Assembly: GCA_965263345.1 (NCBI GenBank)
Contig: CBDHHC010000016.1
Location: 212,861 to 276,860 of the forward strand
Direction of reading: 5' to 3'
DNA: 64,000 bases
DNA from: Methyloligellaceae bacterium
Lineage (GTDB): Bacteria; Pseudomonadota; Alphaproteobacteria; Rhizobiales; CBDHHC01
The position numbers were made by a program, and so were the translations under genes. Below, one piece after another: positions 1 to 64,000 of the stretch. The first letter of the stretch is position 1, and every line of letters begins with the position of its first letter. The notes under the pieces are model-generated. The model did no database searches, was not told the DNA's origin, and saw nothing but the letters and a program-made list of their open reading frames with translations.

Positions 1-227
1 GAACCCACACGAACAGTCAATGATGGCCCAAATCCTAACTCACGTGAAACCCGAGCGCACAAATTATAATAATCGGTGTCATCAATCATCAGTTTGGCAT
101 CAACCGGAGAATCAGGATCAACACCGACTGATTGTAATAGCTCACGGCGCAAAGCATCATCACAGCCCTCAGCCGTCATAGCTACACCAACAACCTTGTG
201 TACAAAAAGTGTCGTAATCTGTCCCAT
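1..227 (-). CDS. 5'-partial hypothetical protein (N-terminal 75 aa; gene runs off window start); faint resemblance to AraC-type ligand-binding N-domain
   Basis: Minus-strand ATG at 225-227, open frame to position 1: MGQITTLFVHKVVGVAMTAEGCDDALRRELLQSVGVDPDSPVDAKLMIDDTDYYNLCARVSRELGFGPSLTVRVG. No clear SD. Confidence 0.25.
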   Translation of the reverse strand, partial: MGQITTLFVHKVVGVAMTAEGCDDALRRELLQSVGVDPDSPVDAKLMIDDTDYYNLCARVSRELGFGPSLTVRVG

Positions 228-313
228 GGAAGGATTTTAGCATATTCAATTATTCGATTAAAGACACTGAAAACCAAACCAGGTCTCCGCAACCTGGTTC
301 AGCCTTTTCCCCG

Positions 314-2362
314 CTATGCGGCATTCGCCTGATGTTCAGAGACAATCTGATCAGCAAGTTTACCGGTAATTTCTGCAAGATGATCATATTTAGCAGTATA
401 AGTTCCAACCCCAGCTGTCACAGAACGCAAATCAACAATAAGGTCCTGTAACTCTGCTTCAGGAATAAAAGCAACAACCCGCTCCCAACCAGACCAGTCT
501 TCTTTGGTATTAAATTCCAGGATCTGTCCACGCCTAGAGGAAATTATACCGTTAATCTTAGTTGTCGCATCACTTGGAATAGACACATCTACTTTCATAA
601 TTGGCTCAAGTAAGACTGGCGCGCATTGCGGCATGCCTTTCGACATTGCAAGGCGACCAGCTGTACGAAACGCCTGATCAGAAGAATCAACATTATGATA
701 AGAACCGTCAATCAAAGTAACCGAAACATCAACCACCGGAAAACCAAGTGGCCCAACATCAAGATAATCTTTCACCCCCACCTCAACGGAAGGGATATAT
801 TGCCGTGGCACCACGCCCCCCGTTATCGTCTCTGTAAATGAAAACCCGGCATCTCTGGGTAAAGGAGCAATATGTATCAATACGTCACCAAACTGCCCAT
901 GTCCTCCTGATTGCTTTTTATGCTTACCACGAACTTCAACAGATTTACGTATCGTTTCTTTATATGGAATCGTGCGCTTATATATATCCGCACGGACACC
1001 ATATTTCCCAACCAGCCGTTCCAGGGCAACTTTAAGATGAATATCCCCCTGACCACAAAGCACCATTTCAGCTAAATCCTGCTTGTGTTCCAAATAAAGC
1101 GATGGATCTTCATCTACAAGCTTATGTAAAGCGGACGTCAGCTTTACTTCATCTCTGCGCTCCTTCGCGGTAACGGCAACACCATAAACAGGATCAGGCG
1201 GATGAGGGACGCTAATGTGAAAATCAACATGAGATGGCTCTAAATGGAGTGTCTGACCTGTTCCAACATTATCGAGCTTCCCAAAAGCTACTGTCGCCCC
1301 ACAATGAGCTTCAGAGATCTTTTTTGTTTTCGTTCCATCATACCCTAAAATACCAGATATTTTATGTTCTTGCTTATTTGAATAGACCAGAGAATTATCC
1401 AAATATTTTCCCGATAAGATACGAGCAATTGAGAGTTTGCCAGCATGACTTGTATGATATGTTTTAAGAACCTGTGCACAAGATCCTCTATCCGGCATAT
1501 CTAATCGTTTTGCAGTTTCCTCAACCAATGGCGCTTCATGTCGTAAAGCTTTCAACAACCTCAAAATCCCATACCCCTTTGAAGCTGACCCCAACAAAAC
1601 CGGACAAATCAGGCTTTGTTGTAAATCTTCAGTTAAATCGTCAAAAACCTGATTTCGTGGGGGGTCTATATCCTCAAGCAATTGTTCCATCAATTCATCA
1701 TCATGGTCAGCGAGCTGCTCAAGCATGGAGAACCGCGCCTCAAGCTTCCTCTCTCTGACATCATCCGGTAACTCGGTAAGCTTGCTTTCTTCATGCCTGC
1801 GATACATAAAGGCACGTTCCAACGCAAGATCAACAAAACCAGTCACAGAACCATCATCCCATATCGGGATCTGCCGGAGCACAAGCGGTTTTTCACTGGC
1901 TGTCTGTAAAAGATTTAATACATCTCGAATTCGCCCATGTGTTTCATCAACTTTATTAAGAAAAATAAAATGAGGGATATTTCTGTCTTCAAGCTGTTTT
2001 AAAAGAACCTGCAGGGACGGTATTTTCTTCTCATCAGCTTCACAAATAACAACGGCTGCGTCACATCCCGTAACAACAGCCGTTGTATCATATTGAAATT
2101 CTATGGATCCAGGGCAATCAATAAAAGTAAACTCGTCTCCCAGAAAAGAAACAGAGGCAATATTGGGCTCCACGCTCATTCCTCTATTTTTGGCTTCAGG
2201 CGAGGTATCAACAAATTCAAACCCACTCGAGGCGGCGCCAGATCTCTTGACCGTATCCGTTCGGGCCAGGATCTCTTCCAGAAGAGATGTCTTCCCACTT
2301 TGGTAAGGGCCAACCAGCGCAATACAACGACGGCGAACAGGGGTGGTGTTGGATTGCCCCAT
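314..2362 (-). CDS. EF-G-like translational GTPase (elongation factor G paralog)
   Basis: 682 aa. G1 GPYQSGKT, G3 DCPG, G4 NKVD. Length and downstream domain order typical of the EF-G family, but N-terminus unlike canonical FusA. Confidence 0.75.
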   Translation of the reverse strand: MGQSNTTPVRRRCIALVGPYQSGKTSLLEEILARTDTVKRSGAASSGFEFVDTSPEAKNRGMSVEPNIASVSFLGDEFTFIDCPGSIEFQYDTTAVVTGCDAAVVICEADEKKIPSLQVLLKQLEDRNIPHFIFLNKVDETHGRIRDVLNLLQTASEKPLVLRQIPIWDDGSVTGFVDLALERAFMYRRHEESKLTELPDDVRERKLEARFSMLEQLADHDDELMEQLLEDIDPPRNQVFDDLTEDLQQSLICPVLLGSASKGYGILRLLKALRHEAPLVEETAKRLDMPDRGSCAQVLKTYHTSHAGKLSIARILSGKYLDNSLVYSNKQEHKISGILGYDGTKTKKISEAHCGATVAFGKLDNVGTGQTLHLEPSHVDFHISVPHPPDPVYGVAVTAKERRDEVKLTSALHKLVDEDPSLYLEHKQDLAEMVLCGQGDIHLKVALERLVGKYGVRADIYKRTIPYKETIRKSVEVRGKHKKQSGGHGQFGDVLIHIAPLPRDAGFSFTETITGGVVPRQYIPSVEVGVKDYLDVGPLGFPVVDVSVTLIDGSYHNVDSSDQAFRTAGRLAMSKGMPQCAPVLLEPIMKVDVSIPSDATTKINGIISSRRGQILEFNTKEDWSGWERVVAFIPEAELQDLIVDLRSVTAGVGTYTAKYDHLAEITGKLADQIVSEHQANAA

Positions 2363-2602
2363 AATTTCCTCCTTTTTGTCTGAAATTTACTTAATGCCGT
2401 AGTCTCCTTTTGGATGATTATTCGCGACAATCTTAAAAACTCTATGATGTCCTTCTGAACTATAAAGAGCAAGAGGTCAAAACAATATATTAGTCGAAAG
2501 GATGAATAAGGTTAGGGAAAAGAAGGGATAATATCAAAATCGCAGATTATATATTTCATTGTAAAACAAACAAAATGTTTCAAATATTTACTTTTTCAGA
2601 CC

Positions 2603-3376
2603 TCACTCCCCCTGCTCCTCAGCCCAAACACGACGTTTTCCTGATATACTCTTATGTCGTTTCTGTTCTTTCTCAATTTTTGCTAACTCTTTCTGATATT
2701 CAAGATGTGCCTGCATCGCATCACGAGCCTCATGACTATCTTTATTTTCTATAGCATTCAGGATAATGTTATGCTGATCAATCAATTCTGCCCAAGTCGC
2801 AGGATCCTGGCTGCCCAACCGATGGCTTCTCTCAATTCCATCCTTTAACAAGTCCTGTAAAATTCTGGCAATTTGAATCATCACTACATTGCCCGCTATA
2901 TCTACGATAAGCATATGAAATTCAATATCAGCCTCAGCAGCTAAAATAAGGTCTCCCTTCTCAAGCGCATTTTGTAATCTTTCATGAATTACGTGTAGCT
3001 GATTGATATCATCCTTAGTAGCTTTTTTAGCCGCATCTGCCGCACAAGCACCTTCCAAGACAATTCTAAAATTCAAATAATCATAGATTGTATCAGGAGC
3101 ACTCTGTAAAACCCGTACAAGCGGATCCGCAAGAGAAGACCCAATAGTCTCAGAAACCCTTAACCGTGCACCATGTTGTGAAATCAATAAACCCTCTGAA
3201 ATAAGAGCTTGTAAAGCTGATCGCAGCGAAGTTCGTGATATGCCCATCCGACTTGCCAAGTCACGCTCTCCAGGCAGTAAATCGCCTGGGCTTAAAATAT
3301 CCAATGCAATCAATTCACGAATCTGAGCGGCAGCAGCTTCCGAGAGATTTGGAGCTTTAACAGATGAAAAAGGCAT
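2603..3376 (-). CDS. GntR/FadR-family transcriptional regulator (LldR/PdhR-like)
   Basis: wHTH ...ISRTSLRSALQALISEGLL then helical FCD-like C-domain. Start trimmed to ATG at 3374-3376 (MPFSS...); the longer ORF would overlap lldD. Divergent from lldD. Confidence 0.7.
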   Translation of the reverse strand: MPFSSVKAPNLSEAAAAQIRELIALDILSPGDLLPGERDLASRMGISRTSLRSALQALISEGLLISQHGARLRVSETIGSSLADPLVRVLQSAPDTIYDYLNFRIVLEGACAADAAKKATKDDINQLHVIHERLQNALEKGDLILAAEADIEFHMLIVDIAGNVVMIQIARILQDLLKDGIERSHRLGSQDPATWAELIDQHNIILNAIENKDSHEARDAMQAHLEYQKELAKIEKEQKRHKSISGKRRVWAEEQGE

Positions 3377-3488
3377 ACGACTTTCCGATAGTTGATTTAA
3401 GGCTCTACATATGGTATGACCATCATACCATAAATTGGTACTACCAGAATACCAATAAACCTCGCAAAAGTAAATATGGGAACACAAC

Positions 3489-4646
3489 ATGGGACTCAAT
3501 AACTGTCACAACTTTCAGGATTTTCGTAAATTGGCAAAACGCCGTCTGCCAGGACCAATTTTCCATTATATTGATGGGGCGGCAGATGATGAGGTAACTT
3601 ACCGCCGAAATACTGAGGCCTATGACCAATTTGATCTGGTCCCTAATGTTCTAGCTGGCGTTGAAAATATTGATATGAGCGTCACTGTTATGGGCCAAAA
3701 ACTTGATATGCCCTTATATTGTGCTCCAACAGCCCTACAAAGATTATTCCATCATGATGGAGAACGCGCCGTCGCAAAAGCCGCTCAGAAATACGGGACG
3801 ATGTTTGGCATATCATCACTCAGCACTGTAAGTTGTGAAGAAGTGAGTGAAATAACCTCCACCCCGAAAATGTTTCAGTTCTATTTCCATAAAGACAGGG
3901 GCTTAAATGATGCCCTTCTAGAACGTGCAAAAGCGGCCAACTTTAATGTCATGGCTCTAACAGTTGACACCATCACTGGAGGCAATCGTGAACGGGATTT
4001 AAGAACTGGATTTACATCTCCACCAAAACTAACGCTCCAAAGCTTGCTAAGTTTTGCAGTTCACCCGGCATGGGCGATCAACTATTTTACGCATCCCAAA
4101 TTTGACTTGCCCCACCTCTCAACTCATGTGAGTGCAGGAACCAATATCGCTACCTCAATTGGAGATTATTTTTCTTCTATGCTGGACCAATCCATGAATT
4201 GGAAAGACGCTGAAAACCTATGCGCCAAATGGAACGGCCAATTTGCCCTCAAAGGCATTATGAGTGTGGAAGATGCAAAACGTGCTGTCGATATTGGCTG
4301 CACGGGTATAATGGTATCAAACCATGGTGGCAGACAACTTGATGGTTCAAGAAGTCCATTTGATCAATTGGCTGAAATTGTAGACGCTGTTGGTGATAAA
4401 ATTGATGTTATCTGCGAAGGAGGCATCCAACGTGGTACTCATGTTCTCAAAGCACTTTCATTAGGTGCAAAAGCATGTTCTGGAGGACGACTATATCTTT
4501 ACGCTCTGGCAGGAGCAGGCCAGGCAGGTGTTGAAAAAGCATTAAGCAACATGCGGACTGAAATTGAGCGTGGTATGAAATTAATGGGCGTTACAAGTGT
4601 AGATCAACTCACAAGGGATAATCTACGTTTTAAGAACATATATTAG
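3489..4646 (+). CDS. lldD: FMN-dependent L-lactate dehydrogenase (alpha-hydroxy-acid oxidase family)
   Basis: 385 aa. N-terminus RLPGPIFHYIDGAADDEVTYRRN and TIM-barrel FMN motifs (SNHGGRQLDG) typical of LldD/glycolate oxidase. Confidence 0.85.
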   Translation: MGLNNCHNFQDFRKLAKRRLPGPIFHYIDGAADDEVTYRRNTEAYDQFDLVPNVLAGVENIDMSVTVMGQKLDMPLYCAPTALQRLFHHDGERAVAKAAQKYGTMFGISSLSTVSCEEVSEITSTPKMFQFYFHKDRGLNDALLERAKAANFNVMALTVDTITGGNRERDLRTGFTSPPKLTLQSLLSFAVHPAWAINYFTHPKFDLPHLSTHVSAGTNIATSIGDYFSSMLDQSMNWKDAENLCAKWNGQFALKGIMSVEDAKRAVDIGCTGIMVSNHGGRQLDGSRSPFDQLAEIVDAVGDKIDVICEGGIQRGTHVLKALSLGAKACSGGRLYLYALAGAGQAGVEKALSNMRTEIERGMKLMGVTSVDQLTRDNLRFKNIY

Positions 4647-4654
4647 CATCATAA

Positions 4655-4685
4655 GAACAATTTATATTGCGAGGAAGACTAAATC
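4655..4685. terminator. Bidirectional hairpin between convergent lldD and the 194-aa gene
   Basis: Perfect 9-bp inverted repeat tattgcgag...ctcgcaata with 13-nt loop in the 71-bp convergent gap. Confidence 0.35.
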
Positions 4686-4717
4686 TCTCGCAATATCAAA
4701 TAATGAAACAAAGCCAG

Positions 4718-5302
4718 TTAAACGTCTTCCTCAACTGGCACAATAACTCCATAAGCCTTGTTGTTCTTAACCTTTAAAATCCAACGATCTTCTTCATCTT
4801 CGCCAAAAGCTTTCATTTCACCATTTAACACATGACTTTGTAAAAAAGGGAGCTCAGATTTGGCCTTAGGGTCATCACCAATAAAATGATCAATTAAATA
4901 CTGCATCCATTCAAGAGAATAGTAAAACTTTTCCAAACCATCCCAAACGATATAATGACCATCATCCGTTGGCATAAACTGGCACCATTTGCTTGGTTGG
5001 CCATCTGGTGGGGAACCATCGTCAATGATCTCTTTTTGGGCACCGCTCTCTAACTCATATCCCCAAAAAGACCAAAACTGAATATAGATCTTAGAAATCA
5101 TTTCTGTTAAAAAATTTCTTTTTTGTAAGAAATAATAAGCTTCACTATGTTTGCGTTTTATATGTGCAACGCCACAAAAAAATTTAAGAAACTTAATTTC
5201 TTCTTTATTAAGAGGTGGCGAGATTTTCACCTTACCTTCAAATGTTGTTGTATATCCCATAATTATACTTTCAAGAAAAAAAATTATTTCGTTTCTAGCC
5301 AA
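4718..5302 (-). CDS. Hypothetical cytoplasmic protein (194 aa), second gene of a 2-gene operon
   Basis: Long ORF, 19-nt overlap with upstream gene. No recognisable motifs. Confidence 0.5.
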   Translation of the reverse strand: MARNEIIFFLESIIMGYTTTFEGKVKISPPLNKEEIKFLKFFCGVAHIKRKHSEAYYFLQKRNFLTEMISKIYIQFWSFWGYELESGAQKEIIDDGSPPDGQPSKWCQFMPTDDGHYIVWDGLEKFYYSLEWMQYLIDHFIGDDPKAKSELPFLQSHVLNGEMKAFGEDEEDRWILKVKNNKAYGVIVPVEEDV

Positions 5303-6105
5303 ATAAATTTTGGATAGTGAACCCCAAGCTTAATGTTCAAAGGCTCAAGCTCATTTTCGTAAATACAAATCATCCACGGAAAACCCGATTCGGTATTCGT
5401 AAAGGCAAAGCGTAAACCATTTCCCTTTTGCTTCATAAGATCACCAACTTGTTCAAAAACTGACCAAGACAGGAATTTTGTTGGTAAGAAGCACTCTTGT
5501 CCATCTTCATAAAATGTAAGGTTACGATCTAGTGTTAACTCAGGATCATATGCAGTCAATAATTGATTAATGTCATCTAAAGTTAGAGCACCATCTGACA
5601 TCTTTACCATCCTTTTAAGAATGGAATTGAAACCTAATTCGTTGCGAGCTGAAGTTTTTGGAATAATCTCCAACCTTGAATAAAACTGCTCTAAGGGGTT
5701 ATCTCTTAAATCAGGTGATAAATAGTGCCTGAACTCATTCAGGCCTGTTATAATATGGTAAAAGTTAAGCTTTATGCCACCATCAGTACCCCAAAGCCCT
5801 GTCTTATCTAGATGTTCATGAAATTGGTGTAGATCAAATTGATCCATATTAACAATTTTATATGACGCTAAAATATCGAAAATACGATCAAACTCTTCGT
5901 GTATATCTTGGGGTACTGGGATGACTCTGTTCGGAAGAGCAGCATCTACTCTTTTTTGATTTTCAATTTTCTCTTTTTTTATTCTTTTAGAAACGCGTTT
6001 AGAATCATAAATAAGGTAAATAACCAAAAAAGAGAGGACAATTACTGTCAAAATAGTTTTGAACCAATATTCATTTGGAATTATACTTTCTATCATTTCC
6101 CCCAC
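5284..6105 (-). CDS. Hypothetical membrane-anchored protein (273 aa, single N-terminal TM)
   Basis: N-terminal hydrophobic helix FKTILTVIVLSFLVIYLIY followed by K/E-rich segment. No recognised domain. Confidence 0.5.
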   Translation of the reverse strand: MGEMIESIIPNEYWFKTILTVIVLSFLVIYLIYDSKRVSKRIKKEKIENQKRVDAALPNRVIPVPQDIHEEFDRIFDILASYKIVNMDQFDLHQFHEHLDKTGLWGTDGGIKLNFYHIITGLNEFRHYLSPDLRDNPLEQFYSRLEIIPKTSARNELGFNSILKRMVKMSDGALTLDDINQLLTAYDPELTLDRNLTFYEDGQECFLPTKFLSWSVFEQVGDLMKQKGNGLRFAFTNTESGFPWMICIYENELEPLNIKLGVHYPKFIWLETK

Positions 6106-6289
6106 CCAGCGGATCTAAGGATTTCACTTTATCCGACTATTAAACCAACCAATAGCCTTCTTCAATACCTCTACCCCCCGTTAAAAAAAAGCCATTTCCA
6201 TATGATATTATTAAAAAAAATATTTGAACTTTATCCGGTGCCATTACGACAGCATTTATAGCAACTACAAAAAATATGGAGCACAGTAT

Positions 6290-7057
6290 ATGTTTGATCG
6301 CTTTTTCAAAAAAACAAATAACTCTCTCAAATTCGCCTCAATACCCTTTGGTGCACTCATAATCGCAGCAACAAGCCTGACAATTTTTCCCAATAAAGCT
6401 GAAGCAAATGAAGCTGCATGCTTTAATTTTGTACAAAATAATATTCCTTGGAATTATGGGGGAAGTACCAAATGGGCATCGGGTAATGTAAAAAACTTAT
6501 GTAAGGGCACATCAAAAGCTGCCGAACCTGGTCGTTGCTTTGACCGTGTCATGCATGGCAACATCAGCTATGGATCAGGAAACAGATGGCAGTGGAAAAA
6601 CGCACTGAACTTATGTCAGGGTACAAATAATGCGAATGCAACAATTTCCTGTTTCTCTGGAAAAATCGCGAGCGGTCTTGCTTGGCCTGCCGCAATTAAT
6701 GCCTGTAAAAAAGTCCCTATCATTATCACGATAGGAACATCAGCTGCAGAAAATGCATGCTTTAGTTTTGTGCAAAATAATATTCCTTGGAACTATGGAG
6801 GAAGCACACGTTGGGCCTCAGGTAATGTCAAAAACCTCTGCAAAGGCACAACAAAATCAGCTGAACCAGGACGTTGCTTTGACCGCATCATGCATGGAAA
6901 CATCAGCTATGGAACAGGATCAAAATGGAAATGGCAAAATGCCCTTAAACTCTGCAAAGGGACAAGCAATGCAAATGCAACGATCTCTTGTTTCTCTGGA
7001 AAAATATCAAGTGGCCAACCATGGCCTGCAGCAATAAACAGCTGTAAAGCAAGTTAA
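6290..7057 (+). CDS. Secreted Cys-rich protein built of two ~100-aa internal repeats
   Basis: Start set at ATG 6290 (MFDRFF...signal peptide ...AEA). Two tandem modules ACF(N/S)FVQNNIPWNYGGST(K/R)WASGNVKNLCKGT...ATISCFSGKI...PAAIN(A/S)CK, 6 Cys each. Confidence 0.65.
   Translation: MFDRFFKKTNNSLKFASIPFGALIIAATSLTIFPNKAEANEAACFNFVQNNIPWNYGGSTKWASGNVKNLCKGTSKAAEPGRCFDRVMHGNISYGSGNRWQWKNALNLCQGTNNANATISCFSGKIASGLAWPAAINACKKVPIIITIGTSAAENACFSFVQNNIPWNYGGSTRWASGNVKNLCKGTTKSAEPGRCFDRIMHGNISYGTGSKWKWQNALKLCKGTSNANATISCFSGKISSGQPWPAAINSCKAS
6413..7049 (+). repeat. Intragenic tandem duplication (2 x ~299 bp, ~80% nt identity) separated by 39-bp linker
   Basis: Units 6413-6711 and 6751-7049 align codon-for-codon; most differences are synonymous or conservative. 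Confidence 0.8.
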
Positions 7058-7105
7058 ATAAAAAAACAGGAAGGCATAGTGATTATGCCTTCCTGAATTC
7101 AAATA

Positions 7106-7630
7106 CTATAGAGGTGCAGGAGAACCTTTATACTGTGGAATTGGACTTTTTGAAGCCGCTTTACCTTCTAGACCTGAGATCCAGTTTTTATCAGCTTTTT
7201 TGATATTTCCAGAAATATCCTTTTCCCAGAAACCAACAACTGCTGAAGTGATATTCAAGTAAAGCTTCCCATCAATAATTCGCCATAAATTAGGATTAGC
7301 AGGAACTTTACCACCTTGTGCAGCACCATAAGCACAATGACCATTATAAGCCGGAGCATATTTTGCAGGGTCAGCTACAAACTTGTCACGATTTTCAGCT
7401 GTAGAGAAGGCCCACTTAGCACCGTTATAGTCAGCAGTAAAAGACTTTTTACCAGCAACAGGAGCAGGCTGAGCTTTACCAACCTCATTTTGCTTTAAAC
7501 CATGGTAAGCAACCACATCATAACCACTTACCGCGAAGCCAGTTTTATCAATATACTGCTCACCAGCAACTGCTGATGTTGTAAAAAATGCAAAAACAAT
7601 TGCAAAAAGAGCTGCAAAATTCTGTCTCAT
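7106..7630 (-). CDS. Periplasmic YHS-domain protein
   Basis: Signal peptide. GYDVVAYH...ENRDKFVADPAKYAP...NGHCAYG pattern as in rhizobial periplasmic YHS-domain proteins. Confidence 0.5.
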   Translation of the reverse strand: MRQNFAALFAIVFAFFTTSAVAGEQYIDKTGFAVSGYDVVAYHGLKQNEVGKAQPAPVAGKKSFTADYNGAKWAFSTAENRDKFVADPAKYAPAYNGHCAYGAAQGGKVPANPNLWRIIDGKLYLNITSAVVGFWEKDISGNIKKADKNWISGLEGKAASKSPIPQYKGSPAPL

Positions 7631-7754
7631 ATCAACATTTCCTTTTCGTTGTATAAATTAAATCCGTGATAGTTGTAAAATAACAGACATTTTCAGAACT
7701 TTAAGACAACTTCAAGAAGGTGTGATCACTTGTGATGTGATATTGCAGAACAAT

Positions 7755-8714
7755 TTAAGAAAAAGAAGAAATATGTCCATCTTGTTCAGAATTTTTACGC
7801 TCGTCTTTATATGTCTTACGTATTTTACGAACACGGATATAATCGGAAATTGTTCGCCAAAGACTACTCGGTAGCCTGCTGTGACTCTTTAAAAGGTTAA
7901 TATCATGATGCAAGCCATATAAATTGCCTTTAGCAATGTTTTTTATAACAGAACGAAAGATCAGATAATTCAGAGCATCTCTATAAGATGTCTCGAAAGT
8001 TGGATGGCGATCCACAATATCCATTAATGCTGAAATATAACCTTTATGGTGAGAAGCAATTCCATCATCCGACCAGGATTTCTCCCATAAAACGTCACTA
8101 ATAAGAACACACCCATACTTATGGCACAAACGTAACAGCAACTCTCTGTCCTGGATTCGTCTTAAATCAATATCGAATTGCTTATCTTCAGAGAGTATGG
8201 AACGTTTAATTGTCAAACCACTAGTGCTTGGATCAATAACATAATAATGCAACATCCTCATAAACTCAGGAGGTGTTAATGTCTTTGAAGCATGGTGAAA
8301 AAAGGAAACTCTATTAGATTTTACACGTTTATGCGAAGAGATAAAAATAACTTCCGTTGGAAATTTGCTAATTTCTTGGTTAAGGCAAAATAACTTGTTT
8401 TCTAAAAAAATATCATCAGAGTCTAAAAAACTAATATAATCGCCACGAGCAGAGTTAATGCCAGTATTGCGTGCAGCATTTGCGCCAGAACGCTTTTCAT
8501 GAAGAACATACCGTATACGTTCATCACCCAAACTCTCAATACTTTCCTTGGTATTGTCGGTTGAACCATCATCAACAACCACAATTTCGAAATCTATAAA
8601 AGTCTGATTTAAAACACTATTGATAGCATTGAGAACACTCTTTTCCCTATTATATGTCGGAATCACAACAGAAAATAATGGAGTTCTATCAACATTTTGT
8701 TCTGGACCACCCAT
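7755..8714 (-). CDS. Family-2 glycosyltransferase
   Basis: FSVVIPTYNRE...VVDDGSTDNT...DSDD motif set (GT-A, DXD). Confidence 0.8.
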   Translation of the reverse strand: MGGPEQNVDRTPLFSVVIPTYNREKSVLNAINSVLNQTFIDFEIVVVDDGSTDNTKESIESLGDERIRYVLHEKRSGANAARNTGINSARGDYISFLDSDDIFLENKLFCLNQEISKFPTEVIFISSHKRVKSNRVSFFHHASKTLTPPEFMRMLHYYVIDPSTSGLTIKRSILSEDKQFDIDLRRIQDRELLLRLCHKYGCVLISDVLWEKSWSDDGIASHHKGYISALMDIVDRHPTFETSYRDALNYLIFRSVIKNIAKGNLYGLHHDINLLKSHSRLPSSLWRTISDYIRVRKIRKTYKDERKNSEQDGHISSFS

Positions 8715-9036
8715 GCCAAAGACCCTACTCGTAACAAATAGAATAAATACATGAAATCAATCATGCAAGATTTATGTGTTACAATAACTTATGGCGATAT
8801 TCTGACAATAAAAATTAATAAAAAATTGAATGATACTTAATACACAAAATTATGGAATTGACAAAATTATAACTTCGAAATGCCTAAATCTTCTGTCTTC
8901 ATTTAAAAATGCGGATTTTGAGGGAAAATTGCTCCTGGAAAACCTGTTTATGATGTAAACTTCATCTAGAAGAGCTTTAAATAAACAGTTAGCCTAGTAC
9001 ATAGTATTACTGATTATATTTAAACTGTTTTTTTAT

Positions 9037-10017
9037 TTGAAAAGAAAAGTGACAGAGTTGACTTTGATTAAAGAAGTACGAAAGTTAAGGTTAAAAATAA
9101 CATCTATACTACAGTTAACTATTTTATCTTGCTTCCTGGTCTCATGCGCAAGCTTACCACAAATATCCCCCCCTGTAGGCCATACCTCACACATTAAAGT
9201 AACAACAAAAAATGGCCCTATTAAAATTTTTGTGAGGGATGAAGGCCATGGAGACCCAATATTATTACTTCATGGATTTGGCGCAAATATTTTCACATGG
9301 CGTTACATCTATCCAGATTTAAGTAAAAAATATCGCGTTATTGCAATAGACATGAAAGGCTTTGGAGAGTCCGATAAACCAAATGACAAAGAATATTCGG
9401 CATTTGATCAAGCAAAAATAGTACTTAATCTAATTAAAAAGTTAAAGCTGAATAATGTAACTCTCGTAGGACACTCTTTTGGAGGAAGCGTTGCCCTTGC
9501 AACCGTTCTGACAGCGAAAACAAAAAAAAGAATAAAGCGTCTTATAATTATGGACGGCTTGGCATATGAGCAACCAATTCCATTTTTCTTAAAGGTAATT
9601 CGCACCCCAATCATCTCGGATTTGGGAATGGCAATAGTCCCCCCAGAAGTACATGCCAGAGCATCATTATCTTACTCGTATCAAAACCAAAGCCGTATCA
9701 CAGACGAAGCAATATCTAATTATGCCAAACCATACTATTCACTAGACAGTATGCGAGCAGCCAGACAGACTGCAAAACAACTGGTACCAAAGGATTTATC
9801 AAACTACACTAGACTTTATCACAAGATAAAGATGCCAACCCTTCTTATTTGGTGCCGCCATGACAGGGTTATTCCTCTTATCAATGGCTTTAAACTGCAC
9901 AGCAACTTACCAAACTCAAGTTTAGAAGTTATCGGTGATTGCGGTCACATCCCGCATGAAGAGGCCCCAACCGAAACCGTCAATTCCATTTTAAGCTTCT
10001 TAAAAGAAAAATCTTAG
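9037..10017 (+). CDS. Alpha/beta-hydrolase-fold lipoprotein
   Basis: TTG start in track (alternative GTG/TTG starts nearby). Lipobox-like LVSC. HGFGAN oxyanion region, nucleophile elbow GHSFGG, C-terminal His. Confidence 0.75.
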   Translation: MKRKVTELTLIKEVRKLRLKITSILQLTILSCFLVSCASLPQISPPVGHTSHIKVTTKNGPIKIFVRDEGHGDPILLLHGFGANIFTWRYIYPDLSKKYRVIAIDMKGFGESDKPNDKEYSAFDQAKIVLNLIKKLKLNNVTLVGHSFGGSVALATVLTAKTKKRIKRLIIMDGLAYEQPIPFFLKVIRTPIISDLGMAIVPPEVHARASLSYSYQNQSRITDEAISNYAKPYYSLDSMRAARQTAKQLVPKDLSNYTRLYHKIKMPTLLIWCRHDRVIPLINGFKLHSNLPNSSLEVIGDCGHIPHEEAPTETVNSILSFLKEKS

Positions 10018-10177
10018 TACAGATAGAAAAACTATAGAAAACATTAGTTTCAATAAATTATTCCTAGAATTATTTTCCTAAAAACAAGACAATAATGCAA
10101 TAAACAGTGTTAAATCTCATATTTCTGCCTAACTTATTTTGTCTCATATAAACCTGCAAGGGCCAAATAACAGATAG

Positions 10178-11287
10178 ATGAAAATGAAGATTGCAGATCT
10201 TAATCAAATAGTTTCGCATATCAAAAACCAAAATGGTTTCATTTTTGGCAACAGAGATGGCTACAAGTTCATTGATTGCACCTCAAAAGAAAAACATCAC
10301 ATTGATTATCCAATAAGACATGAATGCCGAGGAATAAAGTTCTCTCCTGAGGGCACAACAATTGCCAGACCTTTACATAAATTTTTCAAAATACAGACAA
10401 CAGATACTAAACTGGAAAATATCTTCGCGTCTCAGACACCTTATGAGGTAACTGAAAAAATATCTGGTGTTATGATTCATGGGGCCATGATCTACAATGC
10501 AATCGTTTTCATGAGCCGGCGTGGTCGAACTCAAATTGCAGTTGAAGCAGAACAATTCTTAACCGATAAAGTTGCGTCAGAGTGCAGAAATTTACTGGTT
10601 AGTGGTTATACACCTATCTTCCTTTACAGTTCACCCAAAATTAATAAAACACACACAACCAAACATTCAAAATTAACACTTATAGCCATACGTAATACTA
10701 TTGAAGGAGATTATCTAAACCTTGATGAGACCCAAAAAAATGCTGAAAAAATGAAGTTACCATCCTTGCGAAAGGTTTCTAAAAACTGGAAAAGCACCAC
10801 AGACTTCATTAGCTTCATAAAGCACCTAAAAAATAATGAGGGACTTGTCATACGTTTTAAAAATAATTTATGGCTAGAAATTCACTGCCCCAATGAGCTG
10901 GAAAAACGTTGCATAAAAAACGGGATAGAAACAGAAAAAGATATCTTATCTTTAGTTTTAAATGACAGACTAGAGTTTATACTCCCTCACCTAACAGTCT
11001 CTGAAAGAAGAGACATAGAAAAATATAAAAACGCATTTCAAAATGGCATCAGGAATGCAACACGACAAATTAATCAAATAATTGAGCGTGAAAAACATAA
11101 GAAAATCCCCCTACCTAATATGCAACGTGAAGACATTTCTCCCCTAATTAGATCATTGGCAGTTTCTATACAAACAGGACGATACAACTGTCCCAAAGAA
11201 GCCATTCACTCAGTCCTAGTAGAACAGACGAAAAATAACCTTGATATTGACACGGTCAGAGATTTATTTAATGCAAAATGGCATTAA
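10178..11287 (+). CDS. Hypothetical protein, possible Rnl2-like nucleotidyltransferase (RNA ligase) fold
   Basis: 369 aa. EKISGVM resembles ligase motif I (KIHGTN of T4 Rnl2, H->S). EGLVIRFK resembles motif IV EGxVxK. Unverified. Confidence 0.45.
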   Translation: MKMKIADLNQIVSHIKNQNGFIFGNRDGYKFIDCTSKEKHHIDYPIRHECRGIKFSPEGTTIARPLHKFFKIQTTDTKLENIFASQTPYEVTEKISGVMIHGAMIYNAIVFMSRRGRTQIAVEAEQFLTDKVASECRNLLVSGYTPIFLYSSPKINKTHTTKHSKLTLIAIRNTIEGDYLNLDETQKNAEKMKLPSLRKVSKNWKSTTDFISFIKHLKNNEGLVIRFKNNLWLEIHCPNELEKRCIKNGIETEKDILSLVLNDRLEFILPHLTVSERRDIEKYKNAFQNGIRNATRQINQIIEREKHKKIPLPNMQREDISPLIRSLAVSIQTGRYNCPKEAIHSVLVEQTKNNLDIDTVRDLFNAKWH

Positions 11288-11292
11288 AAAAA

Positions 11293-11682
11293 CCAGTTGA
11301 CCTGTAAGCCGGGTTCTGTACGAGATAAACTCGTGATGACCATTCATCTGGGACGTACATTACTGCACGCCTCAAGCAACCTACCCGAACAGCTAATCTG
11401 GGAAAAATTGAAAACAGTCTCCTGTTCTCGCGCTATTCCTATTCGGTTTTGCTCCCGGTGGGGTTTACCATGCCGTATATGTTACCAGATACGCGGTGCG
11501 CTCTTACCGCACCTTTTCACCCTTACCATCATTAAAGAATGGCGGTTTGCTTTCTGTGGCACTTTCCCTGAGGTCGCCCTCGCCGGGTGTTACCCGGCAC
11601 CGTTTTCCCATGGAGCCCGGACTTTCCTCCCCGTGGCAAATACGCGCCAATACAAATACGAAGCGGCCATCCAGTCAACTGG
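11293..11682 (-). ncRNA. rnpB: RNase P RNA, bacterial type A
   Basis: Minus strand reads ...GGAAAGUCCGGGCUCCAUGGGAAAACGGUGCCGGGUAACACCCGGCGAGGGCGACCUCAGGGAAAGUGCCACAGAAAGCAAACCGCC... and 3' ...ACAGAACCCGGCUUACAGGUCAACUGG. P1 pairs 11671-11682 with 11293-11304. Near-identical to E. coli M1 RNA conserved regions. Confidence 0.9.
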
Positions 11683-11800
11683 CATAAGAGTGACATATAA
11701 TAATTTAAGACAGATTGAAAACAAAAAAGTGAGTAAACAGACATTGTTTACTCACTTCAATAAATATTTACATAAGGCAAAGCGCCTTGATAGCAAAACT

Positions 11801-12904
11801 CTATATCTTGTTTCCAAGAATTCGTTTAGCTTTACGACAATAGCGTGCACTGATTGGATTCATGCGTTTTGCACCATGCCCAGCATTATATTTAAGCACC
11901 GTACCACAAATAGTCCCACCAGAACGCTTATAAGCACCGGCAAGATATTTCATACCATACTTAATGTTTGTGTCTGGGTTATAAAGAGCTTTTGTCGTAC
12001 CTCTAAAGCCCATCATACGAGCCGTAGCGGGTTTAATTTGCATAAGACCAATTTCACCAGCTCCTCCGCGAACACCAGCACGATAATTGCTTTCAATTCT
12101 GACGATCGCATGAGCTAAGTTAACCGGAACACCATATTTAGAAGCGTGTTTCGCTATGAGAGTTGAATAACGACTCCGGCCTTTGACCTTCGGTGTTGAC
12201 CTACGCTTGAAGTTCTTGGGTTTAGCAACCTTATATGTTTTCTTAAAGCTTTTCTTCATGTAACGCTTAGCAGTGACTTTTTCCCCAAGCGCACCTTTGC
12301 TCTGCTTCTTAACATATTTTCTTGTAATAGATGTCTTTTTATAAACCTTACGCACACGAGTTTTTTGAGCAGAACGTTTTTTATAAACTTTTGCTTTTCG
12401 TGTGACCTTAAGATTTTTGCGGGCATATCTTTTCGTAAAACGTTTCTTTTTATAAACCTTACGAACGTTATGCTTTTTCACATATCGCCTTTTTACAGAA
12501 CGTTTTGCAACATTGCGCTCTCGTAAAGAGTTTTTAGATGTCTCGTCTCGATATCTACGATACCTACGATTATCTTTTACCTTTTGACTTGAGCGACGAT
12601 CCGAAACTCGATATTTAAGTTTCCGCGTTTCTGAAACCTGAATTCTCCGTTTCCTGTAAGCTTTTCTTTTAGAAACGCTTCTTTTCAACGAACGATATGG
12701 TTTCTTTTTCTCTGCAGTTTTCTTTGTACCTGCACGCGAACGAGAAGTTTGACCTTTATCAGCCACTTTAGCTTTTACAACTTTCGGCTTGCTAACAAAA
12801 TCCTCTTCCCCAAAATTCTCTATAGATAGTGCTGAATTCGCATAGAATGCGACACCAACAATAGTAATCAAACAGCATGCAAAACTGCGCAATAATCTGC
12901 TCAT
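11801..12904 (-). CDS. Lytic transglycosylase (SLT domain) with long Lys/Arg-rich repetitive N-terminal region
   Basis: Start set at ATG 12904 (GGAGG SD 9 nt upstream). Signal/TM, ~230 aa of K/R-rich repeats (KVYKK, RKYVKK...), C-terminal SLT: ESNYRAG...GEIGLMQI...YNAGHG. Confidence 0.75.
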   Translation of the reverse strand: MSRLLRSFACCLITIVGVAFYANSALSIENFGEEDFVSKPKVVKAKVADKGQTSRSRAGTKKTAEKKKPYRSLKRSVSKRKAYRKRRIQVSETRKLKYRVSDRRSSQKVKDNRRYRRYRDETSKNSLRERNVAKRSVKRRYVKKHNVRKVYKKKRFTKRYARKNLKVTRKAKVYKKRSAQKTRVRKVYKKTSITRKYVKKQSKGALGEKVTAKRYMKKSFKKTYKVAKPKNFKRRSTPKVKGRSRYSTLIAKHASKYGVPVNLAHAIVRIESNYRAGVRGGAGEIGLMQIKPATARMMGFRGTTKALYNPDTNIKYGMKYLAGAYKRSGGTICGTVLKYNAGHGAKRMNPISARYCRKAKRILGNKI

Positions 12905-13359
12905 TATGCGTTGCCTCCAATTTACTGGATTCACGATATTCAATAATGTTATTGGAAATTGAATTGACTGGTTTGAACGAACCTTATCTGTGAACCGTTA
13001 CACTTTACTCATTAGATAAATACCTCAAAGGGCATTTTTCTAATACTCAATTGAAATTTGTATTTCACAAGTTTTAAGTCTTTGATGCTGCAAATTGCTT
13101 AGGTTTTGTATATGAAAATGACATCATAAGAGGCCTTCAAATACAAAAGTTAATTTGCAGCAAAAACGGTGCTGATCTAATAGCTTAAAGTTAAGAAAAG
13201 CAAGAGTTAAAAATCACAAATAAACACCAAAACCCGCGTCATTCCAGCGCAGTTAACTGTAATAATACGAGCTTTATCATCAAATAACAGAGAGAAAATA
13301 TAGAAATATACAGTAATTGAATGCCATTAATAACAGAGTTTTAATTGAATATAATAATT

Positions 13360-14115
13360 TCATTTATAAGCAATACTATCTTTTAACTTCTCAAGAGTTT
13401 TGACAGTCGAGATATCTGCTATTCCATCCACAACTTCCTGACGCCAATGAGATTGAAAAGCAAAAACGGCATCCTTTGTTTTCTGATCATATGTCCCAGA
13501 AGGAGTGATACCATAACCATATTCCTGCATTAGTTTTTGAAGATGAGTTATACCATCGCCTTCATCTCCTAAATCAAAACTTATACCATCACAGACAGGT
13601 TCAGCTTCCACCCAATGACCAACGCCAGCATGATAAAGCTGCTCCCAATTAAATGCCTTTCCAGGATCAATTTTACGACCAAAAGCAATATCAGAATGCC
13701 CTAAAATATTTTCAGAACGAATATTATGACGCTTGATAATATCAAGGCAAAGGCTCTCAACAGCTTTCATCTGGACATCTGGGAATTCGGGTAAGATAGG
13801 CAACATGCTCCCTAGGTTTTGAATTTCAATCCCAATCGAACATGAATTTATATCTGTTTCCCCCTTCCAATAAGACACCCCAGCATGCCAGGCACGTTTA
13901 TCTTCCGCCACCATTTGTACAAGTGAGCCATCATCATCAATCAAGTAGTGAGATGAAACTTTAGCTTCAGGGTTGCATAACCACTCAACTGCTTTCTTAC
14001 CGCAGTTCATCGCAGTGTAATGCAAAATAATATATGTCGGTTCGAGGCCTTTAAGTCGATCTTCAAAATTAGGAGAAGGAACCCACTCAACTTTTAAATG
14101 AGAGAGATTTGTCAA
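13360..14115 (-). CDS. N-acetylmuramoyl-L-alanine amidase (amidase_2/AmpD-like) with C-terminal peptidoglycan-binding domain
   Basis: IILHYTAM...HYLIDDDG...AWHAGVSYW zinc-amidase motifs. C-terminal PG_binding_1-like LQKLMQEYGYGITPSGTYDQKTKDAVFAFQ. Confidence 0.8.
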   Translation of the reverse strand: MTNLSHLKVEWVPSPNFEDRLKGLEPTYIILHYTAMNCGKKAVEWLCNPEAKVSSHYLIDDDGSLVQMVAEDKRAWHAGVSYWKGETDINSCSIGIEIQNLGSMLPILPEFPDVQMKAVESLCLDIIKRHNIRSENILGHSDIAFGRKIDPGKAFNWEQLYHAGVGHWVEAEPVCDGISFDLGDEGDGITHLQKLMQEYGYGITPSGTYDQKTKDAVFAFQSHWRQEVVDGIADISTVKTLEKLKDSIAYK

Positions 14116-14834
14116 AGACCACGATCCTTTGTGATTTCCTCATAAGCTTCATTAATTGTTGCCAATTTCTCATTGGCAATTTTAACAAACTCATTAGGAA
14201 CACCACGAGCAATAAGCTTATCAGGGTGATTTTCTGTAACCAACTTGCGATAATGTTTTTTCAAATCAGCATCTGAAATATCGGGAGCAACCTCTAACAC
14301 ATCATAAGGATTTCGTTCTTCTAATTCCACATGACGTGCAAGCGCATATTTAAATTCAACCTCACTAAAACCAAATCGACGCGAAACATCACTTAGAAAT
14401 TCTTTTTCTTTAGGATGTATAATCCCATCAGCCTTTGCGATATGAAACAGGCCTTCAATCACGTCTTTTAATAAATCTTCATCATCTTCAAAAAGCTTTG
14501 CGAGCTGATCGGCATAAGCATCATAGCCAGCGACATCTTGCTTAGCTAAATTAAACACTCTAGCAACATTTTGCATCTCACCTTCAGGAACTTTAAAAAC
14601 TTCCTTGAATGCATCAATTTCATCTGCTGTAACAATGCCATCAGCCTTGGCCATTTTCGCCCCGAGCGCAATCACCCCTATGGTAAAAGCCACCTGCTTA
14701 CTGTCTTTATTCGCGGCACCGTCTTTTTCACGGTCCACAGCAAAATGACCTGCAAGCCCACCAATCAAGGCACCTATCGGTCCACCAACTGCTAATCCAG
14801 CAGCAGCTCCAGCTATTTTACCCCAAATCGACAT
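14112..14834 (-). CDS. djlA: DjlA-type co-chaperone (TM + TerB-like + C-terminal J domain)
   Basis: N-terminal Gly-rich TM, central TerB-like region, C-terminal J domain NPYDVLEVAPDISDADLKKHYRKLVTENHPDK. 4-nt overlap with amidase gene. Confidence 0.7.
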   Translation of the reverse strand: MSIWGKIAGAAAGLAVGGPIGALIGGLAGHFAVDREKDGAANKDSKQVAFTIGVIALGAKMAKADGIVTADEIDAFKEVFKVPEGEMQNVARVFNLAKQDVAGYDAYADQLAKLFEDDEDLLKDVIEGLFHIAKADGIIHPKEKEFLSDVSRRFGFSEVEFKYALARHVELEERNPYDVLEVAPDISDADLKKHYRKLVTENHPDKLIARGVPNEFVKIANEKLATINEAYEEITKDRGL

Positions 14835-15031
14835 GATTTTCTTCGCTTTGTATTATAAACACCCATAAAAATGGTCTGCCAAGAATTTGACAAACCATAA
14901 AACCTAAAATGAGATTATGTACTAAAAAAGCTTAATTTAAGACATGTCCTAAATAAAACATAGAACAATCATTCATCCAATATCAGGAAATGATATCATG
15001 TTATTAAGGCAAAGCAACTAAGTGAGATATC

Positions 15032-15406
15032 TCAAGCAGCTTGTTTTTTAGCTTTTGGGATATCTAAACACTGTGATTTAGTAGAGCCAACAATCTCTAT
15101 TCCCTTAACACCTTTAGCAGCTGTTAGTGGCAACATAACTTCATAAGGTGTAAGACAGGGAAAATTGATGTCCTCACTGACACATCCGCGTATCATAATC
15201 TTCCAATAATCTGGCTGCCGAATATGGGAATTAGGCACGAGCTCAACCTTCATATGTGCATGAGGTTTTTGCCCTTTAACAATAACAACCCAATATCCTT
15301 TATTTATCTGTTTTAATTCGACTCTTTCAAAATCGAGTTGGCGACACAAATCGACCCCTAAAGGTGCAACATCGATCTGCTCTAGTTGTGTTTGCGAGTG
15401 TTGCAT
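15032..15406 (-). CDS. Hypothetical protein (124 aa)
   Basis: ORF only; no recognised motifs. Confidence 0.4.
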   Translation of the reverse strand: MQHSQTQLEQIDVAPLGVDLCRQLDFERVELKQINKGYWVVIVKGQKPHAHMKVELVPNSHIRQPDYWKIMIRGCVSEDINFPCLTPYEVMLPLTAAKGVKGIEIVGSTKSQCLDIPKAKKQAA

Positions 15407-15683
15407 TTTAAAAACTTTCTATATCTTTAAAATAATTTTCAACAAGTATCTTATAATCAGAATGATCAATTTCCCAATAAAAAAAATCCATATACTTAAA
15501 AAAATGAGCAATAATCCCCACAATAATTGCATTTTAATGTAATAAAGTTATTTTTCTACAACATATTGCAATGCAATAATTACCTATTCAGGAAAAAATA
15601 TATAAAAACATAGGCTTAACAACTAATCAGTCCATATAATGAATAAGTATTATTAGTACTACTCAGATCTAAAAGAAAAACCT

Positions 15684-16589
15684 ATGCGAGCAGATAAAAC
15701 AATCCCTCAATCAAGTATCTTTTACGGAAGCCTTGCGATAATCGCATTTGGCTTCACATTGCCTGTAACACGACTGGCGATACAGGAATTGGATATAATA
15801 TTTGTAGGCTTAGGGCGTGCGATTGTGGCGGCAATATTTGCTACAATAGTCATACTAATTTATTCGCCAAGACTTCCTCCAAAATCAATTTGGATCAGGT
15901 TAATTATAACCTCCCTTGGCGTGGTCATTGGCTTCCCTTTATTTGCTACGATAGCAATGAAATATGCCAATGCCTCTCATGGTGGTGTAATATTGGCCAT
16001 CCTTCCTCTTGCAACAGCCATTGCAAGTGTGCCATTTGCCAACGAACGTCCTTCCCTAGGATTTTGGATATGTGGTATATTAGGAAGCGGTATTGTGATT
16101 ATATTTGCTTTAAGCGAAAATAATTCTTCTGAAAATCAAACAATTGGATTTGGTGATCTATTCTTATTTTTGGCAGTAATCTCAGCAGCAATTGGATATG
16201 CTCAAGGCGGGGCCCTCTCAAAAACTCTTGGCGGCTGGCAAGTCATTTGCTGGGCACTGATTATAGGAGCACCGCTCCTAATACCTGTCATTTTAATCTT
16301 TTCAGAAAATGTCAATTATTCTGCTTCAATGCAAGCGTGGGGAAGTTTTGTATACTTAGCACTAATAAGTCAGTTTTTAGGTTTTTTTGCTTGGAATAAA
16401 GCTCTAGCTTCAGGCGGAATCGCTAAAATAGGACAACTCCAACTTCTGCAACCCTTTGTAACACTGTTAGCATCAGCTTACCTGATCGGAGAATTGATTT
16501 CTTACAAACAAATATTATTTGCAATGATTGTAGTGTGTATTGTTGCTATTGGACGAAATATGAATGTTGTTGTAAATAAAGATAAGTAA
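15684..16589 (+). CDS. EamA/DMT-family permease (10 TM)
   Basis: Two ~140-aa hydrophobic halves, each with 5 predicted helices. Duplicated EamA architecture. Confidence 0.75.
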   Translation: MRADKTIPQSSIFYGSLAIIAFGFTLPVTRLAIQELDIIFVGLGRAIVAAIFATIVILIYSPRLPPKSIWIRLIITSLGVVIGFPLFATIAMKYANASHGGVILAILPLATAIASVPFANERPSLGFWICGILGSGIVIIFALSENNSSENQTIGFGDLFLFLAVISAAIGYAQGGALSKTLGGWQVICWALIIGAPLLIPVILIFSENVNYSASMQAWGSFVYLALISQFLGFFAWNKALASGGIAKIGQLQLLQPFVTLLASAYLIGELISYKQILFAMIVVCIVAIGRNMNVVVNKDK

Positions 16590-16676
16590 GTGTCTAAAGA
16601 AAAGATGCTTCATCTTAATAACACATATAATAAAAAAATGAGTCTAATCATAAGCTTATAAAAAAAACAGTAAAAA

Positions 16677-16692
16677 TTAACACATCATTAAC
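16677..16692 (+). promoter_or_regulatory. Canonical CtrA box TTAA-N7-TTAAC upstream of ccrM
   Basis: ttaaCACATCAttaac, ~95 bp upstream of the ccrM start codon. Confidence 0.4.
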
Positions 16693-16771
16693 CATTAAGG
16701 CGGCAGCATGCCACAAATAAAGAGTATATATCTCTTAGATGAGATAATGTAATTAGTGCAGACTTTTTTAA

Positions 16772-17893
<1,122 letters not shown>

Positions 17894-17906
17894 AAAGGGC
17901 TAACTC

Positions 17907-19007
17907 TTAATTGCTTAAGCCGTGTGTAATAACCTTGCGCATAACACTTGGCAAAGCCTCTTCCATCACATTTGACCTTGGAACCCAGCGACACGTCTCA
18001 GGCTTTGCCCAAAGATTAAAAGATTGGTTCTCTTTGACAAACGCCCGATACACTGAGAGCTCAAGTTTAAAATGTGTGAAAGTATGCATAACCACACCAG
18101 GGACCAAGAGCCAGTCACCTCTAACAGGAGCATACCCGGCAAGCTCTTTGTCAACAGGGCCTTCCTCAGTCCAGTCCGTTGAAGGAACCTCAATCATCCC
18201 TCCTAACAAACCATGGCGTGGCCGTTGGCGCAGCAACACCATTCCATCTTCACGCATGGCAATAAATGCAATCCCCTTGCGAACAGGACGCTCTGCTTTA
18301 GGGATTCTCTTGGGAAGCTCGCCTTCAATACCTTTCGCACGTCCATAACATTTCTCATGCAAGGGGCAAATCATACAGGATGGACGTTTTGGAGAACAAA
18401 TCGTTGCCCCAAGATCCATCATAGCTTGCGCAAAATCACCCGGCCTTTCAATGGGCGTGAGAGCCTCAGCATATCTTTTAATTTCAGCTTTTGACTCTGG
18501 TAACGGATTTTCAATGGCAAACAAACGCGAAACCACCCGCTCAACATTTCCATCAACGACCGTCGCAGCTTGACCAAAGGCAATTGAAGCAATCGCAGCA
18601 GCAGTATAAGGACCAATACCTGGTAATTTAAGAAGCTCTTTTTCTTGCTTGGGGAAGGTTCCATTATAATCTTCCACAATCATGAGGGCACATGCATGTA
18701 AATTTCTGGCGCGAGAATAATACCCAAGCCCTGCCCAAGCTTTCAATACATCCTCAAGGTCCGCTTTTGCAAGATCTTCAACAGTGGGCCAGAATTCAAG
18801 AAACTTAAGGTAATAGGGTTGGACGGCTTTGACCGTAGTCTGTTGCAACATAATCTCTGACAACCAGACAGAGTAAGGATCAGCCATCTTACCTGGAGCA
18901 ACCCGCCATGGAAGGTCACGTCGTGAACTGTCATACCAGGCCAACAACTTTTGAACATAATCATTAGACTGTTGCACTTCAGACACAGATAAATTTTCAT
19001 TTAACAT
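17907..19007 (-). CDS. mutY: A/G-specific adenine DNA glycosylase
   Basis: HhH-GPD domain, 4Cys [4Fe-4S] loop (CSPKRPSCMICPLHEKC), C-terminal NUDIX-like domain. Confidence 0.85.
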   Translation of the reverse strand: MLNENLSVSEVQQSNDYVQKLLAWYDSSRRDLPWRVAPGKMADPYSVWLSEIMLQQTTVKAVQPYYLKFLEFWPTVEDLAKADLEDVLKAWAGLGYYSRARNLHACALMIVEDYNGTFPKQEKELLKLPGIGPYTAAAIASIAFGQAATVVDGNVERVVSRLFAIENPLPESKAEIKRYAEALTPIERPGDFAQAMMDLGATICSPKRPSCMICPLHEKCYGRAKGIEGELPKRIPKAERPVRKGIAFIAMREDGMVLLRQRPRHGLLGGMIEVPSTDWTEEGPVDKELAGYAPVRGDWLLVPGVVMHTFTHFKLELSVYRAFVKENQSFNLWAKPETCRWVPRSNVMEEALPSVMRKVITHGLSN

Positions 19008-19171
19008 GAAGTTGCTCCAAGTTGCTACGAATCATTTATAGATCTTAAAGCGAGATTTAAAACGAATGAAGTTTTTTTACTTCTTTATCTCAATATTCCA
19101 GACCAAAGGGCGGATATACTTAAATAAAAAGTGTATAGGGTCTGAGATTTGCGGTTTTAAGAAAGTTTTAT

Positions 19172-19807
19172 ATGGCGAATATGCGCGGGGGAACTGGGCT
19201 GAAGCGTGGAGATATATACGGGGGTAATATTTCCACGCGCCCAGCTTCAGGTATGGGAAAACAATTTACCTCATCAGCAAGAGGACCTCAAAGTTTAGGG
19301 GCTCTCTTTCCCAAATTAACAAAGAAAATTTTTGAGAAATACGGTTTCTCAATGGTGCAGCTGGTAACAAACTGGCCCGCCATTGTCGGATCTGAACTTG
19401 CTCAATCAACACGGCCAGAAAAATTAAAATGGCCTCACCGCTCTAAAGATTACATAGACGATACGACTACAGATCAGTCTCAGTTTAAAAACGAGGAAGG
19501 CGCTACTCTTTTATTAAGAGTTGAAGGGCCAAGAAGTCTAGAAATTCAATTTGCGTCCAGCCAAATAATAGAACGTATCAATACATTTTATGGCTATAAA
19601 GCAATAACCAAAATACGTATTCTCCAAGCCCCACTGCCAAAACCTCATAATCAAATATCACGTCAAAATTCAAAACCAAGACAGGCAGATCCCGAAAATC
19701 TCACGAAAAACCTCTCAAAAATTGAAGATGAAGCCCTAAGAAAGGCTTTATATAGAATGGCACAAGGGGTAAAAGCGACAAAATTTGATAAAGATCAATC
19801 AGAGTAA
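19172..19807 (+). CDS. DUF721 (DciA-like) protein
   Basis: LVTNWPAIVGSELAQSTRP...ATLLLRVEGPRSLEIQFASSQIIERINTFYGY pattern of DUF721. Divergent from mutY. Confidence 0.5.
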   Translation: MANMRGGTGLKRGDIYGGNISTRPASGMGKQFTSSARGPQSLGALFPKLTKKIFEKYGFSMVQLVTNWPAIVGSELAQSTRPEKLKWPHRSKDYIDDTTTDQSQFKNEEGATLLLRVEGPRSLEIQFASSQIIERINTFYGYKAITKIRILQAPLPKPHNQISRQNSKPRQADPENLTKNLSKIEDEALRKALYRMAQGVKATKFDKDQSE

Positions 19808-20030
19808 ATCGGTTGTCCTATTTCCCTAAAGCATTATCAACAGGATCAAAATACCTTGTATTAAAATGGAAAATTGACAAATAACGTTTTTTTTAATTGG
19901 TTTCCAGTAAGATTTGTCCTATTTACCAGCATAAATTGTTCTTTAAAGTATAGATTTTCTATTCTTTTATTCACATTTAAAAAAAATCATAGACCAAAAA
20001 GCAACCAAAGACGCAACAACATATGCTTTT

Positions 20031-20729
20031 ATGGAAGAAATCAGGAGTGTAAACGTGCCAAAATATTCAATATATAATTCAGTTTTCTCTTCCCGCCGAT
20101 CATTCATAATTGGTGGTGTTGCATCTTTAAGCTTAGCAGCTCTTGCTGGATGTGGTGAAACTGAAACAGAGAAAAAACCAAAACTGAAAAGTTCTAGTGA
20201 AAACCCAGCCTTTGAAGAAAATATTCTTGGCAACAAAGAGGCAACTGTGACACTTATTGAATATTCTTCAATGACATGCCCACACTGTGCCAATTTCCAC
20301 AAAAATGCACTACCTGAACTGAAAAAGAAATATATCGAAACCGGCAAGGTAAAATACATCATCAGAGAATTTCCACTTGATGTATACGCAACAGCGGCCT
20401 TCATGCTTGCAAGATGTGCTGGAAAAGACAAATATTTCCCGCTGGTCGAAGTACTTTATGAGCAACAATCACAGTGGGCTACTGAAAACCCAGTACCAAA
20501 ACTTTTAGAAATCTCGAAACAAGCTGGCTTTACAAAAGAAAGTTTTGAAAAATGCTTGAGCAACAAAGAGCTTGAAAAAAATATTCTAAAAGTAAGAGAA
20601 ACAGGTACTAAAGAATATGGTGTAAGCTCGACACCGACCTTCTTCATCAATGGAGAAAAATTCACCAAAGCTCATTCATTTGAAAACTTCCAACAAACAA
20701 TTGATCCACTATTAGAAACGAAAAAGTAA
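20031..20729 (+). CDS. DsbA-family thiol:disulfide oxidoreductase lipoprotein (CPHC)
   Basis: Lipobox LAALAGC, thioredoxin fold with CPHC active site. Confidence 0.75.
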   Translation: MEEIRSVNVPKYSIYNSVFSSRRSFIIGGVASLSLAALAGCGETETEKKPKLKSSSENPAFEENILGNKEATVTLIEYSSMTCPHCANFHKNALPELKKKYIETGKVKYIIREFPLDVYATAAFMLARCAGKDKYFPLVEVLYEQQSQWATENPVPKLLEISKQAGFTKESFEKCLSNKELEKNILKVRETGTKEYGVSSTPTFFINGEKFTKAHSFENFQQTIDPLLETKK

Positions 20730-20780
20730 ATCATTTTTCAATATCTCATGGGCGTTTTAAGTTTATAAGGGTAAATCCAA

Positions 20781-21512
20781 GTGCATAACCAGTCTGTCAT
20801 AAAATATCTTATCATCACGATAGTGATTTCAATGATCACTGGTTGTGCAGGTTCAAATGCGCTTAAAATATCTCCTTCTAAATCATTTAGCTTCAGTGAT
20901 GACTTTGATGAAGAAGATGACAAACCAAAATCAGACGTATTCTTGGACGAAAATGGTTTGCCATCACATGCTGATTTAATGAAACCAGGACCTTTAGGCG
21001 AAAAATGGTTAGGCAATGAAAAAGCTCCAGTGACCATAATCAAATATGCTTCCCTGACATGCCCTTATTGTCGAGCATTTGAATTGAAAACATTTAAATT
21101 CTTAAAGAAAAGATACATTGATACAGGGAAAGTAAGATATATTCTTCGTGAATTTCCTATAGGACATCAGTCTGGACATGCCACAGTAATTATGAGATGT
21201 ATTGGTCAGAATGATACCAAAAAGTTTTTCAGCCTTTATAACAAGTTCATTACACAGCAAAGAAGATGGGTATCTCAGGAAGTTCGCTTCGACCCAATCT
21301 TTAAAGTTGCCTCACAAGTGGGGATAACTCGTAAGAAATTTGACTCCTGCCTCAAGAATCAAAAGATTATGGATGGCTTAACATGGGTTAAACAAAGGGG
21401 GCGAAATTTAGGGGTATCAGGAACACCAACATTCTTTATAAATGGTAAAAAACATCGATCAGTTCTAACAATACAAGAAATACAACAATTGATTGATCCA
21501 CATTTAAGTTAA
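20781..21512 (+). CDS. DsbA-family thiol:disulfide oxidoreductase lipoprotein (CPYC), paralog of upstream gene
   Basis: Lipobox ITGCAG, CPYC active site. Same architecture as 20031-20729. Confidence 0.75.
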   Translation: MHNQSVIKYLIITIVISMITGCAGSNALKISPSKSFSFSDDFDEEDDKPKSDVFLDENGLPSHADLMKPGPLGEKWLGNEKAPVTIIKYASLTCPYCRAFELKTFKFLKKRYIDTGKVRYILREFPIGHQSGHATVIMRCIGQNDTKKFFSLYNKFITQQRRWVSQEVRFDPIFKVASQVGITRKKFDSCLKNQKIMDGLTWVKQRGRNLGVSGTPTFFINGKKHRSVLTIQEIQQLIDPHLS

Positions 21513-21746
21513 AGAAAACTGCATTAAGAGGTCATTTAAGACCGCAGTTTGCTCCAAAAACACATAAAAAATGTGGAATATATAGAAAAACACCATATTC
21601 CGTTTCCGATATCAACCTTGTCGCATTATCTTATGAGGTTTATGGCTATTCCCAGGTTTTTTGACGAAAGAAGCAAAAGGCCAAACGATTTGGAAATAAC
21701 TGTAACAATATGCGAAGCCTAAAGATCCCGATCAAGGAGTAATGAC

Positions 21747-24700
21747 GTGCATATAACCGGCCTGAGGTTGCTAGGCTTTAAATCATTTGTTGATCCAACT
21801 GAACTCGTTATTGCCGAAGGGCTAACAGGTGTCGTTGGCCCGAATGGATGTGGAAAGTCTAACTTGCTTGAGGCATTACGTTGGGTAATGGGGGAAACGT
21901 CTTACAAAACAATGCGTGCCTCTGCCATGGATGACGTGATTTTTTCAGGCACTCAACATCGCCCAGCGCGAAACAGTGCTGAAGTTACTCTATTTCTGGA
22001 TAATTCAAAACGCACAGCTCCTCCTGGCTTTAACGATTCTGATGTCTTGGAAATCACCCGGCGTATCGAACGTGAAGCAGGGTCAGCTTACAAAATTAAT
22101 GGCAATGACGTAAGAGCCCGCGATGTACAATTGCTTTTCGCGGATGCCTCAACAGGTGCAAGATCTCCAGCTCTTGTTCAACAAGGTCAGATTGGGCAAA
22201 TTGTAAATTCCAAGCCACAGGCAAGGCGGCGAATTCTGGAAGAAGCAGCTGGCATAACAGGCTTACACAGCCGGCGTCATGAAGCAGAACTCAGATTAAA
22301 AGCTGCAGAATCAAATCTCGCACGCTTACAGGATGTGATGGGCCAGCTTGGCTCCAGATTAAATAGCTTAAAACGCCAAGCCCGCCAGGCCCAGAGATAC
22401 AAAGAGCTTTCAACCCAAATTCAACAATCAGAAGCCATCGCGTTTCATTTAAATTGGGTTGCAGCAGGCGAAAATGTCAATAAAGAAGAACACACACTTC
22501 AAGAAATTCTCAAAGAAGTCGGCTTACAAACACAAGCAGAGTCATCTGCTTTAAGAGCCCAAACAGAAACATCTGATGAATTACAACCTTTAAGAGACGA
22601 AGAAGCAACCAAGGCAGCTATTCTTCACCGCTTAAAGATGGAGCAGGAAAATCTTGATCAAGAAGAAGCCAGGTCTAACAAAAGAAAAGCTGAACTGGAA
22701 AAGCAGGTAGAAGAATTTGATCAAGATGTAAGCAGAGAAAACAACCTGATCACCGAAGGTCAAGAAACCATCACAAGATTAGACCAGGAAGAAACACAAC
22801 TTTCACAAGATATACAAGCAAGGTTTGACGCAGAATCTGGAGCAAGAGACATTCTAGAAAATGCTCAATCCGAATTAACAGATATTGAAGAAGAGCTCTC
22901 AAATCTCACAAGTCAAACAGCTGAACAAAGAGCAAATCATAAGCAACTAGAACAAACAATCTTAGAACAAGACAGGCAATTAACTCGCCTTGTTGATCAG
23001 CAAAATAATGTTGTACAACAATATGAATCTCTTGGCGAAGCGCACTCAGAGCAAGAAAAGATTGCCGAACTTGCAACATCAGTTTCCCAACTTGCTGAAC
23101 ATGTCAGTGGGCTTGAGGAGCAAGTCCTTATATCTGAAGAAACATATTCTGAAGCCCTTGAGAAAGAGAAAGAAAAAGCTGAATTAGCAAATGCGGCAAA
23201 AATAAAATCAAGGCAGCTTGAAACAGAAATCAAAACTTTAGAAAAACTGCTAATCTCAACACCCTCAGGTGAATGGCCGCCAATTCTCGACCAAATCCAG
23301 GTCGAAACAGGTTATGAAAGAGCATTAGGAACAGCTCTTGGAGATGATCTTGAGGCCCCAGCCGATGATACAGCGCCCGTACATTGGCGTACAGTATCTG
23401 GACCGCATGATGCCCCCCTACCAGGAGGTGTGCAACCGCTTTCGGATTTTGTAAAAGCCCCTGATGAGCTTAAAAGACGTCTATCTCAAGTAGGTGTTGT
23501 CGAAGCTTCAATAGGCAAAAAACTCCAAGACCACTTATCAGCAGGTCAACGCCTTGTAAGTCTGCAAGGCGATTTATGGCGATGGGATGGATATAGCTCT
23601 GCTGCAGAAGCACCAACGACAGCAGCCAAACGACTAGAAGAGCGAAATCGCCTAGAAACACTAGAAACACAATTCACGTCTGTACAACAGGATTTTGAAA
23701 AACAAAATCATGAGCACAAAGAGATAGCAGAATTCGTTCGCAATGCGCAAACAGACGAAAAAAATGCCCGTAACTTATGGAGAACAGCACAATCGGAATT
23801 AGAGCGTGCTCGCCAAACCCTCACCAAAGCAGAACGTGACAATCAGGAAAATGATAAAAAACTAGCAGCATTAGCCGAAACCAGAAGCCATGTCGAAAAT
23901 TCCATTAAAGACGCAGAAAATCGGAAACATGAAGCTGAACAGAAATTAAACTCTTTAGAACCAATTGCGGGACTGGAGAGCAAACTTCAGAATTTACAAA
24001 ATATTGTTACGGAAAAACGATCCGCATACACAGATGCTCAGGCAACAGTTAAAGGCATTGAGCGTGAAGCTCGCTTACGTCAAGACCGTTTAAATACAAT
24101 CAAACAAGAACGTGAGCGTTGGACCAAACGTATATCAAGCGCTGAAGTACAACTCGTCTCTTTAAATGAACGGGCAACAAAAAATAAAGAAGAACTCGAA
24201 GCCCTCAAAGAGTTACCTGAACAAATCGCTGAGCAAAGAGAAAAATTATTAAATGAAATTAGCCGCTCAGAAGAGGCGCGTAAAGAAGCAGCAGACCGAT
24301 TGGCTGAGGCAGAAAACCTGTTAAACAACACCAACAACTCTTTGCGCGATATTCAGATAAAACTAACAAAAGCAAAAGAAGAAAGAGCACGAACAGAAGC
24401 ACGTCTGGAAGCAGCCAGAGAACGTCGGACCGAACAAGCCAGACTCATTCGAGACTCTCTAAGTTGTGCCCCTGAGGACTGTTTACAACTGGCAGGCCTA
24501 GAAGAAGATGCTGAATTACCAGAAATTCGTGATGTAGAGTCAAGATTAACAAAACTTAAAATGGATCGAGAAAGACTAGGCGGCGTTAACCTTCGCGCTG
24601 AAGAAGAAGCAGCTGAGCTGTCAGAACAATTTGGTGGGATGGAAAAGGAACGAGAAGACCTTGAACAGGCGATTTCTCGCTTAAGACAGGGCATTTCTTC

Positions 24701-25202
24701 ACTCAACAAAGAGGGAAGAAAACGTCTTCTAGAGGCTTTTGAAGAAGTAAATAACCACTTCAAACGTCTGTTCACCACCCTTTTCGGAGGAGGAGAAGCT
24801 GAACTTAAATTTATTGAGTCTGATGATCCACTCGAAGCTGGCTTGGAAATTATTGCTAAACCACCAGGAAAGAAACCACAAGTTCTAACATTGTTATCAG
24901 GTGGTGAAAAAGCCTTAACGGCAATGTCGTTGATATTCGCCGTATTTTTAACGAACCCTTCGCCAATTTGTGTTCTTGATGAGGTAGACGCCCCGTTGGA
25001 TGACTCAAACGTCAATCGATTCTGTACCTTACTTGAAGATATGGTACAAAATACTGATACGCGCTTCTTAACGATCACCCACCACCCCATGACCATGGCC
25101 CGCATGAACCGCTTATTCGGTGTAACGATGTCTGAACGAGGAGTTTCTCAACTAGTTTCTGTGGATTTAGCAACAGCTGCAAGCTTGAGAGAGGCAAGCT
25201 AA
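21747..25202 (+). CDS. smc: Chromosome partition protein SMC
   Basis: 1151 aa. GTG start with AAGGAG SD. N-terminal Walker A GPNGCGKSN, long coiled coils, hinge, C-terminal LSGGEKALTA signature and Walker B. Confidence 0.9.
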   Translation: MHITGLRLLGFKSFVDPTELVIAEGLTGVVGPNGCGKSNLLEALRWVMGETSYKTMRASAMDDVIFSGTQHRPARNSAEVTLFLDNSKRTAPPGFNDSDVLEITRRIEREAGSAYKINGNDVRARDVQLLFADASTGARSPALVQQGQIGQIVNSKPQARRRILEEAAGITGLHSRRHEAELRLKAAESNLARLQDVMGQLGSRLNSLKRQARQAQRYKELSTQIQQSEAIAFHLNWVAAGENVNKEEHTLQEILKEVGLQTQAESSALRAQTETSDELQPLRDEEATKAAILHRLKMEQENLDQEEARSNKRKAELEKQVEEFDQDVSRENNLITEGQETITRLDQEETQLSQDIQARFDAESGARDILENAQSELTDIEEELSNLTSQTAEQRANHKQLEQTILEQDRQLTRLVDQQNNVVQQYESLGEAHSEQEKIAELATSVSQLAEHVSGLEEQVLISEETYSEALEKEKEKAELANAAKIKSRQLETEIKTLEKLLISTPSGEWPPILDQIQVETGYERALGTALGDDLEAPADDTAPVHWRTVSGPHDAPLPGGVQPLSDFVKAPDELKRRLSQVGVVEASIGKKLQDHLSAGQRLVSLQGDLWRWDGYSSAAEAPTTAAKRLEERNRLETLETQFTSVQQDFEKQNHEHKEIAEFVRNAQTDEKNARNLWRTAQSELERARQTLTKAERDNQENDKKLAALAETRSHVENSIKDAENRKHEAEQKLNSLEPIAGLESKLQNLQNIVTEKRSAYTDAQATVKGIEREARLRQDRLNTIKQERERWTKRISSAEVQLVSLNERATKNKEELEALKELPEQIAEQREKLLNEISRSEEARKEAADRLAEAENLLNNTNNSLRDIQIKLTKAKEERARTEARLEAARERRTEQARLIRDSLSCAPEDCLQLAGLEEDAELPEIRDVESRLTKLKMDRERLGGVNLRAEEEAAELSEQFGGMEKEREDLEQAISRLRQGISSLNKEGRKRLLEAFEEVNNHFKRLFTTLFGGGEAELKFIESDDPLEAGLEIIAKPPGKKPQVLTLLSGGEKALTAMSLIFAVFLTNPSPICVLDEVDAPLDDSNVNRFCTLLEDMVQNTDTRFLTITHHPMTMARMNRLFGVTMSERGVSQLVSVDLATAASLREAS

Positions 25203-25450
25203 CAGCGTTTAAAACATATATTATGACTAAAACCTCTGATTATGTGACAATTAAGCGTCAGAAAATAATGAAACAATTTTTCTAAAGCTATGGCTGATTG
25301 CCGCATCTCATTGAATTTTAAAATTTATTATAAAAAACAAGCACATAACTCCACATCCACTGTCTTGACAGCTCTCTATCTCCGATCTAAGGTGCGCTAG
25401 CTCTGTAAGCAATAACTTATGTTGTAAAAACAGATGCATAGGCATCAATA

Positions 25451-25828
25451 ATGACAAATTCAACTGGCGAGAATAACTCTCAGGATAAACAATCAAACTC
25501 AGATAACCGTTCAAATTTTGAGAAACGCTTATCAGATTTGAATGAAAAATTATCTGAGGCTAAAAGCAAAAATGAGCCAGACGTCACGCTTGATAATAAA
25601 AATGCCTATTCATATGCGTTTAGAATCGCTTCTGAGTTAATCGCAGGCCCTGTCGTTGGGGCTTTTATTGGATATTGGTTAGATAGATTGTTTGGAACAC
25701 AACCAATCTTTCTAATTGTTTTGTTATTTTTGGGATTTGCGGCTGGAATGGTGAATATTTTCCGTACCGCACAAGAAATGCAAAGAAAAAATTTAGAACA
25801 TAGTAATAGAGATAATGATATCTCTTAA
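25451..25828 (+). CDS. atpI: ATP synthase protein I (AtpI/AtpZ-like)
   Basis: Small 2-TM protein directly upstream of atpB. Confidence 0.6.
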   Translation: MTNSTGENNSQDKQSNSDNRSNFEKRLSDLNEKLSEAKSKNEPDVTLDNKNAYSYAFRIASELIAGPVVGAFIGYWLDRLFGTQPIFLIVLLFLGFAAGMVNIFRTAQEMQRKNLEHSNRDNDIS

Positions 25829-25869
25829 ATCTAATGTTGTGATTTGGAAGGTACGAAGGGGGAATTTAG

Positions 25870-26613
25870 GTGGCAGGACCTACAGACCAGTTTAAAGTGA
25901 AACCACTCGTTGATATTAATTTCAACGGTATTGATGCGTCTTTCACAAATTCTTCAGCCTTTATGGTCATCGCTTGCGTCGTAATTGGCGGCTTTTTAAT
26001 GTTAAGCATGAGAGGACGCTCTCTCATTCCAAATCGAATGCAATCGATCGCTGAGATAAGTTATCAATTTGTGGCCAACATGGTGAGGGAAAATATTGGC
26101 AATGCCGGTATGAAATTCTTCCCATTCGTTTTCACATTATTCTCATTCATTCTTGTCTGTAACATGCTTGGAATGATCCCATTCGCCTTCACAGTAACAA
26201 GCCATATCATAGTAACATTTGCGCTGGCACTTTTGGTTATGCTAGTCGTAATACTTTATGGTATCTGGAAAAACGGCATTGGCTTCTTCAAGCTATTCGT
26301 ACCAGACGTACCAATCTGGTTATTACCAATTTTGGTACCTATTGAAATTATCTCATTCTTATCCCGCCCAGTAAGTTTATCAGTTCGTTTGTTCGCAAAT
26401 ATGTTAGCAGGACATATAACACTGAAAATTTTCGCAGGATTTATCGTAAGCATGGGGTCACTAGGATTTCTAGGAGTAATAGGAGCAGTCCTCCCTTTAC
26501 TTATGACCTTAGCTTTAACAGCACTTGAAATTCTTGTTGCATTCTTACAAGCATTTGTATTTGCAACACTAACATGTTTGTATCTGCATGATGCAGAACA
26601 TCCAGGTCATTAA
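25870..26613 (+). CDS. atpB: F0F1 ATP synthase subunit a
   Basis: 247 aa, 5-6 TM, conserved R in [13 protein letters not shown]. Confidence 0.9.
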
Positions 26614-26683
26614 TCATTGGCTAATTTTTTATATCTGAAACTATTCGGAACAGTTTAAGAATTAAATCTAAAGGAGCTTTAAA

Positions 26684-26911
26684 ATGGATCCAATCGCAGC
26701 AAAATACATTGGTGCAGGAATCGCTTGTCTAGGTATGGGTTTAGCAGCACTAGGTCTAGGAAACATCTTCGGTAACTTCCTACAAGGTGCACTTCGCAAC
26801 CCATCTGCAGCACCTGGTCAGTTTACAAACCTACTACTAGGTTTCGCATTGACAGAGGCCCTAGGCATCTTCGCATTCCTAATCGCAATCATGCTACTAT
26901 TCGTTGTATAA
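26684..26911 (+). CDS. atpE: F0F1 ATP synthase subunit c
   Basis: 75-aa hairpin proteolipid with conserved acidic residue in ...[13 protein letters not shown]. Confidence 0.9.
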
Positions 26912-26991
26912 TTTAACGAACGAATTGAAATTTTCAGGACCGCAAAGCTGGCTATCATTAGCCAGCCAATAGGTGCAGAAATTAGGAATAT

Positions 26992-27543
26992 GTGATGGCA
27001 GCTGGAAATAAAACATCTCACGGCGCTCATTCTGAAGTGCCACATAAGCCAAACTTCCCACCGTTTGACCAGACAACATTCAGTTCTCAGCTTGTTTGGT
27101 TGGCCATCTGTTTTGTGGCGTTATATCTGTTTTTATCACGAATTGCTTTGCCAAGAGTATCGACTCTGATTGAGCAAAGAAGTGATCGTATTTCAAGAGA
27201 TCTTGATGAAGCAACAAGATTGAAAGACGAAACAGAAAAAGCAATTGCCACATATGAGCAAGCTCTCGCAGAAGCGCGTTCCAAAGCACACAGCATCGCT
27301 CAAGAGACAAGAGACACTCTGCAATCTGAAGTGAACAAGGAAAAAGCGGAAGTTGAACAACAAATTGCTCAAAAACTTGAAGAAGCAGAATCACGCATAA
27401 CTGCCTCAAAACAGGCCGCTTTAGCAAAAGTGAACGACATTGCCTCCGAAACAACATCAGCTTTGGTTGATAAGCTTGTCTCGATGAATGTCAGTGCGGA
27501 TGATATTAACGAAGCCGTAAACGCTTCTATCAAATCAAGTTAA
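26992..27543 (+). CDS. atpF2: F0F1 ATP synthase subunit b'
   Basis: Single TM then long charged coiled coil. First of two b-type subunits as in alphaproteobacteria. Exact start uncertain. Confidence 0.75.
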   Translation: MMAAGNKTSHGAHSEVPHKPNFPPFDQTTFSSQLVWLAICFVALYLFLSRIALPRVSTLIEQRSDRISRDLDEATRLKDETEKAIATYEQALAEARSKAHSIAQETRDTLQSEVNKEKAEVEQQIAQKLEEAESRITASKQAALAKVNDIASETTSALVDKLVSMNVSADDINEAVNASIKSS

Positions 27544-27562
27544 GTACTAGAGGAACGAAACA

Positions 27563-28048
27563 ATGTTTTCAGATCCAACAGTTTGGGTTGCTATAAGTAC
27601 AACAATCTTTGTGTTAATTTTAGTCTATATGGGCGTTCCAAAATTAATCACAAAGTCTCTGGACCAGCGTGCCGAAGATATTCGTAAAGAACTTGAAGAC
27701 GCACGCCAGTTACGTGAAGAAGCACAGACAATCCTAGCAGATTATCAGCGCAAACAACGCGAAGCTGAACAAACAGCCCAAGATATTATCACCCAGGCCC
27801 AAAGGGAAGCCGAAGCTTTTGCTGAAGAAACCCGCCAGGCCCTAAAAGATAATCTTGAAAGACGCACAAAACTAGCGGAAGAAAAAATCGCAAGAGCTGA
27901 AGAACAAGCTGCGGCGGAAGTTCGCTCCGCAGCTGTAGATGTGGCGGTTGAGGCCACAAAGAAACTGATTTCCAAGAATCTATCCGGTGACAGTGCAAAT
28001 CAATTGCTCAATAAGTCAATTCAAGATATAAACGCTAAACTTAATTAA
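27563..28048 (+). CDS. atpF: F0F1 ATP synthase subunit b
   Basis: 161 aa, N-terminal TM then E/A/R-rich helix. Confidence 0.8.
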   Translation: MFSDPTVWVAISTTIFVLILVYMGVPKLITKSLDQRAEDIRKELEDARQLREEAQTILADYQRKQREAEQTAQDIITQAQREAEAFAEETRQALKDNLERRTKLAEEKIARAEEQAAAEVRSAAVDVAVEATKKLISKNLSGDSANQLLNKSIQDINAKLN

Positions 28049-28059
28049 ATAACAATAAA

Positions 28060-28147
28060 ACGGCCCTCTGCGGAGGGCTAATAATTGGACGCACGTCCTC
28101 GGGAGGGATAGGCGACTGGTACCGGGCTTCAGCTCGGTATTTTTTTG
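28060..28147 (+). terminator. Terminator region after atp F0 operon (GC hairpins + T7 run)
   Basis: gccctcTGCGgagggc hairpin at 28063-28078; second imperfect hairpin accgggcttcagctcggt followed by ttttttt at 28141-28147. Confidence 0.5.
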
Positions 28148-28866
28148 TCATGTTTTGAACTTATCAGACTATCCACGACAACCTTTTCCCCCTGACAAAC
28201 CTCAATTTATTCACTATAATCCAGCTAATATTTTACAAGTATAATTTTCATTTCCTAATACCATGCCGATACCAAATTTGCCAAAGAACGCATCTCTGGT
28301 CTGGGCATTTTTAACTATGAAACGTATTATTCCCGTCCTATAGCGCCCACCAGAAGATTTAGAACCAGTAAAATCTATGCAAAACCACTGTATCGATTTT
28401 ACCAAAAACCGCCCCTTGATAGATGAGATCAAGACACTCTCCAAAGTCTTGGAAGACAATTTCAACTGACACCGCGAAGGCACAACTGGATATTTACATA
28501 GGCTCTGAAGTGGGACTTGAGAGACGCAATGACCGCCCATTTGCTGGCTGGCTCTTGGCTATTAGCGACGCTAAAAATGGATGACCGAGAAGCCAGAAAT
28601 AGCAGACGTAAGAAGGTAGGGCAATGCACCGTTGGATGGTTATTATTGAGGGGTTACGCTTGCGCTAACGCACACTACACCTAAAAATTAACCCATCACT
28701 AACCATAAAAAAAATCAACCCACTGAATTCATTGAGATAAAAAACATAAAAAAGTTATGCACGCCCTCTGAACCAGCATTATATTATAGCTGTTCGCAAA
28801 TTTTTTTAAGACGAGGCGCGATGAGTGCAGTGTAGAAGAGCTACATAAGCAAAGAGCTGGGAACAG

Positions 28867-29490
28867 TTAAACCACAGCATTCGTCTGCTGGTTCTCTTCA
28901 CGCCGCTTGCGATATTGCACAATAAACCTCATCGACAGCCAATAAGACAACCAGGCGCCACCAACGGCCCAGATCGCAGATCCAATTGAGAAAGGTATAC
29001 CGATTTCAGAAATAAACACATTCACCCAGGCGACCAGCCTGTCCCAGATGCCGGCATCTGCATTTTGGGTACTGTTTTCAAAAATAGAAACAAACACCCC
29101 ATAACCACCGGCATTGCCAATATCACCCATAACAAGAAGCCCAGTGAGATAAAACGCATAAAAGAACGGCAAAAGCGTAAAAATATTTGTAATCCACGTC
29201 CAGGCAAGGCCTGGAATCAAAGCAAAATCCCATCGCATGAGTTTACTGAAAAATAACCATGTTACGAAAACAAGAAACATCTGTGCGCCAAAAAAAGGCG
29301 TCATCGCCCAAAACATACCCACAGCAACACCACGAGACGCATGCTGAGGCGGCTGTTTGCTCCGTTTCAGAGGAATAAAAAGCTTGTAGCGAATAAGTCT
29401 TTCACAAGACTGATACCAATTATAATTTTCATTATTCGGCATGTAGAGGCTCAGGGCTCCAAAATAGTATCTCAATTCATTGAGATACAA
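28867..29490 (-). CDS. DUF2062-family membrane protein
   Basis: RGVAVGMFWAMTPFFGAQMFL... then 3-4 TM segments, as in DUF2062. Confidence 0.5.
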   Translation of the reverse strand: MYLNELRYYFGALSLYMPNNENYNWYQSCERLIRYKLFIPLKRSKQPPQHASRGVAVGMFWAMTPFFGAQMFLVFVTWLFFSKLMRWDFALIPGLAWTWITNIFTLLPFFYAFYLTGLLVMGDIGNAGGYGVFVSIFENSTQNADAGIWDRLVAWVNVFISEIGIPFSIGSAIWAVGGAWLSYWLSMRFIVQYRKRREENQQTNAVV

Positions 29491-29812
29491 ACTAAATAGA
29501 TCGGTTATATGACAAGAAAGACTTCCAATCTATAATTTCAAGACATGAAACAAATAAAACTGAACAATCGGAACTTATATAATACAAAAATGTGTTCAAA
29601 GAGATACACCAGCAATATGGCATATTTCAAGTATGATCTTTCAATATTATGTCAAATAAAACCTATTTAAAAAATATATTTTAATAAAAAAACACAAAAA
29701 TAATATTTGATTCTTGTATAAACATCAAAATTGGACCGTTTTTCAAGATTATGAGAAATCAAATAGACAATATAGAAATATAAGCAGATCTGAACAAGGA
29801 TATGACCAAAAC

Positions 29813-30664
29813 ATGAAAATAAAATATAGGACGATTATATTTTTCAATATCTTAATTTTGCTAAACATCACCACTTTCGCACATGCGAAAGATGTAAAAG
29901 TGTCTGCTGTCTATAAAGTGGAGTTTTCAGGCTTCGATTTGGGCAAATACAAATTTAACTCCCAAATCAAGGATAACAAATACAGCCTAAACAGCCACAC
30001 CAAACTGTCCATCTTAAAAGGCACTGTCATGAAATGGAAAATGAACATGCAGGCCAGTGGAACATTATCTGATAAGGGACCGATCCCAGAAAAATTTTCC
30101 TACAAATTCAAAGGCAAAAAGAAGAAAAGAAACCGACAATTGGTCTTAGAATTTATTAATGGTGCAGAAAGAAAAGTAAAAGTCACTCCACCACCCAAAA
30201 AATCAAAAAAACGAATTCCAATTGAACCAAAACACCTACAAAATGTTTTCGATCCCATGAGCGGTCTAATGGTATTGACCAACACAAAAGAGAAAGAACT
30301 CAACCGCAATGTCTGTAATCAAACCATCCAGCTTTTTGATGGTAAAGACCGCTATGATATTGGACTGAAATATAAAAAAGTTGCTTTATTTAAACCTTAT
30401 AAAACAAGCAATAAAAAAAGAAAATCATTCGTCTGTGAAATAAGTTATAAACCAATTGCCGGACATAAGAAAAAAGACAAAACAAAAGACTACATGTCAA
30501 AAGTAAAAGGGATGGAAGTATGGTTCGCCCCCTTCAAACAAGCCCATATCTATGTGCCTTATAAAATAGTTGTCCCAACTCCATTTGGCACCAATACCAC
30601 AATAACAGCAAAACATTTTCAAATAGAAAAAAATGGCCAAGCACCAATAGCTTTCATCAAATAA
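29813..30664 (+). CDS. Secreted Lys-rich protein, DUF3108-like
   Basis: Start trimmed to ATG 29813 (signal peptide ...AHA). VYKVEFSGFDLGKYKF... resembles DUF3108 N-terminus. Confidence 0.4.
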   Translation: MKIKYRTIIFFNILILLNITTFAHAKDVKVSAVYKVEFSGFDLGKYKFNSQIKDNKYSLNSHTKLSILKGTVMKWKMNMQASGTLSDKGPIPEKFSYKFKGKKKKRNRQLVLEFINGAERKVKVTPPPKKSKKRIPIEPKHLQNVFDPMSGLMVLTNTKEKELNRNVCNQTIQLFDGKDRYDIGLKYKKVALFKPYKTSNKKRKSFVCEISYKPIAGHKKKDKTKDYMSKVKGMEVWFAPFKQAHIYVPYKIVVPTPFGTNTTITAKHFQIEKNGQAPIAFIK

Positions 30665-30831
30665 AGGATTATGAAAACACGAACCAGAGTGTTTCCATAA
30701 CCAAAAGCCGCAGGTTAAAAAACGGTTAATTAATGACAAAAAACCATCTATTCCCCCAGACCCTACTCTAGTTCAGAAAAACGACTCACTCTATAGTTTC
30801 AATATAGTACAGAGATCTGCGGGGGAATAAG

Positions 30832-31032
30832 ATGAACTTAGAAGAAAATATAGAGACAATCAAAAAAATCAGAACACTTGCAAGCATCAATTGCACGCAG
30901 GAAGAAGCAGCAAGCGCATTACAAGTTGCACCAATCACGTTAAGCCATTTCATAAACGCAAACCAAAAAGCAAAAGAAGCGTGGGAAGGCGGCAAAAAAG
31001 ATCGCGAACTTATGGTTCAACAATACTCATAA
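30832..31032 (+). CDS. Small (66 aa) putative HTH protein
   Basis: GGGGGAATAAGATG SD. TQEEAASALQVAPITLSHFI fits helix-turn-helix periodicity. Short, unverified. Confidence 0.3.
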   Translation: MNLEENIETIKKIRTLASINCTQEEAASALQVAPITLSHFINANQKAKEAWEGGKKDRELMVQQYS

Positions 31033-31112
31033 ACGAGCAGTAAATTTTATTGCTTTTAAAGAAGAACGTTCCAGGCTTAAGCTCCACTCATCCTGGATCG
31101 TTCGTTTTGACT

Positions 31113-32888
31113 TTATTGCTTTGTTTCGTCAGAAGCTGAAGTCTTTTTCTGTTGACTAGGTTTCAAAGCGTTACCAAGAACAGCGGCCGCGCCAGTCAAT
31201 CCATCTCCAGAACCATTCACAACCGTATGTGGCACAAGCTTCCCTACAATAGTAACAAGCTCAGGGCGCTTCTCTAAAGAATTCAAAATTTTATCAAGAG
31301 CCTGCAAAAGCGCCACACGATCTTGACCAAGAACATTTGCCTGAGCAGATTGTCCTCGCGCAAGTTCTTCTAAGAATTGACGTTCAGCACGACCAAGAGC
31401 TGCTCGTTCCTCTTCCCTTTGTTTGGCAACCTTCACCGCAATTTGCGCAGCTACCAGACGAGGTTGTTCATTTGCAGTTGATCGCGCTTGTTCAGTTTCA
31501 ATACGTTTTTCTTGCGCCGCCGTCTCACGAGAATAAGTCACAGAAAGCTGGTCAGCTAATTGTTGGCGTAATCTTGAAACAAGCAATTCCGGAGGAATAG
31601 CAGGTTCACCCAACCTGATCTCTTTTATGTCTACACCAGCTTTCAAGCCTTCAATCTTGACAAGGCCTTCAATATTCTGCTCAAGAGCATCTCTGTTTTC
31701 GAGCAAATCAAGTACACGGGTTGAACGACGCAGAATCTTCGTTTTATCTTTTGGATCAGGAAGCTCGATTTCTGATCCCGCAACATTACGAACAATCGAA
31801 CGAATAACAGGTGTCAAAATCTTATTCTCAATTTCATCCAAACCACCAACTGCTCCCACTACAATAGGGGCATTCTTTGGACTAACTTGCACCAGAACCC
31901 TTAACTCTTGTGGAATATCCCAGCCTTCAATTTTCACAAAAACAGCTCTGTCAGCTGCGTTTGTTGGAACACTATTAAGTTCAGAACGTGCCTTCTGTTG
32001 AATATTACCATTTTGGTCTAACTGCAAATCAATAAATCGTTTTGTATATCCACCTTTATAAACCCAGGTTTTAACACGGGTATCCACAAGAATAACTTCA
32101 TAAGCACGCCGATTTAAATAATACGCTCCAGGGAATAATGGTTCTCTCCAAATACCAACACACCCCTTTGGGACAAGTGGAACTGATAATGCACCCTCTA
32201 TTTTCCCGCGCTCAGAAGCTGCAGAAACTTTTTCTTCTACACAAACTGTTCCCGGTGTTTTAACATTGCTTTTAACAACGCCAACATGGCCGGCCGGTAT
32301 AAGTGTAGCTTTTGTATCTTTGCTCGATTTAACTTGAAATAAGTATTGATTGATCCGATAACTTCCAGGCTTCAAGACCGTTTCTTGAGGTCCTTTATAC
32401 CCATTGCTATTCAAAAATGTCTTAGCATCAAGCATGCTTGAAATCTTGTCATCCTCAATCTTGGGGGCAATAAACATACCTTCAGGCATCCTGGCTCCAT
32501 CAAGAGCTGTAATCTCTCCGTAAAAGCCCTCCTGAATTGTAACAACAGGTTTTTCTTCTACATCATAAAGCACACGTACAAATGGAATAAAGTGAAACCC
32601 TGGACCAAGTATCTTTGCTTGCGGCCCCTTCTGACCATCAACAGCTATAATTCGCCCAGCTGGCAAGTCTTGAAATCCATAAATCAGCTTAAGGTGTCCA
32701 ACTCTATTTGCATCAATAAAAACAAAAGACGAAGACCCTAACAAAACCAGACTTCCAATTAGCAATGCAAATCCAAAAAGCCTTTGCACAAAGCCACCAA
32801 AAGGTTTCAAAAATCTGGGATTTAATCGGTGAGTAATAATTAAAAGACTAACGAGGAGAATGATAAAGCCCAAAGCAATATTAATCAT
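31113..32888 (-). CDS. SPFH/band-7 (flotillin-like) membrane protein with long C-terminal coiled coil
   Basis: Two N-terminal TM segments, ~250-aa SPFH-like core, then E/A/R/Q-rich coiled coil. 591 aa. Confidence 0.55.
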   Translation of the reverse strand: MINIALGFIILLVSLLIITHRLNPRFLKPFGGFVQRLFGFALLIGSLVLLGSSSFVFIDANRVGHLKLIYGFQDLPAGRIIAVDGQKGPQAKILGPGFHFIPFVRVLYDVEEKPVVTIQEGFYGEITALDGARMPEGMFIAPKIEDDKISSMLDAKTFLNSNGYKGPQETVLKPGSYRINQYLFQVKSSKDTKATLIPAGHVGVVKSNVKTPGTVCVEEKVSAASERGKIEGALSVPLVPKGCVGIWREPLFPGAYYLNRRAYEVILVDTRVKTWVYKGGYTKRFIDLQLDQNGNIQQKARSELNSVPTNAADRAVFVKIEGWDIPQELRVLVQVSPKNAPIVVGAVGGLDEIENKILTPVIRSIVRNVAGSEIELPDPKDKTKILRRSTRVLDLLENRDALEQNIEGLVKIEGLKAGVDIKEIRLGEPAIPPELLVSRLRQQLADQLSVTYSRETAAQEKRIETEQARSTANEQPRLVAAQIAVKVAKQREEERAALGRAERQFLEELARGQSAQANVLGQDRVALLQALDKILNSLEKRPELVTIVGKLVPHTVVNGSGDGLTGAAAVLGNALKPSQQKKTSASDETKQ

Positions 32889-33048
32889 GCCACATACCTC
32901 AAGATACGAGATTACAAATATTTTTTTCTTTTATATATAAAGAGATAAGACGTTATAATGAAACTACAAGACAATATCGGCAGGAAGAGTTATCCGATAA
33001 CGGACTGAGGCAAAAATGTCTCAGATCACAGTCCGCCTCATTAAAAAT

Positions 33049-33501
33049 CTATCCCCGCTCATCTTTCGAAGAAGACATGCAAATATATGACGTAATACTG
33101 CTAACCTGAGGAACAGTCCCAAGAACTTCTGTATGAAAATATTTGTAAGCTTCAAGGTCTGCAACTTCAACTCTGAGCAAAAACTCGATTGTTCCTGAAA
33201 CACTATGACATTCTCTCACCTCAGGAGCACGTGCCATCGCCTCTTGAAAAGCCATCTGATCTTCTTTGAGATGACGGGATAGCCCGACGGTCACAAAAAC
33301 TGTAAACCCACCACCTAGGTAACTCCGATCAAGCACAGCCTTATAACCAAGAATAATGTCTCGGCGCTCTAAGTCCTGCACCCTTCGCAAACAGGCTGAA
33401 GCGGATAATCCAACACGTTGGGCAAGATCCGTATTGCTAATGCGCCCATCTAGCTCCAACTCACGCAATATTCTGCGGTCAATATCATCTATATTCGTCA
33501 T
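33049..33501 (-). CDS. Lrp/AsnC-family transcriptional regulator
   Basis: Start set at ATG 33501. DDIDRRILRELELDGRISNTDLAQRVGLSASACLRRVQDLE HTH plus RAM domain. Confidence 0.85.
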   Translation of the reverse strand: MTNIDDIDRRILRELELDGRISNTDLAQRVGLSASACLRRVQDLERRDIILGYKAVLDRSYLGGGFTVFVTVGLSRHLKEDQMAFQEAMARAPEVRECHSVSGTIEFLLRVEVADLEAYKYFHTEVLGTVPQVSSITSYICMSSSKDERG

Positions 33502-33574
33502 AAGTTGCAATTATAATGTAAATTTTCGCAATAAAGCAACTAAATTGCTTCATTCTTAGTTTATAAATAAATTT

Positions 33575-34171
33575 ATGACTTACGATATTATCATAGCACT
33601 GTTCATATTCTGTCTTGTATCTGCATTAACACCAGGTCCGAACAATATCATGCTCTTGGCCTCAGGCATGAACTACGGCATAGTGCGCACAATTCCACAC
33701 ATGCTAGGAATACTAGTAGGCTTTCCATCCATGGTTTTTCTGGTTGGTGTAGGTCTCTCACAAATTTTCGAAACAATCCCATACAGCTATGAAACTTTGA
33801 AAATCCTTAGTACATTATACCTGCTCTACTTGGCTTGGAAGATCGCGACAGCTGTCAAACCAAACACTGATATCCAAACAGGAAAACCTTTCACTTTTCT
33901 GCAAGCAGCAACATTCCAATGGATCAATCCAAAAGCCTGGACAATGGCCTTATCAGCGATCAGTATTTATACACCGCCAGAGCACCCATTCTATAGCATT
34001 GTCATTGTCACCTTAGCATTTGCGCTCACGGCAATTCCATCAACAAGTTTCTGGACCATCTTGGGTCATAAACTGCGCCTGCTGATACAAGATGAACAAA
34101 AACTGCGGATCTTCAATATTACCTGCGCCCTTATCTTGATCGCAACACTATACCCAATTCTCTCAGCTTGA
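33575..34171 (+). CDS. LysE/RhtB-family amino-acid exporter
   Basis: ALTPGPNN... N-terminal signature, 6 TM, 198 aa. Divergent from Lrp regulator. Confidence 0.8.
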   Translation: MTYDIIIALFIFCLVSALTPGPNNIMLLASGMNYGIVRTIPHMLGILVGFPSMVFLVGVGLSQIFETIPYSYETLKILSTLYLLYLAWKIATAVKPNTDIQTGKPFTFLQAATFQWINPKAWTMALSAISIYTPPEHPFYSIVIVTLAFALTAIPSTSFWTILGHKLRLLIQDEQKLRIFNITCALILIATLYPILSA

Positions 34172-34272
34172 TTACTTTATAAAAAAATTATGAAAATTTA
34201 TTTGAACCATTTCTAGTCTAATATCGACAAACTGTTTGAACATGAAAAAAATCAAACAAATGGATACGTAAA

Positions 34273-34716
34273 ATGAAATTAAAATTAGTCCTCAGCTTAG
34301 CAATAACAGCACTTATCAGCATTTCTTCTCTAGCGCATGCTAAGAATTTCCAAGCTGGTGGAAATGGTCCACTCAAAGTAAATAAAGTTCAGCTTGGTAT
34401 TAAATCTCCCATCACAAATACATGTCCAGCAAATGGGTTCATGAAAGTTTGGGTATTTGCCAATAAAGCAGGCACAGTTCCAATTTACATTGCGAAAGCA
34501 GGCGGCTCAAGCGTATCTGGCCCACATTATGTAAAAGTCAAAAAAACACATACAGGTCTTTACATGGGAGTGTATTCAAAAACTTTGAAAATACATCAGC
34601 CCTTCTTCGCAAAATACCGTGCTTCAGCTCCCAAACATGGCAAACTCAGCAATTGGGTACCATTAAAAGCAAGCTGTAAAATCGGTTTAGGTGGCAACGG
34701 CAACCTGAAACCTTAA
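34273..34716 (+). CDS. Hypothetical secreted protein (147 aa)
   Basis: Signal peptide ...SLAHA. Gly/Lys-rich mature part. No known domain recognised. Confidence 0.45.
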   Translation: MKLKLVLSLAITALISISSLAHAKNFQAGGNGPLKVNKVQLGIKSPITNTCPANGFMKVWVFANKAGTVPIYIAKAGGSSVSGPHYVKVKKTHTGLYMGVYSKTLKIHQPFFAKYRASAPKHGKLSNWVPLKASCKIGLGGNGNLKP

Positions 34717-34838
34717 TTCACCAATATGGCAGGGCCTCTCTTTACCAAGGGCCTTGCCAATTAACATTTTTAGCCTTGCGTTTAAGACAAAAACTTTTAT
34801 CTTTCTATCTGTTTCAAAATTCATTTTACCATTCTTTG

Positions 34839-35258
34839 ATGGAAACGATTATGTCTGATCAACAAATACCAATCTCAAAATTCCAATGCGTTACACCAAT
34901 CCTCTCTGTTAAAAATGTCCCTAAAAGCATTGACCATTATGTAAATATCCTAGGCTTCCAAAAAGACTGGGAATGGGACGAACCACCAACCTTTGCCTCT
35001 GTTTCTCGAAATGATGTCTCTATCTTCCTGTGCGAAGATGGCCAGGGACAACCAGGCATGTGGATGTCCATCTTTGTTGATGATGTTGATCAAATTTTTG
35101 AAGAATACAAAAAATCTGGTGCAAACATCCGCCAGGAACCAACCAACTTTCCATGGGGTGTCCGAGAAATGAACATCGAAGATATCGATGGCCACCGTCT
35201 CCGCATCGGATCAGACACAGATCAGGATTCCGACGGCATTTCCTTATGTGAAGATTAA
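34839..35258 (+). CDS. VOC-family (glyoxalase/bleomycin-resistance-like) protein
   Basis: Start trimmed to ATG 34839. beta-alpha-beta-beta-beta module pattern; ...VTPILSVKNVPKSIDHYVNILGF... typical of bleomycin-resistance-like VOC proteins. Confidence 0.65.
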   Translation: METIMSDQQIPISKFQCVTPILSVKNVPKSIDHYVNILGFQKDWEWDEPPTFASVSRNDVSIFLCEDGQGQPGMWMSIFVDDVDQIFEEYKKSGANIRQEPTNFPWGVREMNIEDIDGHRLRIGSDTDQDSDGISLCED

Positions 35259-35960
35259 TCTTGCACTCGCACACAAAAATCCAAAAACAGCAAAGCTTTT
35301 GAATGAAGGCTAAATATTCTAATTTTGATGGAAAATTCCAGAAAATCTTAAATTCTGTGCGATTATGCCAGTAACATAGCACACTACCGTCACGGTGTCA
35401 AGGACTACTTTCCTAGTTTTTTTAAAAGAATGATATTTATAGTGAAGGAAGAATTAAAACTTGCCTTGCTTGGTCTTAATCACTCCAACCTGTCTGGTTG
35501 GTATTGAGAGAGCATCTGATACGGCTCTTGGGATGCATATTGGTTAACAGTATAGTGATGGAAATAATACTGCATCATATACGACATAGAAATAATCACA
35601 ACTGTATAAACAAGGAATAAACACGAATTCTTCATAACTCATAAATCCGTATGCTTTACAAAATACTATTGATACTTCAATACAAAAAACGCTTCAAATA
35701 ATCGAGCAATGACAGATTACTACTTTAAGAATAACAACGACAGAAAATTCGTTAGTGCTCATTTCGCCCTGTATAAAACTTGTAAAATACAAGAAGAGAG
35801 CGCCAGATAGGAAGTCTTGGAGAGGAATAGATAAAGGGTAGGAAAAACACCGCTCAATGTATATTGAGTAAGATACCCAAGTACTGGATTTTGTGAGGTG
35901 GGTAAGGGGAAATGTCCTGAAAAACAGACTCAGGATGTATGGGTGAAAAAAACTAAAATA

Positions 35961-37646
35961 TTATTCGTGAGCTATATAATCAACATACCCTGAACGAACC
36001 CAATCAGCCCAACTATTTAAATCGCCCTTTTCGCGAATATCTTCGAGAGAATGAACAAGGAGATGCAGGTTATGATCAAGTGCATGGTGCCCAACTTGAT
36101 TATATTGGAATTCCGCCCGAGCACTCTTCATCTTCCAGGGTCTCTTAAGAAAGGAGATATAAGCATTCCACTTGGCCCGGATATGCTGTTCTTTGGTTAA
36201 GTTTCCAAATTCATGAAGATGAGACAATTGCTTTAAATAGTCATCTTGAGTGACACAATCAATTGTAAAGCCAAGCCCAGAATAACGCCCTGTACCAGCT
36301 GTAATGCAAGGCTTACCAAAGCAAGCCAGTTCCATCCCTGAAGTCCCCCGAACAGTGACACCATAATCGGCAACCTCAAAAAGGGATAAGGTACAAATAT
36401 CACTATCAGCCTCAACAAGCTTAACATGCTTTGGCAATTCACCGATTTCACTGTCTATCATGACCTTCTCGGCATAATCACAGTTGATATTCTCATATGC
36501 TCTTTTCCAGACATTCGCAGGATGAACCTTAATCAACCAATTCAACTTATCATTCTGGCAGGCAGCTTTTACTGTCTCAATAAACCAGTGCCCATAATCA
36601 TCAAAAAGATCTTCTCCGTAAAACAGATTGGCATCCCAAAGAACATGAGAAAACACCACAGCAACCTTCTTATCAGGGCAAAGTCCATAAGCAGCGTTCA
36701 GCTCATCACGGTTGTAAGACTTGGTATTTTTCTGATTGCGAGCCTGCAAAAACCATTTACCAGAATAACGATGATCAAACACCTCTTGTAAATGTTTTTC
36801 TTGAACTTCAGTCCATTCTGCTTCAATGCATTTTTCAAGCGTTTCACATGCGACAGATGCAGGGTGCTCACGCCTCGTCGAGGACGTCAGTCTTTTAAAT
36901 ATTAAAGCATCATCCTGCCAGGGTTGGATCATCTGTATGACATCCGTTCCATTCCTGATTGCCATATCCACCAAAGGACCAAAATACGAATAATTTGCCT
37001 CTATAGTAAGCGCCAGATCTGCTGATTGCAGTTCAACCAGCTTTTGTGCTTTCAAAACATGCTCAAGAATTTGAGGTAACATGCCCTCTAAAAAACGAAG
37101 GACCTCGGGTCGATTAAAATCAACAGTGCCCTCAAATCGTAATCGTGAGAGCGTTGCAATAACCTGTGGGCCAATCCAACTTTCCTTAAAGCTCCAGTTC
37201 TTAACTATTTTTAGACTAAGTGGATCTCTTAAAAAATACTGCGCTGCGCTTTTGCAATATTGAATTTCAGCTTGATTTAACTTGTAATCATCTAAATAGA
37301 CAAACTGAGTGATATCAAAAGCCTTGAAATACACTTTACCAAGCTGCATGGAACGATCTTTAAGGACGACAACGATGGTCCAACCTTCCAGACGTAAAGC
37401 AGTCGCGATAAAAGAATAGAGCTTTAAACTATAGATCGAAGCATCATCAAGCGCGAAAACAAGAAGAGTTTTCTCGTCACGCTCTATAGCATAATCCCGC
37501 AAAAAACGTGTTTGGTCATAAGTCTCATGAATATCTTGACGAATATTATAAACATCATGGCGGTTTCGCCATAATTTTGCGAGCAATTGCGCAGGAACCG
37601 CTAGAGCAGGCACACTTCCCACCAGGCGTTTTAAACGGCGATGCAC
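35961..37646 (-). CDS. Putative capsule/LPS glycan biosynthesis protein (KpsC/KpsS-Capsule_synth-like transferase)
   Basis: 561 aa, last gene of the glycan cluster. Weak similarity pattern to Capsule_synth family (..VHPAN.., GKPCITAG..). Assignment tentative. Confidence 0.35.
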   Translation of the reverse strand: MHRRLKRLVGSVPALAVPAQLLAKLWRNRHDVYNIRQDIHETYDQTRFLRDYAIERDEKTLLVFALDDASIYSLKLYSFIATALRLEGWTIVVVLKDRSMQLGKVYFKAFDITQFVYLDDYKLNQAEIQYCKSAAQYFLRDPLSLKIVKNWSFKESWIGPQVIATLSRLRFEGTVDFNRPEVLRFLEGMLPQILEHVLKAQKLVELQSADLALTIEANYSYFGPLVDMAIRNGTDVIQMIQPWQDDALIFKRLTSSTRREHPASVACETLEKCIEAEWTEVQEKHLQEVFDHRYSGKWFLQARNQKNTKSYNRDELNAAYGLCPDKKVAVVFSHVLWDANLFYGEDLFDDYGHWFIETVKAACQNDKLNWLIKVHPANVWKRAYENINCDYAEKVMIDSEIGELPKHVKLVEADSDICTLSLFEVADYGVTVRGTSGMELACFGKPCITAGTGRYSGLGFTIDCVTQDDYLKQLSHLHEFGNLTKEQHIRAKWNAYISFLKRPWKMKSARAEFQYNQVGHHALDHNLHLLVHSLEDIREKGDLNSWADWVRSGYVDYIAHE

Positions 37647-38353
37647 GTCTTATCCTCCATAATACGTCGGCGCTCCATCAACCATTCTATATATTCAAGA
37701 TCAGCTTGAGTATCGATATCATGTGAATCAGTCTCAGACATTAGATAGGGCGCACAATTGTCTCCATATAGATCACCAGACCTTATCGTACCAGGTTTCA
37801 TGACCAGAACAGCAGGTCCATTCCGAGCATACAGCACAGGTTTATCCTGACGCCTCAAAACCTTTTTATATTCTGGCAGAAATGGCTCCAATCGATTATC
37901 TTTCATCGACATAACAGAAACAGGACTATACTGGTGGGGTACTTCCCTCACACTGACAACACTACTAACGCTATTGGAAAGGAATAACCTAATAGCCTCA
38001 TCGATATGCACAGCTTCTCTTAAAGGCGATGTGGGTTGCAAAAGAACAAGTGCTGTTAATTTATCGTAAGACTTTTCAAACCAATCGAGGACATGAGATA
38101 GGACCTCAAACATGGGGGTTAAATCACCAGCAAGATCTGTAGGACGTAAAAATGGAACTTCTGCACCACACTCCAGAGCAACATCTGCAATAGTCTGATC
38201 ATCCGTAGAAACAATTGTTCGATGAACATACTGGGACTGTAAAGCAGCCTTAATCGAATAAGAAATCAATGGTTGTCCTGCCAGAATCGCAAGATTTTTG
38301 CGTGGTATCCCCTTGGAACCACCTCTAGCAGGTATCACAGCCAAAACAGTCAT
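37631..38353 (-). CDS. CMP-nonulosonic-acid (acylneuraminate) cytidylyltransferase
   Basis: MTVLAVIPARGGSKGIPRKNL... canonical NeuA/LegF/PseF N-terminus. 240 aa short form. Confidence 0.8.
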   Translation of the reverse strand: MTVLAVIPARGGSKGIPRKNLAILAGQPLISYSIKAALQSQYVHRTIVSTDDQTIADVALECGAEVPFLRPTDLAGDLTPMFEVLSHVLDWFEKSYDKLTALVLLQPTSPLREAVHIDEAIRLFLSNSVSSVVSVREVPHQYSPVSVMSMKDNRLEPFLPEYKKVLRRQDKPVLYARNGPAVLVMKPGTIRSGDLYGDNCAPYLMSETDSHDIDTQADLEYIEWLMERRRIMEDKTCIAV

Positions 38354-38383
38354 GGAGTTTTTAATTTTCGGAGATTTTAAAGA

Positions 38384-39535
38384 TTAGTAAGTAATACATT
38401 TTTGTACGGAAACATTTTCTCTCGAAAGAATATCAGCAATACGCTCACCAGCTTTTCCATCCCCATAAATCGGCTCCATCTCATAATGTCCATGAGAAAG
38501 TTGATAAGAAATCGCATCACGGATCTGATCCTGATCATAGGGAACATCAATAACATTTTTGCCCCGTTCACGAGCCGTTTGACGACTACCAATATTAACA
38601 ACAGGTGTGCCAATAAACGCCCCTTCACGAATCCCACTGCTTGAATTACCAATCAAACAAGACGTGTGTTTCATCAAGGAGACATAAGTATCTATAGGAA
38701 GGTTTTTAAAAAAATGCATGCGATCCGCAAGCTTCTTCTCCCGCCACTTTCTCATACCTTTTGCAATATCATCTGAGCCGGCATCAGCATTCGGCCATAA
38801 AGCTATCACTGGAATATCCAGCTCCTTAACAGCCTGCAATGTCATCGTAATTTGATCTTCACTAGCTCCATACTCAGTCGTAACCGGATGCTGAGAAATC
38901 AAAACAAATGGTTCATGAATATTCAATCGATCACCAACGCCGACATTAAAAATGTCTTCACTAAGACTTTGTGAATTATAGCTAAGAATATCTGCAACCA
39001 AATCAATACGTGGGCAACCAACCATATGCACATGCTCAGGTATCTCCCCAAGCTTTATAATTCGCTCTTTCGCGTCCTGACATGCTGGAAAATGAATATG
39101 CGCAAACTTAGTTACCGCATGACGAATACTCTCATCAATTGTGCCACTCACTTCACCACCCATTGTATGAGCCACAGGAATATTCATATAAGCAGCTGCG
39201 AGTGTTGTCGCCATGGTTTCAAAACGATCACCAACAGTAAGTACAATATCGGGCTTGAGTTGATTAAAAATTGTAGGAAGTTCCATGAGCCCCAGCCCTG
39301 TCGATTTTGCCATGGTCGCGGGTGTCTCTCCCTCAATCAGCATATGCACTTCGGCCACTGGTTTAAAACCATCTTTCTCAATCAACCTGACAACAGCACC
39401 ATACCGATCCAACACAGCCGAGGCCCCAACAACAAGTTGAAGTTCAAGTGAAGGATGTTTCTCAATTGCATGCAGCGCTGACTTAATACTGCTATAATTA
39501 GCCCGTGAGCCTATAAAAACGCAAATTTTTCTCAC
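38384..39535 (-). CDS. UDP-N-acetylglucosamine 2-epimerase (hydrolysing), NeuC/LegG-like
   Basis: MRKICVFIGSRANYSSIK... and overall GT-B epimerase layout, 383 aa. Confidence 0.8.
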   Translation of the reverse strand: MRKICVFIGSRANYSSIKSALHAIEKHPSLELQLVVGASAVLDRYGAVVRLIEKDGFKPVAEVHMLIEGETPATMAKSTGLGLMELPTIFNQLKPDIVLTVGDRFETMATTLAAAYMNIPVAHTMGGEVSGTIDESIRHAVTKFAHIHFPACQDAKERIIKLGEIPEHVHMVGCPRIDLVADILSYNSQSLSEDIFNVGVGDRLNIHEPFVLISQHPVTTEYGASEDQITMTLQAVKELDIPVIALWPNADAGSDDIAKGMRKWREKKLADRMHFFKNLPIDTYVSLMKHTSCLIGNSSSGIREGAFIGTPVVNIGSRQTARERGKNVIDVPYDQDQIRDAISYQLSHGHYEMEPIYGDGKAGERIADILSRENVSVQKCITY

Positions 39536-40527
39536 GCTATATCATCCCAACTAATTTTATGGTTCTCAGGAATATCATTCACAATACGTTTGCCTATCAC
39601 ATTTGAATAATCTGCAGCGCGTATACCATCACCAGGTTTTTTAAAAGAAAGATCATTGAGAGTGATGACAGTACCAGAAACCAAAGGCCTCGAGGATATA
39701 ACACTTTTCTCAAAAATATTTTTCATATCCTGATAATGACTTAAATCGTCCTTATTAACCGGATGATTGAGTATTGTCTCCGCTTCACGGATACAGCCAC
39801 AAAAAACTTTAAATTCATCTGGCTCCATACTATGTTTTGCATCACTGCCATACATCAGCTTAGAAAAAGTAAAATGCTTTTCAACTGCAACGGCACCTAA
39901 CGTCACAGCAGATATACACGCTGTAATACCAAGTGTATGATCAGAATATCCAACAGGCTTTCCATATCTATTGGCCATATCCTGCATCACATTCAAACCC
40001 ACTTTTTCTGGTGGACAGGGATAAGCAGACGTACATTGCATAACAACAAGGTCATTGTTTTTTAACACCTCAACCGCCAGATCAACTTCACTCCAGCTGC
40101 TCATACCAGAAGAAAGATAAACTGGCTTTCCTGTATCCCTCACTTTTTCTAACAACGGTAGATTACTTACCTCACCAGAAGGTATTTTATAAACACTTGC
40201 CCCCACATCCTCAAGCAGATCAACAGCCTCAATCGCAAACGGAGAAGAAAGAAATTTAACCCCCTGCTGATTGCAATGCTGAGCTAACTCCCGCCACTGC
40301 TCAAGAGTAAAAGCGGTACGTCTAAAATACTCCAGCCTTGGCTCACCTTTGAAATAAGGTGGCATAGGAGCATCAGGCAATGTTTCCGCTTCAGCAATAT
40401 GGGTCTGAAACTTTACCACACTTGCACCACATAGGGCCGCAGCCTCAATAGCTTTCATCGCATTGCCAAATGATCCATCATGCACAGACCCAATTTCAGC
40501 AATAATCTCAACGGATGAGTGACTCAA
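39532..40527 (-). CDS. Nonulosonic acid synthase (NeuB/LegI family) with C-terminal SAF domain
   Basis: TIM-barrel NeuB motifs (KFQT, ..YSDHT.G), C-terminal SAF/antifreeze-like domain. 331 aa. Confidence 0.85.
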   Translation of the reverse strand: MSHSSVEIIAEIGSVHDGSFGNAMKAIEAAALCGASVVKFQTHIAEAETLPDAPMPPYFKGEPRLEYFRRTAFTLEQWRELAQHCNQQGVKFLSSPFAIEAVDLLEDVGASVYKIPSGEVSNLPLLEKVRDTGKPVYLSSGMSSWSEVDLAVEVLKNNDLVVMQCTSAYPCPPEKVGLNVMQDMANRYGKPVGYSDHTLGITACISAVTLGAVAVEKHFTFSKLMYGSDAKHSMEPDEFKVFCGCIREAETILNHPVNKDDLSHYQDMKNIFEKSVISSRPLVSGTVITLNDLSFKKPGDGIRAADYSNVIGKRIVNDIPENHKISWDDIA

Positions 40528-41378
40528 AGTTTTCCTTTCTTATGTAAAACATTTGGCAAAGTAGCATATCCAAATACCGTAATCTTACCACTGGGTTCAA
40601 AAACTCTTTCAAGTCGAATAACATCTAACCCAGCAGAATTTATCACATGAGCAAGGCCTTTAGGATCATATAAATGACAATGTAAGGCACCCAATATATT
40701 ATCATTGCTGGGTCTTAAACCAGTTGTAATTTTATCAGGCACCTCAATATAGATCGCACTGTTTTTCTGGTTCATTGCCGATGAAACCATCTTGAGGAAT
40801 GAGACAGGATCAGCAATATGTTCTAAAACCTTATTCAATGTTATAAGGCCAAATCCCTTAAGCGTATCCTGACCAAGAAACATATCTTCTATAACATCAA
40901 ACTGTTTTAAACCTCTAAGATGCTCTGCAGCAATAGGATCAGGTTCTAAAGCTGTACATTGAGGCTTTCCCTCAGCACGTTCTACAAACCTGGAAAGAAA
41001 AACACCTGTCCCAGCGCCAATATCCAATACAGACAAATCATCATCAGATCCAAACCAATATTCAACAAATTCAATAATACGTTGAACACGTTGTGCATTA
41101 TCAGATTTATGTGCTGGCAACCCCATAACAAACTGATATTTTTCGCCTATATTCGAATTTGCAAAATCCACCTCATAATAAGAGCTTCGCACAGCCTCAA
41201 GCTTTTCTTCAGATTGTAAAGGAAGTATATTCGTTGCAATTCCGCATGTCTGGCAGTCAATCCAGAAGCGCTCATAATCAGTTGCAGCTATCCCAACACT
41301 GCGTTCAAATCGGTCTGGTTCACAAATCTTCAGCAACTCAAGACTCTTAGTTCCCGAACAGATATTACATTTAAACAT
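40524..41378 (-). CDS. Class I SAM-dependent methyltransferase with N-terminal Zn-ribbon
   Basis: CNICSG...CQTCG ribbon, motif I LDIGAGTGVF. Confidence 0.7.
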   Translation of the reverse strand: MFKCNICSGTKSLELLKICEPDRFERSVGIAATDYERFWIDCQTCGIATNILPLQSEEKLEAVRSSYYEVDFANSNIGEKYQFVMGLPAHKSDNAQRVQRIIEFVEYWFGSDDDLSVLDIGAGTGVFLSRFVERAEGKPQCTALEPDPIAAEHLRGLKQFDVIEDMFLGQDTLKGFGLITLNKVLEHIADPVSFLKMVSSAMNQKNSAIYIEVPDKITTGLRPSNDNILGALHCHLYDPKGLAHVINSAGLDVIRLERVFEPSGKITVFGYATLPNVLHKKGKL

Positions 41379-41384
41379 GTATTT

Positions 41385-42833
41385 TTACGCTACTTTCATA
41401 TTCAAAATATTTCGCACGAATTTACCAGGCGCAATATATTCTGATAAAGATCTTACCAGCATAAAGCCAAGGGGCGCAGCTATAATCAATAACCCAATAG
41501 CCCTCCCCATTTCCGATACATCATAAATCCTTAACCAAACGTAGGCCCCTACAATTAAAAATATGCCAACTACTATCCAGTGGTCTTGGAAAGGAACATC
41601 TGCACGCACAAACCTCGCATACAACTGCACAAAAATCCTCATAACAAACATTTCACATATCAAAACCGAAAGAACCGCCACCATTCCAAAATAAGGAACG
41701 AACATCAACAGACATATGATGGCAAAAAGAGTAGAAAAAATACGAATGCCAGAATATGTATTTCCCTTATTTTGAGCAAATAAAACAGCCGTTGCTGGTT
41801 TACCTGCCTGTTGGATAAGCAAATAAATAATCAGGAAAGGTACCCAGTCAGCAGCAAAATTAAACTTCCCATTCGTGAGAAGTGAAATAATCTCACCACC
41901 AAAAAAGACAAAAATTAATCCGCAAATACTAAGAGCGATATACACAATATTCCATGCAACACGCAACTTACCAAAATCAGAACTATCATCCTTTGCCTCG
42001 CGCAAAGCATAAGGCCAGATCACCGTTGCCATAGCATTCGTTCCCTGCATCAATAGGCTATAATGCAACCGCGCATGACTATAGTTACCAAGCATAACAC
42101 TCCCGGCTGTATAGGCAATCGTACTACTCTCAACTGTGTTGCGAAGATTATCCAAGAGCGCCGCAAACCAGGCTCCAGGAGTCACAAAAACAATCCTCCG
42201 TATCCATTTCAGATCAGGAAGAGCCCAAAGTGATGGGCCAATAACAACAAGCGTAAGCAGTGTAAAAGCTAAAGTACCAAAACTATTCCCCAAAAATAGT
42301 GACGACCTGCCAAAAGAAAACAGATATAACGCCAGCAACACAGCAGAAAAACTGACTATAGCCTTCAAAAACACACCGGCCGCAATCCAGTTACTGCGTT
42401 TTTGGGCAATCAATATTGGACTTGTCACACCAAGAACTGTCCGTACAGGAATAGCGAAACACAATAACAAAACTTCAATCCCAGTGAAGGTCTTTAAAAG
42501 AGGAACAATCTTAGAAAAAATCTCCCATAAACTCCAAAGAACAAAAGCAGCAATAACACTTATAACCAGGCTCATTGAAACCATAGACGAAAGCAGAACA
42601 CGTTGATCTTTCTCTGACAAATCAGCATATTGCGCATACAAAACATACGCAGCCCCGGTCTCACAAAGCGCAACCATAAGTCCTTCGATGACAATCGCCA
42701 TCCCATAAACCCCATAATCCTCTGGCCCAAGAATTCGAGTTGCCAGGGGAATAAGAGCTAGACCTAAGATACATTGGGAAATATTGGCAGCAAGGTTCGT
42801 ACTGACTTGCCGACTGAAATGGTAGAATGACAC
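41385..42833 (-). CDS. Wzx-like polysaccharide flippase (MOP superfamily)
   Basis: 482 aa, ~12-14 TM, polysaccharide-biosynthesis-protein topology. Confidence 0.6.
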   Translation of the reverse strand: MSFYHFSRQVSTNLAANISQCILGLALIPLATRILGPEDYGVYGMAIVIEGLMVALCETGAAYVLYAQYADLSEKDQRVLLSSMVSMSLVISVIAAFVLWSLWEIFSKIVPLLKTFTGIEVLLLCFAIPVRTVLGVTSPILIAQKRSNWIAAGVFLKAIVSFSAVLLALYLFSFGRSSLFLGNSFGTLAFTLLTLVVIGPSLWALPDLKWIRRIVFVTPGAWFAALLDNLRNTVESSTIAYTAGSVMLGNYSHARLHYSLLMQGTNAMATVIWPYALREAKDDSSDFGKLRVAWNIVYIALSICGLIFVFFGGEIISLLTNGKFNFAADWVPFLIIYLLIQQAGKPATAVLFAQNKGNTYSGIRIFSTLFAIICLLMFVPYFGMVAVLSVLICEMFVMRIFVQLYARFVRADVPFQDHWIVVGIFLIVGAYVWLRIYDVSEMGRAIGLLIIAAPLGFMLVRSLSEYIAPGKFVRNILNMKVA

Positions 42834-42853
42834 AGATTTTAAATTGTTTTGAA

Positions 42854-43669
42854 TTAGTCTGACTTCACACCATTATAAATAAATGACATAGCCTCATTGG
42901 TTCTAACAAACTCACTAAACTGTAATTCGGGGTGCTTCTCCCTGAATTCATTCCAAGCCAGCTGCTCTCCCCTCTCCGGGTCTCCATGGAAGCAATACCA
43001 GTCATCAAAGACAATTACAGTACCAACTTGAAGAAAGTCCACAATCCATTCAAGAACAGGCACCGTAGATTTATAAAGATCACAATCAATATAAATCACA
43101 GCTGCTTTCATTGGCAGTAAATCATCACGAAGCTCAGGCGTGAGACTATCATCATAAAAACCTTTAATGGTTTTTAGCCGATCCTTAGGAATACCATGTT
43201 TAAGAGCACGTTTTATGAATCGTTCTTCCTGAAAAGCCAACTTACCTTTTTGCCAAATTTGCTGTTTATCAATTTCAGTAATTTCAGGTAAACCTTCAAA
43301 GGAATCAAACCCCACATAATGAAAATCAAACAGATATTTAAAATGGCTCCAGGCTTTCCGGATAGTATTCGCCTCGTTACAGCCAAACTCAAAATAATAC
43401 CCTGTAACAGGTCTGTTAATATGCAAAAAACGGGCAATACTCATAAAAACAAAACTGCGTTGGTCTTGTCCGAACTGATAATATTCTCGTCTAATCCATC
43501 GTCCTTTAGCGGTTAATAACCATAAAGGCAATACATCACGAAGCTTCTTTAGACCAGATATAAACGGAGTGGGCAGTGTATTCTTAAGATGTATACGTAA
43601 ACTGTCTGATAATGAATTCATGTGCTTTGTACACTTTTTATTTGATATATTGTTCTTCTGGAGTAACAC
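42854..43669 (-). CDS. TylF/MycF-like O-methyltransferase
   Basis: FDSFEGLP and ...IYIDCDLYKST...IVFDDW motifs. Alternative start ATG 43621 avoids overlap with upstream gene. Confidence 0.55.
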   Translation of the reverse strand: MLLQKNNISNKKCTKHMNSLSDSLRIHLKNTLPTPFISGLKKLRDVLPLWLLTAKGRWIRREYYQFGQDQRSFVFMSIARFLHINRPVTGYYFEFGCNEANTIRKAWSHFKYLFDFHYVGFDSFEGLPEITEIDKQQIWQKGKLAFQEERFIKRALKHGIPKDRLKTIKGFYDDSLTPELRDDLLPMKAAVIYIDCDLYKSTVPVLEWIVDFLQVGTVIVFDDWYCFHGDPERGEQLAWNEFREKHPELQFSEFVRTNEAMSFIYNGVKSD

Positions 43670-44942
43670 CAGAAAATCTATTCAAATTTTCTGAAAGAGT
43701 CTCAGGACAAGTGATAATTTTCTCATGCGAAGAAGTTTGTAAAAGCGCCTCTTCAAGAAAATCAATAAACCGATTACAGGCAGCCCTTGGCAAAAATTCC
43801 CGTTCATAAGTCAAACGAGCAGCTTCTGATATTCTTGCCGTTTCCAAGGCATTCTCAAAAGCAAAGCGCATATGAAAAGTAAACTCTTCAGCGGATGAGG
43901 CAAGATAACAATTTTCCCCTGAGACTAGTTCTGGATTACCTAATGCTGTATTGTCATGTGCTATAACAACACTCTCCATTGATAAAGCTGTAACTATCCG
44001 GCTTCGATTACCAACAGGAACTGAGATAGGCGCCAGAACTGCATGGCATTGATCCACCAAGGCCGTAAGATCATCCACAAACCCGAGAAATTTAAACTCT
44101 GGACGGGATTCTAGGTCACTTTTGACCCATTCCGGTAACTCTCTGGCTCCGGCAATGTAAATATCAAATCCACCATCACCCCATACGTTCAATAGTTTTG
44201 GATAAACTTTTTTCAATAAAAAATGGAATGCAGAACGTGACCCGAGCGCAGCGAGGGTACCAAACATAGCAAAACTAGGGCGTTCAAACTTCTTTTTACC
44301 AACCTCTCGTTTGATATCCGGCCAAGGATAAGACATATAAACCGACTTGGCACCCAACATATGAACTGAAGCCTCAGATGACTTTGAAGACACAATAACC
44401 TGTGATTGCCCATCAAGAACATCTTTATAATATCGCTTCCAGATCAACTGAGATAACAACGCACGTGGAACAGCTTGAACTTTACTTTTGTCAGCCGCCA
44501 TATCATAGAGGGCATGATAATAACATGTCTGATAAGTAAGATCCCCTAGCCAAATAACAAGAGACTCAAACCCCAACGCTTGAGCAACACCAGCTGCATT
44601 AATATCAAAACAAACAACCACATCTGGTTCAAAATTTCTCGCCTGTTCAATAATTTTTATATCAGGCAATTCTGGAACTATTTTTAATGACCGATATGAT
44701 GTGAAATGTGTTTTTGCGACAGTTTGATAAAGCACACGAAAACGCTCATCAGCACAAATAGCCCGGGCATAACACTCTATCTCTTCATCAGGATTTTCTC
44801 GAGGCGTATCAATGATAACATGAAGAACAGAATAACCAGCAGCCTTGATGGCATGAATATACCAATAAAAGAGTACACAACTCGCACCACGACTAGGATG
44901 CGGAATACCATGTGAAATAATTAAAATCTTTTGATGTTGCAT
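43638..44942 (-). CDS. Glycosyltransferase (GT-B, family-1-like)
   Basis: Start trimmed to ATG 44942 (MQHQKILIIS...), 5 nt after upstream stop. C-terminal region typical of GT1. Confidence 0.5.
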   Translation of the reverse strand: MQHQKILIISHGIPHPSRGASCVLFYWYIHAIKAAGYSVLHVIIDTPRENPDEEIECYARAICADERFRVLYQTVAKTHFTSYRSLKIVPELPDIKIIEQARNFEPDVVVCFDINAAGVAQALGFESLVIWLGDLTYQTCYYHALYDMAADKSKVQAVPRALLSQLIWKRYYKDVLDGQSQVIVSSKSSEASVHMLGAKSVYMSYPWPDIKREVGKKKFERPSFAMFGTLAALGSRSAFHFLLKKVYPKLLNVWGDGGFDIYIAGARELPEWVKSDLESRPEFKFLGFVDDLTALVDQCHAVLAPISVPVGNRSRIVTALSMESVVIAHDNTALGNPELVSGENCYLASSAEEFTFHMRFAFENALETARISEAARLTYEREFLPRAACNRFIDFLEEALLQTSSHEKIITCPETLSENLNRFSGVTPEEQYIK

Positions 44943-44946
44943 AATG

Positions 44947-45996
44947 CTAGATTGAAACGGCATGACCTGTGGCAATGGAATTCTTGAGAGCGGACATGAC
45001 TCTATGAACACGAATTGCGTCCCCAAAACCTGGTAAGTCCTCATCACTCCCTTGAATATTGCGTACAAACCCGGATGATATTCGTCCTATTGCCATCAAA
45101 CGTGTATCAGTTTCAGTTTTATCAGCAGGAGATTCTGGTTTAGGAATAACAATTTCTCTTCGCTCATTACCAGAAAAAGTTAAAGACTGTTCATTGAGTG
45201 TAAAAGGAAATTTATGACGATACGTTAAAATCCCTTTACGTCCGATCACTTCAATCTTCATCCCAGTGCCACCTGTTTGACAATTCGTTATTCTACAGGA
45301 AAAAGGGACACCGTTAGAAAGGTTCATTTGAGTAACAAGAAAATCCTCAGAAGTAACTTCTTGTGCCTCACCTTGAGCATCGGGTCTGTGTTTAAACATG
45401 ATAGAAGACGAGCCATAAATACGATTAATTTCTTGCCCTGTAAGCCACCAGATTAGATCCGCCACATGACTGAAAAAGGCCCCAATCACACCGCCTCCAG
45501 CCTGCTCATCATTCCGCCAGCTCCAGGGCAGATCTTTCTTTGCTCGTCCAGATGTCAACCAGGAAAAATCAATGGCATGAATATCACCAGTAATCTCCTG
45601 CTCAAGATGCTGTTTCATTATCTGGATACCAGGTTCAAAACGAAACTGAAAATTAACAGCAGCTTTACAACCATTCTCTTTTGCTTCATCCTGCATGACT
45701 TGAGCCTCACGCAGATTAAGCCCAAAGGGCTTCTCACAAAAGACATGCTTACCATGCCTTAAAACTTCAAGAACAATATCTTTCTGTTCCGCGGGAGGGA
45801 CTGCAACGGTGACCGCATCCGCATGTTTTAAGGCCTCTCGCCAGGAAGGAAGGTACCTAACATTTTCAGGAAGTTTAACCTTTCCACGTCCAGATCCAGA
45901 ATCTGCCGCAAAAAGCGCTTCAACTTCTGGAATCTCTGCAAGCACAGGCAAATGTGCTTGCACCCCAAATCCAGCTCCGATAACTGCAATTTTCAT
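44947..45996 (-). CDS. Gfo/Idh/MocA-family NAD(P)-dependent oxidoreductase
   Basis: MKIAVIGAGFG Rossmann start, EKP motif (VFCEKPFG). Confidence 0.85.
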   Translation of the reverse strand: MKIAVIGAGFGVQAHLPVLAEIPEVEALFAADSGSGRGKVKLPENVRYLPSWREALKHADAVTVAVPPAEQKDIVLEVLRHGKHVFCEKPFGLNLREAQVMQDEAKENGCKAAVNFQFRFEPGIQIMKQHLEQEITGDIHAIDFSWLTSGRAKKDLPWSWRNDEQAGGGVIGAFFSHVADLIWWLTGQEINRIYGSSSIMFKHRPDAQGEAQEVTSEDFLVTQMNLSNGVPFSCRITNCQTGGTGMKIEVIGRKGILTYRHKFPFTLNEQSLTFSGNERREIVIPKPESPADKTETDTRLMAIGRISSGFVRNIQGSDEDLPGFGDAIRVHRVMSALKNSIATGHAVSI

Positions 45997-46002
45997 AGAG
46001 TA

Positions 46003-47262
46003 TTAATCAAGCACACAAAGATCTGGTAACGGAATAACAATCTTTGAGGTCAAACCTTTGTCTCTCAGTTTTTTAACAATGGGCTCCCAATAATGCCATG
46101 AAAGCATCACAGCATATTCTGGTTGCTCCTCAAGCATAGCTTTTTCATCTATAACAGGAATATGTGCCCCAGGAAGAAACATACCAAGTTTTAGTGAAGT
46201 TGATTGCTCAGCAATATACTCCATACTTTCAGGATCGATCCTGCAATAATTAACAAGTGTTGCGGAACGACCTGGGCAACCAACACCCACAACTCGGTGC
46301 CCAGCCACTTTGGCATCAATCAACAACTTTTGCAGACGAACCTTCGATGTTCTCACACGGTTTGCAAAATGAGTATAAATATCTTGTGTATCAAGACCAA
46401 GCTGTTCTTCTTCAGCAAGTAATTTACCGACAGACTCATTAACGGGGTGATTTTTCCCTTTCATCGCATAAACACGAATTGACCCCCCATAATTCGATAT
46501 CCTGTCAATATCAACAACAGTAAAATCATAATAACTAAAGAGCTTGATGATAGATTGCACGGAATAATATTTTAAATGTTCATGATAGATAGAATCATAC
46601 TGAACCGTTTCCAACAAATCGACCAGATAGTGAGATTCTGTAACGAACAGCCCACCATCTTCTAGTAGACTCTCAACACCTCGGATCAAACTCCCAAGTT
46701 TGGAAACATGCGCAAACATATTTGCTGCGGTCACAATACGTGCCGCTCCATGCTCCGACTTAATGTCTTGTGCTAAATCCTCTGTGAAAAATTCCTGAAT
46801 AGTTCTGATACCATTCTCATTAGCAATTAAAGATATATTGGTTGGCTCGACACCAAGCACATCCATCCCGGCATCTTTGAAACCACTCAACAAGGTTCCG
46901 TCATTTGACCCAATATCAATTGCCAAGCCATCTTTAACATCAAAACGCTCCATAATCGTCGGACCTGTTGAGCGAAGGTTATTCACCAACGTAGATGTAA
47001 TACCGCTTCGATAAGGATAATCAGGGTAAAATAACTCCTCTGCCGGCACAGCATAATCAATCTGCACAAGATTACATCCTGAACAGCGAACGAGGTTCAA
47101 TGGATAAGTCCGCTCAGTCTCTTTCAGCTGATCTGGACGTAAAAGAGAATCGCAGGGTGCATGGTGCCCAAGACTGATGATAGGAAACAGATCCTTAGAA
47201 CCACAAATCTGACAGGTTTTAATGGACCCATCATGAAGATCATGATTTGGAATGATAGCCAT
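46003..47262 (-). CDS. Sugar C-methyltransferase (Zn-binding N-domain + SAM MT + C-methyltransferase C-domain; TylCIII/Coq-like family)
   Basis: Start trimmed to ATG 47262. CQICGS...CSGCNLVQ zinc ribbon, IDIGSNDGTLL motif I, C-terminal C-MT domain. Confidence 0.6.
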   Translation of the reverse strand: MAIIPNHDLHDGSIKTCQICGSKDLFPIISLGHHAPCDSLLRPDQLKETERTYPLNLVRCSGCNLVQIDYAVPAEELFYPDYPYRSGITSTLVNNLRSTGPTIMERFDVKDGLAIDIGSNDGTLLSGFKDAGMDVLGVEPTNISLIANENGIRTIQEFFTEDLAQDIKSEHGAARIVTAANMFAHVSKLGSLIRGVESLLEDGGLFVTESHYLVDLLETVQYDSIYHEHLKYYSVQSIIKLFSYYDFTVVDIDRISNYGGSIRVYAMKGKNHPVNESVGKLLAEEEQLGLDTQDIYTHFANRVRTSKVRLQKLLIDAKVAGHRVVGVGCPGRSATLVNYCRIDPESMEYIAEQSTSLKLGMFLPGAHIPVIDEKAMLEEQPEYAVMLSWHYWEPIVKKLRDKGLTSKIVIPLPDLCVLD

Positions 47263-47532
47263 TATTATATTATCTGATTGATGTTTTTTAAAAAGTAATA
47301 ATGCAAAAGATGCATATGATATATGATGCCAGAAAGCCTTAAAGCTACCGCAGTGCGGGTGAATAAACCGTTCAACCGACACCAAAATTCATCCTCGGTA
47401 ACTAGCACCACAAAAAGATAAATGCAAGTATATATAAAGTTTTAAGTGAGTATCTTGTGGACGAATATTTGCTTATAAAATTAAAAAAGCAAAAATAAAT
47501 AACATGAGAGAACAAATGTCGAATTTTAATTC

Positions 47533-49389
47533 TTAAATATAATTATGGCTATACTTTTTAAGAGCTTTATGATGAAGAAACCATTTTATTAACACATAAA
47601 CCCGAAAAGCCTCATTTATCCCTGAAGGGCTGATCATATGATGATGGTTGGCTATATTTTTAAGCTCATGAGGCTCAAATAAACCGCTTTCCAGTGCTTC
47701 AGGTGAATTTAAAAAGTCATATACCTTACGCCCATAGACGCCAGGGAGATATGTGATCGCAGGATTTGGAGACCAACGTTTGGGGGTGTCAATCAGATGA
47801 TCTGCAACATATCGCTTTGCTACCGATTTAAGAATGAATTTTGTATATCCTCCTCTAATTCTTAAATCATCAGGAAGCTGTAACGCCGCTCTCAAAATAC
47901 TTTGCATGACAAAAGGCGCTCGTATCTCTACCCCTTCATGAGCTGTTAAGCCCTCTATACGACCAAAATTTGCCCCCGGCTGCACACTCATCAGATGAAC
48001 ATATAACGCGCTCTGTAAATAAGACTGGCTATTATCAAAAGCCTTTTCAAACAGTCTTTTCACAGCCTGGTAAGTTATATCTCTCTCATCTTGCGGACTA
48101 TCACAATAGATACTGTTTATATATGTATTAATACATTCTTTCTGGTTTAATGCCTCAGAAGTCTTGGCAAAAAATGGATATCCGGCAAAAACTTCATCAG
48201 CCCCTTCACCTCCAAGCACAACTTTCAAACCATGTGTTTTTGCTGTTTTGGCAATAATTCTACGCGCCAAGATATCATGCATTGGATAAGGCTCAGGCAT
48301 ATGAATAATAGCATCATCAAGCTGTACCAAATGTTCTTCATGACTAATAATAATTTTGGTATGTTCTGTTTTAAACTGTTTTGCAATACTATCAGAATAG
48401 TGAAACTCATTTGTTTCAACTCTCCCCATCTTTCCAATATCACCAGGCAAACTCGCAATATCCTCACAGGTTAACCCTTCATACCCATATGAAAATGTTG
48501 GAATACTTCTTAAGCCTCGTTGATACATTCCACTCAACAAAACAGTACTGTCCACTCCACCAGATAAAAATAATCCGACATTTGAAACATCGCCACATAA
48601 ACAAGCCTCTATCGCATCAAATAATGTCTCTTCTATAATATCAATGGATTGGCTATCATGAAAATTTGTGGTCACATTATTAAACTCTGGTTCCCAATAG
48701 CATTCCTGCGAAATACCGCCAGAGCAATCAATCATCATGTAATGGGCATGAGGAAGTTTTTTAATATCACGAAATAAAGTACTATCACCATAAGAAAACG
48801 CGCCAGTCATATTATAATGATATAGAGTTGTTTCATTAAGCGATGTGTCAGTAGCACCAAGGGGATAAAGAGCTTGAGGAAGAGAAGCAAAGAAAAAAGT
48901 TTGATCTATCTGACTATAAAATAATGGCTTTTCACCAAGGCGATCTCTGGCGAGCAAAATCGTTTTTCTTTTTTTATCATAAACCCCAAACGCAAACATA
49001 CCGTCCAGTTTATTCAAAAATACATTAGGATCATCTCTACCCCATATATCGTACGCCTTGATTAAAACTTCCGTGTCACTTTGTGTTCGAAATTCATATC
49101 CATACCCTAAAAGTTGATTTTTAAGAGATTTATAATTATAGAGCGCACCACTATAAGTAATGACAAGCCCCAACATTTCGTCAGCCATCGGCTGATCAGA
49201 CTGAGAACTACTATCATAAATCCGTAGAATACGATGTCCAAGAAAAACATTCTGCTCTGTATAAATCCCACTCCCATCCGGCCCTCTTGGAAAAAGAGTA
49301 TCAACAGCATGCTCGAAGGCTTTTTGATGAGAAAGAGAACTGGCAATATCCTGTCCAGCTAAATCAATACACCCAACAATCCCACACAT
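47533..49389 (-). CDS. Asparagine-synthase-like glutamine amidotransferase (AsnB/PseA/WbpS-type)
   Basis: Start trimmed to MCGIVG (Ntn Cys2). SGGVDS PP-loop. 619 aa. Confidence 0.85.
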   Translation of the reverse strand: MCGIVGCIDLAGQDIASSLSHQKAFEHAVDTLFPRGPDGSGIYTEQNVFLGHRILRIYDSSSQSDQPMADEMLGLVITYSGALYNYKSLKNQLLGYGYEFRTQSDTEVLIKAYDIWGRDDPNVFLNKLDGMFAFGVYDKKRKTILLARDRLGEKPLFYSQIDQTFFFASLPQALYPLGATDTSLNETTLYHYNMTGAFSYGDSTLFRDIKKLPHAHYMMIDCSGGISQECYWEPEFNNVTTNFHDSQSIDIIEETLFDAIEACLCGDVSNVGLFLSGGVDSTVLLSGMYQRGLRSIPTFSYGYEGLTCEDIASLPGDIGKMGRVETNEFHYSDSIAKQFKTEHTKIIISHEEHLVQLDDAIIHMPEPYPMHDILARRIIAKTAKTHGLKVVLGGEGADEVFAGYPFFAKTSEALNQKECINTYINSIYCDSPQDERDITYQAVKRLFEKAFDNSQSYLQSALYVHLMSVQPGANFGRIEGLTAHEGVEIRAPFVMQSILRAALQLPDDLRIRGGYTKFILKSVAKRYVADHLIDTPKRWSPNPAITYLPGVYGRKVYDFLNSPEALESGLFEPHELKNIANHHHMISPSGINEAFRVYVLIKWFLHHKALKKYSHNYI

Positions 49390-49589
49390 AAACAACAGCC
49401 CCAATTCGCTCGAAATAGCTAATGAGATCTTAAATTTTAGCTCATTCTATGTCTTTAGGGAAAAGTTGGGCATTTCACACGAAAAAAACCAGATAAAACG
49501 TGAGTTTTTTACTTCAAGAAAAGATGTTAATTTGATAACATGTAACTGTTTTAAATTTAATAAACTCAATGATTATTTGAAAAAAAACA

Positions 49590-50150
49590 ATGTTAAAATT
49601 ATTCATATTATCCTTAGGATTTGCAAGCACACTTTTCTTTAACGCACCAAGCTTTGCTGTGGGTTTAACAACACCTGATCAAGAAGTAACTGTTGAAATT
49701 TCTGGTTGGATTAAAAGAACTTGTGGTTTAAAAAACCTTCCTACAAAAATTGAACTTGGGAATTTAGAAACCAAGAAAAATCAACGTATTGAATTTACAG
49801 TTAATTGCAATGCTCCATTTTCTTATGGAATTTCTTCAAATGAAGGGGGGCTAAAATATGTCAATGAAAGTAAAGCCTCGAATTTAAAAACGACCACAAT
49901 GATTCCATATCATCTGGATGTTACGATCCCTATGGATAGGGGGATAATTAAAAATTCTTGCGCAAGCAAAACACTTCCTAAAGCTATTGGTGAGCCAGCC
50001 CAGTGCAAGTTTTCAGATTCAGGCCAAGATGTTTCTATAGACAAAACGGCTACAATGGATATTTCCTGGAATTTAAAGCAACTTAAGAATGGTCCCGCCT
50101 CTGGGATATATAAAGATCGCTTAACAATTTGGGTTGGTTTAAAACCTTAA
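49590..50150 (+). CDS. SCPU-domain (Csu-type) fimbrial subunit-like secreted protein
   Basis: Signal peptide, Cys pair, C-terminal GIYKDRLTIWVGL resembling spore-coat-U/Csu pilin terminal strand. Confidence 0.5.
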   Translation: MLKLFILSLGFASTLFFNAPSFAVGLTTPDQEVTVEISGWIKRTCGLKNLPTKIELGNLETKKNQRIEFTVNCNAPFSYGISSNEGGLKYVNESKASNLKTTTMIPYHLDVTIPMDRGIIKNSCASKTLPKAIGEPAQCKFSDSGQDVSIDKTATMDISWNLKQLKNGPASGIYKDRLTIWVGLKP

Positions 50151-50167
50151 AATTTTCATTATGATAT

Positions 50168-51079
50168 TCATGGTATGACAGGCGTAATTTTTATTTTAAC
50201 AATATCTTTATAAAAGCCAGCACGCTTATTTTTTGTTGAACCAATTGTTATACTCAATTTATGTCTTGTATTCCCATCTAATGAAATCGCATCCTTCTTT
50301 GTTAAGGCAATTCCGTTTTTTGAAAATTGTATAAGCTCCCCATCAAGGAACGCTTTATAATTAACATAATATGTCTCATTTGTGAGATTGGATGTTCTTT
50401 TCAAGCGCCCATTGTTCTGGGAGTTTAAGAGTAATTTATAGTTTTGATTTGATCGAGTTTGTATAAAAATAGATTTATTGTCTCCTTCTTTTAATTCCTC
50501 AAATTGCAGAGTTCCATAACGATTCCCTCCTGCTATGTTTACGCTCAGCTTTGGAAATATTTGGCTTGAAATGATGATTTCTTTTTCCTCAAAAGGCGCG
50601 CCGACAATATTGCGTTTATCATCTGTTCTAAAAACTCGAATAAGAAGTTTGTCATCATATGTCCCAACAGGTAATGAGATGCCTCTCGGAATTCTAATCA
50701 AATAGCTGACATCTTTTGATGTTCCTGGCAAAAAATTCTCATTTAGAATATTTAAGGCTTCATTTTGTACAGCCCGATCCAACTGACCTAACTTAACCAA
50801 TTGGGTTCCATTTTCATCCAAAATTTCATATGGAAGTTTTTTCCCTAATTTAAGTACTAATGATGAACTGGAGAAAGAAAGGGCCAACTTACATTCGGTC
50901 TTCCCTACATTCTTGAGTTTTAATCTCAAAGGAGCAACAAAATCAACAGCTGAGAAAGAATCATAAGTTCCTATATTATTGTTTACAGACGCAGTGATTT
51001 TTCCCTGACATGCTTGGACTGGCATTGAGAGCAACATGAATAAAAAAGACATCATTAAAAGTATTGAGGAATGACTCAC
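50168..51079 (-). CDS. SCPU-domain fimbrial tip/adhesin-like subunit (CsuE-like position)
   Basis: Signal peptide. Last gene after usher (ATGA overlap). C-terminal GFYKDIVKIKITP. Confidence 0.5.
   Translation of the reverse strand: MSHSSILLMMSFLFMLLSMPVQACQGKITASVNNNIGTYDSFSAVDFVAPLRLKLKNVGKTECKLALSFSSSSLVLKLGKKLPYEILDENGTQLVKLGQLDRAVQNEALNILNENFLPGTSKDVSYLIRIPRGISLPVGTYDDKLLIRVFRTDDKRNIVGAPFEEKEIIISSQIFPKLSVNIAGGNRYGTLQFEELKEGDNKSIFIQTRSNQNYKLLLNSQNNGRLKRTSNLTNETYYVNYKAFLDGELIQFSKNGIALTKKDAISLDGNTRHKLSITIGSTKNKRAGFYKDIVKIKITPVIP

Positions 51080-64000: not shown

What the first reader, a model, noticed from the sequence alone, without database searches (positions are those of the whole stretch)
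35961..49404. Eleven-gene nonulosonic-acid glycan cluster with amidotransferase and three unrelated methyltransferases
Seen in sequence: one uninterrupted minus-strand array with tiny gaps and overlaps.

Genes in array order, from the promoter end:
- AsnB-like amidotransferase
- Zn-ribbon sugar C-methyltransferase
- Gfo/Idh/MocA oxidoreductase
- GT-B glycosyltransferase
- TylF-like O-methyltransferase
- Wzx flippase
- Zn-ribbon class-I methyltransferase
- NeuB-like synthase with SAF domain
- hydrolysing UDP-GlcNAc 2-epimerase (NeuC/LegG-like)
- CMP-NulO cytidylyltransferase
- Kps-like transferase

Established knowledge: the NeuB/NeuC/NeuA triad defines sialic- or legionaminic-type nonulosonic acid (NulO) synthesis. 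AsnB-like PseA/WbpS enzymes install acetamidino groups. TylCIII-type enzymes C-methylate sugars.

Inference: this likely builds a highly decorated (methylated and amidated) NulO-containing surface glycan. That is unusual for a low-GC Rhizobiales-like genome and likely horizontally acquired. Which NulO is made cannot be told from the sequence. No PseB/PseC or LegB/LegC-type dehydratase or aminotransferase lies inside the cluster, which argues for Neu5Ac-type, or the early steps are elsewhere.
Basis: partly seen in the sequence, partly recalled or inferred. Interest (0 to 1): 0.7.

Follow-up and report, generated by a model that had tools for sequence, protein, structure and literature searches.

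The report
Sialic-acid-type surface glycan gene cluster
This is a real gene cluster for a methylated surface sugar chain containing a sialic-acid-like sugar; it is a shortened copy of a cassette shared by many environmental bacteria, and its most interesting part is an unstudied enzyme family that probably attaches the acidic sugar.

Summary
Eleven intact minus-strand ORFs fill 35961-49404, and ten of the eleven domain calls are confirmed.

Ten genes, from the C-methyltransferase to the Kps-like gene, are collinear with clusters in an Azonexus MAG and a marine Spirochaetaceae MAG (38-78% aa identity). Partial versions occur in Afifella, Flammeovirgaceae and Planctomycetia.

The core NeuB-NeuC-CMP-synthetase-"Kps-like" block lies upstream on the same strand in 31 of 41 informative loci from many phyla. 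The Kps-like protein belongs to a large uncharacterised family. Its predicted fold is closest to the retaining beta-Kdo transferase KpsC, and it carries an HP motif and a [Q/H]xxxD motif. It is most likely the transferase for the nonulosonic acid (NulO).

A DegT-type aminotransferase is absent from the window and from 45 of 48 related loci. That favours a three-enzyme Neu5Ac-type route, but legionaminic acid is not excluded.

The amidotransferase is an orphan: its best homologue is 34% identical, a 270-bp gap separates it from the array, and it is not the acetamidino-forming type. Its role in the glycan is unproven.

The window copy lacks the polymerase, the initiating transferase and the extra glycosyltransferases found in relatives. 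Base composition gives no sign of recent transfer.

Overall this is a new member of a known kind of cluster.

The parts
47533..49404 (-). Orphan AsnB-type glutamine amidotransferase. The probable start is M6 at 49389, which makes Cys2 the nucleophile. Whether it belongs to the glycan pathway is uncertain.
   Evidence: Asn_synthase 164 bits plus GATase_6/7. TIGR01536 scores 326 bits, above its cut-off of 267, and there is no TIGR03573 hit. Best homologues among 5.8 billion proteins are only 31-35% identical. A 270-bp gap separates it from the next gene.
46003..47385 (-). NDP-sugar 3-C-methyltransferase with an N-terminal Zn-binding domain. The probable start is M42 at 47262, giving 419 aa.
   Evidence: Methyltransf_13, Methyltransf_23 and Methyltransf_14. 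PDB 4rv9 (D-mycarose 3-C-methyltransferase) matches at 263 bits; KijD1 and TcaB9 match at 209-223 bits. It is 74% identical to the Azonexus orthologue.
44947..45996 (-). Gfo/Idh/MocA NAD(P) oxidoreductase paired with the C-methyltransferase. Inferred to be a sugar keto-reductase or dehydrogenase.
   Evidence: GFO_IDH_MocA N- and C-terminal domains. It sits beside the C-methyltransferase in 6 related loci.
43638..45068 (-). GT-B (GT4-like) glycosyltransferase. The probable start is at about 44942-44963.
   Evidence: Glyco_trans_1_4 at 43.5 bits. It is 52% identical to the Azonexus orthologue, with the alignment starting at 44933.
42854..43669 (-). TylF/CalS11-like sugar O-methyltransferase. The probable start is M17 at 43621.
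   Evidence: TylF at 39 bits, above its cut-off of 23. Weak PDB hits to CalS11 (TDP-rhamnose 3'-O-methyltransferase) and NovP. It is 72-78% identical to orthologues in other phyla.
41385..42833 (-). Wzx-type flippase for a lipid-linked oligosaccharide.
   Evidence: Polysacc_synt at 55 bits and Polysacc_synt_3. Orthologues occupy the same position in 17 loci.
40524..41378 (-). Class-I SAM methyltransferase with a conserved 4-Cys Zn ribbon. It overlaps NeuB by 4 bp, suggesting translational coupling.
   Evidence: Methyltransf_23 at 60 bits. The CxxC...CxxC motif is conserved in orthologues. It lies directly upstream of NeuB, on the same strand, in L001-L004 and L012.
39532..40527 (-). Nonulosonic acid synthase (NeuB family with a SAF domain), belonging to a distinct subfamily.
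   Evidence: NeuB at 254 bits plus SAF. TIGR03569 scores 346 bits, below its cut-off of 400; the PseI model scores 236 bits. The catalytic Glu and His residues are kept, but the Arg314 equivalent is Lys here and in all 119 close homologues.
38384..39535 (-). Hydrolysing UDP-sugar 2-epimerase of the NeuC/LegG/GNE type.
   Evidence: TIGR03568 scores 418 bits, above its cut-off of 236. PDB hits: human GNE epimerase domain 266 bits, hydrolysing diNAcBac 2-epimerase (5xvs) 232 bits. It is 30% identical to E. coli K1 NeuC.
37631..38353 (-). CMP-nonulosonic acid synthetase (cytidylyltransferase).
   Evidence: CTP_transf_3 at 92 bits. The best PDB match is 6ifd, a CMP-N-acetylneuraminate synthetase, at 131 bits.
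35961..37646 (-). 'KpsL', a member of a large uncharacterised family with a KpsC-like fold. It is the candidate CMP-NulO glycosyltransferase. Motifs: H334-V-L-W-D338 (the QxxxD equivalent), H375-P376, and T435-S-G-M-E439.

Best explanation
The locus encodes synthesis and lipid-linked assembly of a short, methylated glycan unit that contains a nonulosonic acid (NulO). It is a trimmed derivative of a widespread Wzx/Wzy-type O-antigen or exopolysaccharide cassette.

NulO module (domains and synteny shown; chemistry inferred):
- NeuC-like hydrolysing 2-epimerase converts UDP-GlcNAc to ManNAc.
- NeuB-like synthase condenses ManNAc with PEP to give a Neu5Ac-type NulO.
- The cytidylyltransferase makes the CMP-NulO.
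- The KpsC-fold 'KpsL' enzyme transfers the NulO to the growing glycan. By analogy with KpsC and WbbB, this would use Asp338 as nucleophile and His375-Pro376 for CMP binding.
- The Zn-ribbon methyltransferase, translationally coupled to NeuB, probably modifies the NulO or its acceptor.

Branched-sugar module:
- The TylC3-type 3-C-methyltransferase plus the Gfo/Idh/MocA oxidoreductase make a 3-C-methyl deoxyhexose from an NDP-4-keto-6-deoxyhexose.
- In this genome that precursor must be supplied from outside the window.
- The adjacent GT-B enzyme transfers this sugar, and the TylF-like enzyme O-methylates a sugar.

Export: Wzx flips the finished unit.

The upstream AsnB-type enzyme may amidate a carboxylate on the glycan, but this is the weakest link. 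Which polymer or protein finally receives the unit cannot be told from the window.
For: - Domain assignments for all eleven proteins.
- Ten genes are collinear with Azonexus L050 at 38-78% aa identity and with the Spirochaetaceae loci L001 and L052.
- NeuB, NeuC and the CMP-synthetase lie upstream of KpsL on the same strand in 31 of 41 loci with enough flank. They are strictly contiguous in 23.
- hhalign to E. coli KpsC aligns the HP motif, the QxxxD-equivalent motif and the SGxE..GK motif. Within the family the motif is [Q/H]VLWD with an invariant Asp.
- Literature precedent: PF05159 proteins next to NulO modules are predicted NulO transferases (PMC4487303). KpsS1 is an experimentally shown retaining Pse transferase, GT118 (cited in PMC12887879).
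- The C-methyltransferase matches solved sugar 3-C-methyltransferases at E = 6e-77. In Azonexus the same array is preceded by ManC, a reductase/epimerase and GDP-mannose 4,6-dehydratase.
- Relatives continue downstream with GT4, GT2, Wzy_C and AsnB-type genes. That identifies the cassette as a Wzx/Wzy-type heteropolysaccharide locus.
- A DegT aminotransferase is absent from the window and from 45 of 48 loci.
Against: - The NulO type is not established. The NeuB-like protein is about equally distant from N. meningitidis NeuB (155 bits) and C. jejuni PseI (151 bits). It misses the TIGR03569 equivalog cut-off. It has Lys where NeuB has Arg314.
- The epimerase is closer to the hydrolysing diNAcBac 2-epimerase (5xvs) and to human GNE than to E. 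coli K1 NeuC. JGI labels many homologues 'N,N'-diacetyllegionaminate synthase'.
- The window holds no Wzy, no initiating phosphoglycosyltransferase, no 4,6-dehydratase and only two glycosyltransferases. A complete pathway needs genes elsewhere, or the locus may be partly defunct.
- KpsL scores below the Pfam threshold. Its family profile has no sequence-level hit in the PDB.
- No experiment exists for any member of this KpsL family.
Confidence: 0.7

Rival explanations
1. The NulO is legionaminic acid or an epimer, not a Neu5Ac-type sugar. The NeuC-like enzyme would be a LegG acting on UDP-diNAcBac made by genes elsewhere in the genome. Everything else stays as in the best explanation.
For: - The epimerase scores 232 bits to the hydrolysing diNAcBac 2-epimerase 5xvs, against 159 bits (30% identity) to E. 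coli K1 NeuC.
- The synthase falls below the NeuB equivalog cut-off and carries the R314K change.
- JGI names many close homologues 'N,N'-diacetyllegionaminate synthase'.
- PF05159-type transferases have been linked bioinformatically to 8-epilegionaminic and acinetaminic acid modules (PMC4487303).
Against: - No DegT-type aminotransferase and no RffG-like SDR dehydratase lie in the 64-kb window.
- The aminotransferase appears in only 3 of 48 related loci, each spanning about 21 kb.
- The Azonexus cluster, read from 10 kb upstream of NeuB to 10 kb beyond KpsL, has none.
- The epimerase scores higher to human GNE, whose substrate is UDP-GlcNAc (266 bits).
Confidence: 0.25
2. The locus is a decaying or non-autonomous remnant. 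It lost the polymerase, three or more glycosyltransferases and the precursor genes present in relatives, and it no longer produces a glycan.
For: The window lacks orthologues of GT4a, MTb, GT4b, Wzy and Gmd found in the collinear Azonexus and Spirochaetaceae clusters. After KpsL there is a 580-bp gap and then unrelated plus-strand genes.
Against: All eleven ORFs are intact and full length relative to orthologues, with coupled junctions. No pseudogene fragments of the missing genes were found by tblastn. GC3 is fully ameliorated, which implies long residence under selection.
Confidence: 0.1
3. The glycan unit is used for protein O-glycosylation, for example of the adjacent chaperone-usher (SCPU-type) pilus subunits or other envelope proteins. 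In this reading it is not used for LPS or capsule.
For: There are only two glycosyltransferases, a flippase and no polymerase, which fits an oligosaccharide rather than a polymer. SCPU, usher and PapD genes lie immediately upstream on the same strand at 50168-54675.
Against: No oligosaccharyltransferase (PglL or Wzy_C type) is in the window. Related clusters carry Wzy_C and many glycosyltransferases and look like polysaccharide loci. The pilus genes are not conserved next to the module in any of the 48 loci.
Confidence: 0.1

Closest known systems
Wzx/Wzy-dependent O-antigen and capsule loci containing sialic, legionaminic or pseudaminic acid, such as the E. coli Neu5Ac O-antigens and the Acinetobacter baumannii K loci with a KpsS1/Gtr59 gene next to the NulO module (PMC4487303)
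   Same: A NulO synthesis module sits directly beside a PF05159-like transferase and a Wzx flippase. Additional sugar-modifying genes lie in one co-directional array.
   Different: - The window copy has no Wzy, no initiating transferase and no export genes.
- The transferase is only remotely related to a KpsS1-like protein from an A. baumannii Pse locus (hhalign probability 19%).
- The NulO module is NeuB + NeuC + cytidylyltransferase only. It is neither a Pse nor an Acinetobacter Leg module.
Retaining beta-Kdo glycosyltransferases KpsC (GT107) and WbbB (GT99), plus the related KpsS1 (GT118) and KrkA (GT140)
   Different: - There is no significant sequence match to any solved member, and Pfam scores below threshold.
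- The protein is about 240 residues longer than one KpsC module.
- The window protein has His in place of the carboxylate-binding Gln.
- Its genomic partner is a NeuC-type NulO pathway, not Kdo or Pse.
E. coli K1 / Neisseria meningitidis NeuB-NeuC-NeuA sialic acid pathway
   Same: The same three enzyme families are present. The catalytic Glu and His residues of NeuB are conserved.
   Different: - Identity to the K1 enzymes is only 30-34%.
- The Arg314 equivalent is Lys.
- There is no NeuD, NeuS or NeuE and no ABC-transporter capsule genes.
- The cytidylyltransferase lacks the C-terminal esterase domain of K1 NeuA: 240 aa against 418 aa.
TylC3 / TcaB9 / KijD1 NDP-hexose 3-C-methyltransferases of antibiotic deoxysugar pathways
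   Same: The architecture is the same, with a Zn domain, a SAM domain and a C-terminal domain. Similarity is strong (E = 6e-77).
   Different: It sits in a surface-glycan cluster. In the Azonexus relative it follows GDP-mannose pathway genes, which suggests a GDP-linked rather than a TDP-linked substrate. No 4,6-dehydratase lies in the window.

Membership tests
NeuB-family nonulosonic acid synthase (PF03102 + SAF) | NeuB TIM-barrel domain and C-terminal SAF/AFP-like domain above the Pfam thresholds | tested here: met
   NeuB scores 254 bits (cut-off 22) and SAF scores 35 bits (cut-off 21).
NeuB-family nonulosonic acid synthase (PF03102 + SAF) | Catalytic and metal-binding residues of N. meningitidis NeuB: E25, E134, E234, H215, H236 | tested here: met
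   They align to E11, E119, E216, H197 and H218. The residue list comes from PMC8208679 and from established knowledge.
N-acetylneuraminate synthase proper (NeuB/NnaB equivalog, TIGR03569) | Score above the equivalog cut-off, and Arg314 contacting the N-acetyl group | tested here: not met
   The score is 346 bits against a cut-off of 399.65. The Arg314 equivalent is Lys (FKKPGDG) here and in all 119 close homologues.
NeuB vs LegI vs PseI clade assignment | Phylogenetic placement with experimentally characterised references | tested here: inconclusive
   - The PseI model scores lower than the NeuB model (236 against 346 bits).
- PDB scores to NmNeuB (155 bits) and CjPseI (151 bits) are about equal.
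- Identity to E. coli K1 NeuB is 32%.
- No validated LegI sequence could be obtained.
Hydrolysing UDP-sugar 2-epimerase (NeuC/NnaA, TIGR03568) | Score above the equivalog cut-off | tested here: met
   The score is 418 bits against a cut-off of 235.9. The non-hydrolysing WecB model scores only 78 bits.
Legionaminic / pseudaminic acid pathway | A DegT-type 4-aminotransferase and a 4,6-dehydratase accompanying the synthase | tested here: not met
   phmmer with E. coli WecE and RffG seeds found no hit in the 64-kb window. The aminotransferase appeared in only 3 of 48 related loci. Genes elsewhere in the genome cannot be excluded.
Retaining ulosonic-acid glycosyltransferases (KpsC GT107 / WbbB GT99 / KpsS1 GT118 / KrkA GT140) | Modified GT-B fold resembling KpsC or WbbB | tested here: met
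Retaining ulosonic-acid glycosyltransferases (KpsC GT107 / WbbB GT99 / KpsS1 GT118 / KrkA GT140) | [quoted passage not shown] | tested here: met
   H375-P376 are invariant in alignment A1. They align with the HP of E. coli KpsC.
Retaining ulosonic-acid glycosyltransferases (KpsC GT107 / WbbB GT99 / KpsS1 GT118 / KrkA GT140) | QxxxD motif, with Gln binding the carboxylate and Asp acting as nucleophile (PMC10148158, PMC12887879) | tested here: inconclusive
   The Asp (D338) is invariant and aligns with the KpsC Asp. The first position is Q in about half of the close homologues, but it is H in the window protein and in most GTDB loci.
Retaining ulosonic-acid glycosyltransferases (KpsC GT107 / WbbB GT99 / KpsS1 GT118 / KrkA GT140) | Sequence-level membership (Pfam PF05159 above threshold, or a significant match to a characterised member) | tested here: not met
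   - PF05159 scores 16.4 bits against a cut-off of 20.
- The family profile finds nothing in PDB sequences.
- hhalign to E. coli KpsC gives 57% probability.
- hhalign to a KpsS1-like protein gives 19%.
Retaining ulosonic-acid glycosyltransferases (KpsC GT107 / WbbB GT99 / KpsS1 GT118 / KrkA GT140) | Covalent Asp-sugar intermediate and retention of anomeric configuration | not testable with these tools
   This needs enzyme assays, adduct mass spectrometry and NMR of the product.
NDP-hexose 3-C-methyltransferase (TylC3/TcaB9/KijD1) | Zn-binding N-domain, SAM domain and C-terminal domain, with close similarity to solved members | tested here: met
   PF08421, PF13489 and PF08484 all hit. PDB 4rv9 matches at E = 6e-77.
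NDP-hexose 3-C-methyltransferase (TylC3/TcaB9/KijD1) | A supply of NDP-4-keto-6-deoxyhexose (a 4,6-dehydratase) in the same locus | tested here: not met
   No RffG-like protein is in the window. The dehydratase is present upstream of the collinear Azonexus cluster.
AsnB-type (class II) glutamine amidotransferase | N-terminal Cys nucleophile, GATase domain and Asn_synthase domain | tested here: met
   The sequence reads MCGIVG from M6. The source's own gene call, P0245, is 618 aa, which agrees with that start. GATase_6/7 and Asn_synthase hit. TIGR01536 scores 326 bits against a cut-off of 267.
N-acetyl-sugar amidotransferase that forms acetamidino groups (WbpG/PseA type, TIGR03573) | Match to the PP-loop amidotransferase family, usually with HisH/HisF-like partners | tested here: not met
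   No such NCBIfam hit at E <= 0.01. No HisH/HisF-like gene was found among the window ORFs that were scanned; about half of the listed ORFs were scanned.
Complete Wzx/Wzy-dependent polysaccharide locus | Wzx together with a Wzy polymerase or ligase and an initiating phosphoglycosyltransferase | tested here: not met
   Wzx is present. The window has no WecA-like protein and no Wzy orthologue. Both Wzy_C and extra glycosyltransferases are present in relatives.

The most novel reading that the evidence does not exclude
The 561-aa 'KpsL' protein would represent a new glycosyltransferase family within the retaining Kdo-transferase clan, defined by a KpsC-like fold, an HP motif and a [Q/H]xxxD nucleophile motif. 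Its natural donor would be a CMP-activated sialic- or legionaminic-type NulO, which carries an equatorial C5 substituent. If the enzyme keeps the double-displacement mechanism, it would make beta-linked NulO glycosides, a linkage essentially unknown for sialic acids. This would contradict the recent suggestion that such enzymes cannot readily evolve specificity for sialic acids (PMC12887879). The family is large (565 clusters at 50% identity with E <= 1e-30) and is spread over many bacterial phyla.
Probability: 0.3. Interest if true: 0.6.

Novelty: new member of a known kind. Interest (0 to 1): 0.35.

Why it matters
NulO-decorated surface glycans are well known in pathogens and are increasingly detected in environmental bacteria. 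The enzymes that attach the NulO are the least understood step. This locus links a large, unnamed protein family to NeuB/NeuC-type pathways in many phyla, by synteny in 31 of 41 informative loci. It also shows that the family has the fold and the motifs of the retaining Kdo transferases. That gives a concrete, testable candidate for a new NulO transferase family. It also identifies cultured carriers (Afifella, Haematospirillum, Bradyrhizobium, Rhodoplanes) in which the glycan chemistry could be determined. The cluster itself is an ordinary variation on a known theme.

Tried and rejected
- A genome-contig scan with the single KpsL protein found no relative. An exact look-up of its encoding contig failed, and cluster look-ups gave no names. 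The source organism is therefore unidentified beyond 'alphaproteobacterium with CcrM'.
- The KpsL family profile found nothing among PDB sequences. Only fold comparison and hhalign linked it to KpsC.
- The Tannerella forsythia Pse/Leg transferases were checked and rejected as relatives. They are TagB-like (PMC5420450).
- I tried to obtain a validated LegI reference for a NeuB/LegI/PseI tree. The plasmid tblastn hits included an A. baumannii locus that proved to be a Pse module. The Azospirillum, Halorussus and Rhodobacteraceae clusters make unknown NulO types. No clean reference was found, so no tree was built.
- The Rhizobium sp. WL3 plasmid carries a NeuB of this subfamily (60% identity), but in a different, ABC-transporter-type cluster.
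- The promoter and terminator scan gave counts at or below shuffled expectation and was uninformative.
- The Gfo/Idh/MocA gene was considered as a NulO C7/C8 epimerisation enzyme, by analogy with EpaB and AciE. This is disfavoured: those enzymes are SDR or aldo-keto reductases, and the Gfo gene co-varies with the C-methyltransferase, not with the NulO genes.
- GC3 shows no compositional anomaly. RSCU distance is 0.705, within the range of the null splits (maximum 0.724).

Full report
**Observation.** Only short shadow ORFs lie on the other strand.
- Most junctions are tight. MT23/NeuB and NeuB/NeuC overlap by 4 bp. Several other pairs are separated by 6-30 bp.
- Alignment with orthologues and with the database gene call for the amidotransferase (618 aa) moves four start codons inward.
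- This removes an apparent 122-bp overlap between the oxidoreductase and the glycosyltransferase.
- It also exposes a 270-bp gap between the amidotransferase (stop at 47533) and the C-methyltransferase (start at 47262). The array is therefore ten tightly packed genes plus one upstream gene that may be transcribed separately.

**Domain assignments.** Pfam and NCBIfam scans confirm ten of the eleven labels above curated thresholds. These are the AsnB-type amidotransferase, a Methyltransf_13/23/14 C-methyltransferase, Gfo/Idh/MocA, Glyco_trans_1_4, TylF, Polysacc_synt (Wzx), Methyltransf_23, NeuB+SAF, NeuC_NnaA and CTP_transf_3.
- The C-methyltransferase is a close relative of solved sugar 3-C-methyltransferases (4rv9 at 263 bits; KijD1 and TcaB9 at 209-223 bits).
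- The TylF-like protein weakly resembles CalS11 and NovP, which are sugar O-methyltransferases.
- The four-Cys ribbon of the class-I methyltransferase is conserved in orthologues.
- The last protein, here called KpsL, has only a sub-threshold Capsule_synth hit (16.4 bits).

**Context.** The window is chromosomal and alphaproteobacterial. It holds a CcrM-type methyltransferase, SMC, MutY, EF-G and RNase P RNA.
- The flanks are unrelated to the cluster. Downstream lie a glyoxalase and a LysE-type exporter. Upstream lies an SCPU/usher/PapD pilus operon.
- Apart from one GT2 at 7755-8714, no other glycan gene was found among the ORFs scanned, about half of those listed.
- GC3 of the cluster (0.325) equals that of the flanks (0.334; p = 0.82). 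Codon-usage distance is within the null range.

**Comparative genomics.**
- KpsL has more than 1500 homologues of about 570 aa in the 5.8-billion-protein database, nearly all unnamed. A profile search of 1.84 billion representatives finds 565 clusters at E <= 1e-30.
- A profile-guided scan of GTDB species genomes returned 48 loci. They come from Spirochaetota, Bacteroidota, Planctomycetota, Verrucomicrobiota, Actinomycetota, Gemmatimonadota, CPR and several proteobacterial classes. Among them are Bradyrhizobium (six loci), Rhodopseudomonas, Rhodoplanes, Afifella and Haematospirillum.
- tblastn of the eleven window proteins shows that NeuB, NeuC and the cytidylyltransferase lie upstream of KpsL on the same strand in 31 of 41 loci with enough flank. 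They are strictly contiguous in 23. Most remaining loci carry them nearby in another arrangement.
- The whole ten-gene order is conserved in an Azonexus MAG and in a marine Spirochaetaceae lineage at 38-78% identity. The order is C-methyltransferase, Gfo, GT, TylF, Wzx, MT23, NeuB, NeuC, cytidylyltransferase, KpsL. It is nearly complete in Afifella, Flammeovirgaceae and Planctomycetia.
- In those relatives the cluster is larger. Upstream it has ManC, a reductase/epimerase and GDP-mannose 4,6-dehydratase (Azonexus), or epimerases plus UDP-glucose dehydrogenase (Spirochaetaceae). Downstream it has GT4, a methyltransferase, GT2, GT4, Wzy_C-type proteins and an AsnB-type amidotransferase.
- The window has none of these and no pseudogene traces of them. 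The window locus is thus a trimmed version of a widely shared Wzx/Wzy-type heteropolysaccharide cassette.

**The Kps-like protein.**
- An AlphaFold model built on 24 homologues is confident (pLDDT 86.5, pTM 0.87).
- hhalign of the family against E. coli K1 KpsC (E = 1e-4) aligns three elements. KVHPAN aligns with the KpsC HP motif. SHVLWDAN aligns with GQVEDDAS, the QxxxD nucleophile motif. GTSGMELACFGKP aligns with SLSGFEALLHGKH.
- Across the family the motif is [Q/H]VLWD with an invariant Asp. Q occurs in about half of the close homologues, and H occurs in the window protein.
- The literature defines retaining Kdo-like GTs by exactly these elements (PMC10148158, PMC12887879). KpsS1 is reported as a retaining pseudaminic acid transferase, GT118. 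PF05159 proteins next to NulO modules were predicted to be NulO transferases in 2015 (PMC4487303).
- KpsL is nevertheless only remotely related to a KpsS1-like protein from an A. baumannii Pse locus (hhalign probability 19%). Its profile has no sequence-level match in the PDB.
- I conclude that KpsL is the NulO transferase of the cluster and belongs to an uncharacterised branch of this clan.

**Which NulO.**
- The synthase keeps the catalytic Glu and His residues of N. meningitidis NeuB. It has Lys instead of Arg314, as do all 119 close homologues.
- It scores better to the NeuB model than to the PseI model, but below the equivalog cut-off. It is about equally distant from solved NeuB and PseI.
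- The epimerase is closer to human GNE (266 bits) and to the hydrolysing diNAcBac 2-epimerase 5xvs (232 bits) than to E. coli K1 NeuC (30% identity).
- Sequence similarity therefore does not decide between the Neu and Leg types, and I could not obtain a validated LegI reference.
- Gene content is more telling. A DegT-type aminotransferase is obligatory for Leg and Pse, by established pathway knowledge. It is absent from the 64-kb window and from 45 of 48 related loci.
- I favour a three-enzyme Neu5Ac-type route (about 55%) over legionaminic acid (about 25-30%).

**The amidotransferase.**
- It is a genuine AsnB-type enzyme with an N-terminal Cys and both domains.
- Its best homologues are only 31-35% identical and are NAGGN-amidotransferase-like.
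- It is not the orthologue of the AsnB-type genes that recur in 28 of 48 related loci.
- By established knowledge, not tested here, AsnB-type enzymes amidate carboxylates, and acetamidino groups are made by the WbpG/PseA family. No match to that family was found.
- Its participation in the glycan rests on adjacency alone.

**Sub-modules.**
- The C-methyltransferase and the Gfo oxidoreductase are an adjacent pair in six loci. In Azonexus they follow GDP-mannose dehydratase genes. This suggests a 3-C-methyl-6-deoxyhexose, whose keto-sugar precursor must come from elsewhere in this genome.
- The GT, TylF and Wzx genes travel together.
- The Zn-ribbon methyltransferase travels with NeuB.

**Verdict.** This is a new member of a known kind of locus. 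The amidation claim is unsupported, the claim of taxonomic unusualness is wrong, and horizontal spread is supported only by synteny. The most valuable lead is the KpsL family as a candidate new NulO transferase family.

Noticed in passing
window 47533-49404 (-): The AsnB-type amidotransferase has no homologue above 35% identity among 5.8 billion proteins apart from its own record. The nearest relatives are N-acetylglutaminylglutamine amidotransferases, but no ngg-like partner gene lies nearby.
   Followed up: partly
window 39532-40527 (-), residue K297 in the FKKPGDG motif: The whole NeuB subfamily (the window protein plus all 119 close homologues) has Lys where N. meningitidis NeuB has the essential Arg314. 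PDB entries 4ipj and 4ipi appear to be the R314K and R314A variants of that enzyme.
   Followed up: partly
window 50168-54675 (-), with 56027-57196 (-): A chaperone-usher pilus operon lies immediately upstream of the glycan cluster on the same strand. It comprises an SCPU-domain protein, a 930-aa usher and a PapD-like chaperone. A LuxR/GerE-type regulator lies further upstream.
   Followed up: no
window 11289-11682 (-): Bacterial RNase P RNA, class A, at 330 bits. It overlaps ORFs listed mechanically at 11297-12118 (+), which are therefore probably not genes.
   Followed up: no
window 10178-11287 (+): A T4 RnlA-family RNA ligase-like protein (43 bits, below cut-off) sits next to the RNase P RNA gene.
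   Followed up: no
window 16787-17893 (+): A CcrM-type adenine DNA methyltransferase (618 bits). It marks the genome as alphaproteobacterial. MutY, SMC and EF-G lie nearby.
   Followed up: no
window 4718-7057 and 49590-50150: Four ORFs of 186-277 aa have no Pfam family. Three of them lie near a lone GT2 glycosyltransferase at 7755-8714.
   Followed up: no
L054 (Rhizobium sp. WL3 plasmid NZ_CP042825.1) 8149-13998: Four consecutive 'hypothetical' proteins of 450-513 aa lie directly upstream of a NeuB of the same subfamily. One has a Capsule_synth hit. The cluster is ABC-transporter-type and also holds WbuX/Y/Z acetamidino genes. This may be a tandem set of ulosonic-acid transferases.
   Followed up: partly
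L002 18347-20548 (Azonexus MAG): A 733-aa fusion of an LPG_synthase_TM domain and a Wzy_C (O-antigen ligase/polymerase) domain lies at the end of the collinear cluster.
   Followed up: no
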